A DNA stretch of 53,019 bases from Thermoplasmatota archaeon (GTDB lineage: Archaea; Thermoplasmatota; E2; UBA202; DSCA01), in contig JAWOAW010000015.1 of NCBI GenBank assembly GCA_046498345.1, positions 1 to 53,019 on the forward strand, written 5' to 3'. Under the pieces are notes generated by a model. That model did not search any database and was not told the DNA's origin. It saw only the letters and a list, made by a program, of their open reading frames with translations. This document shows positions 1 through 53,019 of this stretch, piece after piece. The position numbers and the translations under genes are program-made. The number at the start of each line of letters is the position of its first letter. Position 1 is the stretch's first letter.

Positions 1-1284
1 GACGGCGTGGCTCCAGGCCTGGCCAAGGATGTCGATGTTTTGTTGGCCTATGGCGTCGAAGAACAGGATGTCGAGCCAGTCGCCTGCGCCGCCCTGCTCG
101 GGATGGAACTTGTCTTCTTTGCTGTAGCCGAGGCCGGTGCTTCCCAGAGTGGCGATGGCGCCGCCGCGGGGGAGGCTGGTAAGGCGCCAGCTCCAGCATT
201 CGTAGACGGGGATGCCGAAGGTCCAGGAGGGATTGGTGAGGCTGACGTTGAACAGGCTGTTGTGGCAGCCGGCGACCACGCATATGGGCAGTCGGTCGCC
301 GTTGTTGAGGAGGGGCATCTGGAATGTCTGGAGGCCGTATATCCATGTGTCGGGGTCGTTTGGGGGATGGGTTCCCCAGGTGGTGGGGCTGCCGTGTCCG
401 GCGAAGAAGATGTATCCGCAGCCCTGCTGCAGGGTGGCGGCGACGTCTCGCCATCCCTGGAGTGTGTGGTCGGATGTCCAGAGGTTGATCGGGGTGGTGT
501 GTGGCATGCGGTCGATGGCCTGCTGGGCTGCGATTTCGCCTTCGTTGTAGTCGTTGAAGGTGTAGGTGTCGCCTGCCACGGTGGCGAAGGTGTCGAGCCA
601 TGGCGCGCCGTGGACGGTGGTCTCGTAGGTGATGATTTTGTCGACCATGGTTTGGACCTCCCGGGTGTTTCGGCAGGCGAGTCTGCCCAGGTATACGTCG
701 GGGTGCAGGTCGCGGATGTCTTCCGCCGGCTGGTTTTTTCGCCATTCGCCGTAGATGCCGTCGCGGTCGGTGTCCCATGAGGAAAACGAGCCGTTGGCGG
801 TGTATATGTCCGCGTAGTATAGATCGCTGAGGTATGTGTCTTCTTCGGTGGCGACGTTGTCTTCGATGTGGCTGTAGCGGGCGGGCAGCCACCATGGTTC
901 GCCCCGCAACGCGGGATGGCGGCCGCCGACGAGCATGACGTAGCTGATGTTCCAGTCTTCCAGGGCGTTCTTGATGAAGTATTTGATTTTTTCCTGGTCG
1001 TCCCGTCCTTCCACGCTAAAGTGGTCGCCTCCGTATATCTCGTCCAGGGTGACCAACCGGGTGGCGATGCCGTGGCTGTCTTTGTGCTCTTTCAGCCGCT
1101 GTAGGTGGTCGGTCCATGCGGCGGGGGAGATGATGAGCAGGTCGTAGGTTTCGAGGGTGTTTTCTATGTTGGCTGCAGGATGTATGGTGGTGTCTGCATG
1201 TTGCACGGTGTCGAGGCCGGCCAGCGTCGACGAGCAGACCAGAACTGCCACCAGGCATGCCGCCGGTATCCATGTTCGCGCCAT
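1..1284 (-). CDS. Peptidase C25 (gingipain-like) family cysteine protease, secreted; partial, 3' end runs off the window
   Basis: Absent from the ORF track because no stop lies in the window. The reverse frame from ATG 1284-1282 (GGAGG a few nt upstream) is open to position 1. It reads MARTWIPAACLVAVLVCSSTLAG (signal peptide) ... KIKYFIKNALEDWNISYVMLVGG ... LYYADIY ... VYLGRLACRNTREVQTMVDKIITYE ... GYIFFAGHGSPTTW (His) ... ICVVAGCHNSLFN (Cys) ... CWSWRLTSLPRGGAIATLGSTG. It is collinear with the 22727..25129 product. Confidence 0.8.
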   Translation of the reverse strand, partial: MARTWIPAACLVAVLVCSSTLAGLDTVQHADTTIHPAANIENTLETYDLLIISPAAWTDHLQRLKEHKDSHGIATRLVTLDEIYGGDHFSVEGRDDQEKIKYFIKNALEDWNISYVMLVGGRHPALRGEPWWLPARYSHIEDNVATEEDTYLSDLYYADIYTANGSFSSWDTDRDGIYGEWRKNQPAEDIRDLHPDVYLGRLACRNTREVQTMVDKIITYETTVHGAPWLDTFATVAGDTYTFNDYNEGEIAAQQAIDRMPHTTPINLWTSDHTLQGWRDVAATLQQGCGYIFFAGHGSPTTWGTHPPNDPDTWIYGLQTFQMPLLNNGDRLPICVVAGCHNSLFNVSLTNPSWTFGIPVYECWSWRLTSLPRGGAIATLGSTGLGYSKEDKFHPEQGGAGDWLDILFFDAIGQQNIDILGQAWSHAV

Positions 1285-1401
1285 TATTTTTCCTCCATGT
1301 GTACAATGTATGGCGGCATATAAAGGATGCCGTTTTGCCGGGGTATACTGTGGTATCTGCCAAAAATTACGCCGGGAGATACCGCAACGCTTAAAAACTA
1401 G

Positions 1402-1417
1402 TTTAGGTATGCCTAAA
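1402..1417. promoter_or_regulatory. Candidate DtxR/IdeR-type iron-box operator upstream of feoA
   Basis: Palindrome TTTAGG-TATG-CCTAAA sits 16 nt upstream of the feoA ATG. The core TTAGGTATGCCTAA resembles the DtxR consensus core TTAGGTTAGCCTAA. A DtxR-family repressor is encoded at the end of the same operon. Confidence 0.5.
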
Positions 1418-1432
1418 AATACTGGTGACTGT

Positions 1433-1663
1433 ATGGAGCAGCCGATTGCAGACCTCGAAACCGGAGACACCGCCACCATCGCCCGGCTCGGCGGCGGCCG
1501 TGGATGCCAGCGCAGGCTCCGTACCATGGGCATACGGGAAGGCAAACACGTCCGGGTGGTCACCAAACATCCCTTCGTCGGGCCGCTCGTCGTAGAGATA
1601 GACGGACGCAAAACAACCATCGGCAGAGGCATGGCCCAGCGTATTTTCGTCACCACACCATGA
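1433..1663 (+). CDS. feoA: Ferrous iron transport protein A (FeoA)
   Basis: MEQPIADLETGDTATIARLGGGRGCQRRLRTMGIREGKHVRVV...: typical FeoA SH3-like domain of about 76 aa. Its stop TGA overlaps the feoB ATG (ATGA). The alternative ATG at 1409 lies inside the operator palindrome. Confidence 0.85.
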   Translation: MEQPIADLETGDTATIARLGGGRGCQRRLRTMGIREGKHVRVVTKHPFVGPLVVEIDGRKTTIGRGMAQRIFVTTP

Positions 1664-2631
1664 AAAAAATCGTTTTGATGGGCAACCCCAACGTGGGGAA
1701 AAGCGTCGTCTTCGCCCGGCTCACCGGGGCCCAGGTCATCTCCTCCAACTACCCGGGCACCACCATCGACTACTCAAAAGGACGGCTTCGCATCGAGGGA
1801 GAGCGCGCAGAAATCATCGACGCTCCGGGCACCTACTCGCTCGAGCCGTCCAACAAGGCAGAGGAGGTAGCCGTCGAGCTGCTGCACGACGCCGACATCG
1901 TGGTGAACGTCGTCGACGCCACCAACCTCGAGCGCAACCTCTATCTGACGCTTGAGCTCCTCGAGCAAGATGTGCCCGTGGTCGTGGCGCTCAACATGTG
2001 GGACGAAACAGCCCATGAGGGTATCACCATCGACAGGGAACGGCTGGAGGAGCTGCTCGGCGTTCCAGCAGTGCCCACGGTGGCGCTCACCGGCGAGGGG
2101 TTCCGCGAGCTCGTCGCCGCGCTGCCTGATGCGAGGCAGTGTGATCGGCTGCCGGCCGGCGAGGAGGCGCGATGGGTGGACATCGGCCATATCATCCGGG
2201 CGGTGCAGCACGTCGAGCATCGACATCACACCATCTGGGATCGGCTGGCGGATGCGACCATCATGCCGGCCAGCGGTATCCCTATCGCCATCGTCGTCCT
2301 GCTGGCCTCGTTCTGGCTTATCCAGGTTATCGGCGAGTCGGTCATCACCGTTCTGATGGACCCGCTGTTTGAGGCATATCGCCCGCTTGTCATGGATCTG
2401 AGCGAATGGCTGGGGCCGGGCATGCTGCATGACATTCTGGTCGGCCAGCTCATCGAGGGGGGTATCGACTACGAGCAGTCCATGGGCATGCTGACCACCG
2501 GGCTCTATGTTCCCTTCGGCATTGTGCTCCCCTACATCGCTGCCTTCTATCTGCTGCTGTCGCTGCTGGAGGACTCTGGCTATCTGCCGCGGCTGGCCAC
2601 GCTCACCGACAACGTGTTCCACCGGCTGTGA
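1660..2631 (+). CDS. feoB: Ferrous iron transporter FeoB, N-terminal part (G domain, helical domain, first TM segments); ends at an in-frame TGA
   Basis: MKKIVLMGNPNVGKSVVFARLTG (G1), DAPG (G3), NMWD (G4), then LSLLEDSGYLPRLATLTDNVFHRL followed by TGA at 2629-2631. Confidence 0.85.
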   Translation: MKKIVLMGNPNVGKSVVFARLTGAQVISSNYPGTTIDYSKGRLRIEGERAEIIDAPGTYSLEPSNKAEEVAVELLHDADIVVNVVDATNLERNLYLTLELLEQDVPVVVALNMWDETAHEGITIDRERLEELLGVPAVPTVALTGEGFRELVAALPDARQCDRLPAGEEARWVDIGHIIRAVQHVEHRHHTIWDRLADATIMPASGIPIAIVVLLASFWLIQVIGESVITVLMDPLFEAYRPLVMDLSEWLGPGMLHDILVGQLIEGGIDYEQSMGMLTTGLYVPFGIVLPYIAAFYLLLSLLEDSGYLPRLATLTDNVFHRL

Positions 2632-3372
2632 ATGCACGGCTACGGCATCGTCCCCGTTTTCATGGGGCTCGGCTGCAACGTCCCCGGCATGCTGGCCACC
2701 CGGAATCTGGAAACCCGGAAGCAGCGATTCATCGCCGCGACGCTGCTCGCCATCGCGGTGCCCTGCATGGCGCAGACCGCCATGATATTCGGCATCCTGG
2801 GGCCGCATGGATTGCGCTACATCCTCCTGGTCGTCGGGGTGCTCGTCGCGACCTACGTCACCGCGGGGCTGCTGCTCACCCGCGTGGTGGCAGGCGAGAG
2901 CCCCGAGATATTCATGGAGATACCGCCCTATCGCCGTCCTTCTCTGGCGGCCATCGGCAAAAAAACCTGGATGCGCGTCCGGGGGTTCCTGGGCGAGGCC
3001 ATTCCCTTTCTTTTCCTGGGGGTGCTGCTCGTCAACATGCTCTATTCGGCGGGCGTCCTGCAGTGGCTGGGCGACGTCTTTGCACCGTTCACCCATGGCT
3101 GGCTGGGATTGCCCAGCCAGGCGACCACGGCGCTGCTCGTCGGCTTCCTCCGCAAGGACCTGGCCATCGGGATGCTGCTCTCGCTTGACATGGGCGCCAT
3201 GCAGCTGGTCATCGCCGCCGTGGTGCTCACCGTCTATTTTCCCTGCGTGGCCACCTTCGCGGTCATGCTCCGGGAGCTCGGCCTGAAGGACATGCTCAAG
3301 GCGACCGCCGTCATGCTCGTCACGGCGACGCTCGTCGGCGGGCTGCTGCACCTCGTACTGCCCGGTGTATAG
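2632..3372 (+). CDS. feoB: FeoB, C-terminal membrane part, same frame as 1660..2631
   Basis: Starts with ATG immediately after the TGA. MHGYGIVPVFMGLGCNVPGMLATR continues the conserved FeoB gate motif (G-L-H-G-K-x-F-I-P-x-x-x-G-F-G-C-N-V-P). Several further TM helices follow. Confidence 0.85.
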   Translation: MHGYGIVPVFMGLGCNVPGMLATRNLETRKQRFIAATLLAIAVPCMAQTAMIFGILGPHGLRYILLVVGVLVATYVTAGLLLTRVVAGESPEIFMEIPPYRRPSLAAIGKKTWMRVRGFLGEAIPFLFLGVLLVNMLYSAGVLQWLGDVFAPFTHGWLGLPSQATTALLVGFLRKDLAIGMLLSLDMGAMQLVIAAVVLTVYFPCVATFAVMLRELGLKDMLKATAVMLVTATLVGGLLHLVLPGV

Positions 3373-3380
3373 GAGAAACC

Positions 3381-3839
3381 ATGAGACGAAAAACCATAGA
3401 GGAATACATCGAAACCATCTACGTCCTGCAGCAGCGGGAGGGTTCCGCGCATACCAGTGCCATCGCCGCCGAGATGGGGGTGCAGGCGCCCTCGGTGACA
3501 GAGATGCTCCAGAAGCTGCAGGAGGACGGCTACGTCGAGTACACCCCATACCGGGGGGCCATGCTCACCGATACCGGCCGTGCATTGGCCGAGGATCTCA
3601 TGGACAAGCACCGGGTCATCGCCGACTTCCTGGACATCATCGGCGTCGAACGAAGCCGGGCGGAAATCGACGCCTGCCAGATAGAGCACCATGTCAGCCC
3701 CCGGAGCATAGAACAGCTCGAAAAATTCGTGCATTTTGTCACCGATGCACCCGACATGCCCCGCTGGATCCGGCATTTCAGGCAGTACTGCAGGACGGGG
3801 GAACGGGTGTCATGCGAGCTATACGACAGGGAGGAATAG
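3381..3839 (+). CDS. DtxR/MntR/IdeR-family metal-dependent transcriptional repressor
   Basis: MRRKTIEEYIETIYVLQQREGSAHTSAIAAEMGVQAPSVTEMLQKLQEDGYV...DKHRVIADFL...ACQIEHHVS: wHTH plus metal-binding/dimerisation helices. AGGAG RBS. Starts 8 nt after feoB. Confidence 0.85.
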   Translation: MRRKTIEEYIETIYVLQQREGSAHTSAIAAEMGVQAPSVTEMLQKLQEDGYVEYTPYRGAMLTDTGRALAEDLMDKHRVIADFLDIIGVERSRAEIDACQIEHHVSPRSIEQLEKFVHFVTDAPDMPRWIRHFRQYCRTGERVSCELYDREE

Positions 3840-3918
3840 CCGGGCAGCCCGAGGCCCCGCAGCGAAAACCAGTAGCATTATATAGCCATGAGGGATATAA
3901 TGGGCGGAGGCTAACACC

Positions 3919-5565
3919 ATGAAACGAGGTACACAACCAGCAGTATTGGGAATAGCAATAGCGGCACTGCTCGTGATGACGGTGGCCCCTGCGGCAATCG
4001 TCGCCACCGAGCCCGCCGAAGAAAACGAGTTTGAGGGAGCCGAGCTCCGCCCCTTCCAGCTGGAGCGACTGAGCCACGACGGACCCGTCGCCACGACGGC
4101 CGGCGGCGCCCTGGTCACCCCGGACAGCCCGGAAGAGGACATGGAGCCCTGCATCACCGACGACCGAAACGGCCACACCGTGGTCACCTGGACGCATCGA
4201 GCGGGAACCTTCGACGCCGACATCGGCATGGCCTACTCATCCGACGGCACCGCATGGGAGTCAACGCTTATCACAATGGACGGTATGGAGCTCCACTCCG
4301 ACGTCGCCTACGTCCACGGGAGCGACTTCGAGGGTGGCGGCGACTTCACCGGCCTCTGGGGCTGCTTCGGCGACATCGTCAACAACAACCCCGGATTCTT
4401 CCGCATCGCCGACATCACCGACAGCGGCACCTACGAGTTCTACACCTGGAGCAGCGAATACGAGGACACCAGATACACATGCATCTCCGACCATACATGG
4501 TACAACGAGTTCAACTACGACGTCACCGGGCCCACCAACATGTACATCTACCACGTCGTCTACGACGTCTACGACATACCGGCATGCCCGAGCCACTGGT
4601 ACGTGGGCGGAGCGCTCGAGGGAGGCGGCATCGGATACTTCGACGCGCAGTCCAAGGTGGTGACCGCACCCGCAGCCGACCCAGACATGGCCTGCTTCCA
4701 CGACAATGACCCGGCGCAGACCGAGGACGACTACATCATACTCACCTGGCAGTACGACAACCAGACCACCGGGGGCAGCGAAGTCGTCGTCAAAAAAATC
4801 GTGCCAAACGAGGAGCCCGACATCGAGTACACGCCATACCAGTACTACCTCGACCAGGACCCCACCTATGACAACGCGCATCCCAACATCGGCAGCTCGG
4901 GAGACAACGCCGTCATCGTCTACATGACCACCGACAACGTGTTCGGCGACTGGGACATCAAATGCGCCTACACCAGCGACGGCGGCGAAAACTGGGGCTT
5001 CAGCACCGTCGCCAGCGAAGGCCAGACCGACGAGCTGTACCCGGCCGTGTTCATGAGCGGCAGCACCGCGTTCTGCGCATATATCATGGACGGCAACCTG
5101 TACGTCACCAAGTCAGAGGACGGCGGCGCAACATGGAACGAGGCAGAGCAGATAAACGAGGAAGACGGCACCGTCGTCGAAGAAGAAAACGCCGTCGACA
5201 TCCACCAGAGCGGCATCGTCTGGGTGGACAACCGGGACGGCAACAAGGACATCTACTACGCACCCGTACCCAGCGCCATTCTCGAGATCACCGGCCTTTC
5301 AGGCGGGTTCGGCGTCAGCGCCACCATCACCAACAGCGGCACCGTCGCAGCCGAAAACGTCGAATGGGCCGTCGAGCTCTCAGGACCAGTGTTCGTCGGC
5401 GCGAGCACATCAGGCACCATCGACCAGCTCGGGCCCGGCGAATCAGCCACCGTAGGGCCCGGCCTCGTGCTCGGCGTCGGACCGACCACGATAACCGTCA
5501 CGGCGGGCGGCTCCAGCACATCGGCCAGCGGCTTCGTCCTCGGACCGTTCGTGCTGGGACTATAG
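3919..5565 (+). CDS. Secreted BNR/Asp-box repeat (sialidase-like beta-propeller) protein
   Basis: N-terminal signal/anchor MKRGTQPAVLGIAIAALLVMTVAPAAIVA. Asp-box motifs are SSDGTAW, TSDGGENW and SEDGGATW. The C-terminal Ig-like tail is GFGVSATITNSGTVAAENVEWAVELSG. Confidence 0.7.
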   Translation: MKRGTQPAVLGIAIAALLVMTVAPAAIVATEPAEENEFEGAELRPFQLERLSHDGPVATTAGGALVTPDSPEEDMEPCITDDRNGHTVVTWTHRAGTFDADIGMAYSSDGTAWESTLITMDGMELHSDVAYVHGSDFEGGGDFTGLWGCFGDIVNNNPGFFRIADITDSGTYEFYTWSSEYEDTRYTCISDHTWYNEFNYDVTGPTNMYIYHVVYDVYDIPACPSHWYVGGALEGGGIGYFDAQSKVVTAPAADPDMACFHDNDPAQTEDDYIILTWQYDNQTTGGSEVVVKKIVPNEEPDIEYTPYQYYLDQDPTYDNAHPNIGSSGDNAVIVYMTTDNVFGDWDIKCAYTSDGGENWGFSTVASEGQTDELYPAVFMSGSTAFCAYIMDGNLYVTKSEDGGATWNEAEQINEEDGTVVEEENAVDIHQSGIVWVDNRDGNKDIYYAPVPSAILEITGLSGGFGVSATITNSGTVAAENVEWAVELSGPVFVGASTSGTIDQLGPGESATVGPGLVLGVGPTTITVTAGGSSTSASGFVLGPFVLGL

Positions 5566-5569
5566 CGAA

Positions 5570-5593
5570 CGCCACCTCTCCCCCTCTTTTTTT
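5570..5593 (+). terminator. C-rich box plus T8 run, candidate archaeal terminator
   Basis: CGCCACCTCTCCCCCTC followed by TTTTTTTT, 5 nt after the stop of 3919..5565. The same 15-mer CGCCACCTCTCCCCC followed by a T-run recurs at 43221-43246. Confidence 0.35.
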
Positions 5594-5630
5594 TCACATT
5601 TTTTGGTGTCCAGCCATGCAAAAAGATAGG

Positions 5631-5876
5631 TCACATCATCCGGCGGATGCAGACCTTCAGCACAAAGGCAGCGCCACCGATGACCACCACCATGGCAACG
5701 ATGAAGGCCACAAACGCCAGGCTCACGCTTCCCAGCACCCAGACGGCATACAATCCGCCGGCCAAGACAGCGAGAAGGACAAGCGCCAGGGACGACCAGT
5801 CCACGACCCGGCAGTACCTGCGTGCCCTGCGCCGTCCTGTATCATCCCGCCCGTTTTCGGTGCCATCTGCTGACAT
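5631..5876 (-). CDS. Small membrane protein (two predicted TM helices), unknown function
   Basis: Charged N-terminus (MSADGTENGRDDTGRRRARR), then LALVLLAVLAGGLYAVWVLG and VSLAFVAFIVAMVVVIGGAAFVL. The overlapping + strand ORF (5647..5910) is low-complexity. Confidence 0.5.
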   Translation of the reverse strand: MSADGTENGRDDTGRRRARRYCRVVDWSSLALVLLAVLAGGLYAVWVLGSVSLAFVAFIVAMVVVIGGAAFVLKVCIRRMM

Positions 5877-5956
5877 GGATGTCAGGCATACAACCCGAGA
5901 CGGCTTTTAAGCATTCGCCCCACCGGTACGAATGTGTACGAGGGGCGTCAAAATGT

Positions 5957-5982
5957 AATGTCGGGGGCGGGAAACGAACCCG
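5957..5982. repeat. Distal direct repeat: partial copy of the tRNA-Met 3' end (acceptor 3' strand plus T-arm)
   Basis: aatgtcgggggcgggaaacgaacccg versus 9136-9161 aatgtcgggggcgggatctgaacccg. The three mismatches are consecutive and fall in the T-loop. Confidence 0.8.
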
Positions 5983-5984
5983 TA

Positions 5985-5996
5985 TTTACCGGTAAA
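5985..5996. repeat. Perfect palindrome TTTACCGGTAAA just inside the left islet boundary
   Basis: Arms TTTAC/GTAAA are shared with the palindrome at 9087-9102. Confidence 0.6.
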
Positions 5997-6147
5997 ATTT
6001 TGAAACGACAGAGAATGCTCTTGGAATATTATTTGGGTGCAAATCACGGCAATTAGGAGGGTAAAGTGTGCCAAGGAAACCTATAACCTTGTGACTAATT
6101 AGCAAATTTTATAAACAAATTGTTGTTAAGAATATGAGGTGGGAGAG

Positions 6148-7083
6148 ATGAAGGAAAAATCCTTGTCTGTAAGCGGGTTGGTTATTGGCATACTATTTTT
6201 GTTTATCGGAACAAATGTTATTTCAGAAACCGAAAATGTAGTAATTGAAAGATGTACTACCTCAGGTAACAATCTTGTTGGAAATACTTTATATGTTGGA
6301 GGCACGGGACCAAATAATTATACGAAAATTCAGGAGGCGATAAATGATGCAAGCGATGATGATGCTGTTTTTGTGTATAGTGGCACATATTATGAGCAGT
6401 TAGTAGTAGACAAAACAGTAAATCTCATAGGCGAGAATAAGTACACCACAATTGTTGACGGTGGCGGCGAGAATGACACTGTGCGTATTGGTACTTCTGC
6501 CCATGGCGTAACAATATCAGGGTTCACAATACAAAACAGCGGAGATGTGGGGTATGGCGGACATATTGATGCTGGTATCGACATACTATCAAACAATAAT
6601 GTAATTTTTAATAATATCCTTATAAACCATCCACAAACAGGCATATATCTGTATGTTTCAAACGGAAATAATATTACAAATAATATAATCCAATACACTC
6701 GTTCTGGGATAGATTTCAACTCTGCTAGTGAAAATATCATTTCACATAATAATTTCTCTTACAATAGCGAGTGGGGTGTAGTGGTTCATGTTGATGGTAA
6801 AAGCGCCAACAACATCATTGCATATAACACATTCTTTGGAAACACGATGGGGTTGGCTCTGTATCATTCCAGCAACAGAATTTATCGGAATAACTTTATT
6901 AAAAATAGTAATTTTAATGCAGCTTCACATTTTAATCCATTTCGGATGACTCCCTCACGGAATAGTTGGGATGAAAATTTCTGGGATGATTGGAGGGGTT
7001 TCGGGCCAAAACATATCCCAGGATTCTTCGGATTTAATTTCGATCTCCATCCAGCGGAGGAGCCATATACGTTTGAGGTTTGA
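6148..7083 (+). CDS. Secreted/anchored right-handed parallel beta-helix repeat protein (PbH1/NosD-like)
   Basis: ATG at 6148 is preceded by GGTGGGAG, whereas the track starts at GTG 6139. The N-terminal anchor is LSVSGLVIGILFLFIGTNVI. Then comes LYVGGTGPNNYTKIQEAINDASDDDAVFVYSGTYYEQLVVDKTVNLIGE, followed by repeated NNxIxxN units. It is a paralogue of the N-terminal half of 27433..29088. The gene is AT-rich. Confidence 0.8.
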   Translation: MKEKSLSVSGLVIGILFLFIGTNVISETENVVIERCTTSGNNLVGNTLYVGGTGPNNYTKIQEAINDASDDDAVFVYSGTYYEQLVVDKTVNLIGENKYTTIVDGGGENDTVRIGTSAHGVTISGFTIQNSGDVGYGGHIDAGIDILSNNNVIFNNILINHPQTGIYLYVSNGNNITNNIIQYTRSGIDFNSASENIISHNNFSYNSEWGVVVHVDGKSANNIIAYNTFFGNTMGLALYHSSNRIYRNNFIKNSNFNAASHFNPFRMTPSRNSWDENFWDDWRGFGPKHIPGFFGFNFDLHPAEEPYTFEV

Positions 7084-7087
7084 TTGT

Positions 7088-8062
7088 ATGAAAAATAGTT
7101 TATTTAGAAAAACTCTCGTTATTGTTTTACTAGCTCTATTAACCGTAACCGGCTTATCAACTTTCATATCCTCAAACTATAAAATGGAGGCAGTAAATGT
7201 AACAATCGATACTGTTGAACAACCAAGAAATTCTACGATTGACGTAGCTTATCCGGATGATGGTATCTCACTCAAAACTGTTGGCGGTGACGGGAACACC
7301 AAATATTGGGCTGTGATTGCAACAGCAGGAGCTAACGCACACCAAGTAATATTAAGCACCAGAGATGCTGAACAGCTGTACGATATACTTGTTGCTCATA
7401 ATTGGGAAGAAAATAATATAAAATTATTAATTGAAGAAGAAGCTACAAGAGGAGCAGTAATGAATACGTTCCAGTGGCTGAATGAAAGTGGCGAAGATGC
7501 AGATGATGTCATTTTTTTCTTTTTTAGTTTTCATGGATTCCATATGGAAGATAAGCCACCCTTTGACGAGCCTGATGGCCAAGATGGTTTTCTAGCACCG
7601 TTTGGTTTCGATTTTGAAACCTGGGAAAATGCTATATTAGATGATGAGCTGGCAGCAGAATTTAATAAACTGAAATCAAAAAATATTTTTGCCATCATCC
7701 ATTCTTGTCATAGTGGCGAGTTTATTGATGGCACGAGCGACCTTTGTAACTCTGGTCGTGTTGTTTTAACTTCATGTGCCGCAGATGAAACATCCTGCCC
7801 CATCTATGCTAAAATGCAATGGCTTTATGCATATTATATAATAAAAGGTTTCAAAGGAAGTGCAGATAATAATAAAGACAACTGGGTATCGGCAGAAGAA
7901 GCGTTTAGCTATGCGAAATTACCAACTCAAATCCGATCCACAATATTCACCTTAATTAGTCCCCAAGTTCCCTTTACAACACAGCATCCCCAAATATATG
8001 ACGGATGGCCTACTGAGGAAAATCATGAGGATGACTTAAATATAATAGATATGACAAAGTAA
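7088..8062 (+). CDS. Membrane-anchored caspase-family (clan CD, C14 orthocaspase/metacaspase-like) cysteine peptidase
   Basis: ATG lies 4 nt after the previous stop. The anchor is MKNSLFRKTLVIVLLALLTVTGLSTFI. The His-Gly motif is VIFFFFSFHGFH and the Cys motif is IFAIIHSCHSGEF (compare D-x-C-H-S-G of metacaspases). The order and spacing of the dyad are canonical. Confidence 0.7.
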   Translation: MKNSLFRKTLVIVLLALLTVTGLSTFISSNYKMEAVNVTIDTVEQPRNSTIDVAYPDDGISLKTVGGDGNTKYWAVIATAGANAHQVILSTRDAEQLYDILVAHNWEENNIKLLIEEEATRGAVMNTFQWLNESGEDADDVIFFFFSFHGFHMEDKPPFDEPDGQDGFLAPFGFDFETWENAILDDELAAEFNKLKSKNIFAIIHSCHSGEFIDGTSDLCNSGRVVLTSCAADETSCPIYAKMQWLYAYYIIKGFKGSADNNKDNWVSAEEAFSYAKLPTQIRSTIFTLISPQVPFTTQHPQIYDGWPTEENHEDDLNIIDMTK

Positions 8063-8155
8063 GAATTAAATTTTTTCATTTAGGGGATACTTCTGTTGCG
8101 TTAGGTTGGCGTGAATTGAAAGGGGGTGATGCTTGCGGGTCGTGAATGAATATAC

Positions 8156-8872
8156 CTAGTACTGTATCACGTAGTTGTCGCCATAACCAGCCCAATCCTT
8201 AGCTATCTCACCGCCGAGGAAAAAGTTCAGCGGGTCGAACCGGAATCGCAGGGCCGTCCAAGCATCCGTCTCGGACAAGACATCGCCAGGCTGCGGATTA
8301 CCAATTACCTGTTTATCGATTTTGAAGGTTACGATATTGTTTTCCAGGTCAAATGATCCTTCCACTTCCTCTCTAGGGCTTGGAGATTCCCCAGCACTGA
8401 AAGCTATATGCTCTCCGTTGGTATTCACATGGACACCGACACTCCACGCGGTATCGTGATATGTCCAGTGCATGGCGTAAATACATTTCTCCTTGATAAA
8501 TATCAAATCGCTGACCTCAACTGCAGTAAACAGGTAGCCAGGTTCAGATTCATCTTCATAAAACCATGCCGATACCACATCAATAGCATCCAGTGACTCT
8601 TTTCCAAATATCCCATAGACCACAAGGAAATTCAACGGTTTAGGCCTCGAAATCCAGACGTCCCCAGCATCATCCACTATCTCAGGGTCATCACCATCTA
8701 TTGGTACAGAGACATCTGTTTCCCCAGGTATATCCGCCTCTTGGATTGTATTATCTGCTTCGTCAGAGAGCAACCCCTGCATCAAAGGCCCAGCACCCAA
8801 AGAGGGAATCGTTGCAACGAGCAGGAACACAATTCCAAGTACAAACACGTTGTGCCTCACCCCTTTTTTCAT
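8156..8872 (-). CDS. Secreted protein of unknown function (islet cargo)
   Basis: Signal peptide MKKGVRHNVFVLGIVFLLVATIPSLGAG, then an acidic linker and a beta-rich body. I recognise no motif. Confidence 0.6.
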   Translation of the reverse strand: MKKGVRHNVFVLGIVFLLVATIPSLGAGPLMQGLLSDEADNTIQEADIPGETDVSVPIDGDDPEIVDDAGDVWISRPKPLNFLVVYGIFGKESLDAIDVVSAWFYEDESEPGYLFTAVEVSDLIFIKEKCIYAMHWTYHDTAWSVGVHVNTNGEHIAFSAGESPSPREEVEGSFDLENNIVTFKIDKQVIGNPQPGDVLSETDAWTALRFRFDPLNFFLGGEIAKDWAGYGDNYVIQY

Positions 8873-9086
8873 ATTAATTTACCTCCACATTTAAAACAAA
8901 AGCACATATATAAATCTTGCTAATATAACACACGGTATTAGTTTTATCACAATCATCCCACCTGATATATCCATGTGTTACGGTGCTACTTTATCGAGAT
9001 TCAAACTATTTAACGCAAAAAGTAAGCGGGATAATACCACTAACTTCCACATTCAGGCACATAGGACTCAGACTGCGTTTACTCTC

Positions 9087-9102
9087 TTTTTACTAGTAAA
9101 AA
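9087..9102. repeat. Perfect 16-nt palindrome TTTTTACTAGTAAAAA inside the right islet boundary
   Basis: Same TTTAC-NN-GTAAA arms as 5985-5996. It lies 35 nt from the tRNA 3' end. Confidence 0.6.
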
Positions 9103-9137
9103 TCTATCTGGCCTTGCTCGTTCTCTCGAAGGAAAAA

Positions 9138-9238
9138 TGTCGGGGGCGGGATCTGAACCCGCGACCTCCTGATGTCCCAGCGAACCCTTGAGCTGTGCTT
9201 ATGAGTCAGGCGCTCTAACCAGGCTGAGCCACCCCGAC
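9138..9238 (-). tRNA. tRNA-Met (or Ile2) anticodon CAU with a 26-nt canonical (37/38) intron
   Basis: Reverse strand: GUCGGGG-UG-GCUC-AGCCUGGUUA-GAGC-G-CCUGA-CUCAUA[AGCACAGCUCAAGGGUUCGCUGGGAC]A-UCAGG-AGGUC-GCGGG-UUCAGAU-CCCGC-CCCCGAC-A. All stems pair. Total length 101 nt, 75 nt after splicing. Confidence 0.9.
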
Positions 9239-9268
9239 AGATAGGTGCCGGCCGAGCCGGCATGCAGG

Positions 9269-9394
9269 TCAGCGTTTTTCGACGGTGTAGCCGCAGTGGG
9301 TGCACTTCCACTTTTCGTAGACATCGTGCTCGAAGGAGAACGGCACCAGTGAGCCATCCTCGCATTCTGGGCACGGCGGAAAGATGTTTGCTAT
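9269..9394 (-). CDS. Possible 41-aa zinc-ribbon mini-protein lacking a canonical start codon
   Basis: The frame reads (I)ANIFPPCPECEDGSLVPFSFEHDVYEKWKCTHCGYTVEKR*. CPxC...CxxC is a textbook zinc ribbon. No ATG/GTG/TTG precedes the first Cys pair after the upstream in-frame TGA (9404-9406). GGTGAT (9403-9398) precedes an ATA codon at 9394. Confidence 0.3.
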   Translation of the reverse strand: MANIFPPCPECEDGSLVPFSFEHDVYEKWKCTHCGYTVEKR

Positions 9395-9457
9395 CGTATC
9401 ACCTCAAAAGGGAAAAACGGTCTGTTTTTTAAACGTATCGCTCGGGGACAAGGTTTT

Positions 9458-10153
9458 ATGCCCGGCGGGCATTACACTTCCATGGATACGCCGGCTGTGG
9501 TTGTGAACGTCAAAACCTACCGGAAGGGCACCGGTGACCACGCTGTTTCGCTGGCCCGGACGATGCAGCAGGTGCACGAGGAGACCGGGGCCGCGCTGGC
9601 CATCGCGGTGCAGGCCGTCGACCTCCATCGGGTTGCACAGGCGGTCGACATCCCGGTTTTTGCGCAGCACATGGACGCCATCGGCTACGGCAGCCATACG
9701 GGCTGGACGCTGCCGGATGCGCTCGCCGCTGCGGGCGCGGACGGCGTGCTGCTCAACCATTCGGAGCATCGGCTCAGGGCCGACGTCATCGCTGCGGCGG
9801 TGAATCAAGCCGGCGAGCTCGGCCTGGACACCGTCGTCTGCGCTGACAGCCCCGATGTGGCGGGTGCGATGGCGGCGCTGCACCCTGGTTTTGTGGCGAT
9901 TGAGCCGCCGGAGCTCATCGGCGGAAATGTGTCGGTGACCTCGGCCGACCCTGGTGTTGTGGAGCGGTCGGTTGCCCGTGTGCAGCAGGTGGCACCCGGG
10001 GTGCAGGTGCTGTGCGGCGCCGGGGTGAAGACCGCCGGAGATATCTCGGCGGCTCTCGATTTGGGCACCGTCGGGGTTTTGCTGGCCAGCGGCGTGGTCA
10101 AGGCTGCCGAGCCGGAGATGGTGCTGCGGGAGCTCGCCGGGGCCGTGGTATGA
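9458..10153 (+). CDS. tpiA: Triosephosphate isomerase (archaeal type)
   Basis: VVNVKTYRKGTG, LLNHSEHRL, AIEPPELIGG, LCGAGVKT, GVLLASGVVKA. The alternative start at ATG 9482 (MDTPAVVVN) is equally likely. Confidence 0.9.
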   Translation: MPGGHYTSMDTPAVVVNVKTYRKGTGDHAVSLARTMQQVHEETGAALAIAVQAVDLHRVAQAVDIPVFAQHMDAIGYGSHTGWTLPDALAAAGADGVLLNHSEHRLRADVIAAAVNQAGELGLDTVVCADSPDVAGAMAALHPGFVAIEPPELIGGNVSVTSADPGVVERSVARVQQVAPGVQVLCGAGVKTAGDISAALDLGTVGVLLASGVVKAAEPEMVLRELAGAVV

Positions 10154-10806
10154 GGCCCTTTGTGCATGTAAACTGCGCGATGTCGGTGGACGGCAAGATC
10201 GCGCTGGCGAACCGGATGCAGACCCGTATCTCGGGTGAGGCGGACATGGCCCGGGTGCATCGGCTGCGTGACGGCTGCGATGCCATACTGGTTGGCGTGG
10301 GCACCGTGCTGACAGATGACCCCAAGCTGACGGTCAAAAAAAAATATGTGGAAACCGCGAGGCAGCCGCTGCGCGTGGTCCTGGACACCCGGCTGCGGAC
10401 GCCGTCGGATGCGGCGGTGATGAGCGACGCGGCACCGACGTTGATCGCCACCGGCGGACCGTCGTTTACCCGGGGCACGAGCGAGGCGGTGGCATGCGGC
10501 AACGGGCGGGTTGCGCTTCCGGCGGTGCTGTCGCTATTGCACGAGCGAGGCGTTGAACGGCTGCTGGTGGAGGGCGGTGGAACCGTTATCTATGCGTTTC
10601 TGAAAGAGCGGCTGGTCGACGTCATGACCGTGTACGTGGCCCCCATGGTCATCGGCGGCGCCGGGACGCCGACGGTGGCGGACGGCGACGGTGCGTCAAC
10701 ACCCGGGGATGTTGTCGGGCTGGCATTTGCTGATGCCGAGCGGCTGGGTGACGGGCTGCTGCTGACGCTGCATCCGTCAGTCGCCGAGGATCTGCACGAG
10801 GAGTGA
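10150..10806 (+). CDS. arfC: 2,5-diamino-6-(ribosylamino)-4(3H)-pyrimidinone 5'-phosphate reductase (archaeal RibD C-terminal-domain type)
   Basis: MRPFVHVNCAMSVDGKIA ... ILVGVGTVLTDDPKLTV ... RLLVEGGGTVIYAFL. ATGA overlap with tpiA. Confidence 0.8.
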   Translation: MRPFVHVNCAMSVDGKIALANRMQTRISGEADMARVHRLRDGCDAILVGVGTVLTDDPKLTVKKKYVETARQPLRVVLDTRLRTPSDAAVMSDAAPTLIATGGPSFTRGTSEAVACGNGRVALPAVLSLLHERGVERLLVEGGGTVIYAFLKERLVDVMTVYVAPMVIGGAGTPTVADGDGASTPGDVVGLAFADAERLGDGLLLTLHPSVAEDLHEE

Positions 10807-11193
10807 ACGCTGCCGGGGTTTGACGTCGCATTCCACGAAGACGACCTGCTGCCAGGTGCCGAGCTGCAGGGTGCCGTCTATGACGGGGACCGTCAGGCTG
10901 GGGCCGATGAGGCTGGCCCGGATGTGGGAGTGGCCGTTGCCGTCGTGCCAGCGTTCCTCATGCTGGTAGGTGACATCGCGGGGTGCGATGCGCTCCAGCG
11001 CCGCCGGCAGGTCCTGGAGTAATCCTGGCTCGTGTTCGATGGTGGTGACGGCGCCGGTTGAGCCGCTGTTGAAGATGCAGGCCATGCCGTTGTCTATGCC
11101 TGAGGCGTCGACGGCCTGCTGCGCCTGGGCTGTTATGTCGACGATGTCCATTTCCTCTGTTTGCACCTGGAGGGTGGCGGTGTAGGCTGCCAT
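10777..11193 (-). CDS. YjbQ/UPF0047 family protein (secondary thiamine-phosphate synthase-like)
   Basis: MAAYTATLQVQTEEMDIVDIT...TTIEHEPGLLQDL...ERWHDGNGHSHIRASLIGPS...GTWQQVVFVECD. Only the last 138 codons of track ORF 10777..12306 belong to this gene. Confidence 0.85.
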   Translation of the reverse strand: MAAYTATLQVQTEEMDIVDITAQAQQAVDASGIDNGMACIFNSGSTGAVTTIEHEPGLLQDLPAALERIAPRDVTYQHEERWHDGNGHSHIRASLIGPSLTVPVIDGTLQLGTWQQVVFVECDVKPRQRSLLVQILGD

Positions 11194-11268
11194 GCCGGTG
11201 TAACGGCGTGGCGTACAAAAATGTTGGCTGCACGGGCAAATCTTTAAAGCGGTGTGGCTTTCCCTGCC

Positions 11269-11760
11269 ATGAACGTTGGCAGAGACAGCTATGTGGCGCC
11301 GACCGCGGTGATGACCGGCGACGTGTCGGTGGGCGATCGGTGCAGCATATGGGAGCACGCGGTGATCCGGGCGGATCTTAACAGTGTCATCATTGGTGAC
11401 GATAGCAACGTGCAGGACTGCTGCGTGCTGCACGTGTCGCCGGACGACGGCATCGTCATCGGCACCGGGGTGTCGGTCGGCCATGGGGCCATCGTGCACG
11501 GCGCCCGGGTGGACGACGACTGCATCGTGGGCATCAACGCCACGGTGCTCAACGGCGTGCACGTCGAACCGGGATGCATCATCGCCGCGAACGCGGTGGT
11601 GCCGCCGGGAACCCATATCCCCTCCGGCAGCCTGGCAGCCGGGGTGCCGGCAAAGGTGGTCCGGCAGGACGAGGGCTTGCTGGACGCCATCCGGGAGAAC
11701 GCGGAGCACTATCAGTATCTGCGGAAACAGTATCTGGACGGGGCATACCGCCGCTTTTAG
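11269..11760 (+). CDS. Gamma-class carbonic anhydrase / hexapeptide-repeat family protein
   Basis: Left-handed beta-helix hexapeptide repeats (IWEHAVIRADLNSVIIGDDSNVQDCCVLH...GHGAIVHGARVDDDCIVGINATVLNG). Confidence 0.85.
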   Translation: MNVGRDSYVAPTAVMTGDVSVGDRCSIWEHAVIRADLNSVIIGDDSNVQDCCVLHVSPDDGIVIGTGVSVGHGAIVHGARVDDDCIVGINATVLNGVHVEPGCIIAANAVVPPGTHIPSGSLAAGVPAKVVRQDEGLLDAIRENAEHYQYLRKQYLDGAYRRF

Positions 11761-12884
11761 GGCTCGTAGCCCAGCATGTCGAACGCAAATTCCCATCGGC
11801 GGGCAACGCGCTCCTTCAGCCGGTCGTCGAGGGGATAATGGTGGGCCGTGATATGTGACTGCGACGTGATGTAGGCGGCAAACCGCTCCCGGCAGGCATC
11901 GAAGCCGTCGAGGGATAGCGCGTCGTAGATATGCTTGAGGTGCTCCAGCGGCTGCTGCACGAACTGCTCGTAGCCGACTTCGACGAGCTGTCCGTCGGGG
12001 ACACCCGGGCGGTGGGCGAGATAGCTCCGGTAGAGTTTTTCGTATACGTCGAGGATGGCCTCGCTCATCTGCTCTTGTGTGGGCGGTCGCTGCACCGTGT
12101 AGCGGGGGAGCACCGTGGTCATGAATTTCATCATGGAGGCGTAGACGTCGTAGGGGTTGCGCTTGATGTGGACAAAGCGGGCGTCGGGGAACATGTCCAG
12201 CAGCAATGGCAGCCGGGCCGTATTTGCGGGGTTTTTGAGTACCAGCCGGCGGCCGTCCCAGTAGCAGGTGAGCTTTTGGAGGAACCAGCGGTAGGTCTGG
12301 CGCCACATCTCCTGCATCCGGGGTGGCGCCTCGCCGAGGCAGACGGTGCGGTTGTAGTACCGCATGCTGCGGGGAAAAATCCAGCCGTTGTAGTAGGCGT
12401 AGGGGGTGAGCGAGCCGAGGGCGTATTCCTCCTCCTGCGGCAGGTCGGCCCCCATGGGCACCTCGTCCATGGGTCGTGTTTCAGGGATGCTGGCCGCCAC
12501 GATTGATTTCAGGCCCGGGTTGCCGAGGAAGGCGCCCGGCACCAGGGAGTGGAAGGTGGAGCAGTAGCCGAACTGCTCGTCGATGGAGAACAGGTTGTGG
12601 AGGTAGGTGGTGCCGCTCCGCCAGTGGCCAATGATGAACAATGGCTGCCGTGTTATCTCTGTGTTTTCGACGGTGCGGCCATACCGGGCGGTGTCCAGCA
12701 GGCGGAACGGCGCCATGATGGTGCTGATCAGCCCGGCGTAGAGCAGCCGGGGGAGATATCGGCCCGCGATGCGGAAACGGTTCTGTGCCAGGAGCCTGAG
12801 AAGCGTGGTAGTATTGGCGCCGGCCAGCGGCTCGTACATGACGTCGAACGGGTCTTCCCGGATATCCCACTGCATGACCATCAT
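11757..12884 (-). CDS. PAPS-dependent sulfotransferase family protein
   Basis: 5'-PSB loop IIGHWRSGTTYLHNL and a 3'-PB-like motif HIKRNPYDVYASM. The size (375 aa) is typical of the bacterial Sulfotransfer_3 type. Confidence 0.7.
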   Translation of the reverse strand: MMVMQWDIREDPFDVMYEPLAGANTTTLLRLLAQNRFRIAGRYLPRLLYAGLISTIMAPFRLLDTARYGRTVENTEITRQPLFIIGHWRSGTTYLHNLFSIDEQFGYCSTFHSLVPGAFLGNPGLKSIVAASIPETRPMDEVPMGADLPQEEEYALGSLTPYAYYNGWIFPRSMRYYNRTVCLGEAPPRMQEMWRQTYRWFLQKLTCYWDGRRLVLKNPANTARLPLLLDMFPDARFVHIKRNPYDVYASMMKFMTTVLPRYTVQRPPTQEQMSEAILDVYEKLYRSYLAHRPGVPDGQLVEVGYEQFVQQPLEHLKHIYDALSLDGFDACRERFAAYITSQSHITAHHYPLDDRLKERVARRWEFAFDMLGYEP

Positions 12885-12920
12885 TTTTGATGCACAGATG
12901 CTTTAAAATAGTTGCCGGCC

Positions 12921-12948
12921 ACCCGCACCCCTTCATTTCCACTGGAAC
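12921..12948 (+). promoter_or_regulatory. Conserved 28-nt motif, copy 1 (ACCCGCACCCCTTCATTTCCACTGGAAC)
   Basis: Lies in the divergent intergenic region between the sulfotransferase (start 12884) and GT4 (start 13017). Contains the palindrome TTCCACTGGAA (12937-12947). Confidence 0.6.
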
Positions 12949-13016
12949 TGCCGCAGAGATAGGCAGCGAGCTAACCTTAATAAGCGGAGTGGCATTCATC
13001 TGTAGCGAGGGACAGG

Positions 13017-14033
13017 ATGAAGGTCTGCATGGTCACCGGGCTGCAGCGGTTGGGCAGAATGCTGTCGTTTACCAGCGCCGGCGGGATGGGCACCCAGGTG
13101 CCGCTGCTGGCCGAGCGGCTCCGCAGCCGGGGCTTCGAGGTCGCCATCGACGACCCGACCGGATGCGATGTCATCCATCTGCACAACCCGATGCCCCAGT
13201 TCGTGCCGCTCATCCTCCGGGCAAAAAAGCGCGGCACGCCGGTCATCATCCACGCCCGCCATCTCCCCGAGCTGGTCAAGGGCGGCTTCAAGTTCGAATC
13301 AGTTATCCATCCCCTGTTCAACCGGTACTCACGCTGGCTGTACAACCAGGCCGACATGGTGATCTGCGCGACGCCCTACGTCCAGCGGTGGATGGAAGCC
13401 AACGACGTGACATCAGACCTGACGGTCATCCCCAACGGCGTCAACCGGGACATGTTCTCCTACAGCGACGAAAAACGACGACGTTTCAGAGAACAATATG
13501 ACGTCGGCGGTCAAACGGTGGTGTTCTCCGTCGGGCTGCTCATCCCCCGGAAGGGCGTCCGGGATTTCATCGAGACGGCTCGCCGGCTTGAGCCAGGCAA
13601 CGAATATGCCTTCCTGTGGGCCGGCTCCCGTGAGCCGGGGCTGGAACACGTCGACACATCGGATGCACCCGACAACGTCACCTTTCTCGGCCACGTACCA
13701 TTTGAACACATCGGCGACCTGTATGCCGGCGGCGACATTTTTTTCTTTCCCACCTACGCGGAGAGCTACGGCAACGTGCTCTTCGAGGCGGCCGCGGCGG
13801 AACGGGTGCTCCTCATTCGGGACATCGACATCTACCGGGACTGGCTGCAACATGAGGAAAACTGTCTGAAAGGCGACACCGTGGACGCATTCGCCGGGGA
13901 AATCGAGCGGGTGCAACGGGACGGCGAGCTCCGCCGGCGGCTTCAGCAGGGGGCCCGACGGCTGGCTGAAGAGCACGACATCTCCCACACGGTCGACCTG
14001 CTGGCCGAAACATACACCCGGCTGGTAGCATGA
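13017..14033 (+). CDS. Glycosyltransferase family 4 (GT-B fold)
   Basis: N-terminal GT4 domain and a C-terminal motif VVFSVGLLIPRKG...DIFFFPTYAESYGNVLFEAAAAERVLL (E-x7-E type). Confidence 0.85.
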   Translation: MKVCMVTGLQRLGRMLSFTSAGGMGTQVPLLAERLRSRGFEVAIDDPTGCDVIHLHNPMPQFVPLILRAKKRGTPVIIHARHLPELVKGGFKFESVIHPLFNRYSRWLYNQADMVICATPYVQRWMEANDVTSDLTVIPNGVNRDMFSYSDEKRRRFREQYDVGGQTVVFSVGLLIPRKGVRDFIETARRLEPGNEYAFLWAGSREPGLEHVDTSDAPDNVTFLGHVPFEHIGDLYAGGDIFFFPTYAESYGNVLFEAAAAERVLLIRDIDIYRDWLQHEENCLKGDTVDAFAGEIERVQRDGELRRRLQQGARRLAEEHDISHTVDLLAETYTRLVA

Positions 14034-14605
14034 TCGGCGACGTCATCGTCGACTTCTTCAGCGGCTTCGGCGGCCTGGGCCTCATCATCGCGCTCTACCT
14101 GATATTCCTGATCGACAGCATGGTGTTCCCGGCGCTCCCCGACTTTTTTCTCCTGATGATATACGCCACCGACCCGCACAATCTGCCCTGGGCGCTCACC
14201 CTGTTCTGCGTGGCGGTCGCCGGTAGCTTTTCCGGGAACACCCTGCTCTACCTGGTCGTCAAAAAAGCCTCGGTACCCGGCTTCATCGCCCGGGTGATGC
14301 AGAAGTACAGCGACCTGCTCATCGTCAACGACGAGCGCATTCTGCTCATCAACCGCGTGGCCCCCGTACTGCCCTACACGGGGGCGTTCATCGCCGTCAA
14401 CAACTGGCGCTACAGTCTGTCCATCACCTACATCGTGGCCGGGGCCGCCGCAAAGTTCGGCGTCCTGCTGATGCTCTCCGGCACCTTCTACCGGCTGTTC
14501 AAGCAGGGTGTGGCGCAGAACGCGACGCTGGCGCTCATCGTCATCACCATCGCCGTCAGCCTTGCCGCCTCATACGTCGAAAAACGACGGTTACGCCGGC
14601 GTTAG
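14030..14605 (+). CDS. DedA/VTT (SNARE-associated) family membrane protein
   Basis: Polytopic membrane protein of 191 aa. ATGA overlap with GT4. The family call is tentative, based on size and pattern. Confidence 0.55.
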   Translation: MIGDVIVDFFSGFGGLGLIIALYLIFLIDSMVFPALPDFFLLMIYATDPHNLPWALTLFCVAVAGSFSGNTLLYLVVKKASVPGFIARVMQKYSDLLIVNDERILLINRVAPVLPYTGAFIAVNNWRYSLSITYIVAGAAAKFGVLLMLSGTFYRLFKQGVAQNATLALIVITIAVSLAASYVEKRRLRRR

Positions 14606-15963
14606 GAGCCAAACGCGACATGTATCCGGGGAAACGGGAGCATCCGGCAGCGGACGCGCAGGGCCACGTCGAAGAAATGGGATACCAGGCTGCAGTCAGC
14701 GCCCAGGCCCTGCTCCGGGGGCAGCAGGTCAAGGGTGAGCGCGTTGTGGCCCAGGACAGATATCTGGCGCATCGGCTCTATCTCGCAGGTGCCGTTGAGC
14801 GACACGGTGTTGCTCTCGTTGCTGTACACGCCGGCGATCGGTCCGGGTGACTCCCAGAGGTATATCGCCTGCCAGAGCGACGATGACAGGTTGGTGTCCA
14901 GGTAGGTGTTGACGTCGCAGGCCATGGTGCAGTTCAATGCAACATGGTGCTCGTTGTGCCGTGCCTCGAGCTCGATGCCGGTCGGATAGTAGGCGTCGTA
15001 TTCCGGGGCATATGCCATGGATGTATAGGAAAACGCGATGTCGGAGAACGTGAGATATCTTCCATCGGGGGTGACAAGGTAGAGGATGCCGAAGGCCGGC
15101 CCCTCTGTGACCCAGAAGGGGATGTTGCCGTAGAACAGGCTCCATCCGCTGTCGAAGGAGGCCCATATCCAGTCGTATCCGAACATGTTGCTCTCCGTGG
15201 CAAACCCGATGCTGGAGGATGGGTTGCCCTCGCGGTGGGACAGCCACCACCCGGCCAGCTGGCCGTACGCCTTGAGTGTATGTTCGAGGCCGCTGCCGCT
15301 CCGCAGGGGGTTGCTGTAGGTCCAGTTGCCCCATACGTGCTCGTAATAGCCCGTGCCGGTCACGCGGTGCGATACGTTGTCCATGGTCATCGTGCCGGAC
15401 ACGGTGCAGCGGGGAATGAAGCCGTAGCGATACGAGCCCAGCCCCATGGGGAGCACCGCGCCTGATATGCTGTCGGCCACCCATTTCGGCGGCGTGGTGG
15501 CGTTGAGCTGCAGGTCAACGGTGACATTGCGGCGTTCGAAATGCACCCGATAGGAGGGATATCGTCCCTGCATCCAGGAGTCGCCGTAGCTCAGATTGAC
15601 CTGGTTTTTTTCAAACGAAAGCGTGCCGATGGGGTCGCCGTACGAGCCCAGGGAATAGCTGTCGCCGCTGCTCAGGTTGAACAGGGTGAGGAAGAGATTG
15701 CAGGCCGGGGTCTCCCGCTCGTATTCAAAAGACGAGGTCAGCGTCCAGCGGGCGCCGCTGTCAAGCGTCATGACGGCGTCGACGTTCCACCATTCACGGC
15801 TGCATGGAAAATGTGCGCCCTCGTCCGAGGCCGACCAGTCCGACGCGCCGGTGTAGACCGATCCGGGCTGCCGGGACGGCGGCCAGACCATGACTGGCAG
15901 CAGGCCGGCGCCGAGCAGGACAGCGGCCAGGCAGCAGACGAGGAGAAGACGCATGAGTCCCAT
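14602..15963 (-). CDS. Secreted AttH/CrtC-like (lipocalin-fold hydrolase/hydratase-like) protein
   Basis: Signal peptide MGLMRLLLVCCLAAVLLGAG. GTGYYEHVWGNW resembles the G-x-x-W-x-D-H-x-W-G box of the AttH/hydroxyneurosporene-synthase family. There are many N-x-S/T sequons. The call is tentative. Confidence 0.5.
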   Translation of the reverse strand: MGLMRLLLVCCLAAVLLGAGLLPVMVWPPSRQPGSVYTGASDWSASDEGAHFPCSREWWNVDAVMTLDSGARWTLTSSFEYERETPACNLFLTLFNLSSGDSYSLGSYGDPIGTLSFEKNQVNLSYGDSWMQGRYPSYRVHFERRNVTVDLQLNATTPPKWVADSISGAVLPMGLGSYRYGFIPRCTVSGTMTMDNVSHRVTGTGYYEHVWGNWTYSNPLRSGSGLEHTLKAYGQLAGWWLSHREGNPSSSIGFATESNMFGYDWIWASFDSGWSLFYGNIPFWVTEGPAFGILYLVTPDGRYLTFSDIAFSYTSMAYAPEYDAYYPTGIELEARHNEHHVALNCTMACDVNTYLDTNLSSSLWQAIYLWESPGPIAGVYSNESNTVSLNGTCEIEPMRQISVLGHNALTLDLLPPEQGLGADCSLVSHFFDVALRVRCRMLPFPRIHVAFGS

Positions 15964-15987
15964 ATCCTGCCTATATAAAAAAACGTT

Positions 15988-16015
15988 ACCCACACCCCCT
16001 CATTTCCACTGGAAC
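15988..16015 (+). promoter_or_regulatory. Conserved 28-nt motif, copy 2 (ACCCACACCCCCTCATTTCCACTGGAAC)
   Basis: Lies between the divergent starts 15963 (-) and 16043 (+). It is immediately followed by the TATA-like TTTAATATAT. Confidence 0.6.
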
Positions 16016-16042
16016 TTTAATATATCGGCAGGGTTACATGAT

Positions 16043-17677
16043 ATGCTGCTGACGCTGCTGGACGGCTACGTCGACGAGCCCTCCTGCCTGGGTGTGCCTC
16101 CCTACATCTCTCCCTACGTCAGATACGCCGCCGGCGCCATCGTCGACGCCGGACACCGCTGCCAGTACCGGACCGTCGACCAATGGCGGCAGGGTGCCTC
16201 CCTCGACGGCAGCGCTCTGCTGATCATAACCGGGGCGCTGGTCCCCGGCCGATACCTGCGCGGCATGCCCATGTCGTACAATGAGTTTCACCGTATCACG
16301 GCATCGTTCAACGGACCCGTCATACTCGGCGGGTCGTCAGCGAAGCATGGCATCGGCCACGGCGGTGGACGGGCACCCCGCCGGGTACACGACCTCGTTG
16401 ACTACACCGCCGAAAAAGATGCAGACGCATTCATCTACGACCTTCTACATGACACCCTGCGGCAGCGCCATCGTACAAAAAAAGAATGGCAGCGCTGGGC
16501 TCTGGCCGGGGCAGACGTCGTGACACGCCATCCCGACTTCCCCGACACCTTGCTGGCGGAAATCGAGACATACCGGGGCTGCCCGCGGTATCTCACCGGG
16601 GGATGCAGCTTCTGCATGGAGCCCCTCCACGGTCGACCGGAAACCCGGCCGGCAGACGACATCGTGGAAGAAACCGTCCGCCTGTACGAGCTCGGCGTCC
16701 GGCATTTCCGACTGGGCTGCCAGTCATGTTTTTACTCCTACAGCTCCCGCGACATCGGCACCAGGGAAACGCCGCGGCCCAACGTGGCTGCCATACGCCG
16801 GCTGCTCACAGGGATACGAACCCTGGCCCCGAACATCGAGGTGTTGCACATAGACAACGCCAACCCGGCGGTCGTCGCCACCTATCCCGATGAAGCAGCG
16901 GAGATAACCCGGCTCATAACCCGTCTCTGCACGGCGGGAAACACGGTAGCGCTGGGCATGGAAACAGCCGACGAAAGGGTCCGGACGGCCAACCACATCA
17001 ACGCAACGCCTGGGCAAACCCTGGCGGCCATACGTCTCATCAACGACCTGGGAGCCCGGCGAGGCGAGAACGGTATGCCCCGCCTGCTGCCCGGCATAAA
17101 CTTTTTGTACGGGCTGCTCGGTGAAAGCAGCGAAACCTTTCAAAAAAACAGGGTGTTTCTGCGCACGGTGATGCAGGAGCAGCTGCTGCTCCGGCGCATC
17201 AACATCCGGCAGGTGGTTCCCGTCCGCAGCCAACAGGCCGGGACAGACACTGCGGCGCTGCAGGCGTTCAAACAGGAGGTAAACGAGTCGGTCAACCGGC
17301 CGATGCTCCGGCGTATAACCCCCCGGGGTACCGTCCTGAAGGACGTATACCTGGAGATACACCGGGGAAAAAACACGTTTGGCCGACAGATCGGCTCCTA
17401 TCCCTTGCTGGTCTGCCTGCCATACCGGGAGGAGACCGGGCATTTCGTCGACGTGAAGATAACCGGGCATGGCTACCGGAGCATCACCGGTATCGCATAT
17501 CCGCTGGACATCAACACGGCCTCGCTCGATGCGCTGACAGCGCTGCCCGAGGTAGGCGAAAAACGGGCGGCTCGCATCATCACCGGCCGGCCGTATGCAG
17601 ACATGTCCGAGCTCGCAGCCGTCATGGACCCCGGGTTTGACACGGCGGCGCTTTCAGGCTGGTGCCGTCTCGGGTAG
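16043..17677 (+). CDS. Radical SAM superfamily enzyme with C-terminal helix-hairpin-helix (COG1031-like)
   Basis: MLLTLLDGYVDEPSCLGVPPYISPY...; Cys cluster YRGCPRYLTGGCSFC; C-terminal HhH LDINTASLDALTALPEVGEKRAARII. The real start is ATG 16043, not the track start 15890. Confidence 0.75.
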   Translation: MLLTLLDGYVDEPSCLGVPPYISPYVRYAAGAIVDAGHRCQYRTVDQWRQGASLDGSALLIITGALVPGRYLRGMPMSYNEFHRITASFNGPVILGGSSAKHGIGHGGGRAPRRVHDLVDYTAEKDADAFIYDLLHDTLRQRHRTKKEWQRWALAGADVVTRHPDFPDTLLAEIETYRGCPRYLTGGCSFCMEPLHGRPETRPADDIVEETVRLYELGVRHFRLGCQSCFYSYSSRDIGTRETPRPNVAAIRRLLTGIRTLAPNIEVLHIDNANPAVVATYPDEAAEITRLITRLCTAGNTVALGMETADERVRTANHINATPGQTLAAIRLINDLGARRGENGMPRLLPGINFLYGLLGESSETFQKNRVFLRTVMQEQLLLRRINIRQVVPVRSQQAGTDTAALQAFKQEVNESVNRPMLRRITPRGTVLKDVYLEIHRGKNTFGRQIGSYPLLVCLPYREETGHFVDVKITGHGYRSITGIAYPLDINTASLDALTALPEVGEKRAARIITGRPYADMSELAAVMDPGFDTAALSGWCRLG

Positions 17678-18361
17678 CCTGTCCCTCCATTTGTTGCCGC
17701 GGAGGTCGGACAGATGGATGACGGTCACTGCTATCTCGTCGCTGTCAAGCAACGCCGCCATGCCGGGGATATGCCCCTCGCCGACGAAGGCAACGACGGA
17801 GTCGTACATGTCCAGCGCCTGCCTGAGCCGGGATGCCATGTGATGGTTTCGCTCCTCGATGAGGATGGTGTAGAGCTCCGGGAGCGTGGACTGCATCTCC
17901 CGGAGATATGTCTGCGGCTTGGTTTCAAACGACGAGATTTCTTTTTCGACGCGTTTTTTGCTGAGGAAAAGCGACGAGATCCCGCTGACCATGAACAACA
18001 CCTTTTTTCGCAGAGGGATGCTGCTCCATAGCCTGGCCATGACCATCTGAACATCCCGGTCGATGCAGAGGATGCCGATGGTGTTATCCCTGGCCGTTTT
18101 GGCGGCTGCGGCCATCTCCGACCCGGTGGCAACGCCGTATTTTTTGGCTATCCGTTCCTGCAGCGAGGCCAGCAGCATATGGAAAAACGGCAGATTGCCG
18201 TGCTCACCCCCCGGGGAAAGCAGCGCCCGGAGGCGGTTTCTGTCGAGCTCAAGCGCTACCACGTCCGGTTGCACCATGGCAATGATGTCCTGCACCTGGG
18301 ATGAGATGTCGAAGACGTGGCCCACGCCGACCAGGATTATCTGTTTTTCTGCAGCAGCCAC
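17654..18361 (-). CDS. TraB/PrgY/GumN family protein
   Basis: IILVGVGHVFDISSQVQDIIAMVQPDVVALELDRNR ... ERNHHMASRL ... VAFVGEGHIPG: the TraB-family pattern. Confidence 0.75.
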   Translation of the reverse strand: MAAAEKQIILVGVGHVFDISSQVQDIIAMVQPDVVALELDRNRLRALLSPGGEHGNLPFFHMLLASLQERIAKKYGVATGSEMAAAAKTARDNTIGILCIDRDVQMVMARLWSSIPLRKKVLFMVSGISSLFLSKKRVEKEISSFETKPQTYLREMQSTLPELYTILIEERNHHMASRLRQALDMYDSVVAFVGEGHIPGMAALLDSDEIAVTVIHLSDLRGNKWRDRLPETAPA

Positions 18362-18987
18362 TGTACCAGCTCGTCGATGCCCTCGTCGTGCCGGGCATCG
18401 GTCAAAAAATATTTTTTTGGTGCTATCTCCTCGATGTCCCCGACGATGGTGTCGACGTCGACGCCCATGTGCTCGGCCAGGTCTATCTTATTGACCACGA
18501 TGAAGTCGGCTGTCTGGAAGATAAGCGGATGCTTTTTCACCATGTCGTCTCCCTCGGTGACGGAGATGACGACGCCCCGCTTATCGCAGCCGAGCATGAA
18601 ATCCGCGGGGCAGACCAGATTGCCGATGTTCTCTACGAATACCACGTCGAGGCTGTCGAGGTCGAGGTCGTCCAGGGCATGCTCTATGAGATGCGCGTCG
18701 AGATGGCATTCCTTGCCGGTGTTGATGTTCACCACGGGTACGTGATGGCCCCGGATGCGCCGGTAGTCGCTGTCGCCGGTGACGTCTCCCACGATGACGC
18801 CGACCTGCTGGCTGCCGAGCAGCCTGTCAGCTATTTTTTCGATGAGCAATGTCTTCCCGGAGCCGATGGCCCCCATGAGGTCGATGGCCGTCACCCCGGC
18901 TCGTTCAAAGCGGTCGGCGTTGGCCTGCGCTATCTTTTCGTTTTCCTCGAAGATGTCTTTGCCGACGGCGACGTCAACCTTGTGCAT
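18337..18987 (-). CDS. hypB: Hydrogenase nickel-incorporation GTPase HypB
   Basis: GAIGSGKTLLIEK (P-loop), CHLDAHLIEHAL, ENIGNLVCPADF, VVNKIDL. Confidence 0.95.
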   Translation of the reverse strand: MHKVDVAVGKDIFEENEKIAQANADRFERAGVTAIDLMGAIGSGKTLLIEKIADRLLGSQQVGVIVGDVTGDSDYRRIRGHHVPVVNINTGKECHLDAHLIEHALDDLDLDSLDVVFVENIGNLVCPADFMLGCDKRGVVISVTEGDDMVKKHPLIFQTADFIVVNKIDLAEHMGVDVDTIVGDIEEIAPKKYFLTDARHDEGIDELVQWLLQKNR

Positions 18988-18992
18988 GGTAC

Positions 18993-19220
18993 CTACAAAG
19001 CATCCCCGTCTTTAAATGCTTCCGTCCGCACCGCGTCGAGCAGTCCGTGGGCGTAGTTGATGCATCCAAATGCGGTGAACAGGTCCCGTCGGGCCAGATA
19101 GTATTTTGCGTCGTCGTAATACCGCCGGGCCATGTCCACGATGTCCTGCCGGTCAACCGCGTCCACGTGCCGCTCGAACAGGGTGATGTCTTTTTCAATG
19201 CGTTCTCTCTGATCCATCAT
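18993..19220 (-). CDS. Small conserved archaeal protein (DUF357-like, tentative)
   Basis: MMDQRERIEKDITLFERHVD...ARRYYDDAKYYLARRDLFTAFGCINYAHGLLDA. The start overlaps the hflX stop (ATGATGA). Confidence 0.5.
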   Translation of the reverse strand: MMDQRERIEKDITLFERHVDAVDRQDIVDMARRYYDDAKYYLARRDLFTAFGCINYAHGLLDAVRTEAFKDGDAL

Positions 19221-20494
19221 ATCATTCTCACCCGGGCACCGCGCTGCTGGCAGCGTCCCACTATTTTGTCTTTGACCCGCTGGCTGCAGGTCACGCGGAC
19301 GAAGCTGGTGCCATCGTTTCGCACCGTGCACACCCGCGCCTGCTGGTTGAAGATAAACGACATGTCGTCCTCGTCGATGCCGTCGGGGAACACGATCTCC
19401 ATCCGGACCCTGTCGGGCAGCGCCGCGTAGATGGCGTCCACCAGGCCATCTATGTTTTCCCCGGTTTCCGCTGACAGGTACAGGCAGGGCCTGGCGCCGG
19501 TGACCTCGCGTATGCCCTCCAGCTTTTCCCGTCGCTCCGCATCGGACAGGCAGTCGGCCTTGTTGAGCCCTACGACGATGTCGGGATGGGTTTCCATCTC
19601 CATGATCTCCCGCAGTGACACGGACGCCTTCTCCCGGATGGTCTCCGTGTCCTCGCTGGCGTCTATCAATAGCACGATGACGTCGGACAGGGCTATCTCC
19701 TCCAGCGTGGGATGGAAGGCGTCCACCAGCCAGTGGGGGAGGTCCCGGATAAAGCCGACCGTATCAGTGATGAGAATGGGCATCGCATGTGTTCCCTGGT
19801 CGTGTTTCAGGCGCCGGGTGGTCGTGGACAGCGTTGAGAACAGGCGTTCTTCGACCGCCACCTCCTCGTCGGATAGCCGGTTGAGCAGGCTGCTTTTGCC
19901 CGCGTTGGTGTACCCGGCGATGGAGACCAGGTAGAAACCCTTGTCCCGGCGGTTTTTCCGGTGGGACTCCCGCACCTTTTCTGTTTTTTCCAGCTCCTCC
20001 TTGATGTTTTTTATCTGTTTTTTGATCATCTCGTAGTAGTTGGCCACCTCGTACTGGCCGCCGGCCATGAACCCGGGGTGTTCGCCGGCCCTGGCGCGGT
20101 GGATGAGCTCCCGTACGTATGGCCGTTCGTAGCGGAGCGACGCCAGGCGGACCTGCAGCTTGGCTGTTTTCCGCTGGGCGCGGTCGGCGAAAATGTTGAG
20201 GATGAGTCGGATGCGGTCGTAGACGGTGACGTTGAGCTCTTTTTCCATGGTGTACCACTGCGACGGCCGCAGCCGCTGGTCGACCACGGCGCAGTCGATG
20301 TCGTGCGCATCGATGTAATCCGCCACCTCGGCTATTTTTCCGGCTCCGATGTAGGACGCCGGGTCCGGGGTGTTCCGCTGCTGGATGAAGACGTGCTGCA
20401 CGTGGTAGTCCAGCGCCTGGACCAGGTGGCGCAGCTCCTGGTTGTCCCGCTGCAGGGATATGATGACCGCGTTTTTTTCGTCCATCTCGTTCAT
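19217..20494 (-). CDS. hflX: GTPase HflX
   Basis: HflX N-domain and coiled linker, then SIAGYTNAGKSSLLNRL, DTVGFI and NKADC. Confidence 0.9.
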   Translation of the reverse strand: MNEMDEKNAVIISLQRDNQELRHLVQALDYHVQHVFIQQRNTPDPASYIGAGKIAEVADYIDAHDIDCAVVDQRLRPSQWYTMEKELNVTVYDRIRLILNIFADRAQRKTAKLQVRLASLRYERPYVRELIHRARAGEHPGFMAGGQYEVANYYEMIKKQIKNIKEELEKTEKVRESHRKNRRDKGFYLVSIAGYTNAGKSSLLNRLSDEEVAVEERLFSTLSTTTRRLKHDQGTHAMPILITDTVGFIRDLPHWLVDAFHPTLEEIALSDVIVLLIDASEDTETIREKASVSLREIMEMETHPDIVVGLNKADCLSDAERREKLEGIREVTGARPCLYLSAETGENIDGLVDAIYAALPDRVRMEIVFPDGIDEDDMSFIFNQQARVCTVRNDGTSFVRVTCSQRVKDKIVGRCQQRGARVRMI

Positions 20495-20519
20495 TTATGT
20501 GGGCGGGGATAAAAAAGCT

Positions 20520-20547
20520 TTTCCAGTGGAAACAAGGGGGTGTGGGT
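20520..20547 (-). promoter_or_regulatory. Conserved 28-nt motif, copy 3 (ACCCACACCCCCTTGTTTCCACTGGAAA on the - strand)
   Basis: Starts on the last base of the polB stop codon. It is followed by the TATA-like TTTTTTAT, and the hflX ATG lies about 25 nt downstream. Confidence 0.6.
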
Positions 20548-22025
20548 CATGCGCTGAAGTCCATCAGGCTGGCCCGCCCGCTCCCCAGGGACACGACGGG
20601 CACCTTGGCCGGGTCGGGCATGAAGTTCATCATCCGCTGGTAGTCCGTCTGCGACTGCCAGGTTGAGGCGTTGATGAGCTGCACGCCCCGGTAGGAGTCA
20701 ATCGCCGTCGTATGCACGTGCCCGGTGACGAAGACATCCGGGATGCGGTCGATGACCATGTAGTCATGCTGCTCCGGGGCCAGCGGGGTTATCTCCCCGT
20801 AGATGGGGGCCAGATGTCGCCGCATCAGCATGTGTTTCATGATTTCGGTGGGCTGGTTCTGGTTGATGCCGATGCGCGTGGAAAAATCAAACAGCGACTG
20901 CCCGTGATAGAGCAGCACGTCAAGCCCGTCCAGCCGGGTGTAGGCCGGGTTTCCCACGAACACCACGTTGAGATCGGAAAAAATCCGCCGGATCTCGCCC
21001 TCGAGGGCAGGCTGAGGAAGCGCCTGCCGTACCGCGTCATGGTTTCCCGGCTGCAGCACGATGGTCACGTCGCGGGGCACCGCCGACAGTTCCTCGGCGA
21101 GCGCCCGGTACTGCTCGTAGATGTCCTCGATGTACAGGTCCTGCTCCTGGGTGGGGTAGATGCCGATGCCCTCGACGGCGTCCCCGGGGATAACGAGATA
21201 TTTTATGTGCCGGGCGACCTCCTGCTGGCGGGTGGTGCCGACCTCGCCGTTCATCCATCGCATAAACTTTTTCCATTCTTTTTCCAGGAACGTCTTGCTG
21301 CCGATGTGGATGTCGGAGGCGAAGGCCACGTATCCCTCGCCGTTGCACTGCTGCCTGGTCTGATGTACCGGTATGTCTGGGCGGAGCAGCTGCTGGGCGA
21401 TGAGAAGCCCGTTTCGCCCGCCGCTGCCGATGACACCGACGACCTCGTCCTCCACCAGCGTGTCGGCCATGCCGGCGTCCTCCTCCGGGATGTAGACGGT
21501 GGCGCCGCCGCTTTCGTCTTCGATGTCCATCAGGACGTGTCCCTTCGAGCTCCTGGTGATGCTGTCCACGATGCCAATGACCGCTATGCTGCCATCCCTG
21601 TCCCGTGCTTTTTTGACCGGGATGACATGTTTCATCTCCTGGCGCTTCCGGAGCAGCCGGTGGAGCTGGGCGTAGCGGTCGCAGAACAGCTTGGTGAAAT
21701 CGGCGAGGGTTCCCTCGCAGCAGCTGTTCCCGGTGACATCCTTGAGGACCTCCAGCTGCCCGGGCTCCTCCCGGGGCGATATCGGTGGCGTGTCTGCGGA
21801 CGGGGTCCGCTCATCCTGCTCGTGTCGCCCGGTCTGGAAGACGTGTTTGACGTCGTCCAGCACGATGTTGAGCGGTTTTCCGTCCACGCAGTCGAGCACC
21901 CGCCGGGCGTTGCTCATGCAGTCTCCCTGCCGCACGAGATAGTCAACTGCCTCGGACTGGATGAAGACCTGCTGTTTCTGAAAGTATTCGATTACTTTCC
22001 GTCGATCGTCCATTTTAGCCGGCAT
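20547..22025 (-). CDS. polB: DNA polymerase II (PolD) small subunit DP1
   Basis: OB-fold region plus calcineurin-like phosphodiesterase motifs: ASDIHIGS, VIPGDAVEG, LQPGNHD, VTGHVH. The start may be 22013 (MDDRRKV). Confidence 0.9.
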   Translation of the reverse strand: MPAKMDDRRKVIEYFQKQQVFIQSEAVDYLVRQGDCMSNARRVLDCVDGKPLNIVLDDVKHVFQTGRHEQDERTPSADTPPISPREEPGQLEVLKDVTGNSCCEGTLADFTKLFCDRYAQLHRLLRKRQEMKHVIPVKKARDRDGSIAVIGIVDSITRSSKGHVLMDIEDESGGATVYIPEEDAGMADTLVEDEVVGVIGSGGRNGLLIAQQLLRPDIPVHQTRQQCNGEGYVAFASDIHIGSKTFLEKEWKKFMRWMNGEVGTTRQQEVARHIKYLVIPGDAVEGIGIYPTQEQDLYIEDIYEQYRALAEELSAVPRDVTIVLQPGNHDAVRQALPQPALEGEIRRIFSDLNVVFVGNPAYTRLDGLDVLLYHGQSLFDFSTRIGINQNQPTEIMKHMLMRRHLAPIYGEITPLAPEQHDYMVIDRIPDVFVTGHVHTTAIDSYRGVQLINASTWQSQTDYQRMMNFMPDPAKVPVVSLGSGRASLMDFSA

Positions 22026-22336
22026 GGACGCGTCCGCGGTGGGCGTGAAGCACCGGGCAGCGACGGCCCAGCATTTTTCTCAATCCCGCGATCCCCTGAG
22101 CACCATTAGTCTTCGGCCGGGCTGCTCCCTTCCGGGCCTGACCCTCTATCCGAAACCAAGATGGACAGCCGACCCTCCGGCCGGCTGCGGCCATCACCTC
22201 TGGTCCCAGGGGACGGGATTTCATCGTCCAACGCTGGATCGCTGCCTGGGCTCCACGCCGCCGTTGGACTTCGACCCCGACTGAAGGCGATTTCCGGTGA
22301 CAGGAGACGCCTAACTTCCCGGTCTAGTCCATACCT
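22020..22336 (-). ncRNA. Archaeal signal recognition particle RNA (7S RNA), about 317 nt; ends approximate
   Basis: The reverse strand contains the helix-8 hallmark GAGGGUCAGGCCCGGAAGGGAGCAGCCCGGCC. The 5' GUAUGGAC (22334-22327) pairs with the 3' GUCCAUGC (22029-22022), closing helix 1. CCAGGCAGCGA/UCGCUGCCCGG form part of helix 5. The ORFs called here are spurious. Confidence 0.85.
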
Positions 22337-22361
22337 TTAGCCAGCATCCATATCTCCCGGT

Positions 22362-22371
22362 GATTTAATAA
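22362..22371 (-). promoter_or_regulatory. TATA-like box (TTATTAAATC) for the SRP RNA
   Basis: Lies about 26-35 nt upstream of the inferred RNA 5' end. Confidence 0.4.
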
Positions 22372-22374
22372 CCT

Positions 22375-22626
22375 TTACCATGGCTGCCGGAGCACCAGAA
22401 ACTCGTTGCGGAAAAAACGGTAGAACAGCCAGGCCAGCGCGCCGGTCACGAAGGCCACGTCGCGGGCCACGTGCCACAGCGCCTCACGCTCAGCGTCGCT
22501 ACCGTAATGGTAGCCCGCCATGTAGGCGTCCTGAGCCAGAAACACGATGGCGATGATGAGCACGGCCACCACGATGATATCGAGATAAAACAGCCAGCGT
22601 CTCCATTGTTTCGGCTCAACCGCCAT
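22375..22626 (-). CDS. Small membrane protein (83 aa, two TM helices), unknown function
   Basis: MAVEPKQWRRWLFYLDIIVVAVLIIAIVFLAQ...VAFVTGALAWLFYRFF. The rest of track ORF 22375..23094 is antisense to the C25 gene. Confidence 0.5.
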   Translation of the reverse strand: MAVEPKQWRRWLFYLDIIVVAVLIIAIVFLAQDAYMAGYHYGSDAEREALWHVARDVAFVTGALAWLFYRFFRNEFLVLRQPW

Positions 22627-22726
22627 AGTCGTCCCTCCCGTAGATATTGGCAATCGATATAAAAGGTTGGTGTTTTTTGAGCAAACAGTTATATCTCGCC
22701 CCCATATTTCTTTACAGAGGCACAGC

Positions 22727-25129
22727 ATGAACACAAAAATCATCGTCGGAGCGGTCTGCGCGCTGCTCCTCACCGGCATGGCCCCCGTCCTTGAAACATC
22801 GCACGAACAGCTTTCAAACACCGTTTCAGTTGCCCCCTCGACGACGGACGCCCGCTCCGATTTCTCGTATACGCTGGAGGAGGCGACGCGCGGCCACGTC
22901 AGCGTCACGCTGGACGACACGTCTACCTGGCTGCGGCAGCCGGGCGCCCCCATGCTGCCGCGGATGGTACGCCACCTGGAGCTTCCCTTCGGAGCCACCA
23001 ACGTCCGGGTCGACGTCGCCGTCCCCGGGTACGACGAGCGCATCCTGGATGCGGACGTGGTTCCCGCGCAGCCAGCTGTGCCATACACGGGCACGCCGGG
23101 GCCCCGCGTGCAGGGCTGGCAGAAAAACAGGCAGCTCTATGCGAGCAGCCAGCCGTATCCATCCGGATGGTACAGCGTCCGTGTCGGCTGCGGGCTCAAC
23201 GGCACGCTGCACCGGGTCACCCATGTCACCGTGGATCTGTACCCCGTGCGCTACCGTCCTGCGGACGACACGCTGCTGGTGGCCCGGTCGATGAACCTCG
23301 ACGTTTCCTACGATGCACCCCGGTCTTCCATTGTAGTGGCTGGCGACGGCTACGACCTCGTCGTTGTGGCGCCGCCGGGTTTTTCGGATGAGCTGGCGCC
23401 GCTGGTGGAGCATAAGAACAGCCATGGCGTCATCACGCTGCTCAAGACCACGGAGGACATCTATGCCTCCTATGACGGCGTGGACCGGCCTGAGCAGATC
23501 AAATATTTCATCAAGGACGCCGTCGAGAGCTACGGCATCAGCTACGTTCTGCTGGTCGGCGGTCTTCGCTCCCCTGTCTATGGCTCGGCGCGGGACACCC
23601 TGAACTACGGGGTGGAGGACTGGCATGTCCCCGTCCGGTATTCGAATCTCTATGACGAGTACGGCGACCCGGGCTTCCTCTGCGATCTCTACTATGCAGA
23701 CGTTTACGGGGCCGGCGACGTGTTCGACGACTGGGACAGCAACGACGACGGCGTCATCGGCGCCCGCGGCAGGCCGGGCGTCCAGGATGACGACATCGAC
23801 CTCTACCCGGACGTGGCGGTCGGGCGCCTCCCCTGCCGGAACAGCCGGGAGGTGCAGGCCTGCGTGGAAAAAATCATCACCTACGAAACGAGCGCTGCGG
23901 GCTCCGACTGGTTTAACCGCATCGTGGCCGTGGCCGGCGACGGATTGCAGGACCAGGAGGACCTGGACATCCAGTGGGACGTCTCCGGGCTTCCGCCCGG
24001 AGAGTATACCATCCACGCCCGGAGCCGGAGCGCCATCACCGGGGAATGGGGGCCGGTTGACACGGTATCGGTCACCGTTGACCCGGGGCGGGAGTCCTCT
24101 CTCAGCTTTTCCGAGGACGACCATCTCCGCATCGACAGCTACCCGGGTCCGGCCATGGCGGAGATAACGTCTCCCTCCGACGGGGACGTGCTGGGCTCCA
24201 CCGACGTGGACTTCACGCCGCAGGAGGCGTACATGGGCTACCTGTGGGCCAACGTCACCTATATCGACGGGGTCATGCACATCCGCGGTAAGTCCTACGA
24301 CCCGCGGCCCTACGGCTACCACACGGACATCACGGCCTGGGTGGAAAACGGGGACGGCGAGACGGTGTTCAGCCAGCAGAAAAACATGATACGGAGCTAC
24401 TGTGACTGCGAATGGACGACGGGAAACAGAGAGGTGGGCGGCGACCGGGCCGGCGCCTTCCATTACATGCCCGAGTCATTTGAAAAAATCTTTCTCTGGG
24501 CGTCAAATGGCAACTTTACCTCGCAGCGGGACGTGCTCGACACCCTCGGACGGGGCTGCGGCTTCGCTTTCTTTTTCGGCCATGCCAGCCCCAGCACGAT
24601 GATCGTGAACATGCCCGGGATGCCCGGCGGCTTCAGCAACTCTGCAGAGATCGGGCTGCAGCCCATCAACATCGGCATGCCAGTGTTCCCCATGGACAAC
24701 ATCGACAACACGGACAAGCTGCCCATCGTCGCGGTCATGGGATGCCACAACAGCCAGTTCAACGTCACCCTGCTGAACTCCGTGCTGGGCTGGAACCGGG
24801 TGTGGACGGGCTTCTATCCCACGCCGGAATGCTGGAGCTGGTGGCTCACCAGGATGCCCCGCAGCGGCGCCATCGCCACCATCGGCTGCACGGCCCTGGG
24901 CCCCGGCATGTACGACCAGGCGTTCGTCCCCGACACCGGCTGCTGGATTTTCCCCGAGTTCTTCCGGCAGTACGGCGAGGAACGCCATCACGTCCTCGGC
25001 GACGCCTTCACGCAGACCCTCACCAGCTACACCTCGACCTTCGGGCAGGCCAATGCCATAGACGTCCAGATGGTGCAGGAGCTGGCGCTCTTCGGCGACC
25101 CCTCCCTCCGGATCGGCGGGTATCCGTAG
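22727..25129 (+). CDS. Peptidase C25 (gingipain-like) family cysteine protease with propeptide and a roughly 200-aa internal insertion
   Basis: Signal peptide MNTKIIVGAVCALLLTGMAPV, then a propeptide-like N-domain. Further motifs are QIKYFIKDAVESYGISYVLLVGG, LYYADVYG and VAVGRLPCRNSREVQACVEKIITYE. The catalytic motifs are FAFFFGHASPS (His) and IVAVMGCHNSQFN (Cys), followed by CWSWWLTRMPRSGAIATIGCT. Confidence 0.85.
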   Translation: MNTKIIVGAVCALLLTGMAPVLETSHEQLSNTVSVAPSTTDARSDFSYTLEEATRGHVSVTLDDTSTWLRQPGAPMLPRMVRHLELPFGATNVRVDVAVPGYDERILDADVVPAQPAVPYTGTPGPRVQGWQKNRQLYASSQPYPSGWYSVRVGCGLNGTLHRVTHVTVDLYPVRYRPADDTLLVARSMNLDVSYDAPRSSIVVAGDGYDLVVVAPPGFSDELAPLVEHKNSHGVITLLKTTEDIYASYDGVDRPEQIKYFIKDAVESYGISYVLLVGGLRSPVYGSARDTLNYGVEDWHVPVRYSNLYDEYGDPGFLCDLYYADVYGAGDVFDDWDSNDDGVIGARGRPGVQDDDIDLYPDVAVGRLPCRNSREVQACVEKIITYETSAAGSDWFNRIVAVAGDGLQDQEDLDIQWDVSGLPPGEYTIHARSRSAITGEWGPVDTVSVTVDPGRESSLSFSEDDHLRIDSYPGPAMAEITSPSDGDVLGSTDVDFTPQEAYMGYLWANVTYIDGVMHIRGKSYDPRPYGYHTDITAWVENGDGETVFSQQKNMIRSYCDCEWTTGNREVGGDRAGAFHYMPESFEKIFLWASNGNFTSQRDVLDTLGRGCGFAFFFGHASPSTMIVNMPGMPGGFSNSAEIGLQPINIGMPVFPMDNIDNTDKLPIVAVMGCHNSQFNVTLLNSVLGWNRVWTGFYPTPECWSWWLTRMPRSGAIATIGCTALGPGMYDQAFVPDTGCWIFPEFFRQYGEERHHVLGDAFTQTLTSYTSTFGQANAIDVQMVQELALFGDPSLRIGGYP

Positions 25130-25186
25130 CCCGCGGCAGGGTGCAAAGATAAAAATAGCCCGTGGCGGATATTGATACAGGATATC

Positions 25187-25930
25187 ATGCCAGAAGAACC
25201 CTGTTTCGAAGTCATCGCGGACCGCGACATGCCAGATGTCGAGTACCTGGTCGCCGGCTTCCCCGGCATGGGTCTCATCGGGGGCATGGCCTCCGAACAG
25301 CTCATCAACACCCTGGAGCTGGAGCAGGTCGCCTCGCTGGACTGCGACCAGTTTCCGCCCACGGCGGTCATCTTCGACGGAATTCCCCGCCGCCCCGTCC
25401 GGTTTTTCGCCGGCCGGGGCATGCTGCTCGCCAAGTCCGACATGGTGATACCCCCTGTGCTGACCGCCCGGGTCGCGGAGGCCATCATCGACTTCGCCAT
25501 CGAAAACGGCGTCAGAGAGGCCATCGTCTTCGACGGCATCCAGGAGCGCGAGGACGCCGAAGAGAAAAACAAGGTCTGGGCCATCGTGAGCAGCCACGAA
25601 GCCTCGGAAAAAGCCGCCGCTGCGGGCATCGACATCATCAAGCGCGGCGCCATCGCCGGGATGTCCAGCACCCTGCTCCTCTACGCCCAGCAGCAAAACC
25701 TGGAGGCCATCGGCATGCTGGCAGAGGGCACACCCAAGCTGCCCGACCCCCGGGCCACGGCGAAACTCCTCCAGGTCTTCGCCTCATACAAGAGCCTGGA
25801 CATCGACACCAGCTCCCTGATAGAGAGCGCCGACCAGTTCGAAGAGCAGTACGCCCAGCTCGTGGCCAAGACCAAGCAGGCGCAGGCCGACATGGAACCC
25901 CAGGCGGCGCATCCCCCATTGTACGGGTAG
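25187..25930 (+). CDS. Proteasome assembly chaperone PAC2/PbaB-family protein with C-terminal HbYX motif
   Basis: MPEEPCFEVIADRDMPDVEYLVAGFPGMGLIGGMASEQLI... (PAC2 signature). The C-terminus ...HPPLYG is hydrophobic-Tyr-X. A TATA-like box (GATAAAAATAGCC) lies about 30 nt upstream. Confidence 0.8.
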   Translation: MPEEPCFEVIADRDMPDVEYLVAGFPGMGLIGGMASEQLINTLELEQVASLDCDQFPPTAVIFDGIPRRPVRFFAGRGMLLAKSDMVIPPVLTARVAEAIIDFAIENGVREAIVFDGIQEREDAEEKNKVWAIVSSHEASEKAAAAGIDIIKRGAIAGMSSTLLLYAQQQNLEAIGMLAEGTPKLPDPRATAKLLQVFASYKSLDIDTSSLIESADQFEEQYAQLVAKTKQAQADMEPQAAHPPLYG

Positions 25931-25935
25931 CCGGG

Positions 25936-26505
25936 CTACCCCTCTTTTTTCGCTCGCCGTCTGAGCAGCTCCGCCGCCTCGTCCCGGTAGACGTCCTCGA
26001 CGTCGCCTTCACGGTCCAGCCGCTCGCCTTCCTCGATGAACTGCTGGATGCCCCTGGCGCTGCCCTTCGTCCGGCCCATGAGCGCTCCGGCGGAGGTATG
26101 CATGTCCAGCGCGTAGTCCGGGATATCCGGCCGCTCTGTCGCATGCCGATGGCGCATGACCTGCAGGAAATGGCAGCTGACCCGCGATTTTTCGCTGCGG
26201 CACAGCAGCAGGATGACGTAGGCCAGCACCATGCGCCATTCCCCTCGATTGTTGCGGTACATGTCCCGCATGTCGCGTATGGCGCTGCATGCCTGCGTCA
26301 CCGTCGAGGGGTCGCCCAGGCCGACGTCCTCGTAGGCGATGACCATCAGGCGGCTGGCCAGCTGCCCGAATCCGCTTTTGCCTTCTCCGCCGAGCTCGAG
26401 CGCCCAGTGCATCGCCCGCTGCTCGTTGCCCCGCCGGATGTCCTTCTGCAGGGCGCTGACCAGCTCGTCGTCGTTGTAGCCGTGCCGCGTCTGGTAATGT
26501 GCCAT
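25936..26505 (-). CDS. Stand-alone MgsA/RarA C-terminal-domain-like protein
   Basis: DDELVSALQKDIRRGNEQRAMHWALELGGEG...LASRLMVIAYEDVGLGDPSTV...LLLCRSEKS resembles the SALqKSiRGSD...ARRL...EDIGLADP...APKSN region of RarA. There is no AAA+ domain upstream. Confidence 0.55.
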   Translation of the reverse strand: MAHYQTRHGYNDDELVSALQKDIRRGNEQRAMHWALELGGEGKSGFGQLASRLMVIAYEDVGLGDPSTVTQACSAIRDMRDMYRNNRGEWRMVLAYVILLLCRSEKSRVSCHFLQVMRHRHATERPDIPDYALDMHTSAGALMGRTKGSARGIQQFIEEGERLDREGDVEDVYRDEAAELLRRRAKKEG

Positions 26506-26541
26506 GTGGCCGTAGCATCTGATTGCTAAAAAACGTTGCCG

Positions 26542-26748
26542 TCATTCCCCGTCTTTTTGCCGGCGCTCCTCGTATTCCTTCTTTATCTGATCGGCGATGC
26601 GGCCATCCTCGACGATGAGCGCTCCGATGTAGCCGCAGTCCTTGCACTGCCAGGTCGACCAGGTCTGCGGCAGCGTCCATTCGATGTTGCCGGAGCCACA
26701 GTTGGGGCAGAACTTCCGGGAAGGCGCTTCTTTTTCTTCGGCCATCAC
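26542..26748 (-). CDS. Small zinc-ribbon protein
   Basis: FCPNCGSGNIEW...WQCKDCGYIG, followed by a basic/acidic tail. Confidence 0.55.
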   Translation of the reverse strand: MMAEEKEAPSRKFCPNCGSGNIEWTLPQTWSTWQCKDCGYIGALIVEDGRIADQIKKEYEERRQKDGE

Positions 26749-26777
26749 CCGTGTAGAGGCGGGCCGGTTAGTATAGT

Positions 26778-27272
26778 TTACGGGACGGAGAGGGCATTCT
26801 GCAGGCTGTCGGCTCGCCCGATGGCCACCCCGGCGAGCATGTCCGCCCGCCGACTGCGGCTGCGGGTGCGGATGACGTTGTTGAACCGGACCTCTTTGCC
26901 CAGCAGACCGAGATGCAAAACGAGCTCCTCGGTGCGGATGTAGAGCGCCCGGAGGTGGACGGCCTGCACCGCCCAGGTGCCGGTGAGATGCTGGACGACC
27001 AGGCGGCTGTCGCTGTTGACGTCAACCCCGTCAAATGGTACGCCCTCGCGGTGCAATCGGATGGCCTCCTCGAGCCCCCGGATGACCGCCTTGTACTCGG
27101 CCTCGTTGTTGGTCCCCATGCCGGTTTCCTCGGATATCTCGGCGATGACCACGCCGCCGAGCTCGACGACGACGCCGGCGCCGTTTCGCCCCCGCCGCGG
27201 GTTTGACGAGGCACCGTCCACGGTGATGGAAAGCCGTTTTCCCCTCGGCATGGCGCTCGCTGCATCCCCCAT
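26778..27272 (-). CDS. Ribonuclease HI (type 1 RNase H) family protein
   Basis: DEDD pattern: ITVDGAS, TNNEAEYKAVIRGLE, VNSDSRLVV, RSRRADMLA. The start may be 27251 (MPRGKR). Confidence 0.75.
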   Translation of the reverse strand: MGDAASAMPRGKRLSITVDGASSNPRRGRNGAGVVVELGGVVIAEISEETGMGTNNEAEYKAVIRGLEEAIRLHREGVPFDGVDVNSDSRLVVQHLTGTWAVQAVHLRALYIRTEELVLHLGLLGKEVRFNNVIRTRSRSRRADMLAGVAIGRADSLQNALSVP

Positions 27273-27432
27273 TGTCTATGTCTATAACGCCGGCATGCAT
27301 AAAAGCGTTGAGGATGACAGGCCCCCTCAGACATGGGGGAAAAGAAAGGATATAGGCGGGGGAGGGTTCCTGAGTCGCTTCATTTCCCGGTCTTCCAACC
27401 GGCTGAGATGCATCTATGAGGCTTCCCGTCGG

Positions 27433-29088
27433 TCACTCCAGAATCCGGACGCTCCGGATGACCACCTCTTCGACGGGCCAGTCCTGCATGCCGTGCTTCA
27501 TGGTGGTGTCCACGGAGGCGATGGAGCGCAATGTGGCCATGCTGCCAACGACCCGTCCGAAGGCGGCGTAGCTGCCGTCCAGGTGGGGCTGGGCGCCGTC
27601 GCAGATGAAAAACTGGCTGGTGGCGCTGTCCGGGTCGCTGGTCCGGGCCATCGATATGGCGCCGTCGACATGCAGGACCTCGGGATGGGTTTCCAGCTCG
27701 ATGGGCCCGTAGGGGCTCTCCCGGCGGGTGCCGTCGGCTGTGTAGCCGCCGCCCTGGATGACGAAGTCGTCGATGACCCGGTGGAACACCAGCCCGTCGA
27801 AAAAATCATCGGCGGCGAGCCGGACGAAGTTTTCCGTCGTTATGGGCATTTTTTCGTGTTCCAGCGCCAGCACCATGGCGCCGTGCGAGGTGTCCATCAC
27901 CGCCAGGGTGACCTCGTCGAGGTCGTACTCCGTTGCTGCCGGCTGCCAGTCGGCGGCGTACAGCCAGGGCACCCGGATGTCGGGGTTCCAGGGCCAGTAC
28001 AGGCTGCCCTGGAGGACCTTGACGCCGCCGGAATGGTTCGCCCAGTGGTTGCCCCGCCAGCCGTTGAAGAGAGAGTTTTCCAGCCATACGTCGTGGTTGT
28101 TGTCCGCCAGGTTGTTGTACCGGATGGTGTTCAAAAACGCGGTGTCGGCGACGATGCCGGCGCCGTCGTACCAGTCCGCCGGGCCGCCCGTCGCGCCCCG
28201 GATGTCATTGTACTCTACGACGTTTCGCATCGTCGGCCCCGGCCCGAGCATGACGCCCCATTCCAGGTTGTCTTCGAGCCTGTTGTAGCGGACGATGTTG
28301 CCGTCGGAGTATGCCTTGAATGCTATTCCGCAGCCCGGGTGGCTGTAGACGTGGTTGCCCACGATGGTGTTGCCCGCCGAGTACGGCCAGAAGGTCATGC
28401 CGCAGTAGTTGTCATGCATGCTGTTTCCGGCGATGGTGTTGTCCGAGGAGGCGTTGAACACGAAGGCGATGAAGCCGTTGTCGTGGATGTGGTTGCCCGT
28501 GAAGACGTTGTTGCTGCTGTGGTGCAGGTAGACGCCGGTTTCCCGGTTGCCGTAGAGCTCGTTGTCAATGATGCGGTTGCCAGTGCTCTCGTCGAGATAC
28601 AGGCCGCCCTGCTCGTAGCAGTAGCGCTCCCGGCCGTTGTCCCTGACAATGCAGCCGTGGATGGTGTTGCCGTGGGAGGATATCCTGAGGCCCGAACGGT
28701 GGGCGTCGCTGCCGCCGCCGGTGACTGTGAAGCCCGAGATGGACACGTTGTCCGCCTGCACGGTGACCACGTCGCCGTTTCCAGAGCCGTTTATGACCGT
28801 CGTGTTTTTGTCTTCGCCGACCAGGGACACGGTGGTCTCGATGGCTATGGTTTCCCGGTACTCGCCCGGGTAGACGTAGATGGTGTCTCCGCTGCCAGCA
28901 GCGTCGACCGCCGCCTGTATCGTGGTATAGTTGCCCGGGCCGTCGCCGCCCACGTACAGCGTGCCGCTGCTTGGGGCTTCCCGTGCAGGGTCTGCCCGCC
29001 CGTGATATGCCTGCTGCACGCCGGCCTGGACCGGTATGAGCAGCGCGGCGAGCAGGATAACACAGGTCAGTTTCGCTGCCAGTGACAT
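27433..29088 (-). CDS. Secreted fusion protein: NosD-like parallel beta-helix domain plus C-terminal cyclophilin-type peptidyl-prolyl isomerase
   Basis: Signal peptide MSLAAKLTCVILLAALLIPVQAG. The beta-helix begins LYVGGDGPGNYTTIQAAVDAAGSGDTIYVYPGEYRE and continues as repeats. The C-terminal cyclophilin is MPITTENFVRLAADDFFDGLVFHRVIDDFVIQGGG...ISMARTSDPDSATSQFFI...LDGSYAAFGRVV. Confidence 0.85.
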   Translation of the reverse strand: MSLAAKLTCVILLAALLIPVQAGVQQAYHGRADPAREAPSSGTLYVGGDGPGNYTTIQAAVDAAGSGDTIYVYPGEYRETIAIETTVSLVGEDKNTTVINGSGNGDVVTVQADNVSISGFTVTGGGSDAHRSGLRISSHGNTIHGCIVRDNGRERYCYEQGGLYLDESTGNRIIDNELYGNRETGVYLHHSSNNVFTGNHIHDNGFIAFVFNASSDNTIAGNSMHDNYCGMTFWPYSAGNTIVGNHVYSHPGCGIAFKAYSDGNIVRYNRLEDNLEWGVMLGPGPTMRNVVEYNDIRGATGGPADWYDGAGIVADTAFLNTIRYNNLADNNHDVWLENSLFNGWRGNHWANHSGGVKVLQGSLYWPWNPDIRVPWLYAADWQPAATEYDLDEVTLAVMDTSHGAMVLALEHEKMPITTENFVRLAADDFFDGLVFHRVIDDFVIQGGGYTADGTRRESPYGPIELETHPEVLHVDGAISMARTSDPDSATSQFFICDGAQPHLDGSYAAFGRVVGSMATLRSIASVDTTMKHGMQDWPVEEVVIRSVRILE

Positions 29089-29181
29089 GATATGGTGCCT
29101 CCGCTGTCTAAACCGGGAGTCGTTTTTAAACCTTTATCCGGATGACCACATGTTTTTTATGTCTCTCCGACTTCCCCTGGC

Positions 29182-29637
29182 ATGGCGCGGGGAGCCCTCA
29201 TCGTCTACATGTCGATACATCACGGCAACACCGAGCAGGTCGCAGAGGCGATGGCCGACCAGCTCGACGCGGCGCTGCAGCAGCCGGATGAGACGTCCGT
29301 CGACGACGTCGCCGGGGCCGACCTGGTTGGCTTCGGGTCCGGTATCTACTTCTGGCGGCATCACCGCAGCCTGCTGCGCCTTGCCGGCGAGCTGCCAGCG
29401 ATGCCCGGCAAACGGGTCTTTCTTTTCTCCACGAGCGGCATCGGGCCGGGATGGCTGTGGCATCATGCGCTCCGCCGCCGCCTCCGCCGGAAGGGCTTCG
29501 CCGTCATCGACGAGTACTCCTGCCGGGGCCACGACACCTACGGGCTCCTCCGGATTGTCGGGGGCATCCATAAAAACCGGCCCGACCGAGACGACCTGAA
29601 ACGGGCACGGCGGTTCGCCGCCCGGCTGGCGCCGTAG
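29182..29637 (+). CDS. Flavodoxin-family protein
   Basis: ALIVYMSIHHGNTEQVAEAMADQL...DLVGFGSGIYFWRHH...FLFSTSG. Confidence 0.7.
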   Translation: MARGALIVYMSIHHGNTEQVAEAMADQLDAALQQPDETSVDDVAGADLVGFGSGIYFWRHHRSLLRLAGELPAMPGKRVFLFSTSGIGPGWLWHHALRRRLRRKGFAVIDEYSCRGHDTYGLLRIVGGIHKNRPDRDDLKRARRFAARLAP

Positions 29638-29712
29638 CGACCGATGGAGCCATGCCTCCCGGCATAACCAGCAGGGCAAACCCTTAAACACTGTTTTACC
29701 ATTGTTAACCAC

Positions 29713-30879
29713 ATGGCACAGCTTGTCTGCAGCAACTGCAAAGCCGTCTACCGGGCAGACGGGCAGAGATGCCCCAGCTGCAACGCACAGGGCGCCCAGG
29801 TCTACGACTTCGACCAGAGCGACGAATATCTAAAGCAGGAGACACAGCGCATTATCACCGAGCGGCAGGAGGCGGGCCTCGAAGGACTCGTCGGCGACCT
29901 GGCCGCCGTCGTCATCAACGTCCAGCCCGAACGGCAGCGCAACGCCGTCGAGGAGCTCCTCGCCACCACCGGCCTCCGTTATGGAGAGGGATACGAAACC
30001 GACCAATATATCACGCATCTCCTCGAAGCGCCGGCCGGCGCCGACTTCCTGGTGCGCTCCCGGAAACAGGGTAACCCCTTCCGCCGGCATAACCTGCATC
30101 CAAAATCGGAGCATCTCCCCGACACCCGCCTGGAAACATTCATATTCGAAACACCGGACCTGCAGCGCTACCTGGACATCCAGCGGGAGCGAGGCGTAGC
30201 GTTCACCACCGAACAGCCCATAGAAACCCCGGGCTCCCGCTACATCCAGACCCCGCCATCCGAATACACGGGCAACGCCCTCGGCTTCATCGAATGGAAG
30301 CACGGGCGCCGCGACTTCACACCTCGGAACGCCGCCTCTCTCGACTGGCAGCCCGAAAAACCAGACAGGCCATACCTGGGCAACGTCGGCGAGCTCGACC
30401 ACACGGCAACCCGGGTCACCGCCGGGCAGCGCGACCGGGCCATCATCGAGTTCCTGGAGCTCACCAACTACCATTTCGACTTCGCCATCTACGTCAAACA
30501 GTTCAACTCCATCACCAACGTCGCCCGCCTGAGCAGCGACGCCTTCGCCATGGTGTTCACCTCCGGCATCGCGCCCTACAAAGACGATGAGACATCGGGG
30601 CCCACGGAGCGGTTCATCCACAACTACGGAAAACGCGTCCACCACATGGCGTTCCACACGGAACATGTCCAGGACACCTTCGCCGGCCTCAAAGAAGACG
30701 GCATGGACTGGCTCATCGAGCTGGTCGGCTCACCCGACGAGGGCCTCCGGCAGACGTTCACCGCGCCGTCCGACAACACGCTGCTGGTCAACGAGTACAT
30801 CCGCCGCTACGGCGACTTCGACGGCTTCTTCACTCGCAGCAACGTCACCAAGCTCACCGAGGCCACGACGAAGCAGTAA
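29713..30879 (+). CDS. Zinc-ribbon fused to a 4-hydroxyphenylpyruvate-dioxygenase-like (VOC superfamily) protein
   Basis: The N-terminus is CSNCKAVYRADGQRCPSC. The C-terminal half is ELDHTATRV, GKRVHHMAFHTEHVQDTFAGLKEDGMDWL and GLRQTFTAPSDNTLLVNEYIRRYGDFDGFFTRSNVTKLTEA. This parallels the HPPD segments HIAF..DI, LLQIFT..., FFEIIQR..GFG.GNFKALFE. Confidence 0.6.
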   Translation: MAQLVCSNCKAVYRADGQRCPSCNAQGAQVYDFDQSDEYLKQETQRIITERQEAGLEGLVGDLAAVVINVQPERQRNAVEELLATTGLRYGEGYETDQYITHLLEAPAGADFLVRSRKQGNPFRRHNLHPKSEHLPDTRLETFIFETPDLQRYLDIQRERGVAFTTEQPIETPGSRYIQTPPSEYTGNALGFIEWKHGRRDFTPRNAASLDWQPEKPDRPYLGNVGELDHTATRVTAGQRDRAIIEFLELTNYHFDFAIYVKQFNSITNVARLSSDAFAMVFTSGIAPYKDDETSGPTERFIHNYGKRVHHMAFHTEHVQDTFAGLKEDGMDWLIELVGSPDEGLRQTFTAPSDNTLLVNEYIRRYGDFDGFFTRSNVTKLTEATTKQ

Positions 30880-30921
30880 CGCCGCGGCGTCATGCCTGTG
30901 CGCCGTCGGATGGCCCTCCCA

Positions 30922-31377
30922 TTATCGCTGTCCGTAGATGATGACGGTGACGCGTCCGAAGCCTTCCAGGTCCAGCTTGAGGGTTTGACGGCCGGGGGTA
31001 AAATCCTCCTCATATATCCATGAATCCCATGGCAAAATTATGATGCCGAACAAGTATGTGCATGTATCCGCGCCGCCATAAAGGACAGGTTCCTCTTCAT
31101 CATATAGCAACATATGTCCCTGACCAGTAAAATATCTTCCAGCCTTAAGAAATCCAAAGCCAATGACTATGGTGCCGTTTTCCATGTAGAAGGTTTCCTC
31201 AATCGAGCGTTTCCCGAACACAAAGTAGGTCTCGTTGAACGCCTCGAACCGCTCGCCCTGCCCGTATGCCTCCGGAGAGGAATGAGCATGTGTCTCCTGT
31301 CCGCCGGCGACGGAAAGCCAGCCGGTGCAGGCGAGCAAAGCGACCGCCAGCGCGGCCATGAGCTGTCTTCCTTCCAT
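30922..31377 (-). CDS. Putative lipoprotein/secreted protein, unknown function
   Basis: MEGRQLMAALAVALLACTGW (lipobox-like LLAC). The central part is noticeably AT-richer than its surroundings. Confidence 0.45.
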   Translation of the reverse strand: MEGRQLMAALAVALLACTGWLSVAGGQETHAHSSPEAYGQGERFEAFNETYFVFGKRSIEETFYMENGTIVIGFGFLKAGRYFTGQGHMLLYDEEEPVLYGGADTCTYLFGIIILPWDSWIYEEDFTPGRQTLKLDLEGFGRVTVIIYGQR

Positions 31378-31475
31378 GTGTCTCCCACTTAATATCGGGC
31401 ACCCGTTTTTCAATGCATCGCCTCCCACAGGGGCATTTCAAAAACTACATATAGCGACGGAGGTTAATCGCGTCG

Positions 31476-32786
31476 ATGCAGATAAATCCGTGGAGCTCGG
31501 CGCAGTACCAGGACTACAACCGGCTGCGGGAGCAGTTCGGCATCCAGGAGCTTACCCCGGGGCTCTGGGAGGGGCTGCCGGATCCCCCCTCCTTTTTCCG
31601 GCGGGGCATCGTCTTCGGCCACCGTGACTTCCACCGCATCGCCCACGCCGCCAAAAACGGGGAGCCATGGGCGCTGATGACCGGCCTGATGCCCTCCGGG
31701 CGGATGCACCTGGGCCACAAGATGGTCCTCGACCAGATACGCTACTACCAGCGCATCGGCGGCGACATCTACATCGCCGTGGCAGACATCGAGGCCTATG
31801 CCACCCGCGGCTACAGCCTCAAGGAGGCGGAACGCCTGGCCGTCGAGGAATACATCACCAGCTACATCGCCATGGGACTGGAGCCCTGCACCGTCTACTT
31901 CCAGTCGCGGAACAGCGACGTCAAAGACCTCGGCTACCTGCTCGGGAAAAAAACCAACCTGTCAGAGGTCAACGCCATCTACGGCTTCGAAGGCGCCACC
32001 AACATGGCCCATGTATTGTCGCCGCTCATCCAGGCCGGTGACATCCTCCACCCGCAGCTGGCAGAGCACGGCGGCTCCCGGCCCGTCCTGGTGCCCGTCG
32101 GCGTCGACCAGGACCCCCACATCCGGTTCACCCGGGGGATAGCGGCAGCGCATCGCCTGTACAACGTCACCACGGCCAAGGACGGCCAGGTAGCCGTGTT
32201 CGTCAAACCCGACGGCGAGGTCACACGGCTGCTCGACCTGGCAGAGCAGACAGCCGCCGAGCTGGGCTTCACATCGAAGCGCCACGACGCCTACAAGGCC
32301 CTCTACCTCAAAGACGCCGCGGCAGGCGACATCGACATCCTCGACCTGGCGCTGGCCCGGCGGGAGCAGCAGCAGGACAGCTACGGGTTTGTCTCGCCCG
32401 CCTCCACCTACCACCGGTTTATGACGGGTATCACCGGCGGCAAGATGTCCAGCAGCACGCCCGAGTCAGCCATCTTCCTCACCGATACTCCTGAGGAGGC
32501 GCGGAAAAAGATCATGTCGGCCAAGACCGGGGGTGCCGTGTCGCTGGAGGAACACAAAAAACACGGCGGCACCCCCGAGCAATGCGTGCTCTACGAGCTC
32601 TTCCTCTACCATCTCATGGAAAGCGACGCAGAACTCGAGCAGCTCTACCGGGACTGCCGGGCCGGCGACCAGCTGTGCGGCGCCTGCAAACAGCGGGCGG
32701 CGGAGCTCATGGAAACGTTCCTGTCAAACCTGCACGAAAAACGGGCGGCCGCCCGCGAAAAAATCGAAGATTACGTTTCGCTGTAG
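31476..32786 (+). CDS. trpS: Tryptophan--tRNA ligase (archaeal/eukaryotic type) with an internal insertion of about 70-75 aa
   Basis: HIGH-type PSGRMHLGH, VGVDQDPHIRFTRGIA, KMSSS, and a C-terminal helical domain. The extra segment is aa 228-305. Confidence 0.9.
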   Translation: MQINPWSSAQYQDYNRLREQFGIQELTPGLWEGLPDPPSFFRRGIVFGHRDFHRIAHAAKNGEPWALMTGLMPSGRMHLGHKMVLDQIRYYQRIGGDIYIAVADIEAYATRGYSLKEAERLAVEEYITSYIAMGLEPCTVYFQSRNSDVKDLGYLLGKKTNLSEVNAIYGFEGATNMAHVLSPLIQAGDILHPQLAEHGGSRPVLVPVGVDQDPHIRFTRGIAAAHRLYNVTTAKDGQVAVFVKPDGEVTRLLDLAEQTAAELGFTSKRHDAYKALYLKDAAAGDIDILDLALARREQQQDSYGFVSPASTYHRFMTGITGGKMSSSTPESAIFLTDTPEEARKKIMSAKTGGAVSLEEHKKHGGTPEQCVLYELFLYHLMESDAELEQLYRDCRAGDQLCGACKQRAAELMETFLSNLHEKRAAAREKIEDYVSL

Positions 32787-33247
32787 ATATCCTGCTTTTG
32801 CATCTCGATGTCCAGCACCCGGTTCTTATAGGTATAGCAGAGGCTGTCCTCCCGTACCGGGCAGGGCAGCGCCAGGGCCCTGTACATGGTTCGCTCCGGG
32901 TCATCGATGGCTATCTCCAGGGTCTGCCGGTCGACATATACGTCGATGTCCTCCGGCTCGGCGGTGAACGGCAGCGACAGAGTGACAGCGATGCTGTCAA
33001 CGCCCTCTATCATGTCCGCTTCCACCTCGTCCTCGTCGACTGCGTCATGGGTGAACTCGTCTATCTGCGGCTCGCCGTCCGGCCCCATCCTGACCGCGAA
33101 TCCTTTCACGAAGGTCTTCCCGGACTTCCATTCCTCCAGCGACGTTTTGAAGGCGTCCTCTACCAGGCGCTCCATTTCGTGGAGGATGCGCTGGAACTCT
33201 TCGTCGTTGAAGGGATTGTTTCGCTCCTCGTCCTTGTCGTCAATCAT
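32771..33247 (-). CDS. Hsp20/alpha-crystallin-like small heat-shock protein
   Basis: MIDDKDEERNNPFNDEEFQR... with a C-terminal beta-sandwich-like region (IAVTLSLPFTAEPEDIDVYVDRQTLEIAID...YRALALPCPV...YKNRVLDIEM). The track start 33259 is a TTG. Confidence 0.6.
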   Translation of the reverse strand: MIDDKDEERNNPFNDEEFQRILHEMERLVEDAFKTSLEEWKSGKTFVKGFAVRMGPDGEPQIDEFTHDAVDEDEVEADMIEGVDSIAVTLSLPFTAEPEDIDVYVDRQTLEIAIDDPERTMYRALALPCPVREDSLCYTYKNRVLDIEMQKQDIYSET

Positions 33248-33346
33248 GTTTCCCTGCAATAATTTAACGAAACACGTGTATTAAAACGTTATCCTTTGTT
33301 TCGCAGAAACAATATAAAAAAGGAAAGGAAAAAGGGGAAAAGGGTT

Positions 33347-36300
33347 TTAGCGGCGCCGTCGCCACAGGATGAGCGCTGCGCCCAGCACGCCGAGTATCAG
33401 GGCGGCGAATCCGAATCCCGGGGTGCTCGGGCCTTCCTTGACCGTCACGTCGCGGCTGCCGGTGTCGTAGGTGCCGTGGGTGGCCGTGAGGGTGAAGTCT
33501 CCCTTGTCTTCGGGTTTCCATTTCACCTCACCGTTTTCGTCTGTGGTGCCGATGGTGGTGCCGCCTACTTCCACGGTCGCCCCCTGGACGTCCTTGTCGC
33601 CGCCGGTGGTCACCTTGATGGTGTACTCCTTGCCTTTCTCCAGCTCGGGCAGGACGTAGAAGTAGCGGTCGCCGATGACGTGTATCTTCAGGCCGCCCAC
33701 GCCGATGGTGATCTCGCCTGCTTCGTCTCCCTCCACGTACAGCGTGATGGTGCCGGTCATGTCGGGGATGATGCCGATGACGATTTCGCCGTTGCTGTCG
33801 GTTTCTCCCAGGTTCATGTTGCCGGCGGGGAAGTCACCCATGACCTTCATGCCGGAAACCGGGTTGCCGTTCCGCGGGTTGGTGACCGTGACGGTGATGA
33901 TGTTCTGCTCGCCAAGCGCGATGGTCTCCGGTTCAACGGTTATCTCGGGGATGGTCACCGTTATGGTGCCGTCTGCATCTGCATCCATGCCACCGTCGGG
34001 TTTAAACGTGAAGGATATCTCGTAGCCGTCTTTGCTGCCGTTGATGACCTTCATGTTGTGGACCGTGGCCGTGCCGTTGACCACGTCGACGGTCATCGTG
34101 GCTCCTTCCACGTAGGTCTCGTTGTAGCCGCTGATCCCGTTCTGGTGGACGCCGTGCAATGTCAGCTCGCCGTCGAGGTTGTTTCCGTTCCAGGTCACCT
34201 CGAAGGTTACCGTTCCGTTGGTGTCGATGTGTTTCACGACCATGTCCACGTCCGGGGTGACCGTTGCCGCGCTTACCTCGATGCTGGGCTCGGCGCCCAG
34301 GTTGTCGTGTTTCTTGTCCGCGGTGCGGAGGTACAGGTAGTAGGTGCCGGGCTCCGTGATGGTTTTGTCAAGAGTGAAGTTGGCCGTGCTTTTTTCGTCG
34401 GGGGTCAGGGCGCCCAGGTCGAGCTCCTCGTTCTGCAGGTCGTCGTACTGTGTCTCGTTGAGCAGATATATCTGGAAGCTGTCGGCATAGGCTTTGTTGT
34501 CCTGCGTGACGTTGAAGGTGTGCTCGGTTGACGCGCCGGCCATGACATCCGCGGGTGCCCAGTCGACCTCGAGGTCGTGGGCCGGGTTCGAACGTATCTT
34601 TGCGAAGGCGTACTGGTCGGTGGCCGTCTTGAAGTATACGGCGACCACGTAGTTGACCGCCGCCTCGTCTACGGAGACGTTGTCGAAGGTGAACTCGCCG
34701 TTGGTGTTGTACACGCTCTCTTTTTCATCGACGAGGGTCCAGCCGGCAACGCCGTCGTAGTAGGCGGGGTCTTCGATGTACAATCGGATGTATTCCGCCC
34801 GGGTGACGGTGTCGCCCGCGTTTGTTTTGACGGTCACGGTGAAGTTGTAGTTGTTGTCCACGATAACCGTGGCGGGGTCAACGGTCACGATGCCGCCCTG
34901 ACTGATGGTGACGGTGTCGCTGTCTGTGCCGTTGTTCGGCCAGGTCACGTTGACGTATATCATGCCGTCTCCCTCTATGGGGAACACCTTGACGTGCCAT
35001 TTGCCGTCGCCCGCGTAGGTATAGGCTTCTTTGGGCGGGGTGTACAGGATGTCACCCTCGATCTGGATGCGGCTGGTCACGTTCTGCAGCGTGGTCGGAT
35101 TGACGCTGAGGTTTTCGGGGCTGCCGTAGACGTCGATGCCGTCGCCGAGCACTTCAACTTCCAGGGTGGCGGTGTTGTTGCCGGTGTCGCTGACATCTAT
35201 GGTGTCTGGCGTTACCTTCACGTTGACGTCCGGGGGGCTGACCACGTCAAAGGTGGTGCTGCCCGTGTACTCGTAGCTCTCGTTGTCTATCATGGTGCTG
35301 CCCGTGTAGTTCTGCGCTACCGTCAGGTCGTAGTCGCCGGTGCCCGGCCACTGCATGGTGATGGTGAGGTTGCCGTTCTCTGTGCTTATGGTGGCTGTTT
35401 CACCGCCGATGACAAGCATAGTGCTGCTGCCGCTGAGCACGACGTCACCGGTTGAGTTGCTTTCCCCGTCAAATGTGAGCGTTATGTTGACGGGTTTGGT
35501 CCAGTCGACAGACATGTTGGTCTCTGCATACTTCACCAGGAATTCCTTGGTGCTCGGGAAGCCGGACTTGGCATCTTCGGAAGACACGTCATCGAAGGTA
35601 ATATCATTCGGCATGACGTCGAGGTGGGCGTATCCACTGAGCTCGGGGGTTGCGTCACCTGTATTGTTCTTCGTGGCGGTGATGTTGTATGTGCCGATGC
35701 CTTTCATCCCTCGTACTTTTATTGAATAGTTGCCACCGCTCTGCGACACCATAATCTCTTGGGCGTCCTTATCCTTTCCATCTGTCCCAATGTACGTGGC
35801 AGTGATATCTGCGTTTTCGATGTAGTTGCCATCTTCGTCTTTGATAGTGATGTCAAGCGATATGCCGCTTCTTGACTGGTTGAAGGTCTCCTCCGTGGGC
35901 GAAATGGTTATGTTGAGTGGCGCCGGCTTGACGGTGAAGGTGGTGTTGACATCTTTATCCACATTTTTGACTGTCCATTCTCCGACCGCATCCAGGTTCA
36001 CACCGCTAAAGGTCACTCTGCCGTCCGCGTTTGCCCAATCCTGTTTAGTGGACTGCGTGGCTCCGGGTTTCCAGAGCTGGATGGTATCGCCATCGGATGC
36101 ATTGTATATCTCCATGGTGACGGTGTCGAGGTAGCCGCCGGACTTTGGCTTGACCTCGAAGTCAGGTCCTTCTTCTTTAAGTGTTACTTCTCTTGTTCTT
36201 TCGTTGTCGGCCCAGTTGTCGTCTGCTGGCGGGCTGGCGTTCACTGTGATGGTATAGGTGCCGGGCGAGAGGCCAGTGGTATCCCAGGTTTTATCACCTA

Positions 36301-37096
36301 AGTGGTACTCATTTATGGTTTCGGTGTAATCTCCGATTCCTGTAGTGCCAACTTTCACAGCGATGTCTACGTCCTCTGTTCCGGCGGTTCCGTTGTTGAC
36401 AATCTTGTACATGACGTGGTATGTTTCCCCTATCGTCAATTCCTGTTCTAGGGCTATTTTCTCGGTGGTTGCGTTATCTATCCGGACGCCGGTTCCGTAG
36501 GTGCCGGTGTAACCCGTGTCCACGTACACGTCGTGTTTTTCGCCGCCGTTGGACTCGCCAAAGGTCGGGCTCGTAAACACCTGAAAGTCCTCGGCGTCGT
36601 TGTCGGTGTCCACGCCGTTCGGGTATCGTCCCGTGGAGTTACCTTCGCCGGGTGCGGTGGCGTTCACCGTGGTGTCGCCGCCATAGGCGACCTGGTCGAC
36701 AATACCACCAGTGCTGTTCTTTAGGACGATACTGTCCGTGTCGGATGCTAGGCTGAAACCTAACTCCTCAGTTTCACTCAGTACAAGATATCCGTTTGCG
36801 GGTATGGTTAAACCGTCAAGCAAAGCCCAATCTACCGAGCTAGGCGGACTCGAGATATTCCATCCCGTCAAGTCAACTGGACTATCGGTAGGGTTGTACA
36901 ACTCAATGATATCTTCCATATAGGTTAACGTGTTTGGTCCGGCGTAAAATTCATTTATCACTATGTGGTCAGTAGTAGACCCTTCTCCATTTTCTCCGGC
37001 CACATCTTCGACCGATATCATGGTGAAGGCGCTTGCTATCAACGCAGCCACTACGACGATGCTTCCAATCTTTTTAAGTGCGTGTTTTTTATACAT
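33347..37096 (-). CDS. Large cell-surface (S-layer-like) glycoprotein: signal peptide, lamin-tail domain (LTD), many Ig-like repeats, PGF-CTERM archaeosortase signal
   Basis: N-terminus MYKKHALKKIGSIVVVAALIASAFTMIS; LTD HIVINEFYAGPN...IELYNPTDSPVDLTGWNISS; dozens of N-x-S/T sequons. The C-terminus is PSTPGFGFAALILGVLGAALILWRRRR. A strong RBS (GGAGGAAACA) precedes the ATG. Confidence 0.85.
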   Translation of the reverse strand: MYKKHALKKIGSIVVVAALIASAFTMISVEDVAGENGEGSTTDHIVINEFYAGPNTLTYMEDIIELYNPTDSPVDLTGWNISSPPSSVDWALLDGLTIPANGYLVLSETEELGFSLASDTDSIVLKNSTGGIVDQVAYGGDTTVNATAPGEGNSTGRYPNGVDTDNDAEDFQVFTSPTFGESNGGEKHDVYVDTGYTGTYGTGVRIDNATTEKIALEQELTIGETYHVMYKIVNNGTAGTEDVDIAVKVGTTGIGDYTETINEYHLGDKTWDTTGLSPGTYTITVNASPPADDNWADNERTREVTLKEEGPDFEVKPKSGGYLDTVTMEIYNASDGDTIQLWKPGATQSTKQDWANADGRVTFSGVNLDAVGEWTVKNVDKDVNTTFTVKPAPLNITISPTEETFNQSRSGISLDITIKDEDGNYIENADITATYIGTDGKDKDAQEIMVSQSGGNYSIKVRGMKGIGTYNITATKNNTGDATPELSGYAHLDVMPNDITFDDVSSEDAKSGFPSTKEFLVKYAETNMSVDWTKPVNITLTFDGESNSTGDVVLSGSSTMLVIGGETATISTENGNLTITMQWPGTGDYDLTVAQNYTGSTMIDNESYEYTGSTTFDVVSPPDVNVKVTPDTIDVSDTGNNTATLEVEVLGDGIDVYGSPENLSVNPTTLQNVTSRIQIEGDILYTPPKEAYTYAGDGKWHVKVFPIEGDGMIYVNVTWPNNGTDSDTVTISQGGIVTVDPATVIVDNNYNFTVTVKTNAGDTVTRAEYIRLYIEDPAYYDGVAGWTLVDEKESVYNTNGEFTFDNVSVDEAAVNYVVAVYFKTATDQYAFAKIRSNPAHDLEVDWAPADVMAGASTEHTFNVTQDNKAYADSFQIYLLNETQYDDLQNEELDLGALTPDEKSTANFTLDKTITEPGTYYLYLRTADKKHDNLGAEPSIEVSAATVTPDVDMVVKHIDTNGTVTFEVTWNGNNLDGELTLHGVHQNGISGYNETYVEGATMTVDVVNGTATVHNMKVINGSKDGYEISFTFKPDGGMDADADGTITVTIPEITVEPETIALGEQNIITVTVTNPRNGNPVSGMKVMGDFPAGNMNLGETDSNGEIVIGIIPDMTGTITLYVEGDEAGEITIGVGGLKIHVIGDRYFYVLPELEKGKEYTIKVTTGGDKDVQGATVEVGGTTIGTTDENGEVKWKPEDKGDFTLTATHGTYDTGSRDVTVKEGPSTPGFGFAALILGVLGAALILWRRRR

Positions 37097-37236
37097 TGTT
37101 TCCTCCTTTTAGGTTTGCCATCTAAAATGTATCCCCTTTTTTAATCTTTTCTCTTTTTTTTCCATTGTGGTGTCCCTCTGTGGGACGGGGTTAGCATGGA
37201 ATTGGCATCATTTTATATAAAGATTGTGTTTTTCTA

Positions 37237-37860
37237 TCAGATGCCCTTCCTGTCGCCCCACAGGATTTTGTGGAGCTGCAGGCAGAGACGGACGTCGATT
37301 TCGTCCTGGACTATCCAGTCGGCGAGCGCCACGTTGCTCTTCCAGACAGGCTGCATCACCACCGGGCAGGACGGCTCGTATTCCCTGACGATGCTGCGGG
37401 CGTAGTCGTAGTCCTCCCGGGAGCCGATGACGAACTTGAGCTGGTCGCGGGGGCGGAGCGCTGCCAGGTTTTCCATCCGCATTTCGGCGTGCATGCCGGA
37501 GGAGGGACATTTTATGTCCATGGAGATGGTGACCGGCCGCCGGGTGAGCCATGCTATGTCCTGTGACCCGTTGGTTTCCACCTCGATTGCGTAGCCGTCG
37601 GCCAGCAGCCCGTCGACCAATCCGGGCAGCTCCTCCTGCAGCAGGGGTTCCCCGCCCGTGATGCAGGCCCGCCGGCAGCGCCACCGCCGCATCGCATCGA
37701 TAACCGCCGGGGTCTCCATGTGCTCGCCGCCCTGGTAGGCGTAGGTGGTGTCGCAGTAGCTGCAGCGGAGGTTGCAGCCGGTGGTGCGGACAAAAATCGT
37801 GGGCAGCCCCGTGTTTTTTCCCTCGCCCTGCAGCGAGAAAAACAGCTCAGTTATCTGCAT
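37237..37860 (-). CDS. queE: 7-carboxy-7-deazaguanine synthase QueE (radical SAM)
   Basis: ELFFSLQGEGKNTGLPTIFVRTTGCNLRCSYCDTTYAY. Confidence 0.9.
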   Translation of the reverse strand: MQITELFFSLQGEGKNTGLPTIFVRTTGCNLRCSYCDTTYAYQGGEHMETPAVIDAMRRWRCRRACITGGEPLLQEELPGLVDGLLADGYAIEVETNGSQDIAWLTRRPVTISMDIKCPSSGMHAEMRMENLAALRPRDQLKFVIGSREDYDYARSIVREYEPSCPVVMQPVWKSNVALADWIVQDEIDVRLCLQLHKILWGDRKGI

Positions 37861-38509
37861 AGGCTATCGGGTCCTCCACGCCCGCCCGAGCGAATCCCTC
37901 AAGCCGGAGCCGGCAGGAGTCGCATCTGCCGCATGCTTTTTCGCCGTCGCGGTAGCAGGACCAGGTATGCTCCAGCGGCGCGTCCAGTTCGATGCCGCGG
38001 CGAATGATTTCATGTTTGGCCAGGTCGATGACCGGGGTGTGTATCACCGGCGGGTTGCCCTCGACCCCCTGCTTGGTGCCCAGCTCGGCGACGCGCTGCA
38101 TCGCCTCGATGTACTCGGGCCGGCAGTCCGGGTACCCGGAGTAGTCGACGGCGGTGACCCCGATGAAAATGCTGTCGGCTTTGATGACCTCTGTCTGGGC
38201 GAGCGCGATGCCGAGGAAGATGGTGTTCCGGGCGGGCACATAGGTTACGGGTATGCCCTCCTGTGCCGTCTCGGGCACCTCGATGTCGTCGGTGAGCGCC
38301 GAGCCGCCCAGCCTGCGGAGGTCGAGGTCGATGACGTTGTGGTCGGCGACGCCGAGCCCCTCGGCCACGCTGCGGGCATGCTCGATTTCCGTCCGGCTGC
38401 GCTGCCCGTAGTCGAAGGTGAGCGCGTGCAGCGTGTAGCCCTGGCTGGCGGCGATGGCGGCGGCAACGCACGAATCGAGCCCTCCGGAGAGCAGGCAGAC
38501 GGCGTTCAT
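37847..38509 (-). CDS. queC: 7-cyano-7-deazaguanine synthase QueC
   Basis: MNAVCLLSGGLDSCVAAA...TYVPARNTIFL...SCYRDGEKACGRCDSCRLR. Confidence 0.95.
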   Translation of the reverse strand: MNAVCLLSGGLDSCVAAAIAASQGYTLHALTFDYGQRSRTEIEHARSVAEGLGVADHNVIDLDLRRLGGSALTDDIEVPETAQEGIPVTYVPARNTIFLGIALAQTEVIKADSIFIGVTAVDYSGYPDCRPEYIEAMQRVAELGTKQGVEGNPPVIHTPVIDLAKHEIIRRGIELDAPLEHTWSCYRDGEKACGRCDSCRLRLEGFARAGVEDPIAYADN

Positions 38510-38510
38510 G

Positions 38511-38975
38511 TTATCCCGTGGTCCAGGCGCCCTGGCCGTATCCTTCGTCGACGCCGACGGAGACGGCGGTTACCCGGGGCGGGATGTCTATTTTTTCGTG
38601 GAGCAGCTGGAGGATGTATCCGGCGAGGTTTTCCGCCGATGTGGCGGGCAGGGGGAGCAGCAGGCAGTCCTCGGCCGGCAGCAGGTATCGTTTGCCGCGG
38701 AAGATGGCTTCGATGCTGTCGTCCTGCCGTGTCAGCTCGATGTTGGCCTGCTCGGGGATGAGCAGGTGGTGGTCGAGTTCGTCGGCGATATCCTGGAGGG
38801 TCTCCTTGAGCAGGCTGAAGTCGATGACGATGCCCATCTCGTCCTGTTCGCCTTCTATCGTTGCATGAATCGCGTAGGTGTGCCCGTGCAGCCGCCCGCA
38901 TTTGTCGTATTCGGGGATGAAATGCGCCGACGAGAAAAGAATGTGGCTGCGCCAGCCGTCTATCCTGACCTGCAT
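38511..38975 (-). CDS. queD: 6-carboxy-5,6,7,8-tetrahydropterin synthase QueD
   Basis: FSSAHFIPEYDKCGRLHGHTYAI...HHLLIP. Confidence 0.9.
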   Translation of the reverse strand: MQVRIDGWRSHILFSSAHFIPEYDKCGRLHGHTYAIHATIEGEQDEMGIVIDFSLLKETLQDIADELDHHLLIPEQANIELTRQDDSIEAIFRGKRYLLPAEDCLLLPLPATSAENLAGYILQLLHEKIDIPPRVTAVSVGVDEGYGQGAWTTG

Positions 38976-39013
38976 ACAAATCTATATCAATGTGCTTTAA
39001 AATACTTGTGTGC

Positions 39014-39481
39014 ATGCGCGTGCTTGACACCTCGGCGATTTTGTCCGGCCGGTGGCAGGGCGGCGACGTCGTCACTGTCCCTGGAGTCATCGACGAGTTC
39101 GAGGAGGGCGGTCATTCGTTCCGGATGCTGCAGTATGCCCGTGAGGCCGGGCTCCGGGTGCTGCTTCCTCCGGAAGCGGCGGTGCGGCGGGTGCGGGATG
39201 CCGCCCGGGATACCGGCGACCTGGCCGCGCTGTCGGAGGCCGACGTCGAGGTGCTGGCGCTGGCTGCCTCCCGTGACGGTGCGGTGATGGTCACCGATGA
39301 CTACGCGATGCAGAACGTGGCCCGGGAGCTCGACGTGCGGTATGCCACGGTTGTCCAGAGGGGGATACGGGAGCAGTGGACGTGGCGGTATCGCTGTTCG
39401 TCCTGCGGCCGCCGGGTTGACGCCGGGATGGAGCAGTGCCCGGTGTGCGGCGGCCCGATACGGCGCGTGCGATGGAAGTGA
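39014..39481 (+). CDS. Nob1-like endoribonuclease (PIN domain plus C-terminal zinc ribbon)
   Basis: MRVLDTSAIL...LSEADVEVLALA...VTDDYAMQNVA, then YRCSSCGRRVDAGMEQCPVCGG. Confidence 0.75.
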   Translation: MRVLDTSAILSGRWQGGDVVTVPGVIDEFEEGGHSFRMLQYAREAGLRVLLPPEAAVRRVRDAARDTGDLAALSEADVEVLALAASRDGAVMVTDDYAMQNVARELDVRYATVVQRGIREQWTWRYRCSSCGRRVDAGMEQCPVCGGPIRRVRWK

Positions 39482-39511
39482 TTTTATACCACCTTGCCAT
39501 TGGAGGCCCGT

Positions 39512-39736
39512 ATGTGTTTGGCCGTTCCCGGAAAGGTCTGCGCGGTTGACGGCGCGAAAGCCACCATCGACTACGGGCAGGGTACCACGCGCCAGGCCGA
39601 CGTTTCGCTTGTCGACGTGGAGGTCGGCGATTACGTGATAGTCCACGCGGGCTTTGCCATCCAGGTCTTGGACGAGCGGGAGGCGGAGGAGACGCTGCAG
39701 CTGTTCCGGGAGATGCTTGAGGCAGAGCATGCATGA
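39512..39736 (+). CDS. hypC: Hydrogenase maturation protein HypC
   Basis: Canonical N-terminus MCLAVPGKV. GGAGG lies 6 nt upstream. The track start 39494 is an upstream TTG. Confidence 0.9.
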   Translation: MCLAVPGKVCAVDGAKATIDYGQGTTRQADVSLVDVEVGDYVIVHAGFAIQVLDEREAEETLQLFREMLEAEHA

Positions 39737-40118
39737 GTTTTCGACGATGTCCAGCATCGTGGCCTCGGTGCTCGAGGAGGGGGAAAAGCACGATGCCACG
39801 GCTGTCACCCGCGTCGTCCTGGACATCGGCGAGCTGACGTTTCTGGGAGAGGAGCAGCTCCGCTTCGCCTTTCAGGTGCTGAGCGAGGGCACCCTGCTGG
39901 AAGGCGCCGAACTGGTTGTCAACCGGGTTGCCCCGGAGGTACGCTGCGACTGCGGCTACACGGGCGACGTCGAATACGACGAGAAAAAAGAGTTCCACGT
40001 CCGTTTTCCGCTGCTGCGCTGCCCGGAATGCGGGGGCTCTGTCGAGGTGAGGCGGGGTCGGGAATGTTTAATAAAGCATATCGAGATTGAGAGGGACGAT
40101 GTTTCAGCTGAGGGATAG
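39729..40118 (+). CDS. hypA: Hydrogenase nickel-insertion protein HypA
   Basis: MHEFSTMSSIV... (MHE Ni-binding N-terminus). The Zn site is CDCG...CPECGG. It overlaps hypC by 8 nt. Confidence 0.9.
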   Translation: MHEFSTMSSIVASVLEEGEKHDATAVTRVVLDIGELTFLGEEQLRFAFQVLSEGTLLEGAELVVNRVAPEVRCDCGYTGDVEYDEKKEFHVRFPLLRCPECGGSVEVRRGRECLIKHIEIERDDVSAEG

Positions 40119-41172
40119 GGAGCTGGCCCGCGCCGTGGTGGAGCGCCTCCGCGAGCGGGATGAGCCGCTCACCGCGATGCACGTCTGCGGTACGCATCAG
40201 GACACCATCGTCCGGCACGGCCTGGACGGCCTGCTCCGGGAGTGTGACGTCCGCATCGTGCAGGGGCCGGGCTGCCCGGTGTGCGTGACCACGCCCCGCG
40301 AGATAGAGATGGCGATTGCCCTGGCCGAGGCCGGCGTGACCGTGGCCACCTTTGGGGACATGCTCCGGGTGCCCGGCGCCGAGACGTCGCTGCAGACGGC
40401 CAAGGCAAGGGGCGCCGACGTCCGCGTGGTCTACGACATCAACGAGGCCGTGAAGCTGGCGGAGCAGGGCGCCGAGGTTGTTTTCATTGCCGTCGGGTTC
40501 GAGACCACGGCGCCGACGACCGCCGCTGCGCTGCTCCGCGACCTGCCGGATGGGTTTTCCGTGCTGAGCTGCCACCGGGTGATCCCGCCGGCCATGGAGG
40601 CCATCCTTGCAGCGGGCGAGGTCGCCCTGGACGGGCTCATCGACCCCGGCCACGTGTCGGTCATCATCGGCACCTTGCCGTACGAGGGCATCTCCCGCCG
40701 GCATGGCATCCCGCAGGTCGTCGCCGGGTTTGAGCCCGTCGACGTGCTGATGGCCATCTGGATGCTCGCCCGCCAGGTCGACGAGGGCCGGAGCCAGGTG
40801 GAAAACGAGTACCGGCGGGCCGTTTCCCGGGAGGGAAACCCCCGGGCATTGCAGGCCATCGACGAGGTGTTCGAGCCCGTGGACGCGTCGTGGCGCGGGT
40901 TTCCCGTGATCCCCGGCTCGAAGCTGGCGCTCCGTCCGCGCTTCGAGGAGCAGGATGCGGCGAGGCGCTACGAGGACCTGCTGGCCCCGGTGATGGACAG
41001 GGATTTCGAGGAGCCTCCAGGATGTATATGCGGCGACGTGTTGCGGGGCGTCTGCCCGCCGGAGGAATGCGCCCTTTTTGGCAAAAAATGTACGCCGCGG
41101 CATCCCGTGGGGCCGTGCATGGTGTCCCGGGAGGGCTCGTGCAACATCGCGTTCAGGTATAGCCATGATTGA
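40099..41172 (+). CDS. hypD: Hydrogenase maturation protein HypD
   Basis: MHVCGTHQDTI, GPGCPVCVT, FETTAPT, and the C-terminal Cys cluster CICGDVLRGVCPPEECALFGKKCTPRHPVGPCMVSREGSC. Confidence 0.95.
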   Translation: MFQLRDRELARAVVERLRERDEPLTAMHVCGTHQDTIVRHGLDGLLRECDVRIVQGPGCPVCVTTPREIEMAIALAEAGVTVATFGDMLRVPGAETSLQTAKARGADVRVVYDINEAVKLAEQGAEVVFIAVGFETTAPTTAAALLRDLPDGFSVLSCHRVIPPAMEAILAAGEVALDGLIDPGHVSVIIGTLPYEGISRRHGIPQVVAGFEPVDVLMAIWMLARQVDEGRSQVENEYRRAVSREGNPRALQAIDEVFEPVDASWRGFPVIPGSKLALRPRFEEQDAARRYEDLLAPVMDRDFEEPPGCICGDVLRGVCPPEECALFGKKCTPRHPVGPCMVSREGSCNIAFRYSHD

Positions 41173-41476
41173 CGTTACCACCGGCACCATCGAGGAAAAA
41201 ATCATCAAGACGGTGCAGGAGCGCTATCCCATTACCATGGAGGAGCTCTGCCGGGAGCTGCATCTCTCCAGGGAGCAGATGCGCTTCGAATTGCACCGGC
41301 TGCAGTCCCGGGGTATCCTGTCGCTGGAGCCGTTGCCCGACGCCACCTATGTCCGCCTTGAGCGGCATGACATCCGGTTCGTGGGGCGACGGCATCAGGA
41401 GGCGTTCATAAAGCGGAAAAAGCGGCGGCCCGCTGTTTCGGACGAGGAGGACGACGATGGCATCATGTACGGATAG
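41165..41476 (+). CDS. Small winged-helix-like protein with basic then acidic tail ending in MYG
   Basis: MIDVTTGTIEEKIIKTVQERYPITMEELCRELHLSREQMRFELHRLQSRGILSLEP... KRKKRRPAVSDEEDDDGIMYG. It overlaps hypD by 8 nt. Confidence 0.5.
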   Translation: MIDVTTGTIEEKIIKTVQERYPITMEELCRELHLSREQMRFELHRLQSRGILSLEPLPDATYVRLERHDIRFVGRRHQEAFIKRKKRRPAVSDEEDDDGIMYG

Positions 41477-42164
41477 ACAGCTCGGCCGCCGTCATCTGGA
41501 GCAGCTCGAGCGGTACGAGCGGTACTGGTGGAACGAGGATGACGAGGACGACTACCACATGGCGATGTCGCGGCCGTTCAGCGCCCTGATCTTTACGCTG
41601 CTGTCCCAGAACACCTCCTCGGAGAACACGCGACGGGCGTACCGTGGTTTGCGCGGCAGCTTCGAGGTCACGCCCCGGGCGCTCCGCGATGCCGACGGGG
41701 AGGCCATCGCCACGGCGATTAAGCCCGGCGGCCTGCATCATGTAAAGGCCGGGCGTATCAAAGCATTGGCCGCTTTTATCCTCGATGCATATGATGGCGA
41801 CCTGGGCTGGACGTACGACCTGCCGCGTGAAACGGTCCGTCGGCGGCTGCTGGCGATGCCGGGCATTGGCCCCAAGACGGCCGACGTGCTGCTGTCCCAC
41901 ATCCACGGTCAGCGGGAGGCCTTCGTGGTGGACACCCACATGTTCCGCATCGCCTTCCGGTTGGGGCTCGTCGAGCCTGGTGCCTCCTACGCGAGGGTGC
42001 AGCGCTGTCTCACCCTGCTGTTTCCCTGGGATGTCATCCCGGAGGGAGAGCGGGACCGCATGGTGCAGCTCTTCTGGTTTCTGGCGCGGCATACGTGCAG
42101 CGCCCGCAATCCGCGCTGCCCGGAGTGCCCGCTGGCGGACATCTGCGATCAGCGGCTAGAATGA
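41457..42164 (+). CDS. nth: Endonuclease III / HhH-GPD family DNA glycosylase with 4Fe-4S cluster
   Basis: LLSQNTS, LLAMPGIGPKTADVLL, VDTHMFRI, CSARNPRCPECPLADIC. Confidence 0.85.
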   Translation: MASCTDRQLGRRHLEQLERYERYWWNEDDEDDYHMAMSRPFSALIFTLLSQNTSSENTRRAYRGLRGSFEVTPRALRDADGEAIATAIKPGGLHHVKAGRIKALAAFILDAYDGDLGWTYDLPRETVRRRLLAMPGIGPKTADVLLSHIHGQREAFVVDTHMFRIAFRLGLVEPGASYARVQRCLTLLFPWDVIPEGERDRMVQLFWFLARHTCSARNPRCPECPLADICDQRLE

Positions 42165-43028
42165 GTCCCCGGTTATCTGCTCGTAGATGTCGATGTAGAG
42201 CTGGCTGGCTTCTCTGGCGACGTCGTCCGGCAGCGGCGGTATCTCCGGCTCCGGCTGGTCGTTTTCGCGCGCTTTTTTGAGCCTGTCGTAGTAGCCGCTT
42301 TCGCGGTAGTGGGCGCGGACGAACTCCTTGCTGCGTTCCTCGAAGACGCCCTGCTGGTATTTGTCGGCGTCCCAGAAGCGGTCTTCGTCGGGGGTGCCGA
42401 AGGTGTCGACGAGCACCAGGTCGCGCTGGTCGTCGAGGGCGAACTCTTTTTTGCCGTCGACGTGGATGAGCCCGCGTTTTTGCACGGTTTCGTTCATGTG
42501 CCGGTCGATGGCGAGGACGGTTTCCTTGACGTGCTCGAGCTCGTCCCGGCTGAGGCTGGCGATGTCCATGGCTTCCTCTTCGGTGAGCTTGCGGTCGTAT
42601 TCCTCGAACTTGGTGGTGAACTCGACGATGGGCTCCGGCAGCTCGTCGCCGTAGTCCATGCCCTGGCCTTTGAACCGCTCGTACAGGGAGCCGGCCACGT
42701 AGTAGCGGGCGATGACCTCGAGCGGTATCATGCAGCCGGTGCTTTTCTCGTCGAGACGGTCGTAGTCGGTGATGATGTCGAACTTGTTGACTCGCATCCG
42801 GTTGCCTTCGGCGCTGATGAAGTGGGTGTTGACCCCGAGGTCTTCGCACCGCTGGAACCAGAAGGCGGAGATGCGGCAGAGCACCTCGCCCTTGTGGTCG
42901 ATGGTGGTGGGGATGACCTTGTCGAAGACGGAGACGTCGTCGGTGAACACGAACTCGAGTGTGCCGTCGTGCAGGTCGTAGGCCTCCTTGACTTTTCCCT
43001 TTCGCATCAGTGTTTTTGTGTCGCTCAT
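42156..43028 (-). CDS. purC: Phosphoribosylaminoimidazole-succinocarboxamide (SAICAR) synthase
   Basis: KGKVKEAYDL...VSVFDKVIP..., IPLEVIARYYVAGS, LVLVDTFGTPDEDRFWD. Confidence 0.95.
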   Translation of the reverse strand: MSDTKTLMRKGKVKEAYDLHDGTLEFVFTDDVSVFDKVIPTTIDHKGEVLCRISAFWFQRCEDLGVNTHFISAEGNRMRVNKFDIITDYDRLDEKSTGCMIPLEVIARYYVAGSLYERFKGQGMDYGDELPEPIVEFTTKFEEYDRKLTEEEAMDIASLSRDELEHVKETVLAIDRHMNETVQKRGLIHVDGKKEFALDDQRDLVLVDTFGTPDEDRFWDADKYQQGVFEERSKEFVRAHYRESGYYDRLKKARENDQPEPEIPPLPDDVAREASQLYIDIYEQITGDSF

Positions 43029-43332
43029 GGAGGCGTATCCTGCGCCCTTACTAATATTTTTTCGGATGCCGCCGTCGGCCGGGAATGGCGGGGGTCGAGC
43101 GCCCGGCAGAAACCGAATCGTTTATATATGTGCATGCCTATTGCTATAATGATAGCAAAGTGCTATCAAAACAAGCTGGGGGGAGGACATAGAATAGCTC
43201 TCTACCCCGGGTGGCGTACCCGCCACCTCTCCCCCCGCCCCTTTTTCATATGATTCTCATAGCATAAAATGTGCACGTGGCAGAACGACCGGCACCGCAG
43301 CTACCGCCGGAACTGGTCCGGTGGAAAAGAGA

Positions 43333-43425
43333 GGCCCGGGCCGGGATTTTCATACGCATGACGCGATTTTGAACCCGAGACAGGGGATCCACAGTCCCCT
43401 ATGTTGCCGCTACACTACCCGGGCC
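43333..43425 (-). tRNA. tRNA-His(GUG) with encoded G-1 and a 21-nt non-canonical insertion (intron) in the T-loop
   Basis: Reverse strand: G(-1)-GCCCGGG-UA-GUGU-AGCGGCA-ACAU-A-GGGGA-CUGUGGA-UCCCC-UGUC-UCGGG-UUCAAA[AUCGCGUCAUGCGUAUGAAAA]U-CCCGG-CCCGGGC-C. All four stems pair, and G-1 lies opposite C73. Confidence 0.8.
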
Positions 43426-43465
43426 ACACCACAGGGAATGCCTCCCCGTATTTTACTATTTCGGG

Positions 43466-44281
43466 CTACCCCGCCAGAAACGCGGTCAACGCGAACAGCG
43501 CGAACAAAACAATCATCTCGCCGTCCACCAAAAACCCGTAATGGCTCTTCGGAATCCGGTCGCCCCGGCACAGATACAGGATATAGAAATAGCTGTACGC
43601 CACGCTGAACACCAGCACCGGCAGATACAGCACGAACACAGAAAAATGCACCGCCATGAGCAGCCACGGTACCAACAGCGAGTTCACCGCCAGCAGCAGC
43701 AGCCTCGTGTTGCCCACCCCGAGCCGCACGGGAATCGTGTCAACGCCCACCGCCGCGTCACCCGCTACGTCCCGGGTGTCAAACACCACCGTGTTCACCA
43801 TTCCCTTCACAAAGATAAACGAAAACACCAGCAGACAACGCAGCCAGTCAAATCCCAGCACCGCGGGCAGCAGCGCCGCCTCCAGGCCAAACGACAGCGA
43901 CACCGTCACATTCTTCCCCACCAGGTAGTCCTTCAACCGCTTGGCGCCGACGGGCGTGCTGTACAGAATACCCAGGATGAGCGGCACCAGCAGCACCGGG
44001 ACCGCAAACAGGCTCACCGTGGCCCCCAGCACCAGGGCGCCGCCATACGCGCCCAGGGCAACCGCCAGCAGGTGATTGGTATCGCTCAGAAAATACGCTT
44101 CCCGCTCCGGCATGTTCACCGCGTCCTCCCCCCTGTCGGTCACCACGTTGAAGGTGTACACGCCCATGGTGACCAGAAACGCGCCGGCGAGCAGCGCCGG
44201 ATGAAAACTGATGCCGTACAGCATAAACGCTATGGCTGCGACGGCGGTGCTGCTCGCCGCTACGATGAGCGGTGAGTACAC
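43466..44281 (-). CDS. UbiA-family prenyltransferase (polytopic membrane protein)
   Basis: First Asp-rich motif NVVTDRGED (N-x3-D-x3-D), second DTRDVAGD. About 8 TM helices. GTG start. The substrate cannot be assigned. Confidence 0.75.
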   Translation of the reverse strand: MYSPLIVAASSTAVAAIAFMLYGISFHPALLAGAFLVTMGVYTFNVVTDRGEDAVNMPEREAYFLSDTNHLLAVALGAYGGALVLGATVSLFAVPVLLVPLILGILYSTPVGAKRLKDYLVGKNVTVSLSFGLEAALLPAVLGFDWLRCLLVFSFIFVKGMVNTVVFDTRDVAGDAAVGVDTIPVRLGVGNTRLLLLAVNSLLVPWLLMAVHFSVFVLYLPVLVFSVAYSYFYILYLCRGDRIPKSHYGFLVDGEMIVLFALFALTAFLAG

Positions 44282-44321
44282 CAGCAGCGAAACGATTGCA
44301 TCGAGCCACGCAGCCGCGAGC

Positions 44322-45143
44322 TCAGATATCCTCCAATACCACGAGCCGCGCCCGGCTCTTGTAGTATTTGAATAGCTCTCTACCCCAATTTATCGCCCCT
44401 TTGTCTCGGCTCACGAGGTCGTGAGCCGCGTCATAGATGCCGTCCTGGCCGAATAGCCCCAAAGCCAGAATGGAATCAGTGACCGTAAACGCCACCTCCA
44501 CCGTCTCGTCCAGCCGCCAGATGGAAAGATTGTCGTTTTCCATGATGCTGCCGAAGCCCTCTCTGTCGAAGTCGACCAGTTCCTCCAATACCTCGCCGGT
44601 GACAACCAGCTGGACCGTTGCATCGTTCGCCAGCAGCTTTTTCACCAGGGGAACAAATGCATCAACGAAGATAGGCGAGACCCCCTGGAACATGCGCGCC
44701 TGCTTGGTGAGCTCCTTGTACACGGTCAGCGTCTTGAAGATGTTGCGGACGCTCGACGTCAGAATCTCGAAGTCGCCGATCTCGTGCAGGCGGCTCAGAA
44801 ACGGCTCCGGGATGGCCCCCAGGTTGTGCGTCAGCCAGAAGTCCTTTCCCCGATCGAGCACGTCCATGGTGTATATGGTGTCCTCCAGCTTGGCGGCGAC
44901 GACGCTGCCCACAGAGGTAAGATGGTACCCGTCTTCTTTTTCCACTAACAGGTCCTCTTTTTCGAGGTCGCGGGCGGCATGGATGACGCTCGAGGCGCTG
45001 GCGCCGATTTCGTCGCGCAGCACGCTCGACGTTTTTGGCTGCTCCTGCAGGCCGAGCATGATCTTCGTCCTCACCTTGGAAGAAGTTATGAACTTGAGCG
45101 TTTCGCCTACCGCATCGTGGGCGTCGTAACTCTTCCTCCCCAT
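44322..45143 (-). CDS. Archaeal wHTH transcriptional regulator with DUF1724 (FilR1-like) C-terminal domain
   Basis: KFITSSKVRTKIMLGLQEQPKTSSVLRDEIGASASSVIHAARDLEKEDLLV (wHTH), then a roughly 180-aa sensor-like domain (FWLTHNLGAIPEPFL...). Confidence 0.7.
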   Translation of the reverse strand: MGRKSYDAHDAVGETLKFITSSKVRTKIMLGLQEQPKTSSVLRDEIGASASSVIHAARDLEKEDLLVEKEDGYHLTSVGSVVAAKLEDTIYTMDVLDRGKDFWLTHNLGAIPEPFLSRLHEIGDFEILTSSVRNIFKTLTVYKELTKQARMFQGVSPIFVDAFVPLVKKLLANDATVQLVVTGEVLEELVDFDREGFGSIMENDNLSIWRLDETVEVAFTVTDSILALGLFGQDGIYDAAHDLVSRDKGAINWGRELFKYYKSRARLVVLEDI

Positions 45144-45268
45144 GCAGGCCCAATATTGGCCTGCTGGTATTTATAATATTCGAAGTTGTATATATTGCAT
45201 ACGGTTGACAAAATTGTGCTACGCAGACAACCCGTTCTCGAAGGAACGGCGCTGCCAGCATGCGGCGG

Positions 45269-45670
45269 TCAGGCCAGCAGCCGGTTTACGACCTCGCCCA
45301 GCCGGGGGACCGTGTCATATCGCTCAAGGGAGGACGGTGCCACCCATCGGTACTCCCGGTGCTCCCAGTCGATGGAGACATCCCGGCGCGTGGCGGTGAA
45401 CAAAAACGGGTGGACGCGCCATTGGACCTCATTTGATTCATCGGTGAATGCGACGGGCGACACGGTTTTTTCCAGCCTGACCTCGCTCCGGCCCAGGCCG
45501 GTTTCCTCCTCGATTTCGGTGTAGGCTCGCTCCTCCGGGACGTCGCCCTTTTCGAGGTAGCCGGAGACGCAGGCCCATTTGCCCCGGTAGGTGCGCACCC
45601 GGCTGCTCCGCCTGAGCAGCAGCACGTCCCCGTGATGCGTGACCACGGCGGTGACCACGTCGGTGGTCAT
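45269..45670 (-). CDS. Nudix hydrolase
   Basis: Nudix box GKWACVSGYLEKGDVPEERAYTEIEEETGL. Confidence 0.85.
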   Translation of the reverse strand: MTTDVVTAVVTHHGDVLLLRRSSRVRTYRGKWACVSGYLEKGDVPEERAYTEIEEETGLGRSEVRLEKTVSPVAFTDESNEVQWRVHPFLFTATRRDVSIDWEHREYRWVAPSSLERYDTVPRLGEVVNRLLA

Positions 45671-47472
45671 CGAGGCCGCATCGTGATGTCCCGGTTGGAG
45701 GCGATGGCGTTCATGATGGCCTTCCCCTGGGTGCTGCGCCGCCTGACCTTGATGGTGCCCTCCTGTGACAGGGTGCCGGCCAGCAGGAGCTCGTCGCCGC
45801 CCATGATGTCGACCTCTTTGCCGGCGTGGCCCGGCCCTGCATCGAGAACAACGTTGTTTTGCTGCTTGATGACGTTGGGCCGTATCTCCGACTTCTTGAG
45901 CGGCTTCACGTTGAGCTTGATGCCCGCCTCGTCCTCGATGCTGGCGATGGTCTTGCCGCCCTTGCCGATGATGTGGGGAATGTTTTCCTCTTCCACGTAG
46001 ACGTTGGCGGAGTTGCCCGACGTTATCTCGCAGTCGACGACGCCGTCTATCCAGCGGCTGACGATGTGGCGCAGCTGCCGTTCAGCCAGCTTGCCGGAGC
46101 CCGTGGTTTTCTCCTCGCGCTCCTGGATGGCCATGACCACGACCTGCTCGCCGTAGGTGTATATCTCGTAGAGGGCCTTCTGCGTGTTGAAGTCCTTGAC
46201 CATGATGACCGGGCGGGCCAGGTCGGCCTCCTCCATGCCGGCGGGCAGCTTCACGGTGAACTCCATCTCCAGGATCTGCTCTATCTGGCCGCCGTTGATA
46301 TGGATGATGGTGTCCGTCACCTGGGGGATCATGCCCAGCTCCACGCGGCCGATGAGCCGCTGGATGGCGTCGATGGCCCGGTTTGCATGGGTGACCCCGA
46401 TGAGCCCCATGCCGGCCAGGCGCATGTCCGCGAAAATTCGGAAATCCTCGCCCTTCCGCACCTCGTCGAACACCACGAAGTCAGGCCGGACGAGCAGCAG
46501 GATGTCCGAGGTGAGCTCCATGTCGTCCTCCAGCGGTCCATACTGGGTTATCTCCTCGTTGACCTGCAGGTCCCGCGGGCTCTCCATGGTTTTCACCACG
46601 GCGCCCTGCTCATGCAGATATTCGGCCACGGCCTGCGCAAACGTGGACTTGCCCGAGCCCGGGGGGCCCGACACGAGCACGCCGCGCCGGAAGTTCGACA
46701 GCCGGCTCTTGGTCTCCTCGTCAAGGTCGTAGTCGTCAAGGTCGAGCTTGACAACGGGCCGGGTGGCCGTGATCTCGAAGCGGTCGGAAAACCGCGGGCG
46801 GGCGATGACCACCCGCATGGCCTCCAGCTGCACCACGGTGACACCCTTCCGCTCGATCTCCAGGAAGCTGTTCTTCTCCCGCTTGGCCGCCTCGATGATA
46901 TGCCGGCTCATGGTCTCCATGTCCCGCTCAGACAGGCTGCGATGCCCCGCGGGCTCGAAGGTGAAGTTGCCGGGCACCCCTCGTTTGACGTAGGGGCGGC
47001 AGCCCTCCCGCAGGTGGACGCTCATGACGTCATCCTCGAAATATTTCTGGAAGCGCAGCGACTCGATTTCCTGCTCAGCCGAAACAGATGCAGGGCGCAT
47101 GTAATGCGTCTTGAGTCCCTTCGCCTCGGCGACGTGTGCCTGCAATCGGTCGGAGGTGCAGAGCGTCGCGCCCTCCTGCTCCGATACCTTTCTGATGATG
47201 GCGTCGATTTCGCCGACGGGACGGGTCTCCTCCATGGTGGGCCGTTCGCCGGTGAAACGCAGGTCGATGTCTCCTTTCCGGTGGAATCCCTGCAGGCGAA
47301 CGATTTCGTCGAGGCCGCTGAGGCCGCTTTCAAACCCTTCGTTGGCCTGGTATTCAAGCTCGGCGACCACGGCCTCGGGGATGATGATCTCTGCTCCTGC
47401 GAACTCGCCGTCTTCGATGAGACTGGTGACCCGGCCATCCACGATGACCGATGTATCCGGTACGATTTTCAT
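45667..47472 (-). CDS. PIN domain / PilT-like ATPase / KH domain protein (COG1855 type)
   Basis: N-terminal PIN MKIVPDTSVIVDG, Walker A VSGPPGSGKSTFAQ, C-terminal KH IIGKGGKTIASIEDEAGIKL. ATGA overlap with the Nudix gene. Confidence 0.85.
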   Translation of the reverse strand: MKIVPDTSVIVDGRVTSLIEDGEFAGAEIIIPEAVVAELEYQANEGFESGLSGLDEIVRLQGFHRKGDIDLRFTGERPTMEETRPVGEIDAIIRKVSEQEGATLCTSDRLQAHVAEAKGLKTHYMRPASVSAEQEIESLRFQKYFEDDVMSVHLREGCRPYVKRGVPGNFTFEPAGHRSLSERDMETMSRHIIEAAKREKNSFLEIERKGVTVVQLEAMRVVIARPRFSDRFEITATRPVVKLDLDDYDLDEETKSRLSNFRRGVLVSGPPGSGKSTFAQAVAEYLHEQGAVVKTMESPRDLQVNEEITQYGPLEDDMELTSDILLLVRPDFVVFDEVRKGEDFRIFADMRLAGMGLIGVTHANRAIDAIQRLIGRVELGMIPQVTDTIIHINGGQIEQILEMEFTVKLPAGMEEADLARPVIMVKDFNTQKALYEIYTYGEQVVVMAIQEREEKTTGSGKLAERQLRHIVSRWIDGVVDCEITSGNSANVYVEEENIPHIIGKGGKTIASIEDEAGIKLNVKPLKKSEIRPNVIKQQNNVVLDAGPGHAGKEVDIMGGDELLLAGTLSQEGTIKVRRRSTQGKAIMNAIASNRDITMRPR

Positions 47473-47519
47473 TGTTTCTCGACGGGCAAACGTCCACGTG
47501 ATATAAAACTATTGGTGAA

Positions 47520-47593
47520 TGGGCCCGGCCGGATTTGAACCGACGACCATCTGGTTATGAGCCAGACGCTCCACCAGCCTAAGCTACGGGCCC
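47520..47593 (-). tRNA. tRNA with anticodon CAU (elongator Met or Ile2), no intron
   Basis: GGGCCCG-UA-GCUU-AGGCUGGUG-GAGC-G-UCUGG-CUCAUAA-CCAGA-UGGUC-GUCGG-UUCAAAU-CCGGC-CGGGCCC-A; 74 nt. Confidence 0.9.
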
Positions 47594-47650
47594 CATGGCG
47601 TCCGTGATTCCATATTCGGCCCGAATATAAAAAACTGGCTGTTTCCGCGG

Positions 47651-49096
47651 CTAGACCACAAACGCGACCAGGGGAACCAGCAGCATGAGCACGCTGACCA
47701 CGGCCACGATAAGCTGCCACCGGCTCAGGCGATATCGCTCGGGGAGCACCCGCTGCGTCATGTAGACGGCGCCGGCGCCGTAGATGACGACGCCGACCAC
47801 GCCGATGAACAGCAATGTCAGCGACAGCAGCAGCAAAACCGATATGCCCGCGTATACCAGCAGGGACAGCAGGATGCCCAGCCCGAGCACGTAGGCCATC
47901 AGATACACCAGGAAGCGTCGGTAGGGCAGCCGGCCGATGACGTTGACGTGCCGCCCGGTCTCGTGGACCATTCGGGCCGCCGCTTCGAACCCGGCGTAGA
48001 CGGTGCCGAACAGGGCGAACACGATGCTGACCTGGTAGAGCGGCGTCAGCAGGCTGGCGGCATCCGGAGCTATCTGCACGAAGATTTCCTTCTGGTTGGT
48101 GAGCAGGTCCTGGTCGGTGGGGATGATGTGCTCCGGGCGGAACAACGCGGCGCCGGCCACCATGTAGGCGATGGAGACCACGGAGACGATGGCCAGGGCG
48201 ATGGCCAGGTCGACCACGATGGGGCGGAGCAGCAGCCGGGCTTTCGTCCGCTCGCCGGGGCTTTCCGGCAGGTAGTCGATATGCCCCGTGTCTTTGAAGC
48301 GCTGGAACAGGTTTTCCTGGAACCGGTCGGGGTCCTCCTGGTCTTTGAAGATGCCCCATCGCTTGATTTTTATCCAGCCGAGGTAGCCGACCAGGGGGAT
48401 GATGGTGACGGTCAGGGTGCCCAGGTAGCCGAGCATGACCAGGGGGATGGGTGGGCTGGTGAATCCCTCCACCTGGCTGACCCAGGCGGGGTAGCTGGGG
48501 ACGTCGCCAAACATAAAAAAATGGGGGATGACGTCGAGGAGGTCGGGCTGGATGACCAGGACGGATATCACGGCGCCGACGCCGAGCACCGCCACGAAAA
48601 ACGCCTGGGTGTGCTCCAGCAACCGGTACCGGCCGATGAGGACGAGGAGCAGGGCGACGGTGCAGAACCCGATGCCCCAGAGGAGGTAGTGGCCGACGCC
48701 GAATATCCAGGCCAGGGTCTGCCCCAGCGTGGTGATGATGGCCGCGGCGAACAAGGGCACGAAGAACAGGATGATGCCGATGAACAGCCAGTTGAGCCAG
48801 CCCCGCCTGGTCTTCAACGCGAAGATATCCATCAGGCTGACGCCGGAGAGCATCGTAAACCGGCAGCTTATGTAGGCGATGACGTAGGAGCCAACATTGA
48901 GCGTTATCAGCCAGAGTAATCGGTAGCCCGCCCACGCCCCGATCTGCGGCCCTATGATGAACTGGGCCTGTCCGATGGTCATGGACGCCAGCACCGCGCC
49001 GGGGCCAAAAAACAGCAGGTAGCCGAGATATTTGCGGACCGACGGCTTCCGGGTGACATGCTCGTGGGGCTCCGGAAAGGAAATGGTTTCTGGCAT
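47651..49096 (-). CDS. Polytopic membrane transporter, distantly Nramp-like (tentative)
   Basis: About 11-12 TM helices. The N-terminal LLFFGPGAVLASMTIGQAQ resembles the Nramp GPG...S...G region but lacks the DPGN motif. Confidence 0.45.
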   Translation of the reverse strand: MPETISFPEPHEHVTRKPSVRKYLGYLLFFGPGAVLASMTIGQAQFIIGPQIGAWAGYRLLWLITLNVGSYVIAYISCRFTMLSGVSLMDIFALKTRRGWLNWLFIGIILFFVPLFAAAIITTLGQTLAWIFGVGHYLLWGIGFCTVALLLVLIGRYRLLEHTQAFFVAVLGVGAVISVLVIQPDLLDVIPHFFMFGDVPSYPAWVSQVEGFTSPPIPLVMLGYLGTLTVTIIPLVGYLGWIKIKRWGIFKDQEDPDRFQENLFQRFKDTGHIDYLPESPGERTKARLLLRPIVVDLAIALAIVSVVSIAYMVAGAALFRPEHIIPTDQDLLTNQKEIFVQIAPDAASLLTPLYQVSIVFALFGTVYAGFEAAARMVHETGRHVNVIGRLPYRRFLVYLMAYVLGLGILLSLLVYAGISVLLLLSLTLLFIGVVGVVIYGAGAVYMTQRVLPERYRLSRWQLIVAVVSVLMLLVPLVAFVV

Positions 49097-49136
49097 GCAG
49101 CCAGCGAAACAGCCACCTGCTTTTAAATCTGTAGCT

Positions 49137-49961
49137 TCACGTGGTCTTCAGCTTGCCCAGAATGGGCTCGTATATGGCACCCTTGTCCATCAGCGAGGTC
49201 AGCGCCTCCTCGACCAGATGGCGGTCGAGCCCCTGCTTCGCCGCATGGTCGACGATGTCGTCCCACAATGCCCCGTCGTCGCCCGCCAGCTCCTGCACCG
49301 CGGTGAACACCGCCTCCTCGGCGTCGTCCATGTCCTCCTCGTAGTCGATGCGGCCGGAGCTGAAATGGGACAGGGCCTCCCGGAGCAGAAAACGGTAATG
49401 CTCGACGTCGACGTCGTCGTAGGCTTCGGTGGCGGCCACCACGCCGCGGGCCAGCGCCGGCGGGTATCCGAGGTCGCGGAGCTTGTACTCCGAGGGCGGG
49501 TTCATGTCCAGCGCCTCCGTCATGGCCTCGATGCGCTGCCGGGTCTGCCGCGCCGCCTCGACGATCCAGTAGTCGCGCATGGCTTCGTCGACCTCCCGCG
49601 CCATTTCGGGGCGGACGGACACGAAGAGCACGCCGTCCTCCGGCTCGTAGGCCCGGGCTTTGCCGGCCACGGCCACGTAGCTGGGGGTATCCGCCTGGGA
49701 GAAAAACGTGGCTGCCTCGGGCTGGTATTCCCCGGCGTAGACGGCGTAGATGCCCGTCGGGTCGGAGATGTGGGCGCGCCACATTTCGCCGTCCTGCGCC
49801 ACGTTTTCCACGTCGGTGAGCACGCCCACCAGGTAGAGGCGGTTGACCATGGCGCCCAGCGGGGTGACCACGTAGGACGGCGACATCTGCTCCTCGCCTT
49901 CGACGTGGTGCATCGCGTCGTTGTATTCGCCGGCGTACACGCGCCACGCTGGCTCTCTCAT
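49137..49961 (-). CDS. RPA-associated protein (COG3390-like OB-fold protein) co-transcribed with rpa
   Basis: WRVYAGEYNDA...SYVVTPLGAMVNRLYLVGVLTDVE..., with a C-terminal winged-helix-like tail. It overlaps the rpa stop by 4 nt. Confidence 0.65.
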   Translation of the reverse strand: MREPAWRVYAGEYNDAMHHVEGEEQMSPSYVVTPLGAMVNRLYLVGVLTDVENVAQDGEMWRAHISDPTGIYAVYAGEYQPEAATFFSQADTPSYVAVAGKARAYEPEDGVLFVSVRPEMAREVDEAMRDYWIVEAARQTRQRIEAMTEALDMNPPSEYKLRDLGYPPALARGVVAATEAYDDVDVEHYRFLLREALSHFSSGRIDYEEDMDDAEEAVFTAVQELAGDDGALWDDIVDHAAKQGLDRHLVEEALTSLMDKGAIYEPILGKLKTT

Positions 49962-51241
49962 GTGTCTCCCTCCAGCTCGGCGAGCAGCTCGGCACCCTGC
50001 TGCTGGATGTTCGGCTCGATGGGTTCAACCGTGTCGACGATGACCGTTACCCCGTATTCGTCGGACAATGCGTTGCCTCTGACGTGCACGGGGTGGGCTA
50101 TCAGCCGGTCCATGATGGCCTGCTCGACGGCCTCGCCGCCCTTTTCCTCGGCCATCTCCTGGAACGTCTCCATCGTGGTGTCCATGAGCTTCTCCGTCAC
50201 GGAGCGGTCCATGATGGCGGTTACGGCGCCGGTCCCGTCGTCCACCACGGCCTTGATGCGCAGGTCCGGCGTGCCGTCGACCTCGCCGTCGATGACGCAG
50301 ACCCCGTCGCGCAATGCCCGGTTGCATTCGGGGCAGCGCATGATGAGGCCGGAGCCCCGCTGTATCTCGATGACCACGCCCTCCAGGGGCACGTCGACTC
50401 CGCCGCCGGTTTCCACGACCTTGTACATGGGCATGGTCCGGCTGCCGACCTGGTCGACCGGCATGCTCTCGTCCAGCTGCTCCACCGTGGCGTTGTCGTC
50501 GAACACCAGCTGGGGGGTGCCCTGCCAGGATTTGACGTAGGCGCCGCTGACGCTGACCACGTCGCCCTCGGAGATGCTCATGTCCGCCCAGACCGTGTAG
50601 CGTATCTTGCCCGTCCGGTCGCCCATGACGCCGCTGTACAGCGTCTTTGCCTCGTCATCCACGGTGACCTCGCGTTCCTCCATGCTCAGGATTTTTCCCT
50701 GCACCGACACGTTGGACAGGCCGGGGCGGAGGTCCGCCACGTCATACCGCTGCGGCTGCCGTTTCACCAGGTCGATGTCCCCGTCGGTTTTCTCCACGTT
50801 CGTCCATTCGGAGATGTTGAGCCGGGGCTGGCCGCCCCATTCGCCGGCGTAGGCGTTGTCCACCGCGATGACGTCGTCCTTCTCCAGGCCGAAGTCCTTC
50901 CAGGCGGTGAAGGGCAAAACGGCTGTTTCGTCGCCGATGATGCCCTTGTAGATGCTCCTGGTTTCCCCTTTGACCTCGACCTCGCGCTGTTCAACCGTCA
51001 CGATTTTGCCGGTGAAGCGAAGGCGCTTGTCCCCCGGGGTGACGTCCCCGAGCTTTTTTTCCGTGGCCGACGGCGCTGTCGGCGCGGCGCCGAACTTTTT
51101 GAGGACGGCCTGCTTCGCCTGGTCGACGGGCACGCCGTACTCGATGAACTTTTTGAGGTTTTCCTCGACTTCTTCCTTGCTTGCCTCTTCGTCGAGCGCG
51201 TTGATAACCTCGTCAACGGCAGCGTCAATGTCCTCTGTCAT
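49958..51241 (-). CDS. Replication protein A (three OB folds plus zinc finger)
   Basis: MTEDIDAAVDEVINAL..., repeated OB units (RFTGKIVTVEQREVEVKGETRSIYKGIIGDETAVLPFTAW; VSVQGKILSMEEREVTV...YSGVMGDRTGKIRYTVW) and CPECNRALRDGVC. The real start is 51241, not the track start 51517. Confidence 0.85.
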   Translation of the reverse strand: MTEDIDAAVDEVINALDEEASKEEVEENLKKFIEYGVPVDQAKQAVLKKFGAAPTAPSATEKKLGDVTPGDKRLRFTGKIVTVEQREVEVKGETRSIYKGIIGDETAVLPFTAWKDFGLEKDDVIAVDNAYAGEWGGQPRLNISEWTNVEKTDGDIDLVKRQPQRYDVADLRPGLSNVSVQGKILSMEEREVTVDDEAKTLYSGVMGDRTGKIRYTVWADMSISEGDVVSVSGAYVKSWQGTPQLVFDDNATVEQLDESMPVDQVGSRTMPMYKVVETGGGVDVPLEGVVIEIQRGSGLIMRCPECNRALRDGVCVIDGEVDGTPDLRIKAVVDDGTGAVTAIMDRSVTEKLMDTTMETFQEMAEEKGGEAVEQAIMDRLIAHPVHVRGNALSDEYGVTVIVDTVEPIEPNIQQQGAELLAELEGDT

Positions 51242-51294
51242 ATTTCCCCAGAAATGTATCCGCAGATGGCTATAAAGGTTTTGAGGACGGCCCG

Positions 51295-52497
51295 CTATTC
51301 CGTGGTCTCGATTTTGCCGTTGCGATGGTGTTCCAGAGCCAGGGTGGCGAAGAGCGTCGCCGCCGCGATGCCCAGCAGCCCGGCGAGGACGAGAAAGGGT
51401 ATCTCGAAGCCATAGCGCGTCGCTGCGTAGCCCACGACGGCAGAGATGGGGCTGCCCACCAGGATGTTCACCGAGCGGTAGAAGCCGAGTTTGCCGGCGC
51501 GGCCTTTGACCTCCCACTGGTTCATCAGGTAGTGGTTGTGCACCAGGAAGACGCTGGTAAACGTGGCCAGCAGGAAGCTGACGGCCAGCACCGCCGGGAA
51601 CAGCTGGAGGTGGACGATGGCGACGATGGCGGCGGTGCCCAGAGCGGTGAGCACGCCGACGATGAGCCGCGGCCGATATCGGTCGGACAGGCTGCCGATG
51701 ATGGGCTTCCAGATGAACCCGCCGAAGATGAGCACCGCGAACGAGATGCCGGCCTCCAGGCTGCTGAACGCTTTTTCCTCGATGAGATAGGTGGGAAAAA
51801 ACGAGGTGAATCCCATCCAGACGAAGATGACCGTCAGGTTGATGAGGAAGACGAACACCGTGGTTTTATCCAGGAAGACGGAAAACCCGTCCTTGAACCG
51901 CTCGACCACGTCGACATGTGACGGCCGCCGGGTGGACTCGCTGGACAGCAGCCAGAACAGGTAGGCGACCGCCAGGCTCACCAGGGCCCAGGCGACGAAG
52001 AACAGGCGCCACTGGTAGGCAGCTATGACCGGCACCACGATGGGCATCAGCCCGGCGACGCTGCCAGCGCTGCTCTGGATGCCCAGCGCCTTGCCCCGTT
52101 CCTTTTGGTAAAAGTCGGATATCATGGCGATGCCCGCGGTGGGGAAGCCGCCGGCGCCGACGCCGAGCAGGATGAGCACGGCCAGGAACATGAACGCGTG
52201 GACGGAGACCCCGATGAGCAGGTAGGCGATGGCGAAGGACAGCATGGCCAGCGTCAGCGTAAGCTTGCGGCCCCGTATGTCCGAGAAGATGCCGGAGGGA
52301 AACTGCATCAAGCCGTAGAAAAACCACATGCCGGTCATCCCGGCGCCGGCCACGGCGTGGCTCATCCCGAAGCTGGCCTCGATGTCGACCAGGATGGTGG
52401 AGATGCCATACCGGCCGGACAGGATGAGAAACCAGCCGATGGAGGCGAATATGAGCGCGATCTGCTCCTTGCCCAGGCGGGTCTCAAGGCGGGCCAT
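51295..52497 (-). CDS. Major facilitator superfamily transporter
   Basis: 12-TM pattern with the MFS loop motif FPSGIFSDIRGRKLT. The start is chosen at MARLETRLGKEQ (52497). Confidence 0.75.
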   Translation of the reverse strand: MARLETRLGKEQIALIFASIGWFLILSGRYGISTILVDIEASFGMSHAVAGAGMTGMWFFYGLMQFPSGIFSDIRGRKLTLTLAMLSFAIAYLLIGVSVHAFMFLAVLILLGVGAGGFPTAGIAMISDFYQKERGKALGIQSSAGSVAGLMPIVVPVIAAYQWRLFFVAWALVSLAVAYLFWLLSSESTRRPSHVDVVERFKDGFSVFLDKTTVFVFLINLTVIFVWMGFTSFFPTYLIEEKAFSSLEAGISFAVLIFGGFIWKPIIGSLSDRYRPRLIVGVLTALGTAAIVAIVHLQLFPAVLAVSFLLATFTSVFLVHNHYLMNQWEVKGRAGKLGFYRSVNILVGSPISAVVGYAATRYGFEIPFLVLAGLLGIAAATLFATLALEHHRNGKIETTE

Positions 52498-52537
52498 GGC
52501 GATGGGCGAATAGCCCCTCCTATATAAATGTGGTGGA

Positions 52538-52681
52538 ATGCCGCTGCTGCTCCTCGGCGTCCTCCTGATGGTTGTCGGGCTCCAGATATTCATCTCCGGG
52601 TTCCTGGCCGAGATCATGGTGCGGAGCTACTATCTCGCGCAGTCAGACAAGAGGTATTCCATCCGGGAAATCCTGGGGTAG
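52538..52681 (+). pseudogene. 47-codon ORF resembling only the C-terminal TM tail of a GT2 (Dpm1/GtrB-like) glycosyltransferase; likely gene remnant or mini-protein
   Basis: MPLLLLGVLLMVVGLQIFISGFLAEIMVRSYYLAQSDKRYSIREILG*. Compare the usual GT2 C-terminus LG.QL...G..GEY..R.Y.E...RP.Y.IRE. It is below the track length cut-off. Confidence 0.35.
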
Positions 52682-53019
52682 CTACAGCAGCTTCGGCAGC
52701 CCCTCGGCGAGCCGCCGCATGCCCTCCCTGACCTGGGCCACGGTGCTGTTGCCGTATGCGATGCGCAGCGCCGGCCGTCCCGTGGCAAACGCCTCGCCCG
52801 GCACGGTCACCACGCCGTACTCCTCGATGAGACGGAGGGCGATGTCCCAGGCCGCCCGGTCGGTGTCAAGCTGCAGGAGAAAATAGAACGCGCCGCGGGT
52901 CACCGGCAGCGACACCCCGTCAAGACCGTCGATACCGTCGACGAACACCTGCCGGTTCTCCGCCAGCGTGGAGAGAAACCGGCGGGGATAAGCCCCCTGG
53001 TCCTGCAGGGCAGCCGCGG
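52682..53019 (-). CDS. Class I/II pyridoxal-phosphate aminotransferase, C-terminal part (5' end outside the window)
   Basis: ...RGAFYFLLQLD...ALRLIEEYGVVTVPGEAFATGRPALRIAYGNSTVAQVREGMRRLAEGL. The frame stays open upstream to the window edge. Confidence 0.8.
   Translation of the reverse strand, partial: AAALQDQGAYPRRFLSTLAENRQVFVDGIDGLDGVSLPVTRGAFYFLLQLDTDRAAWDIALRLIEEYGVVTVPGEAFATGRPALRIAYGNSTVAQVREGMRRLAEGLPKLL

Follow-up and report, generated by a model that had tools for sequence, protein, structure and literature searches.

A 3.2-kb AT-rich islet (5957-9135) found at the 3' end of a tRNA-Met(CAU) gene in a GC-rich Thermoplasmatota contig is probably a tandem composite of two small cassettes, both devoid of recombinase genes, that entered the end of the tRNA gene through site-specific recombination. 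The same cassettes are found elsewhere beside copies of the same tRNA end, and therefore their movement probably depends on another element or on the host. The window, the whole stretch of DNA analyzed, is 53 kb long. The target gene (9138-9238, minus strand) is intact and features a 28-nt insertion (intron) in the anticodon loop; it is recognized by Rfam (RF00005, 57.3 bits) and was missed by ARAGORN. Across four related genomes (L001-L004) the gene hardly varies, even in its intron, and the sequences diverge directly past its 3' end. The intron-containing tRNA-Met(CAU) that a first-pass annotation had placed beside the islet is thus real.

The islet is flanked by a 26-nt direct repeat. The left copy (5957-5982, AATGTCGGGGGCGGGAAACGAACCCG), an attL-type core, reproduces the last 24 nt of the tRNA gene and 2 trailer nt; the right copy (9136-9161, AATGTCGGGGGCGGGATCTGAACCCG), an attR-type core, is made up by the functional 3' end of the tRNA and 2 trailer nt. 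The copies are identical at 23 of 26 positions, the three mismatches being consecutive and located in the T-loop, where the left repeat has the element-type AAC in place of TCT. With up to 3 mismatches allowed, the window contains no other copies, and none was obtained in 100 shuffles. As no further fragment of the tRNA 3' half resides elsewhere in the 53 kb, the repeat is a unique pair rather than one of many dispersed tRNA-like fragments, and not a product of chance. Duplication of the 3' end next to an intact tRNA is the arrangement expected of an element targeting tRNA genes. The abrupt compositional switch described in the first-pass annotation is borne out by the GC profile, which drops from 0.58-0.67 to 0.33-0.42 at about 5983 and returns above 0.56 past 9136, the break coinciding exactly with the repeat boundaries. 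GC falls from about 0.62 to about 0.37-0.45 in the islet, with values of 0.45-0.50 over the ORF3 stretch; no other AT-rich patch is present in the 53 kb.

None of the three genes of the islet is found at this locus in L001-L004, so that vertical inheritance in relatives lacking the repeat, which would have told against insertion, was not encountered. Homology to L001, L002 and L004 starts exactly at 9136, and in L003 the sequence matching 1-3820 reaches the tRNA with 121 nt in between. The stretch variable with respect to L003 is thus larger than the islet (3821-9137), and includes GC-rich genes native to the clade. Its GC-rich portion (3821-5956), which separates the islet from the conserved FeoB/DtxR flank, carries a BNR/sialidase-like gene assigned by Pfam (548 aa, 3919-5565, plus strand) and a small membrane-protein gene (5631-5876, minus strand); it is absent in L003, and present in L162 at 88.6% identity. 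This segment is part of the hot spot, outside the islet proper. Older att scars were sought at about 3821 and 8091 with an nhmmer profile, and none was found. The empty site suggested earlier was seen in part: L001-L004 carry the tRNA without the islet, but an exact site in which the 5631-5876 gene abuts the tRNA was not found through homologues of the 548-aa BNR protein. Matches at 60% identity are paralogues in other contexts, and the match at 90% identity, in L162, stops 119 nt before the junction is reached.

The source is a metagenome-assembled genome, and related contigs break near the repeat, L046 inside it and L162 at the distance just given. Foreign AT-rich DNA might accordingly have been joined in silico to a GC-rich contig at a tRNA-like repeat. 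We consider such an assembly or binning artefact highly improbable, since it needs two independent misjoins at 16-nt identities, below usual assembly k-mers; moreover, independent assemblies tie the cassettes to exactly this tRNA-Met core, and the islet is embedded within the contig, with both flanks syntenic to relatives.

Comparison with other metagenome contigs, which are short and whose linkage is taken as assembled, resolves the islet into cassette A (5957-8090), hosting the beta-helix and caspase-like peptidase genes, and cassette B (8091-9135), hosting the gene for a secreted beta-sandwich protein. In L046, L163 and L164 alike, the match to the window begins at 8091, next to three different left neighbours. 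L163 and L164 carry 8091-9157 at 98% identity with a core on both sides, the left border reading ...gtgtcgggggcgggatctg followed by ggttctgttgcg, the right border ...gtgtcgggggcgggatctgaa followed by tggcttcaacgc and then by other AT-rich DNA. It is because these contigs host the ORF3 part alone, flanked by cores, that the islet is regarded as composite. In L021, 9089-9161 (89% identity) is fused via a single AAACG-type core to 5957-7889 (94%); the AAACG core variant of the left repeat thus travels with the cassette, and the order right arm, core, left arm corresponds, as far as the sequence tells, to an attP-type junction of a circle or to a tandem-array junction. Identity to L021 over the islet (94%) may be compared with that of the backbone to L162, which comes from the same sample (88.6%). 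The earlier view of a single integrated element holds as to the insertion of foreign DNA at the tRNA-Met 3' end, but two cassettes are present, not one.

The junction between A and B (about 8091; 8088-8094) has no recognizable core copy, and nhmmer finds no unit there; a deletion may therefore have fused A and B, or the two may by now be mobile only together. The same coreless junction would fit a dead remnant, that is a larger virus or plasmid with an integrase which integrated, lost all but three cargo genes and the att sites, and is now immobile. Integrated elements often decay at tRNA genes, the window search retrieved neither a helper nor a recombinase, and the different GC of ORF3 fits a mosaic history. 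Yet no fewer than four other contexts contain the same modules of 1.06 kb and about 2 kb (94-98% identity), bounded by the same core and with different neighbours, which makes independent decay hard to credit. The supposed parent element, moreover, is in none of the related contigs, and the phage, plasmid and IMG/VR collections yielded no match. We therefore hold the remnant to be unlikely, and two mobilizable cassettes to be the better description.

The three cargo genes encode proteins with basic-then-hydrophobic N-termini, as read directly from the translations, in agreement with the signal peptides initially assigned to all three. ORF1 (6148-7083, plus strand) is a predicted secreted or anchored right-handed beta-helix protein of 311 aa (NosD-like; Pfam PF13229, PF05048), with a homologue 92% identical in L021 (P0001). 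ORF2 (7088-8062, plus strand) is a caspase-like Peptidase_C14 (Pfam PF00656, NCBIfam caspase) featuring an N-terminal hydrophobic segment, with His (FSFHG) and Cys (HSCHSG) motifs readable in the translation; the NosD and C14 gene pair is found again in L022-L026. ORF3 (8156-8872, minus strand; GC about 47%) is a predicted secreted protein matching no Pfam or NCBIfam family, made up by an N-terminal helix, an acidic disordered linker and a C-terminal beta-sandwich, whose relatives form a Thermoplasmatota-wide family of hypothetical proteins. A function could not be assigned through structure, the AF2 model (pLDDT 72.6) retrieving nothing beyond generic Ig-like beta-sandwich matches. None of the other ORFs of at least 60 aa in the islet looks real.

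The palindrome TTTACNNGTAAA occurs in the window at two sites only, 5985-5996 and 9089-9100. At the base composition of the islet 0.0085 copies are expected, and two or more copies were found in none of 20,000 Markov simulations; palindromes with shared arms at both islet ends, as first reported, are thus not fortuitous. They had been placed just inside each repeat, which is correct at the left end (2 nt off the repeat) and not at the right end (about 35 nt off). The left arm of cassette A (5983-6023) is made up by TA, the palindrome TTTACCGGTAAA (5985-5996) and a conserved arm (ATTTTGAAACGACAGAG...); it is conserved at related sites in other contigs, and an nhmmer profile matches 5954-6023 (E=4e-16). 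The right arm of cassette B features the palindrome TTTTTACTAGTAAAAA (9087-9102, the 12-mer at 9089-9100), kept in L021, L046, L163 and L164, and a spacer running from the palindrome to the core (ATCTATCTGGCCTTGCTCGTTCTCTCGAAGGAAA; 9103-9135), which is 89-98% conserved in L021, L046 and L163 and missing from islet-less relatives. The two palindromes of the islet belong to different cassettes. The palindrome is absent from the left arm of cassette B, and from the arms of its two neighbours in L163.

The same arrangement, a tRNA 3'-end-like fragment followed by TA, the palindrome and the conserved arm, was observed in 11 AT-rich metagenome contigs, picked with a pattern already containing GAACCCG; none of them has an intact tRNA. 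The fragments adjoining the palindrome correspond to at least four different tRNAs and are often clustered. Seven further palindromes reside in these contigs, against 0.2 expected (P=2e-9). Doublets were noted (palindrome, spacer, core, TA, palindrome), as were gene sets of 2-4 kb bounded by core-palindrome sites. A palindrome beside tRNA-like cores is a family-wide feature, and may be regarded as a candidate recombinase-binding site. Literature searches for the palindrome strings retrieved unrelated papers only.

The palindromes may alternatively have nothing to do with recombination, and be operators for a dimeric transcription factor, or bidirectional T-run terminators, travelling with secreted-protein genes. 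A perfect palindrome of 12 bp centred on YR would accommodate a dimeric DNA-binding protein, runs of T/A lie on either side, and some cassette arms lack it. We find this doubtful in view of its location: the nearest start codon is 150-350 nt away, and tRNA-like cores, of four different kinds, lie at a fixed distance of 2 nt. In addition, most homologous beta-helix and ORF3 genes at AT-rich Thermoplasmatota loci have no palindrome, one copy in 90 kb being background. A general promoter feature of these gene families was rejected on the same ground, the palindrome being missing from loci L022-L026, L041, L043-L045 and L047-L050, except for one site in L024 and a site with one mismatch in L049. 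A serine-recombinase crossover at the palindrome centre is disfavoured here, as neither of the window's palindromes is disrupted and they have different centres (CG, TA).

Viruses and plasmids of archaea encoding SSV-type or pNOB8-type tyrosine integrases enter the 3' part of tRNA genes and regenerate the tRNA, leaving a direct repeat of the tRNA end and a segment of atypical composition; in the SSV type, the integrase gene is split in two fragments at the borders. The islet shares with these elements the tRNA-end repeat and the composition, but has no integrase domain, and does not encode its own integrase beside the att site. No integrase, recombinase or transposase was detected by Pfam and NCBIfam in about 47 ORFs of the window (the 3 cargo and about 44 others); the first-pass annotation had noted none in the islet. 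An SSV-type split integrase was rejected, as no ORF crossing the repeats belongs to any family, and the non-coding borders (about 165 and 260 nt) are too short for such fragments. The 22 ORFs of the related contigs include no integrase or recombinase, the sole mobility gene being one IS5-type transposase. Islet DNA has no match in phage and plasmid collections, ORF2 was not found in IMG/VR, and four motif scans of IMG/VR retrieved nothing but chance or coding matches and unrelated tRNAs; a virus or plasmid origin was rejected on these grounds. No autonomous element sharing the att specificity was found in the 22 ORFs or in the phage, plasmid and IMG/VR collections. An IS, transposon or MITE does not fit either, the flanking repeat being 26 nt of tRNA sequence instead of a target-site duplication, each palindrome self-complementary, and a transposase lacking.

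We infer insertion mediated by a recombinase, the position of the crossover, a recombinase acting in trans, a role for the palindrome and present mobility, as follows. In circular form, a cassette would have an attP with a tRNA-end-like core. The part shared by all junctions is (A/G)TGTCGGGGGCGGGA, corresponding to trailer, discriminator, acceptor 3' strand and T-stem 3' strand; the core is flanked by arms, one of which holds the TTTACYRGTAAA palindrome. Crossover within the 16-nt identical block would rebuild a working tRNA, and leave at the far end a partial copy with the T-loop of the element (DR-L). Cassettes A and B now lie head to tail. The recombinase would have to be supplied in trans by a helper element or the host chromosome, and what the cargo would contribute are secreted or surface proteins of a type employed in extracellular proteolysis.

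Integron cassettes are likewise small, host one or few genes, have no recombinase, are stacked in arrays, are exchanged between strains, and rely on a recombinase encoded elsewhere. The islet differs in that its borders are a tRNA-end core and a 12-bp palindrome rather than an attC-type imperfect hairpin, no adjacent intI-attI-Pc platform is present in the window, and the genes, ORF3 being inverted, are not all oriented alike and have upstream regions of their own. A tentative extension, to which we lend limited credence, is an exchange in Thermoplasmatota that would function as an integron does but have a different construction, with recombinase-less cassettes captured and shuffled in arrays at tRNA 3' ends. 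Equally speculative is the corresponding site, a tRNA-end mimic with an TTTACYRGTAAA-containing arm, read by a chromosomal or helper recombinase. Were this so, AT-rich and GC-rich lineages would trade secreted-protein and defence genes.

The closest analogues are cis-mobilizable elements (CIMEs) and the tandem ssrA islands of Dehalococcoides. CIMEs of the Firmicutes ICE/IME systems lack both integrase and transfer genes, and their attL and attR sites derive from the target gene's 3' end; they sit in tandem with other elements at the same site (accretion), and are moved only by an externally supplied recombinase (PMC5704250). The islet is also att-flanked by direct repeats, free of integrase and tandem, but it is archaeal, its units are far smaller (1-2 kb, one or two genes), its cores are adjoined by a conserved 12-bp palindrome, and the searches above yielded no autonomous element with the same att. 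Signs of excision or transfer are indirect only, and consist in the alternative neighbours of the cassettes. Dehalococcoides ssrA-GIs are low-GC islands arrayed in tandem downstream of a tRNA-like gene; a direct repeat of its 3' end, about 20 bp long and with a conserved motif beside it, bounds each island, and the junction falls in the T-loop, one position consistently differing between gene and repeats (PMC3146451). About half lack an integration module and have been proposed as CIMEs, while many carry a serine-recombinase (DsiB) module (PMC3146451). The islet is similarly tandem, low in GC and bounded by repeats with an adjoining motif and a T-loop difference, but it yielded no recombinase, targets tRNA-Met and not tmRNA, resides in an archaeon, and consists of far smaller units. 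The Dehalococcoides case shows that a direct repeat is compatible with a serine recombinase (PMC3146451).

Such cassettes break assemblies, and because contigs end at or near the repeat they would be under-represented in metagenome-assembled genomes. If the proposed reading is true, the tRNA-end core followed by TA, TTTACYRGTAAA and the arm would be a signature for mining archaeal metagenomes, and a defined DNA site would be available for finding the missing recombinase. Uncultured Thermoplasmatota are abundant protein degraders in sediments and digesters. Their sets of secreted peptidases and surface proteins would be renewed by way of very small cassettes holding one gene or two, which accumulate at tRNA genes and pass between lineages 25 GC points apart without a mobility gene, as an archaeal counterpart of CIME accretion and of the Dehalococcoides ssrA islands.

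The 26-mer at 9136-9161, which is the tRNA gene's own 3' end plus 2 trailer nt, has one copy, at 5957-5982, identical at 23 of 26 positions; allowing 3 mismatches, the window holds no further match, and shuffled sequences yield none. A k-mer scan of the window with the whole tRNA 3' half found no other fragments, so the repeat is not one of many dispersed tRNA-like pieces. The tRNA (9138-9238, minus strand) is detected by Rfam (57.3 bits, anticodon CAU, 28-nt insertion in the anticodon loop), and is not called by ARAGORN. GC content, 0.58-0.67 until about 5980, falls to 0.33-0.42 across ORF1 and ORF2, is 0.45-0.50 across ORF3, and lies above 0.56 past 9136; no further AT-rich patches reside in the 53 kb of the window. 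The 26-nt repeat, the intron-containing tRNA-Met(CAU) and the abrupt switch to AT-rich DNA described in the first-pass annotation are all borne out. GC dips to 0.51-0.53 at 35500-37500, within the gene of a 1249-aa surface protein (LTD, CarboxypepD_reg domains), and is 0.51 at 31000-31500, close to a 168-aa ORF of no family. A second, intron-less tRNA(CAU) lies at 47520-47593 (minus strand), and either CAU tRNA may be elongator Met, initiator or Ile2; an archaeal SRP RNA is found at 22022-22334 (minus strand). A 41-codon zinc-ribbon-like ORF (CPEC...CTHC; 9269-9394, minus strand), located between the genes of the tRNA and of triosephosphate isomerase, lacks an in-frame canonical start codon, and its DNA is kept in the related loci L001-L003.

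All four related loci (L001-L004) carry the same tRNA, intron included, and sequences part ways directly past its 3' end; the three islet genes are absent from this site in all four. In L001, L002 and L004 homology to the window starts at 9136, and their left flanks resemble neither the window nor one another. In L003, window 1-3820 (FeoB, DtxR-like) is alignable to within 121 nt of the tRNA, and 3821-9137 is therefore extra relative to this locus. Contig L162, 88.6% identical to window 1-5838, stops 119 nt short of the repeat. The GC-rich part of 3821-9137, with its BNR/sialidase-like gene and the gene of a small membrane protein, is native to the clade. Synteny thus breaks at the 3' flank of this tRNA-Met, which is a hot spot with the AT-rich islet as its newest layer. 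In L003, which lacks the islet, a separate 3.3-kb AT-rich island (300-3600; GC 0.29-0.46) lies some 6 kb away from the tRNA and encodes a thymidylate-kinase-like ORF and two unknown ORFs.

The islet sequences recur in other contexts. Contig L021 (37% GC throughout, same sample as L162) matches window 5957-7889 at 94% and, immediately upstream, window 9089-9161 at 89%. A single copy of the tRNA-end-like core, carrying the AAACG variant of the left repeat, is common to both matches; the order right arm, core, left arm is what a circle, or the border between two tandem elements, would show. Contigs L046, L163 and L164 are 96-98% identical to the window from 8091 to about 9157. In L163 and L164 the core resides on both sides of the ORF3 module: the left border reads ...aaaagtgtcgggggcgggatctg / ggttctgttgcg, next to DNA coding for an AT-rich Peptidase_C25, and the right border ...gaaggaaaagtgtcgggggcgggatctgaa / tggcttcaacgc, followed by other AT-rich DNA, not by the tRNA. 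A left breakpoint at about 8091 is shared by the window, by L046 and by L163/L164, and three different neighbours lie beyond it. We conclude that the islet is made up by two units, cassettes A (5957 to 8090) and B (8091 to 9135). Integration at the tRNA-Met 3' end, as proposed earlier, is supported by cassettes bounded by the same core elsewhere and by the lack of the islet at the tRNA in L001-L004, but the single element envisaged is better described as two cassettes, split at about 8091.

All junctions map to the T-loop or its immediate vicinity, following ATCTG, ATCTGAA or GAACCCG, and the block common to all is (A/G)TGTCGGGGGCGGGA. The T-loop of the left repeat is that of the element, while the tRNA has the host version; crossover would therefore most simply lie inside the 16-nt block identical in both repeats, with AATGTCGGGGGCGGGA as its predicted location. 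The palindrome TTTACNNGTAAA is found in the window only at 5985-5996 and 9089-9100; 0.0085 copies are expected in the islet's own composition, and two copies occurred in 0 of 20,000 simulations. Matching palindromes just inside each repeat had been reported: both are present beyond chance and the left one is 2 nt from its repeat, but the right one is about 35 nt away. The two belong to different cassettes, A and B respectively. A degenerate tRNA-like core precedes the right-arm palindrome in L021 (169-210), L039 (32-64) and L040 (37-68, minus strand), and could be a scar left by deletion from one palindrome to another, or else a further unit for binding.

ORF1 (6148-7083) encodes a NosD-type beta-helix protein. 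The product of ORF2 (7088-8062) is a caspase-like Peptidase_C14 in which the two catalytic motifs are present, and that of ORF3 (8156-8872, minus strand) belongs to no family. N-termini are signal-like in all three, in agreement with the signal-peptide cargo first described. NosD and C14 form a conserved two-gene module, tandemly repeated with Peptidase_C25 and C1 genes on contigs of 33-37% GC. ORF3 relatives are a hypothetical-protein family in Thermoplasmatota (e.g. Thermoplasmatales SG8-52-3); its structure model shows a helix and a beta-sandwich joined by an acidic disordered linker, and matches to it are generic only. Judged by the neighbouring triosephosphate isomerase gene, the host is one of the uncultured Thermoplasmatota, with L001 (88% aa), L002 and L003 as relatives. 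The host has GC-rich cargo-like genes of its own at 22667-25126 (plus strand) and 27436-29088 (minus strand), which encode a Peptidase_C25 and a beta-helix with a fused cyclophilin domain.

A metagenome scan for GAACCCGTATTTACNNGTAAA yielded 12 loci, one being a bacterial chance match; the other 11 are AT-rich (27-43% GC). Upstream of the 7 nt that the pattern forces, the similarity to tRNA T-arms and acceptors continues, and at least four tRNA-like kinds can be told apart. Sites feature a tRNA-like core, then TA, a palindrome whose centre is YR in every case, and an arm that is conserved in part (AATTnGGTTnAACAGAG); as a profile, they read core + TA + TTTACYRGTAAA. Seven palindromes over and above those forced by the pattern lie on these contigs, where 0.2 would be expected (P=2e-9). 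L021, L037 and L039 have doublets ordered palindrome, spacer, core, TA, palindrome; in L036, L038 and L040, sites delimit gene sets of 2-4 kb. A search with the unit profile found a one-mismatch copy in a Thermoplasmatota MAG picked by protein homology. No intact tRNA lies on the family contigs, which are short. Cargo is mostly secreted (PKD, FG-GAP, Metallophos+Big, C25, M23, DUF4382), plus a methylase/ATPase pair. T-loops are non-canonical, without A58, in two of four kinds of element-borne cores (TTCGTTT and TTCCCTT; window 5973-5975, and core type b of L029, L033, L035 and L036), the host tRNA keeping TTCAGAT; the T-loop may be the site part free, or required, to differ.

As first noted, the islet has no integrase: Pfam or NCBIfam scans found no integrase, recombinase or transposase in about 47 window ORFs, and a single IS5-type transposase, with no other recombinase, in 22 ORFs of related contigs. 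Nothing related was found in phage, plasmid and IMG/VR collections. Site-specific insertion at tRNA-Met of recombinase-less cassettes, served in trans, is the reading we hold probable, the main rival being a fixed, decayed remnant. CIMEs keep att sites and miss integration genes (PMC5704250); the same holds for the window feature, where att sites are present and integration genes were not found, yet a cognate autonomous element is not known. Among described systems, the Dehalococcoides ssrA array comes closest. Its tandem islands are low in GC and lie between 20-bp repeats that copy the 3' end of the gene, with a conserved motif beside the repeat and a T-loop junction; about half of them are without an integration module (PMC3146451). 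As that system works with a serine recombinase (PMC3146451), either a tyrosine or a serine recombinase may serve the cassettes. SSV-type elements, integron cassettes and transposons were ruled out, since defining features of each were looked for and are lacking.

A decayed, inverted cassette-A-like unit lies at 1-1022 of L002, 1.2 kb from its tRNA-Met, with an ORF1 homologue (minus strand); next to its TTTACCAGTAAA (982-993) there is a stretch resembling a degenerate core. The hot spot therefore has a history in this lineage also. In independent assemblies, contigs break inside the repeat (L046 end) or 119 nt before it (L162 end), and cassette arrays are hence likely fragmented or lost in metagenome-assembled genomes.

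Follow-up and report, generated by a model that had tools for sequence, protein, structure and literature searches.

Origin recognition boxes (ORBs) are the standard landmark of archaeal replication origins. The ORBs of oriC1-type origins in S. solfataricus, P. abyssi/furiosus, H. volcanii and H. hispanica share a TTCCAGTGGAAA dyad accompanied by a G-string, and consensus sequences have been published as GTTCCAGTGGAAATGG-AGGGGTA for the Methanomassiliicoccales and CTTCCAGTGGAAACGAAAGGGGT for archaea (PMC4153887 Table 2), and as GTTCCAGTGGAAAC-AAA----GGGGG for euryarchaea (PMC1868953). Despite its inverted repeat, an ORB is bound asymmetrically by one Orc1/Cdc6 monomer, as seen in co-crystal structures, and MCM loading is directed between opposing ORBs (reviewed in PMC6742236); the G-string is read by the AAA+ domain of Orc1/Cdc6 (PMC3936714). 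Binding of Cdc6/Orc1 to P. furiosus ORB1 (...GAGTTTCATTTCCACTGGAAC) has been observed in gel shifts (PMC1904270). Haloarchaeal oriC1 is found in the context of a gene for a GTP-binding protein (gbp), cdc6, sec and polA (PMC4010727), and in H. volcanii dp1 lies near oriC1 (PMC1868953). The minimal oriC1 of H. hispanica requires an AT-rich region between two inverted ORBs, and cdc6 in cis is dispensable for its ARS activity (PMC3936714).

The ORBs predicted in the Methanomassiliicoccales, which are sometimes extended by GGGGGT, include main ORBs that flank orc1/cdc6.1 and 'lone' ORBs away from orc1, located downstream of ftsZ and of nifH/E (Borrel et al. 2014, PMC4153887). In the Thermococcales, a second ORB cluster lies inside dp1, several kilobases away from the remaining ORBs, and Cdc6/Orc1 occupies it in vivo (Matsunaga et al. 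2007, PMC1904270). Non-origin Orc1 binding sites and altered transcript profiles are reported for Sulfolobus (PMC3607249), Orc1-2 is described as a global regulator (PMC6061795), and an ORB cluster has been proposed to titrate Cdc6 (PMC4010727, PMC3936714).

Here, we analyse a stretch of 53,019 nt (the window) from an uncultured Thermoplasmata lineage, which contains three copies of a 27-nt intergenic motif. By sequence, the three elements are canonical archaeal ORBs, in the likeliest reading those of an oriC1-type locus whose linkage to orc1 has been lost; since the motif is a standard origin landmark, the window very probably holds the oriC1-type locus of this lineage, or its remains. Like oriC1-type origins, the locus has dp1 and a GTPase gene as neighbours and one opposed ORB pair; unlike them, it has neither an adjacent orc1/cdc6 nor an AT-rich unwinding element (DUE) between the ORBs, which are single and 3–4.5 kb apart, and two of which, ORB2 and ORB3, directly abut TATA boxes. 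As in the Methanomassiliicoccales, whose consensus is the nearest, the ORBs flank genes at kilobase distance; there, however, the main ORBs flank orc1/cdc6.1, whereas those in the window flank other genes and sit on promoters. The Thermococcales cluster likewise ties an ORB to the gene for the PolD small subunit; in the window it is a single ORB that starts at the dp1 stop codon. A similar logic, with the initiator acting as a transcription factor or being titrated, is found in bacterial DnaA boxes in promoters and in datA, and in Sulfolobales Orc1-2, an initiator paralogue that serves as a DNA-damage transcription regulator, although the proteins and motifs are unrelated or different. The Orc1-2 sites that have been reported consist of short motifs in promoters and not of complete ORBs.

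The arrangement is mildly out of the ordinary, with solitary ORBs placed in promoter spacers, two of which adjoin core promoters directly, and with neither a linked initiator gene nor an unwinding element. The analysis corrects an annotation, in that a supposed new regulatory motif is a standard archaeal origin landmark, and it provides a test case both for how far a DUE, paired ORBs and a linked initiator gene are needed at an origin and for whether or not the main initiator is a promoter-level regulator.

The three copies and their identity

The three copies, named here after their identity, are:

12921–12947, + strand: ORB1, ACCCGCACCCCTTCATTTCCACTGGAA, in the 132-bp spacer between the divergent sulfotransferase and GT4 genes
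15988–16014, + strand: ORB2, ACCCACACCCCCTCATTTCCACTGGAA, in the middle of the 88-bp spacer between the CrtC/AttH-like and radical-SAM/HhH genes
20521–20547, − strand: ORB3, ACCCACACCCCCTTGTTTCCACTGGAA, in the 52-bp spacer that runs from the dp1 stop codon to the hflX start codon, half of which it fills

A search of the window with the degenerate 27-mer ACCCRCACCCCYTYRTTTCCACTGGAA gives exactly these three sites, also with up to 3 mismatches, against 0 matches in 100 dinucleotide shuffles, and the copies are as the first-pass annotation had reported them in sequence and position. The search with a relaxed core that it had suggested yields 7 strand-hits to the 11-bp palindrome TTCCACTGGAA with at most one mismatch, where 0.6 are expected; the sole site beyond the three copies is TTCCACCGGAA at 47276–47286. 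Only the three copies match CCCCNNNNTTTCCACTGGAA at 13 or more of its 16 positions, and a scan of the 53-kb window for weaker relatives found no degenerate ORBs or mini-ORB clusters apart from them. When the copies are aligned with 80-nt flanks, the motif appears as a block of about 27 nt with abrupt borders and unalignable surroundings, and it is strongly asymmetric, with its C-rich half on a single side. ORB1 and ORB2 share one orientation and ORB3 is inverted, such that ORB2 and ORB3 oppose each other with their dyad ends inward; the 4.5 kb that separate the two contain four genes (radical-SAM, traB, hypothetical and hflX).

An RNA element was considered at the three sites and rejected, as the Rfam scan of the whole window is empty there and a 5-1-5 palindrome cannot form a hairpin; the Rfam matches in the window are an SRP RNA and two tRNAs. 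A small inverted repeat that follows ORB1 (12948–12966) scores no better than in window shuffles (z = −1.15).

The motif, which had not been recognised as a described archaeal one, had been read on its C-rich strand, with the mini-ORB dyad as the 'perfect palindrome' and the G-string as the 'asymmetric C-rich box'. On the opposite strand the copies read GTTCCAGTGGAAATGAAGGGGTGCGGGT, GTTCCAGTGGAAATGAGGGGGTGTGGGT and TTTCCAGTGGAAACAAGGGGGTGTGGGT, and the reverse complement of the motif, GTTCCAGTGGAAATGA-GGGGGTG..., has the anatomy of a canonical ORB, composed of the mini-ORB dyad GTTCCAGTGGAAAT, a spacer of 2–3 nt, GGGGG (the G-string) and TGTGGGT (the extended G-run). The dyad core TTCCA(G/C)TGGAAA is perfect in all three copies and the same as the core of published ORBs. 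A G-string, GGGGG or AGGGG, is present 3–4 nt past GGAAA(T/C), and all three copies carry an extra GTG(T/C)GGGT, which resembles the 'extended G-string' of haloarchaea; because the G-string stands to one side of the dyad only, with a short and constant gap, the site has a polarity. The reverse complements agree with the Methanomassiliicoccales consensus at 19–20 of 23 positions and have the same, one base shorter, spacing between dyad and G-string. They also agree with the archaeal (PMC4153887) and euryarchaeal (PMC1868953) consensus sequences, and copy 2 has 16 contiguous nt, TCATTTCCACTGGAAC, in common with P. furiosus ORB1.

Linkage to orc1/cdc6 and conservation in relatives

Scanned over one genome per prokaryotic species, the relaxed 22-nt pattern CACCCCNNNNTTTCCACTGGAA matches at least 119 genome loci, nearly all of them archaeal and spread over many phyla, with matches in Thermoplasmata, Methanomicrobiales, Methanocellales, Bathyarchaeia and Nitrososphaeria as well as in Thermoprotei, Asgard lineages, Woesearchaeota and Hadarchaeota. 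The motif-adjacent ORFs in two loci encode Orc1/Cdc6, and these two proteins were used as tblastn queries for orc1/cdc6 in the loci and in the window. The gene was found in 55 of the 119 genome loci listed, nearly always within ~560 bp of the motif, and in 44 of the 120 metagenome loci listed for a longer pattern, which has at least 120 loci on metagenome contigs; by a rough estimate, a random 8-kb stretch has orc1/cdc6 in ~1% of cases. Among the genome and metagenome loci listed, the motif and orc1/cdc6 are thus genomically linked across archaea. Strict ORBs that form close pairs in the loci listed (124–586 bp apart) have their dyad ends inward in 11 of 12 cases, and in all but one of these pairs the enclosed DNA exceeds the locus around it in AT content. 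The AT-rich DNA of canonical origins often starts 2–3 nt past the dyad end, which is the position of the TATA box in the window. The Methanomassiliicoccales have dyad-inward ORB pairs 1.5–1.7 kb apart with orc1 between them; one ORB of such a pair sits between convergent gene ends and hence cannot be a promoter element.

Syntenic relatives of the window were found by tblastn of its proteins against the motif loci listed. They range from ~90% protein identity to the window (L170, L213) through ~80% (L103), ~78% (L001 and L086, one contig), ~60% (L122, L177, L178, L189) and ~57% (L019) to ~50% (L108, L201, L198/L144, L045), and the GC content of their genomes from 34 to 63%. Footprinting of orthologous promoters, proposed as a check on the motif, shows the ORB2 block to be invariant in 9 orthologous spacers, down to ~50% protein identity and with conserved TATA columns, and ORB3 to be invariant in 6; together with their TATA boxes, the two ORBs form invariant islands amid otherwise diverged spacers. 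Both the 1–4-nt spacing between ORB and TATA box and the orientation are unchanged across ~50% protein divergence. The motif is highly non-random and, by the measure of this conservation, functional; the earlier view of a conserved protein-binding site that goes beyond a basal promoter element is supported. ORB1 is kept in relatives with ~80–90% identical flanking proteins (L213, L103, L001) and is missing from the same spacer in the ~57–60% relatives L019 and L178; judging from this confinement to closer relatives, it is younger than the other two and lineage-restricted. Five genomes of the lineage have all of their listed strict matches at this locus, which is suggestive of the three ORBs being, among the matches listed with the strict pattern, the only strict ORBs of these genomes. 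One relative (L178 and L122) carries an apparent insertion with inverted ends that splits ORB2 from the radical-SAM TATA box, so an ORB is not strictly required beside this promoter.

Neighbouring genes, promoters and origin features

The genes and predicted core promoter elements that bear on the argument are:

12902–12909, − strand: TATA-like box (TTTAAAAT on the + strand) of the sulfotransferase gene, start codon 12884
12977–12984, + strand: TATA-like box TTAATAAG of the GT4 gene, start codon 13017; 29 nt past ORB1
15971–15983, − strand: A/T-rich TATA-like box (CTATATAAAAAAA on the + strand) of the CrtC/AttH-like gene, start codon 15954
16016–16025, + strand: TATA-like box TTTAATATAT of the radical-SAM/HhH gene; 1 nt past the ORB2 dyad end
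16043–17677, + strand: radical-SAM gene with a C-terminal HhH (Pfam PF04055 and PF12836), the first gene downstream of ORB2
19217–20494, − strand: hflX GTPase gene (NCBIfam TIGR03156, 289 bits), the first gene downstream of ORB3
20509–20516, − strand: TATA-like box TTTTTTAT of hflX; 4 nt past ORB3
20547–22025, − strand: dp1, small subunit of DNA polymerase D (Pol II) (NCBIfam NF003118, 528 bits)

Pfam and NCBIfam identify the neighbours as sulfotransferase, GT4, CrtC/AttH-like, radical SAM plus HhH, TraB, HflX and DP1, with no specific NCBIfam family matched by the radical-SAM/HhH protein, and back the gene calls by which copies 1 and 2 had been placed between divergent genes. The first-pass annotation was also correct about the TATA-like boxes that follow copies 2 and 3 (16016–16025; 20516–20509) and the ATGs at 16043 and 20494. 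The polymerase gene that it had named polB is indeed a DNA polymerase gene, encoding not a family-B enzyme but the family-D small subunit DP1, and its stop codon does overlap the first base of ORB3 (20547). The start codons of the radical-SAM/HhH gene and hflX lie 28 nt past ORB2 (16043) and 26 nt past ORB3 (20494), respectively, and follow the TATA boxes by about 20 nt; the mRNAs of both genes are probably leaderless, given TATA-to-start distances of 22–27 nt. On the other side of ORB2, the TATA-like box of the CrtC/AttH-like gene begins 4 nt from the C-rich end, and its A-run is conserved in the alignment of orthologous spacers; ORB2 is therefore wedged between two divergent core promoters. 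ORB1 abuts no TATA box, that of the sulfotransferase gene being 11 nt from its C-rich end.

With the two Orc1/Cdc6 queries, tblastn found no orc1/cdc6 homologue in the 53-kb window (best E-value 0.11) and none in the loci listed for relatives of the same lineage, an adjacent copy being usual, not obligatory, at origins. A window scan found no AT-rich tract of DUE size (at least 40 nt) beside ORB2 or ORB3, and GC skew over the 53 kb has no interpretable switch. The only large AT-rich region in the window is an unrelated low-GC island at 5.9–9.3 kb. Where origins have at least two inverted ORBs around an AT-rich element in one intergenic region, the opposed ORBs of the window are separated by 4.5 kb and genes. 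The gene neighbourhood, by comparison, resembles that of an oriC1-type origin, as a gene for a GTP-binding protein and one for the PolD small subunit, hflX and dp1, flank ORB3. Methanomassiliicoccus-type loci (L024, L183) have the order hflX–ORB–orc1, with a gap of ~280 bp between ORB and hflX that is partly AT-rich, and the order ORB–orc1–dp1 is found in many lineages (Bathyarchaeia, Nitrososphaeria, Methanomicrobiales and others). The window looks like an oriC1-type neighbourhood minus orc1 and the unwinding region. A plain loss of orc1 from between ORB and dp1 does not account for it, because the order elsewhere is ORB–orc1–dp1 and ORB3 sits downstream of dp1. Two metagenome loci with paired ORBs (L143, L223) were considered as the canonical origin of the lineage and set aside, as they belong to other, AT-rich organisms.

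Origin sites, promoter elements or both

In the first-pass annotation, the motif had been taken for an operator or upstream site at which a dedicated dimeric transcription factor acts and defines a small regulon, with wHTH proteins of the window among the candidates; on this reading, the regulon would be specific to one lineage and have nothing to do with replication. The 11-bp palindromic core beside TATA boxes and the conservation of the sites in orthologous promoters would suit such a factor, yet the palindrome does not imply a dimer, because one Orc1/Cdc6 monomer binds an ORB asymmetrically (PMC6742236). The element is asymmetric where an operator of this type would have symmetric half-sites, and the 22-nt pattern extends across archaeal phyla in tight linkage to orc1/cdc6 where a regulon of one lineage would be expected; the sequence matches experimentally bound ORBs, and the C-rich half is the G-string read by the AAA+ domain (PMC3936714). 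We regard the proposal as very improbable: the expected ligand is Orc1/Cdc6, and the wHTH candidates that had been named are not needed to explain the motif. The other option raised, a MITE-like miniature mobile repeat, would account for a short repeat in intergenic DNA, but there are just three 27-nt copies in 53 kb, with sharp edges and without terminal inverted repeats or target duplications, and the motif is pan-archaeal. This option is effectively refuted by the conservation of the copies at orthologous positions in relatives with ~50% identical flanking proteins.

Whether replication still initiates at the locus is, in our estimate, evenly balanced. The ORBs may be purely the elements of an active chromosomal origin, with MCM loaded between ORB2 and ORB3 or beside single ORBs, the A/T boxes at the dyad ends melting, and promoter adjacency a by-product of compact spacers. 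This reading, which we consider rather unlikely, gains from the adjacency of hflX and dp1 to orc1-linked ORBs in other archaea, from the three full-length ORBs with G-strings that span 7.6 kb with none elsewhere in the window, and from the five lineage genomes whose strict matches listed all lie here. ORB2 and ORB3 are dyad-inward like canonical pairs, in which the AT-rich region starts right at the dyad end, and the opposing ORBs of the Methanomassiliicoccales are likewise 1.5–1.7 kb apart around a gene; the Cdc6-bound cluster inside Thermococcales dp1 (PMC1904270) and the dispensability of cis cdc6 for ARS activity in H. hispanica (PMC3936714) point the same way. It is weakened by the lack of a DUE-sized AT-rich tract near ORB2 or ORB3, by the 52–88-bp spacers, wholly taken up by ORB and core promoters, and by the 4.5 kb between the opposing ORBs. 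Alternatively, the origin may have moved off with orc1 and the ORBs persisted as non-origin initiator sites, serving as operators that make hflX, the radical-SAM/HhH gene and neighbours dependent on Orc1/Cdc6, and perhaps as a datA-like sink. We hold this to be a real possibility, though short of an even chance. It would explain why the 1–4-nt spacing and orientation are kept across ~50% protein divergence, why the window has neither DUE nor orc1, and why a promoter spacer between glycan-modifying genes has newly acquired ORB1, and it has precedents in non-origin Orc1 sites (PMC3607249), in Orc1-2 as a global regulator (PMC6061795) and in the Cdc6-titrating ORB cluster. Against it, neither scan has a second origin for the lineage among the matches listed, full-length ORBs with G-strings in opposing orientation look like origin architecture, and one relative, in which ORB2 and the TATA box are apparently split by an insertion, speaks against the promoter strictly requiring the ORB.

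Promoter control and origin function are not mutually exclusive. In the model that we propose, Orc1/Cdc6 made elsewhere in the genome would occupy the three putative sites, and their match to known ORBs makes binding highly likely. One monomer would bind each ORB in a fixed direction, with the winged helix on the dyad and the AAA+ domain on the G-string; co-crystal structures of 2007 reportedly have the winged helix of Orc1/Cdc6 on the ORB dyad. The dyad ends of ORB2 and ORB3 lie 1–4 nt from the TATA box, which would put the GGAA(A/C) end at the BRE position read by TFB, and we infer that the GGAA end of the ORB stands in this position. The dyad-end sequences on the TATA side are ...CTGGAAC and ...GGAAAAG, and such a purine-rich GGAA(A) resembles a BRE, the consensus of which is RNWAAW. 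Since the dyad end would cover the BRE position, bound Orc1/Cdc6 would keep TFB away, so that hflX and the radical-SAM/HhH gene, and probably the divergent CrtC-like gene as well, would be repressed and their transcription tied to initiator occupancy. A transcriptional effect of the initiator on the adjacent promoters is plausible, and we lean towards its existence; promoter control is favoured because the fixed 1–4-nt spacing and orientation hold over deep divergence and the module persists in L045 after an apparent inversion. MCM may still be loaded under the direction of the opposed ORB2 and ORB3, in the manner of opposing ORBs at origins, and datA-like titration of the initiator is a minor third possibility.

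More speculatively, and with distinctly less confidence, an ancestral oriC1 could have been remodelled into ORB-promoter modules, each consisting of a full ORB with a dyad end that also serves a leaderless gene as its BRE, without a DUE or linked orc1. Were this the case, replication might be licensed at core promoters, with the TATA box and transcription-bubble region replacing the unwinding element; or Orc1/Cdc6 would regulate hflX and the gene of a DNA-binding radical-SAM enzyme by occluding their promoters, which would couple the expression of both to the replication cycle. In L045, the ORB-TATA module is intact after an apparent inversion, and a comparison with L108 indicates that the two inverted modules seem to permit inversion of the intervening 4.5-kb segment.

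ORB-TATA modules in related loci

Gene order around the origin recognition boxes (ORBs, predicted Orc1/Cdc6 sites comprising an 11-bp dyad and a G-string on one side) differs between the loci retrieved by pattern scans. In the window, L108 (631-6755) and L122, the PolD small-subunit gene dp1 is followed by an ORB and the GTPase gene hflX, and further along by the radical-SAM gene and a second ORB facing back towards it, whereas in L045 (6302-8000) the order is dp1, ORB, radical-SAM gene. The two ORB-TATA modules of L108, each an ORB with a TATA box 1-4 nt beyond the dyad end, match identically across ~45 nt, and the order in L045 compared with that in L108 is the outcome expected of inverting the segment between two such inverted modules.

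In one relative, represented by two contigs of the metagenome OMKS01, ORB2 lies at the end of one contig and the radical-SAM TATA box at the end of the other (L178 1-110, L122 14030-14234). After each of the two comes TTGACTTTGTCA(G/C)ATT as an inverted copy, a pattern resembling the insertion of an IS or MITE precisely at the ORB/TATA junction.

ORBs in other lineages and on bacterial-labelled contigs

A strict ORB is also found close upstream of hflX in other lineages (L097 6690-6860 and L236 1330-1520), where hflX is only 36-38% identical and orc1 is absent from the retrieved loci; in L097, a possible ATG start lies a few nt downstream of the ORB, with no intervening TATA box. In addition, an archaeal orc1/cdc6 adjoins an ORB on contigs named as bacterial MAGs (L026, L049, L054 and L080, also L012, L029 and L060; labels Lachnospiraceae, Eggerthellaceae, Anaerovoracaceae, Bacteroides, Omnitrophota and Dormiibacterota), which are probably mis-binned archaeal contigs, Methanomassiliicoccales-type or other.

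Other features of the window

The small inverted repeat immediately after ORB1 (12948-12966) is non-significant (z = -1.15), and its counterpart in L001 (~2197-2236) forms a 9-bp GC stem with z = -3.3. The sole dyad near-match outside the three ORBs, TTCCACCGGAA at 47276-47286, has no G-string, lies ~235 bp from tRNA-Met (47520-47593) and is probably due to chance. Two of the RNA features matched by Rfam are:

9138-9238, minus strand, tRNA match of 101 nt, adjoining the end of a low-GC island
22022-22334, minus strand, archaeal SRP RNA (193 bits), immediately upstream of dp1

The island (5900-9300) has a GC content of 0.37-0.44 versus ~0.62 in the rest of the window, and looks like a foreign element integrated at the tRNA gene. 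Unlike Rfam, ARAGORN called no tRNA at 9138-9238, and this tRNA therefore probably contains an intron. The 3' end of the SRP RNA overlaps the dp1 start codon (22023-22025), and the two may possibly be co-transcribed or share a common promoter.
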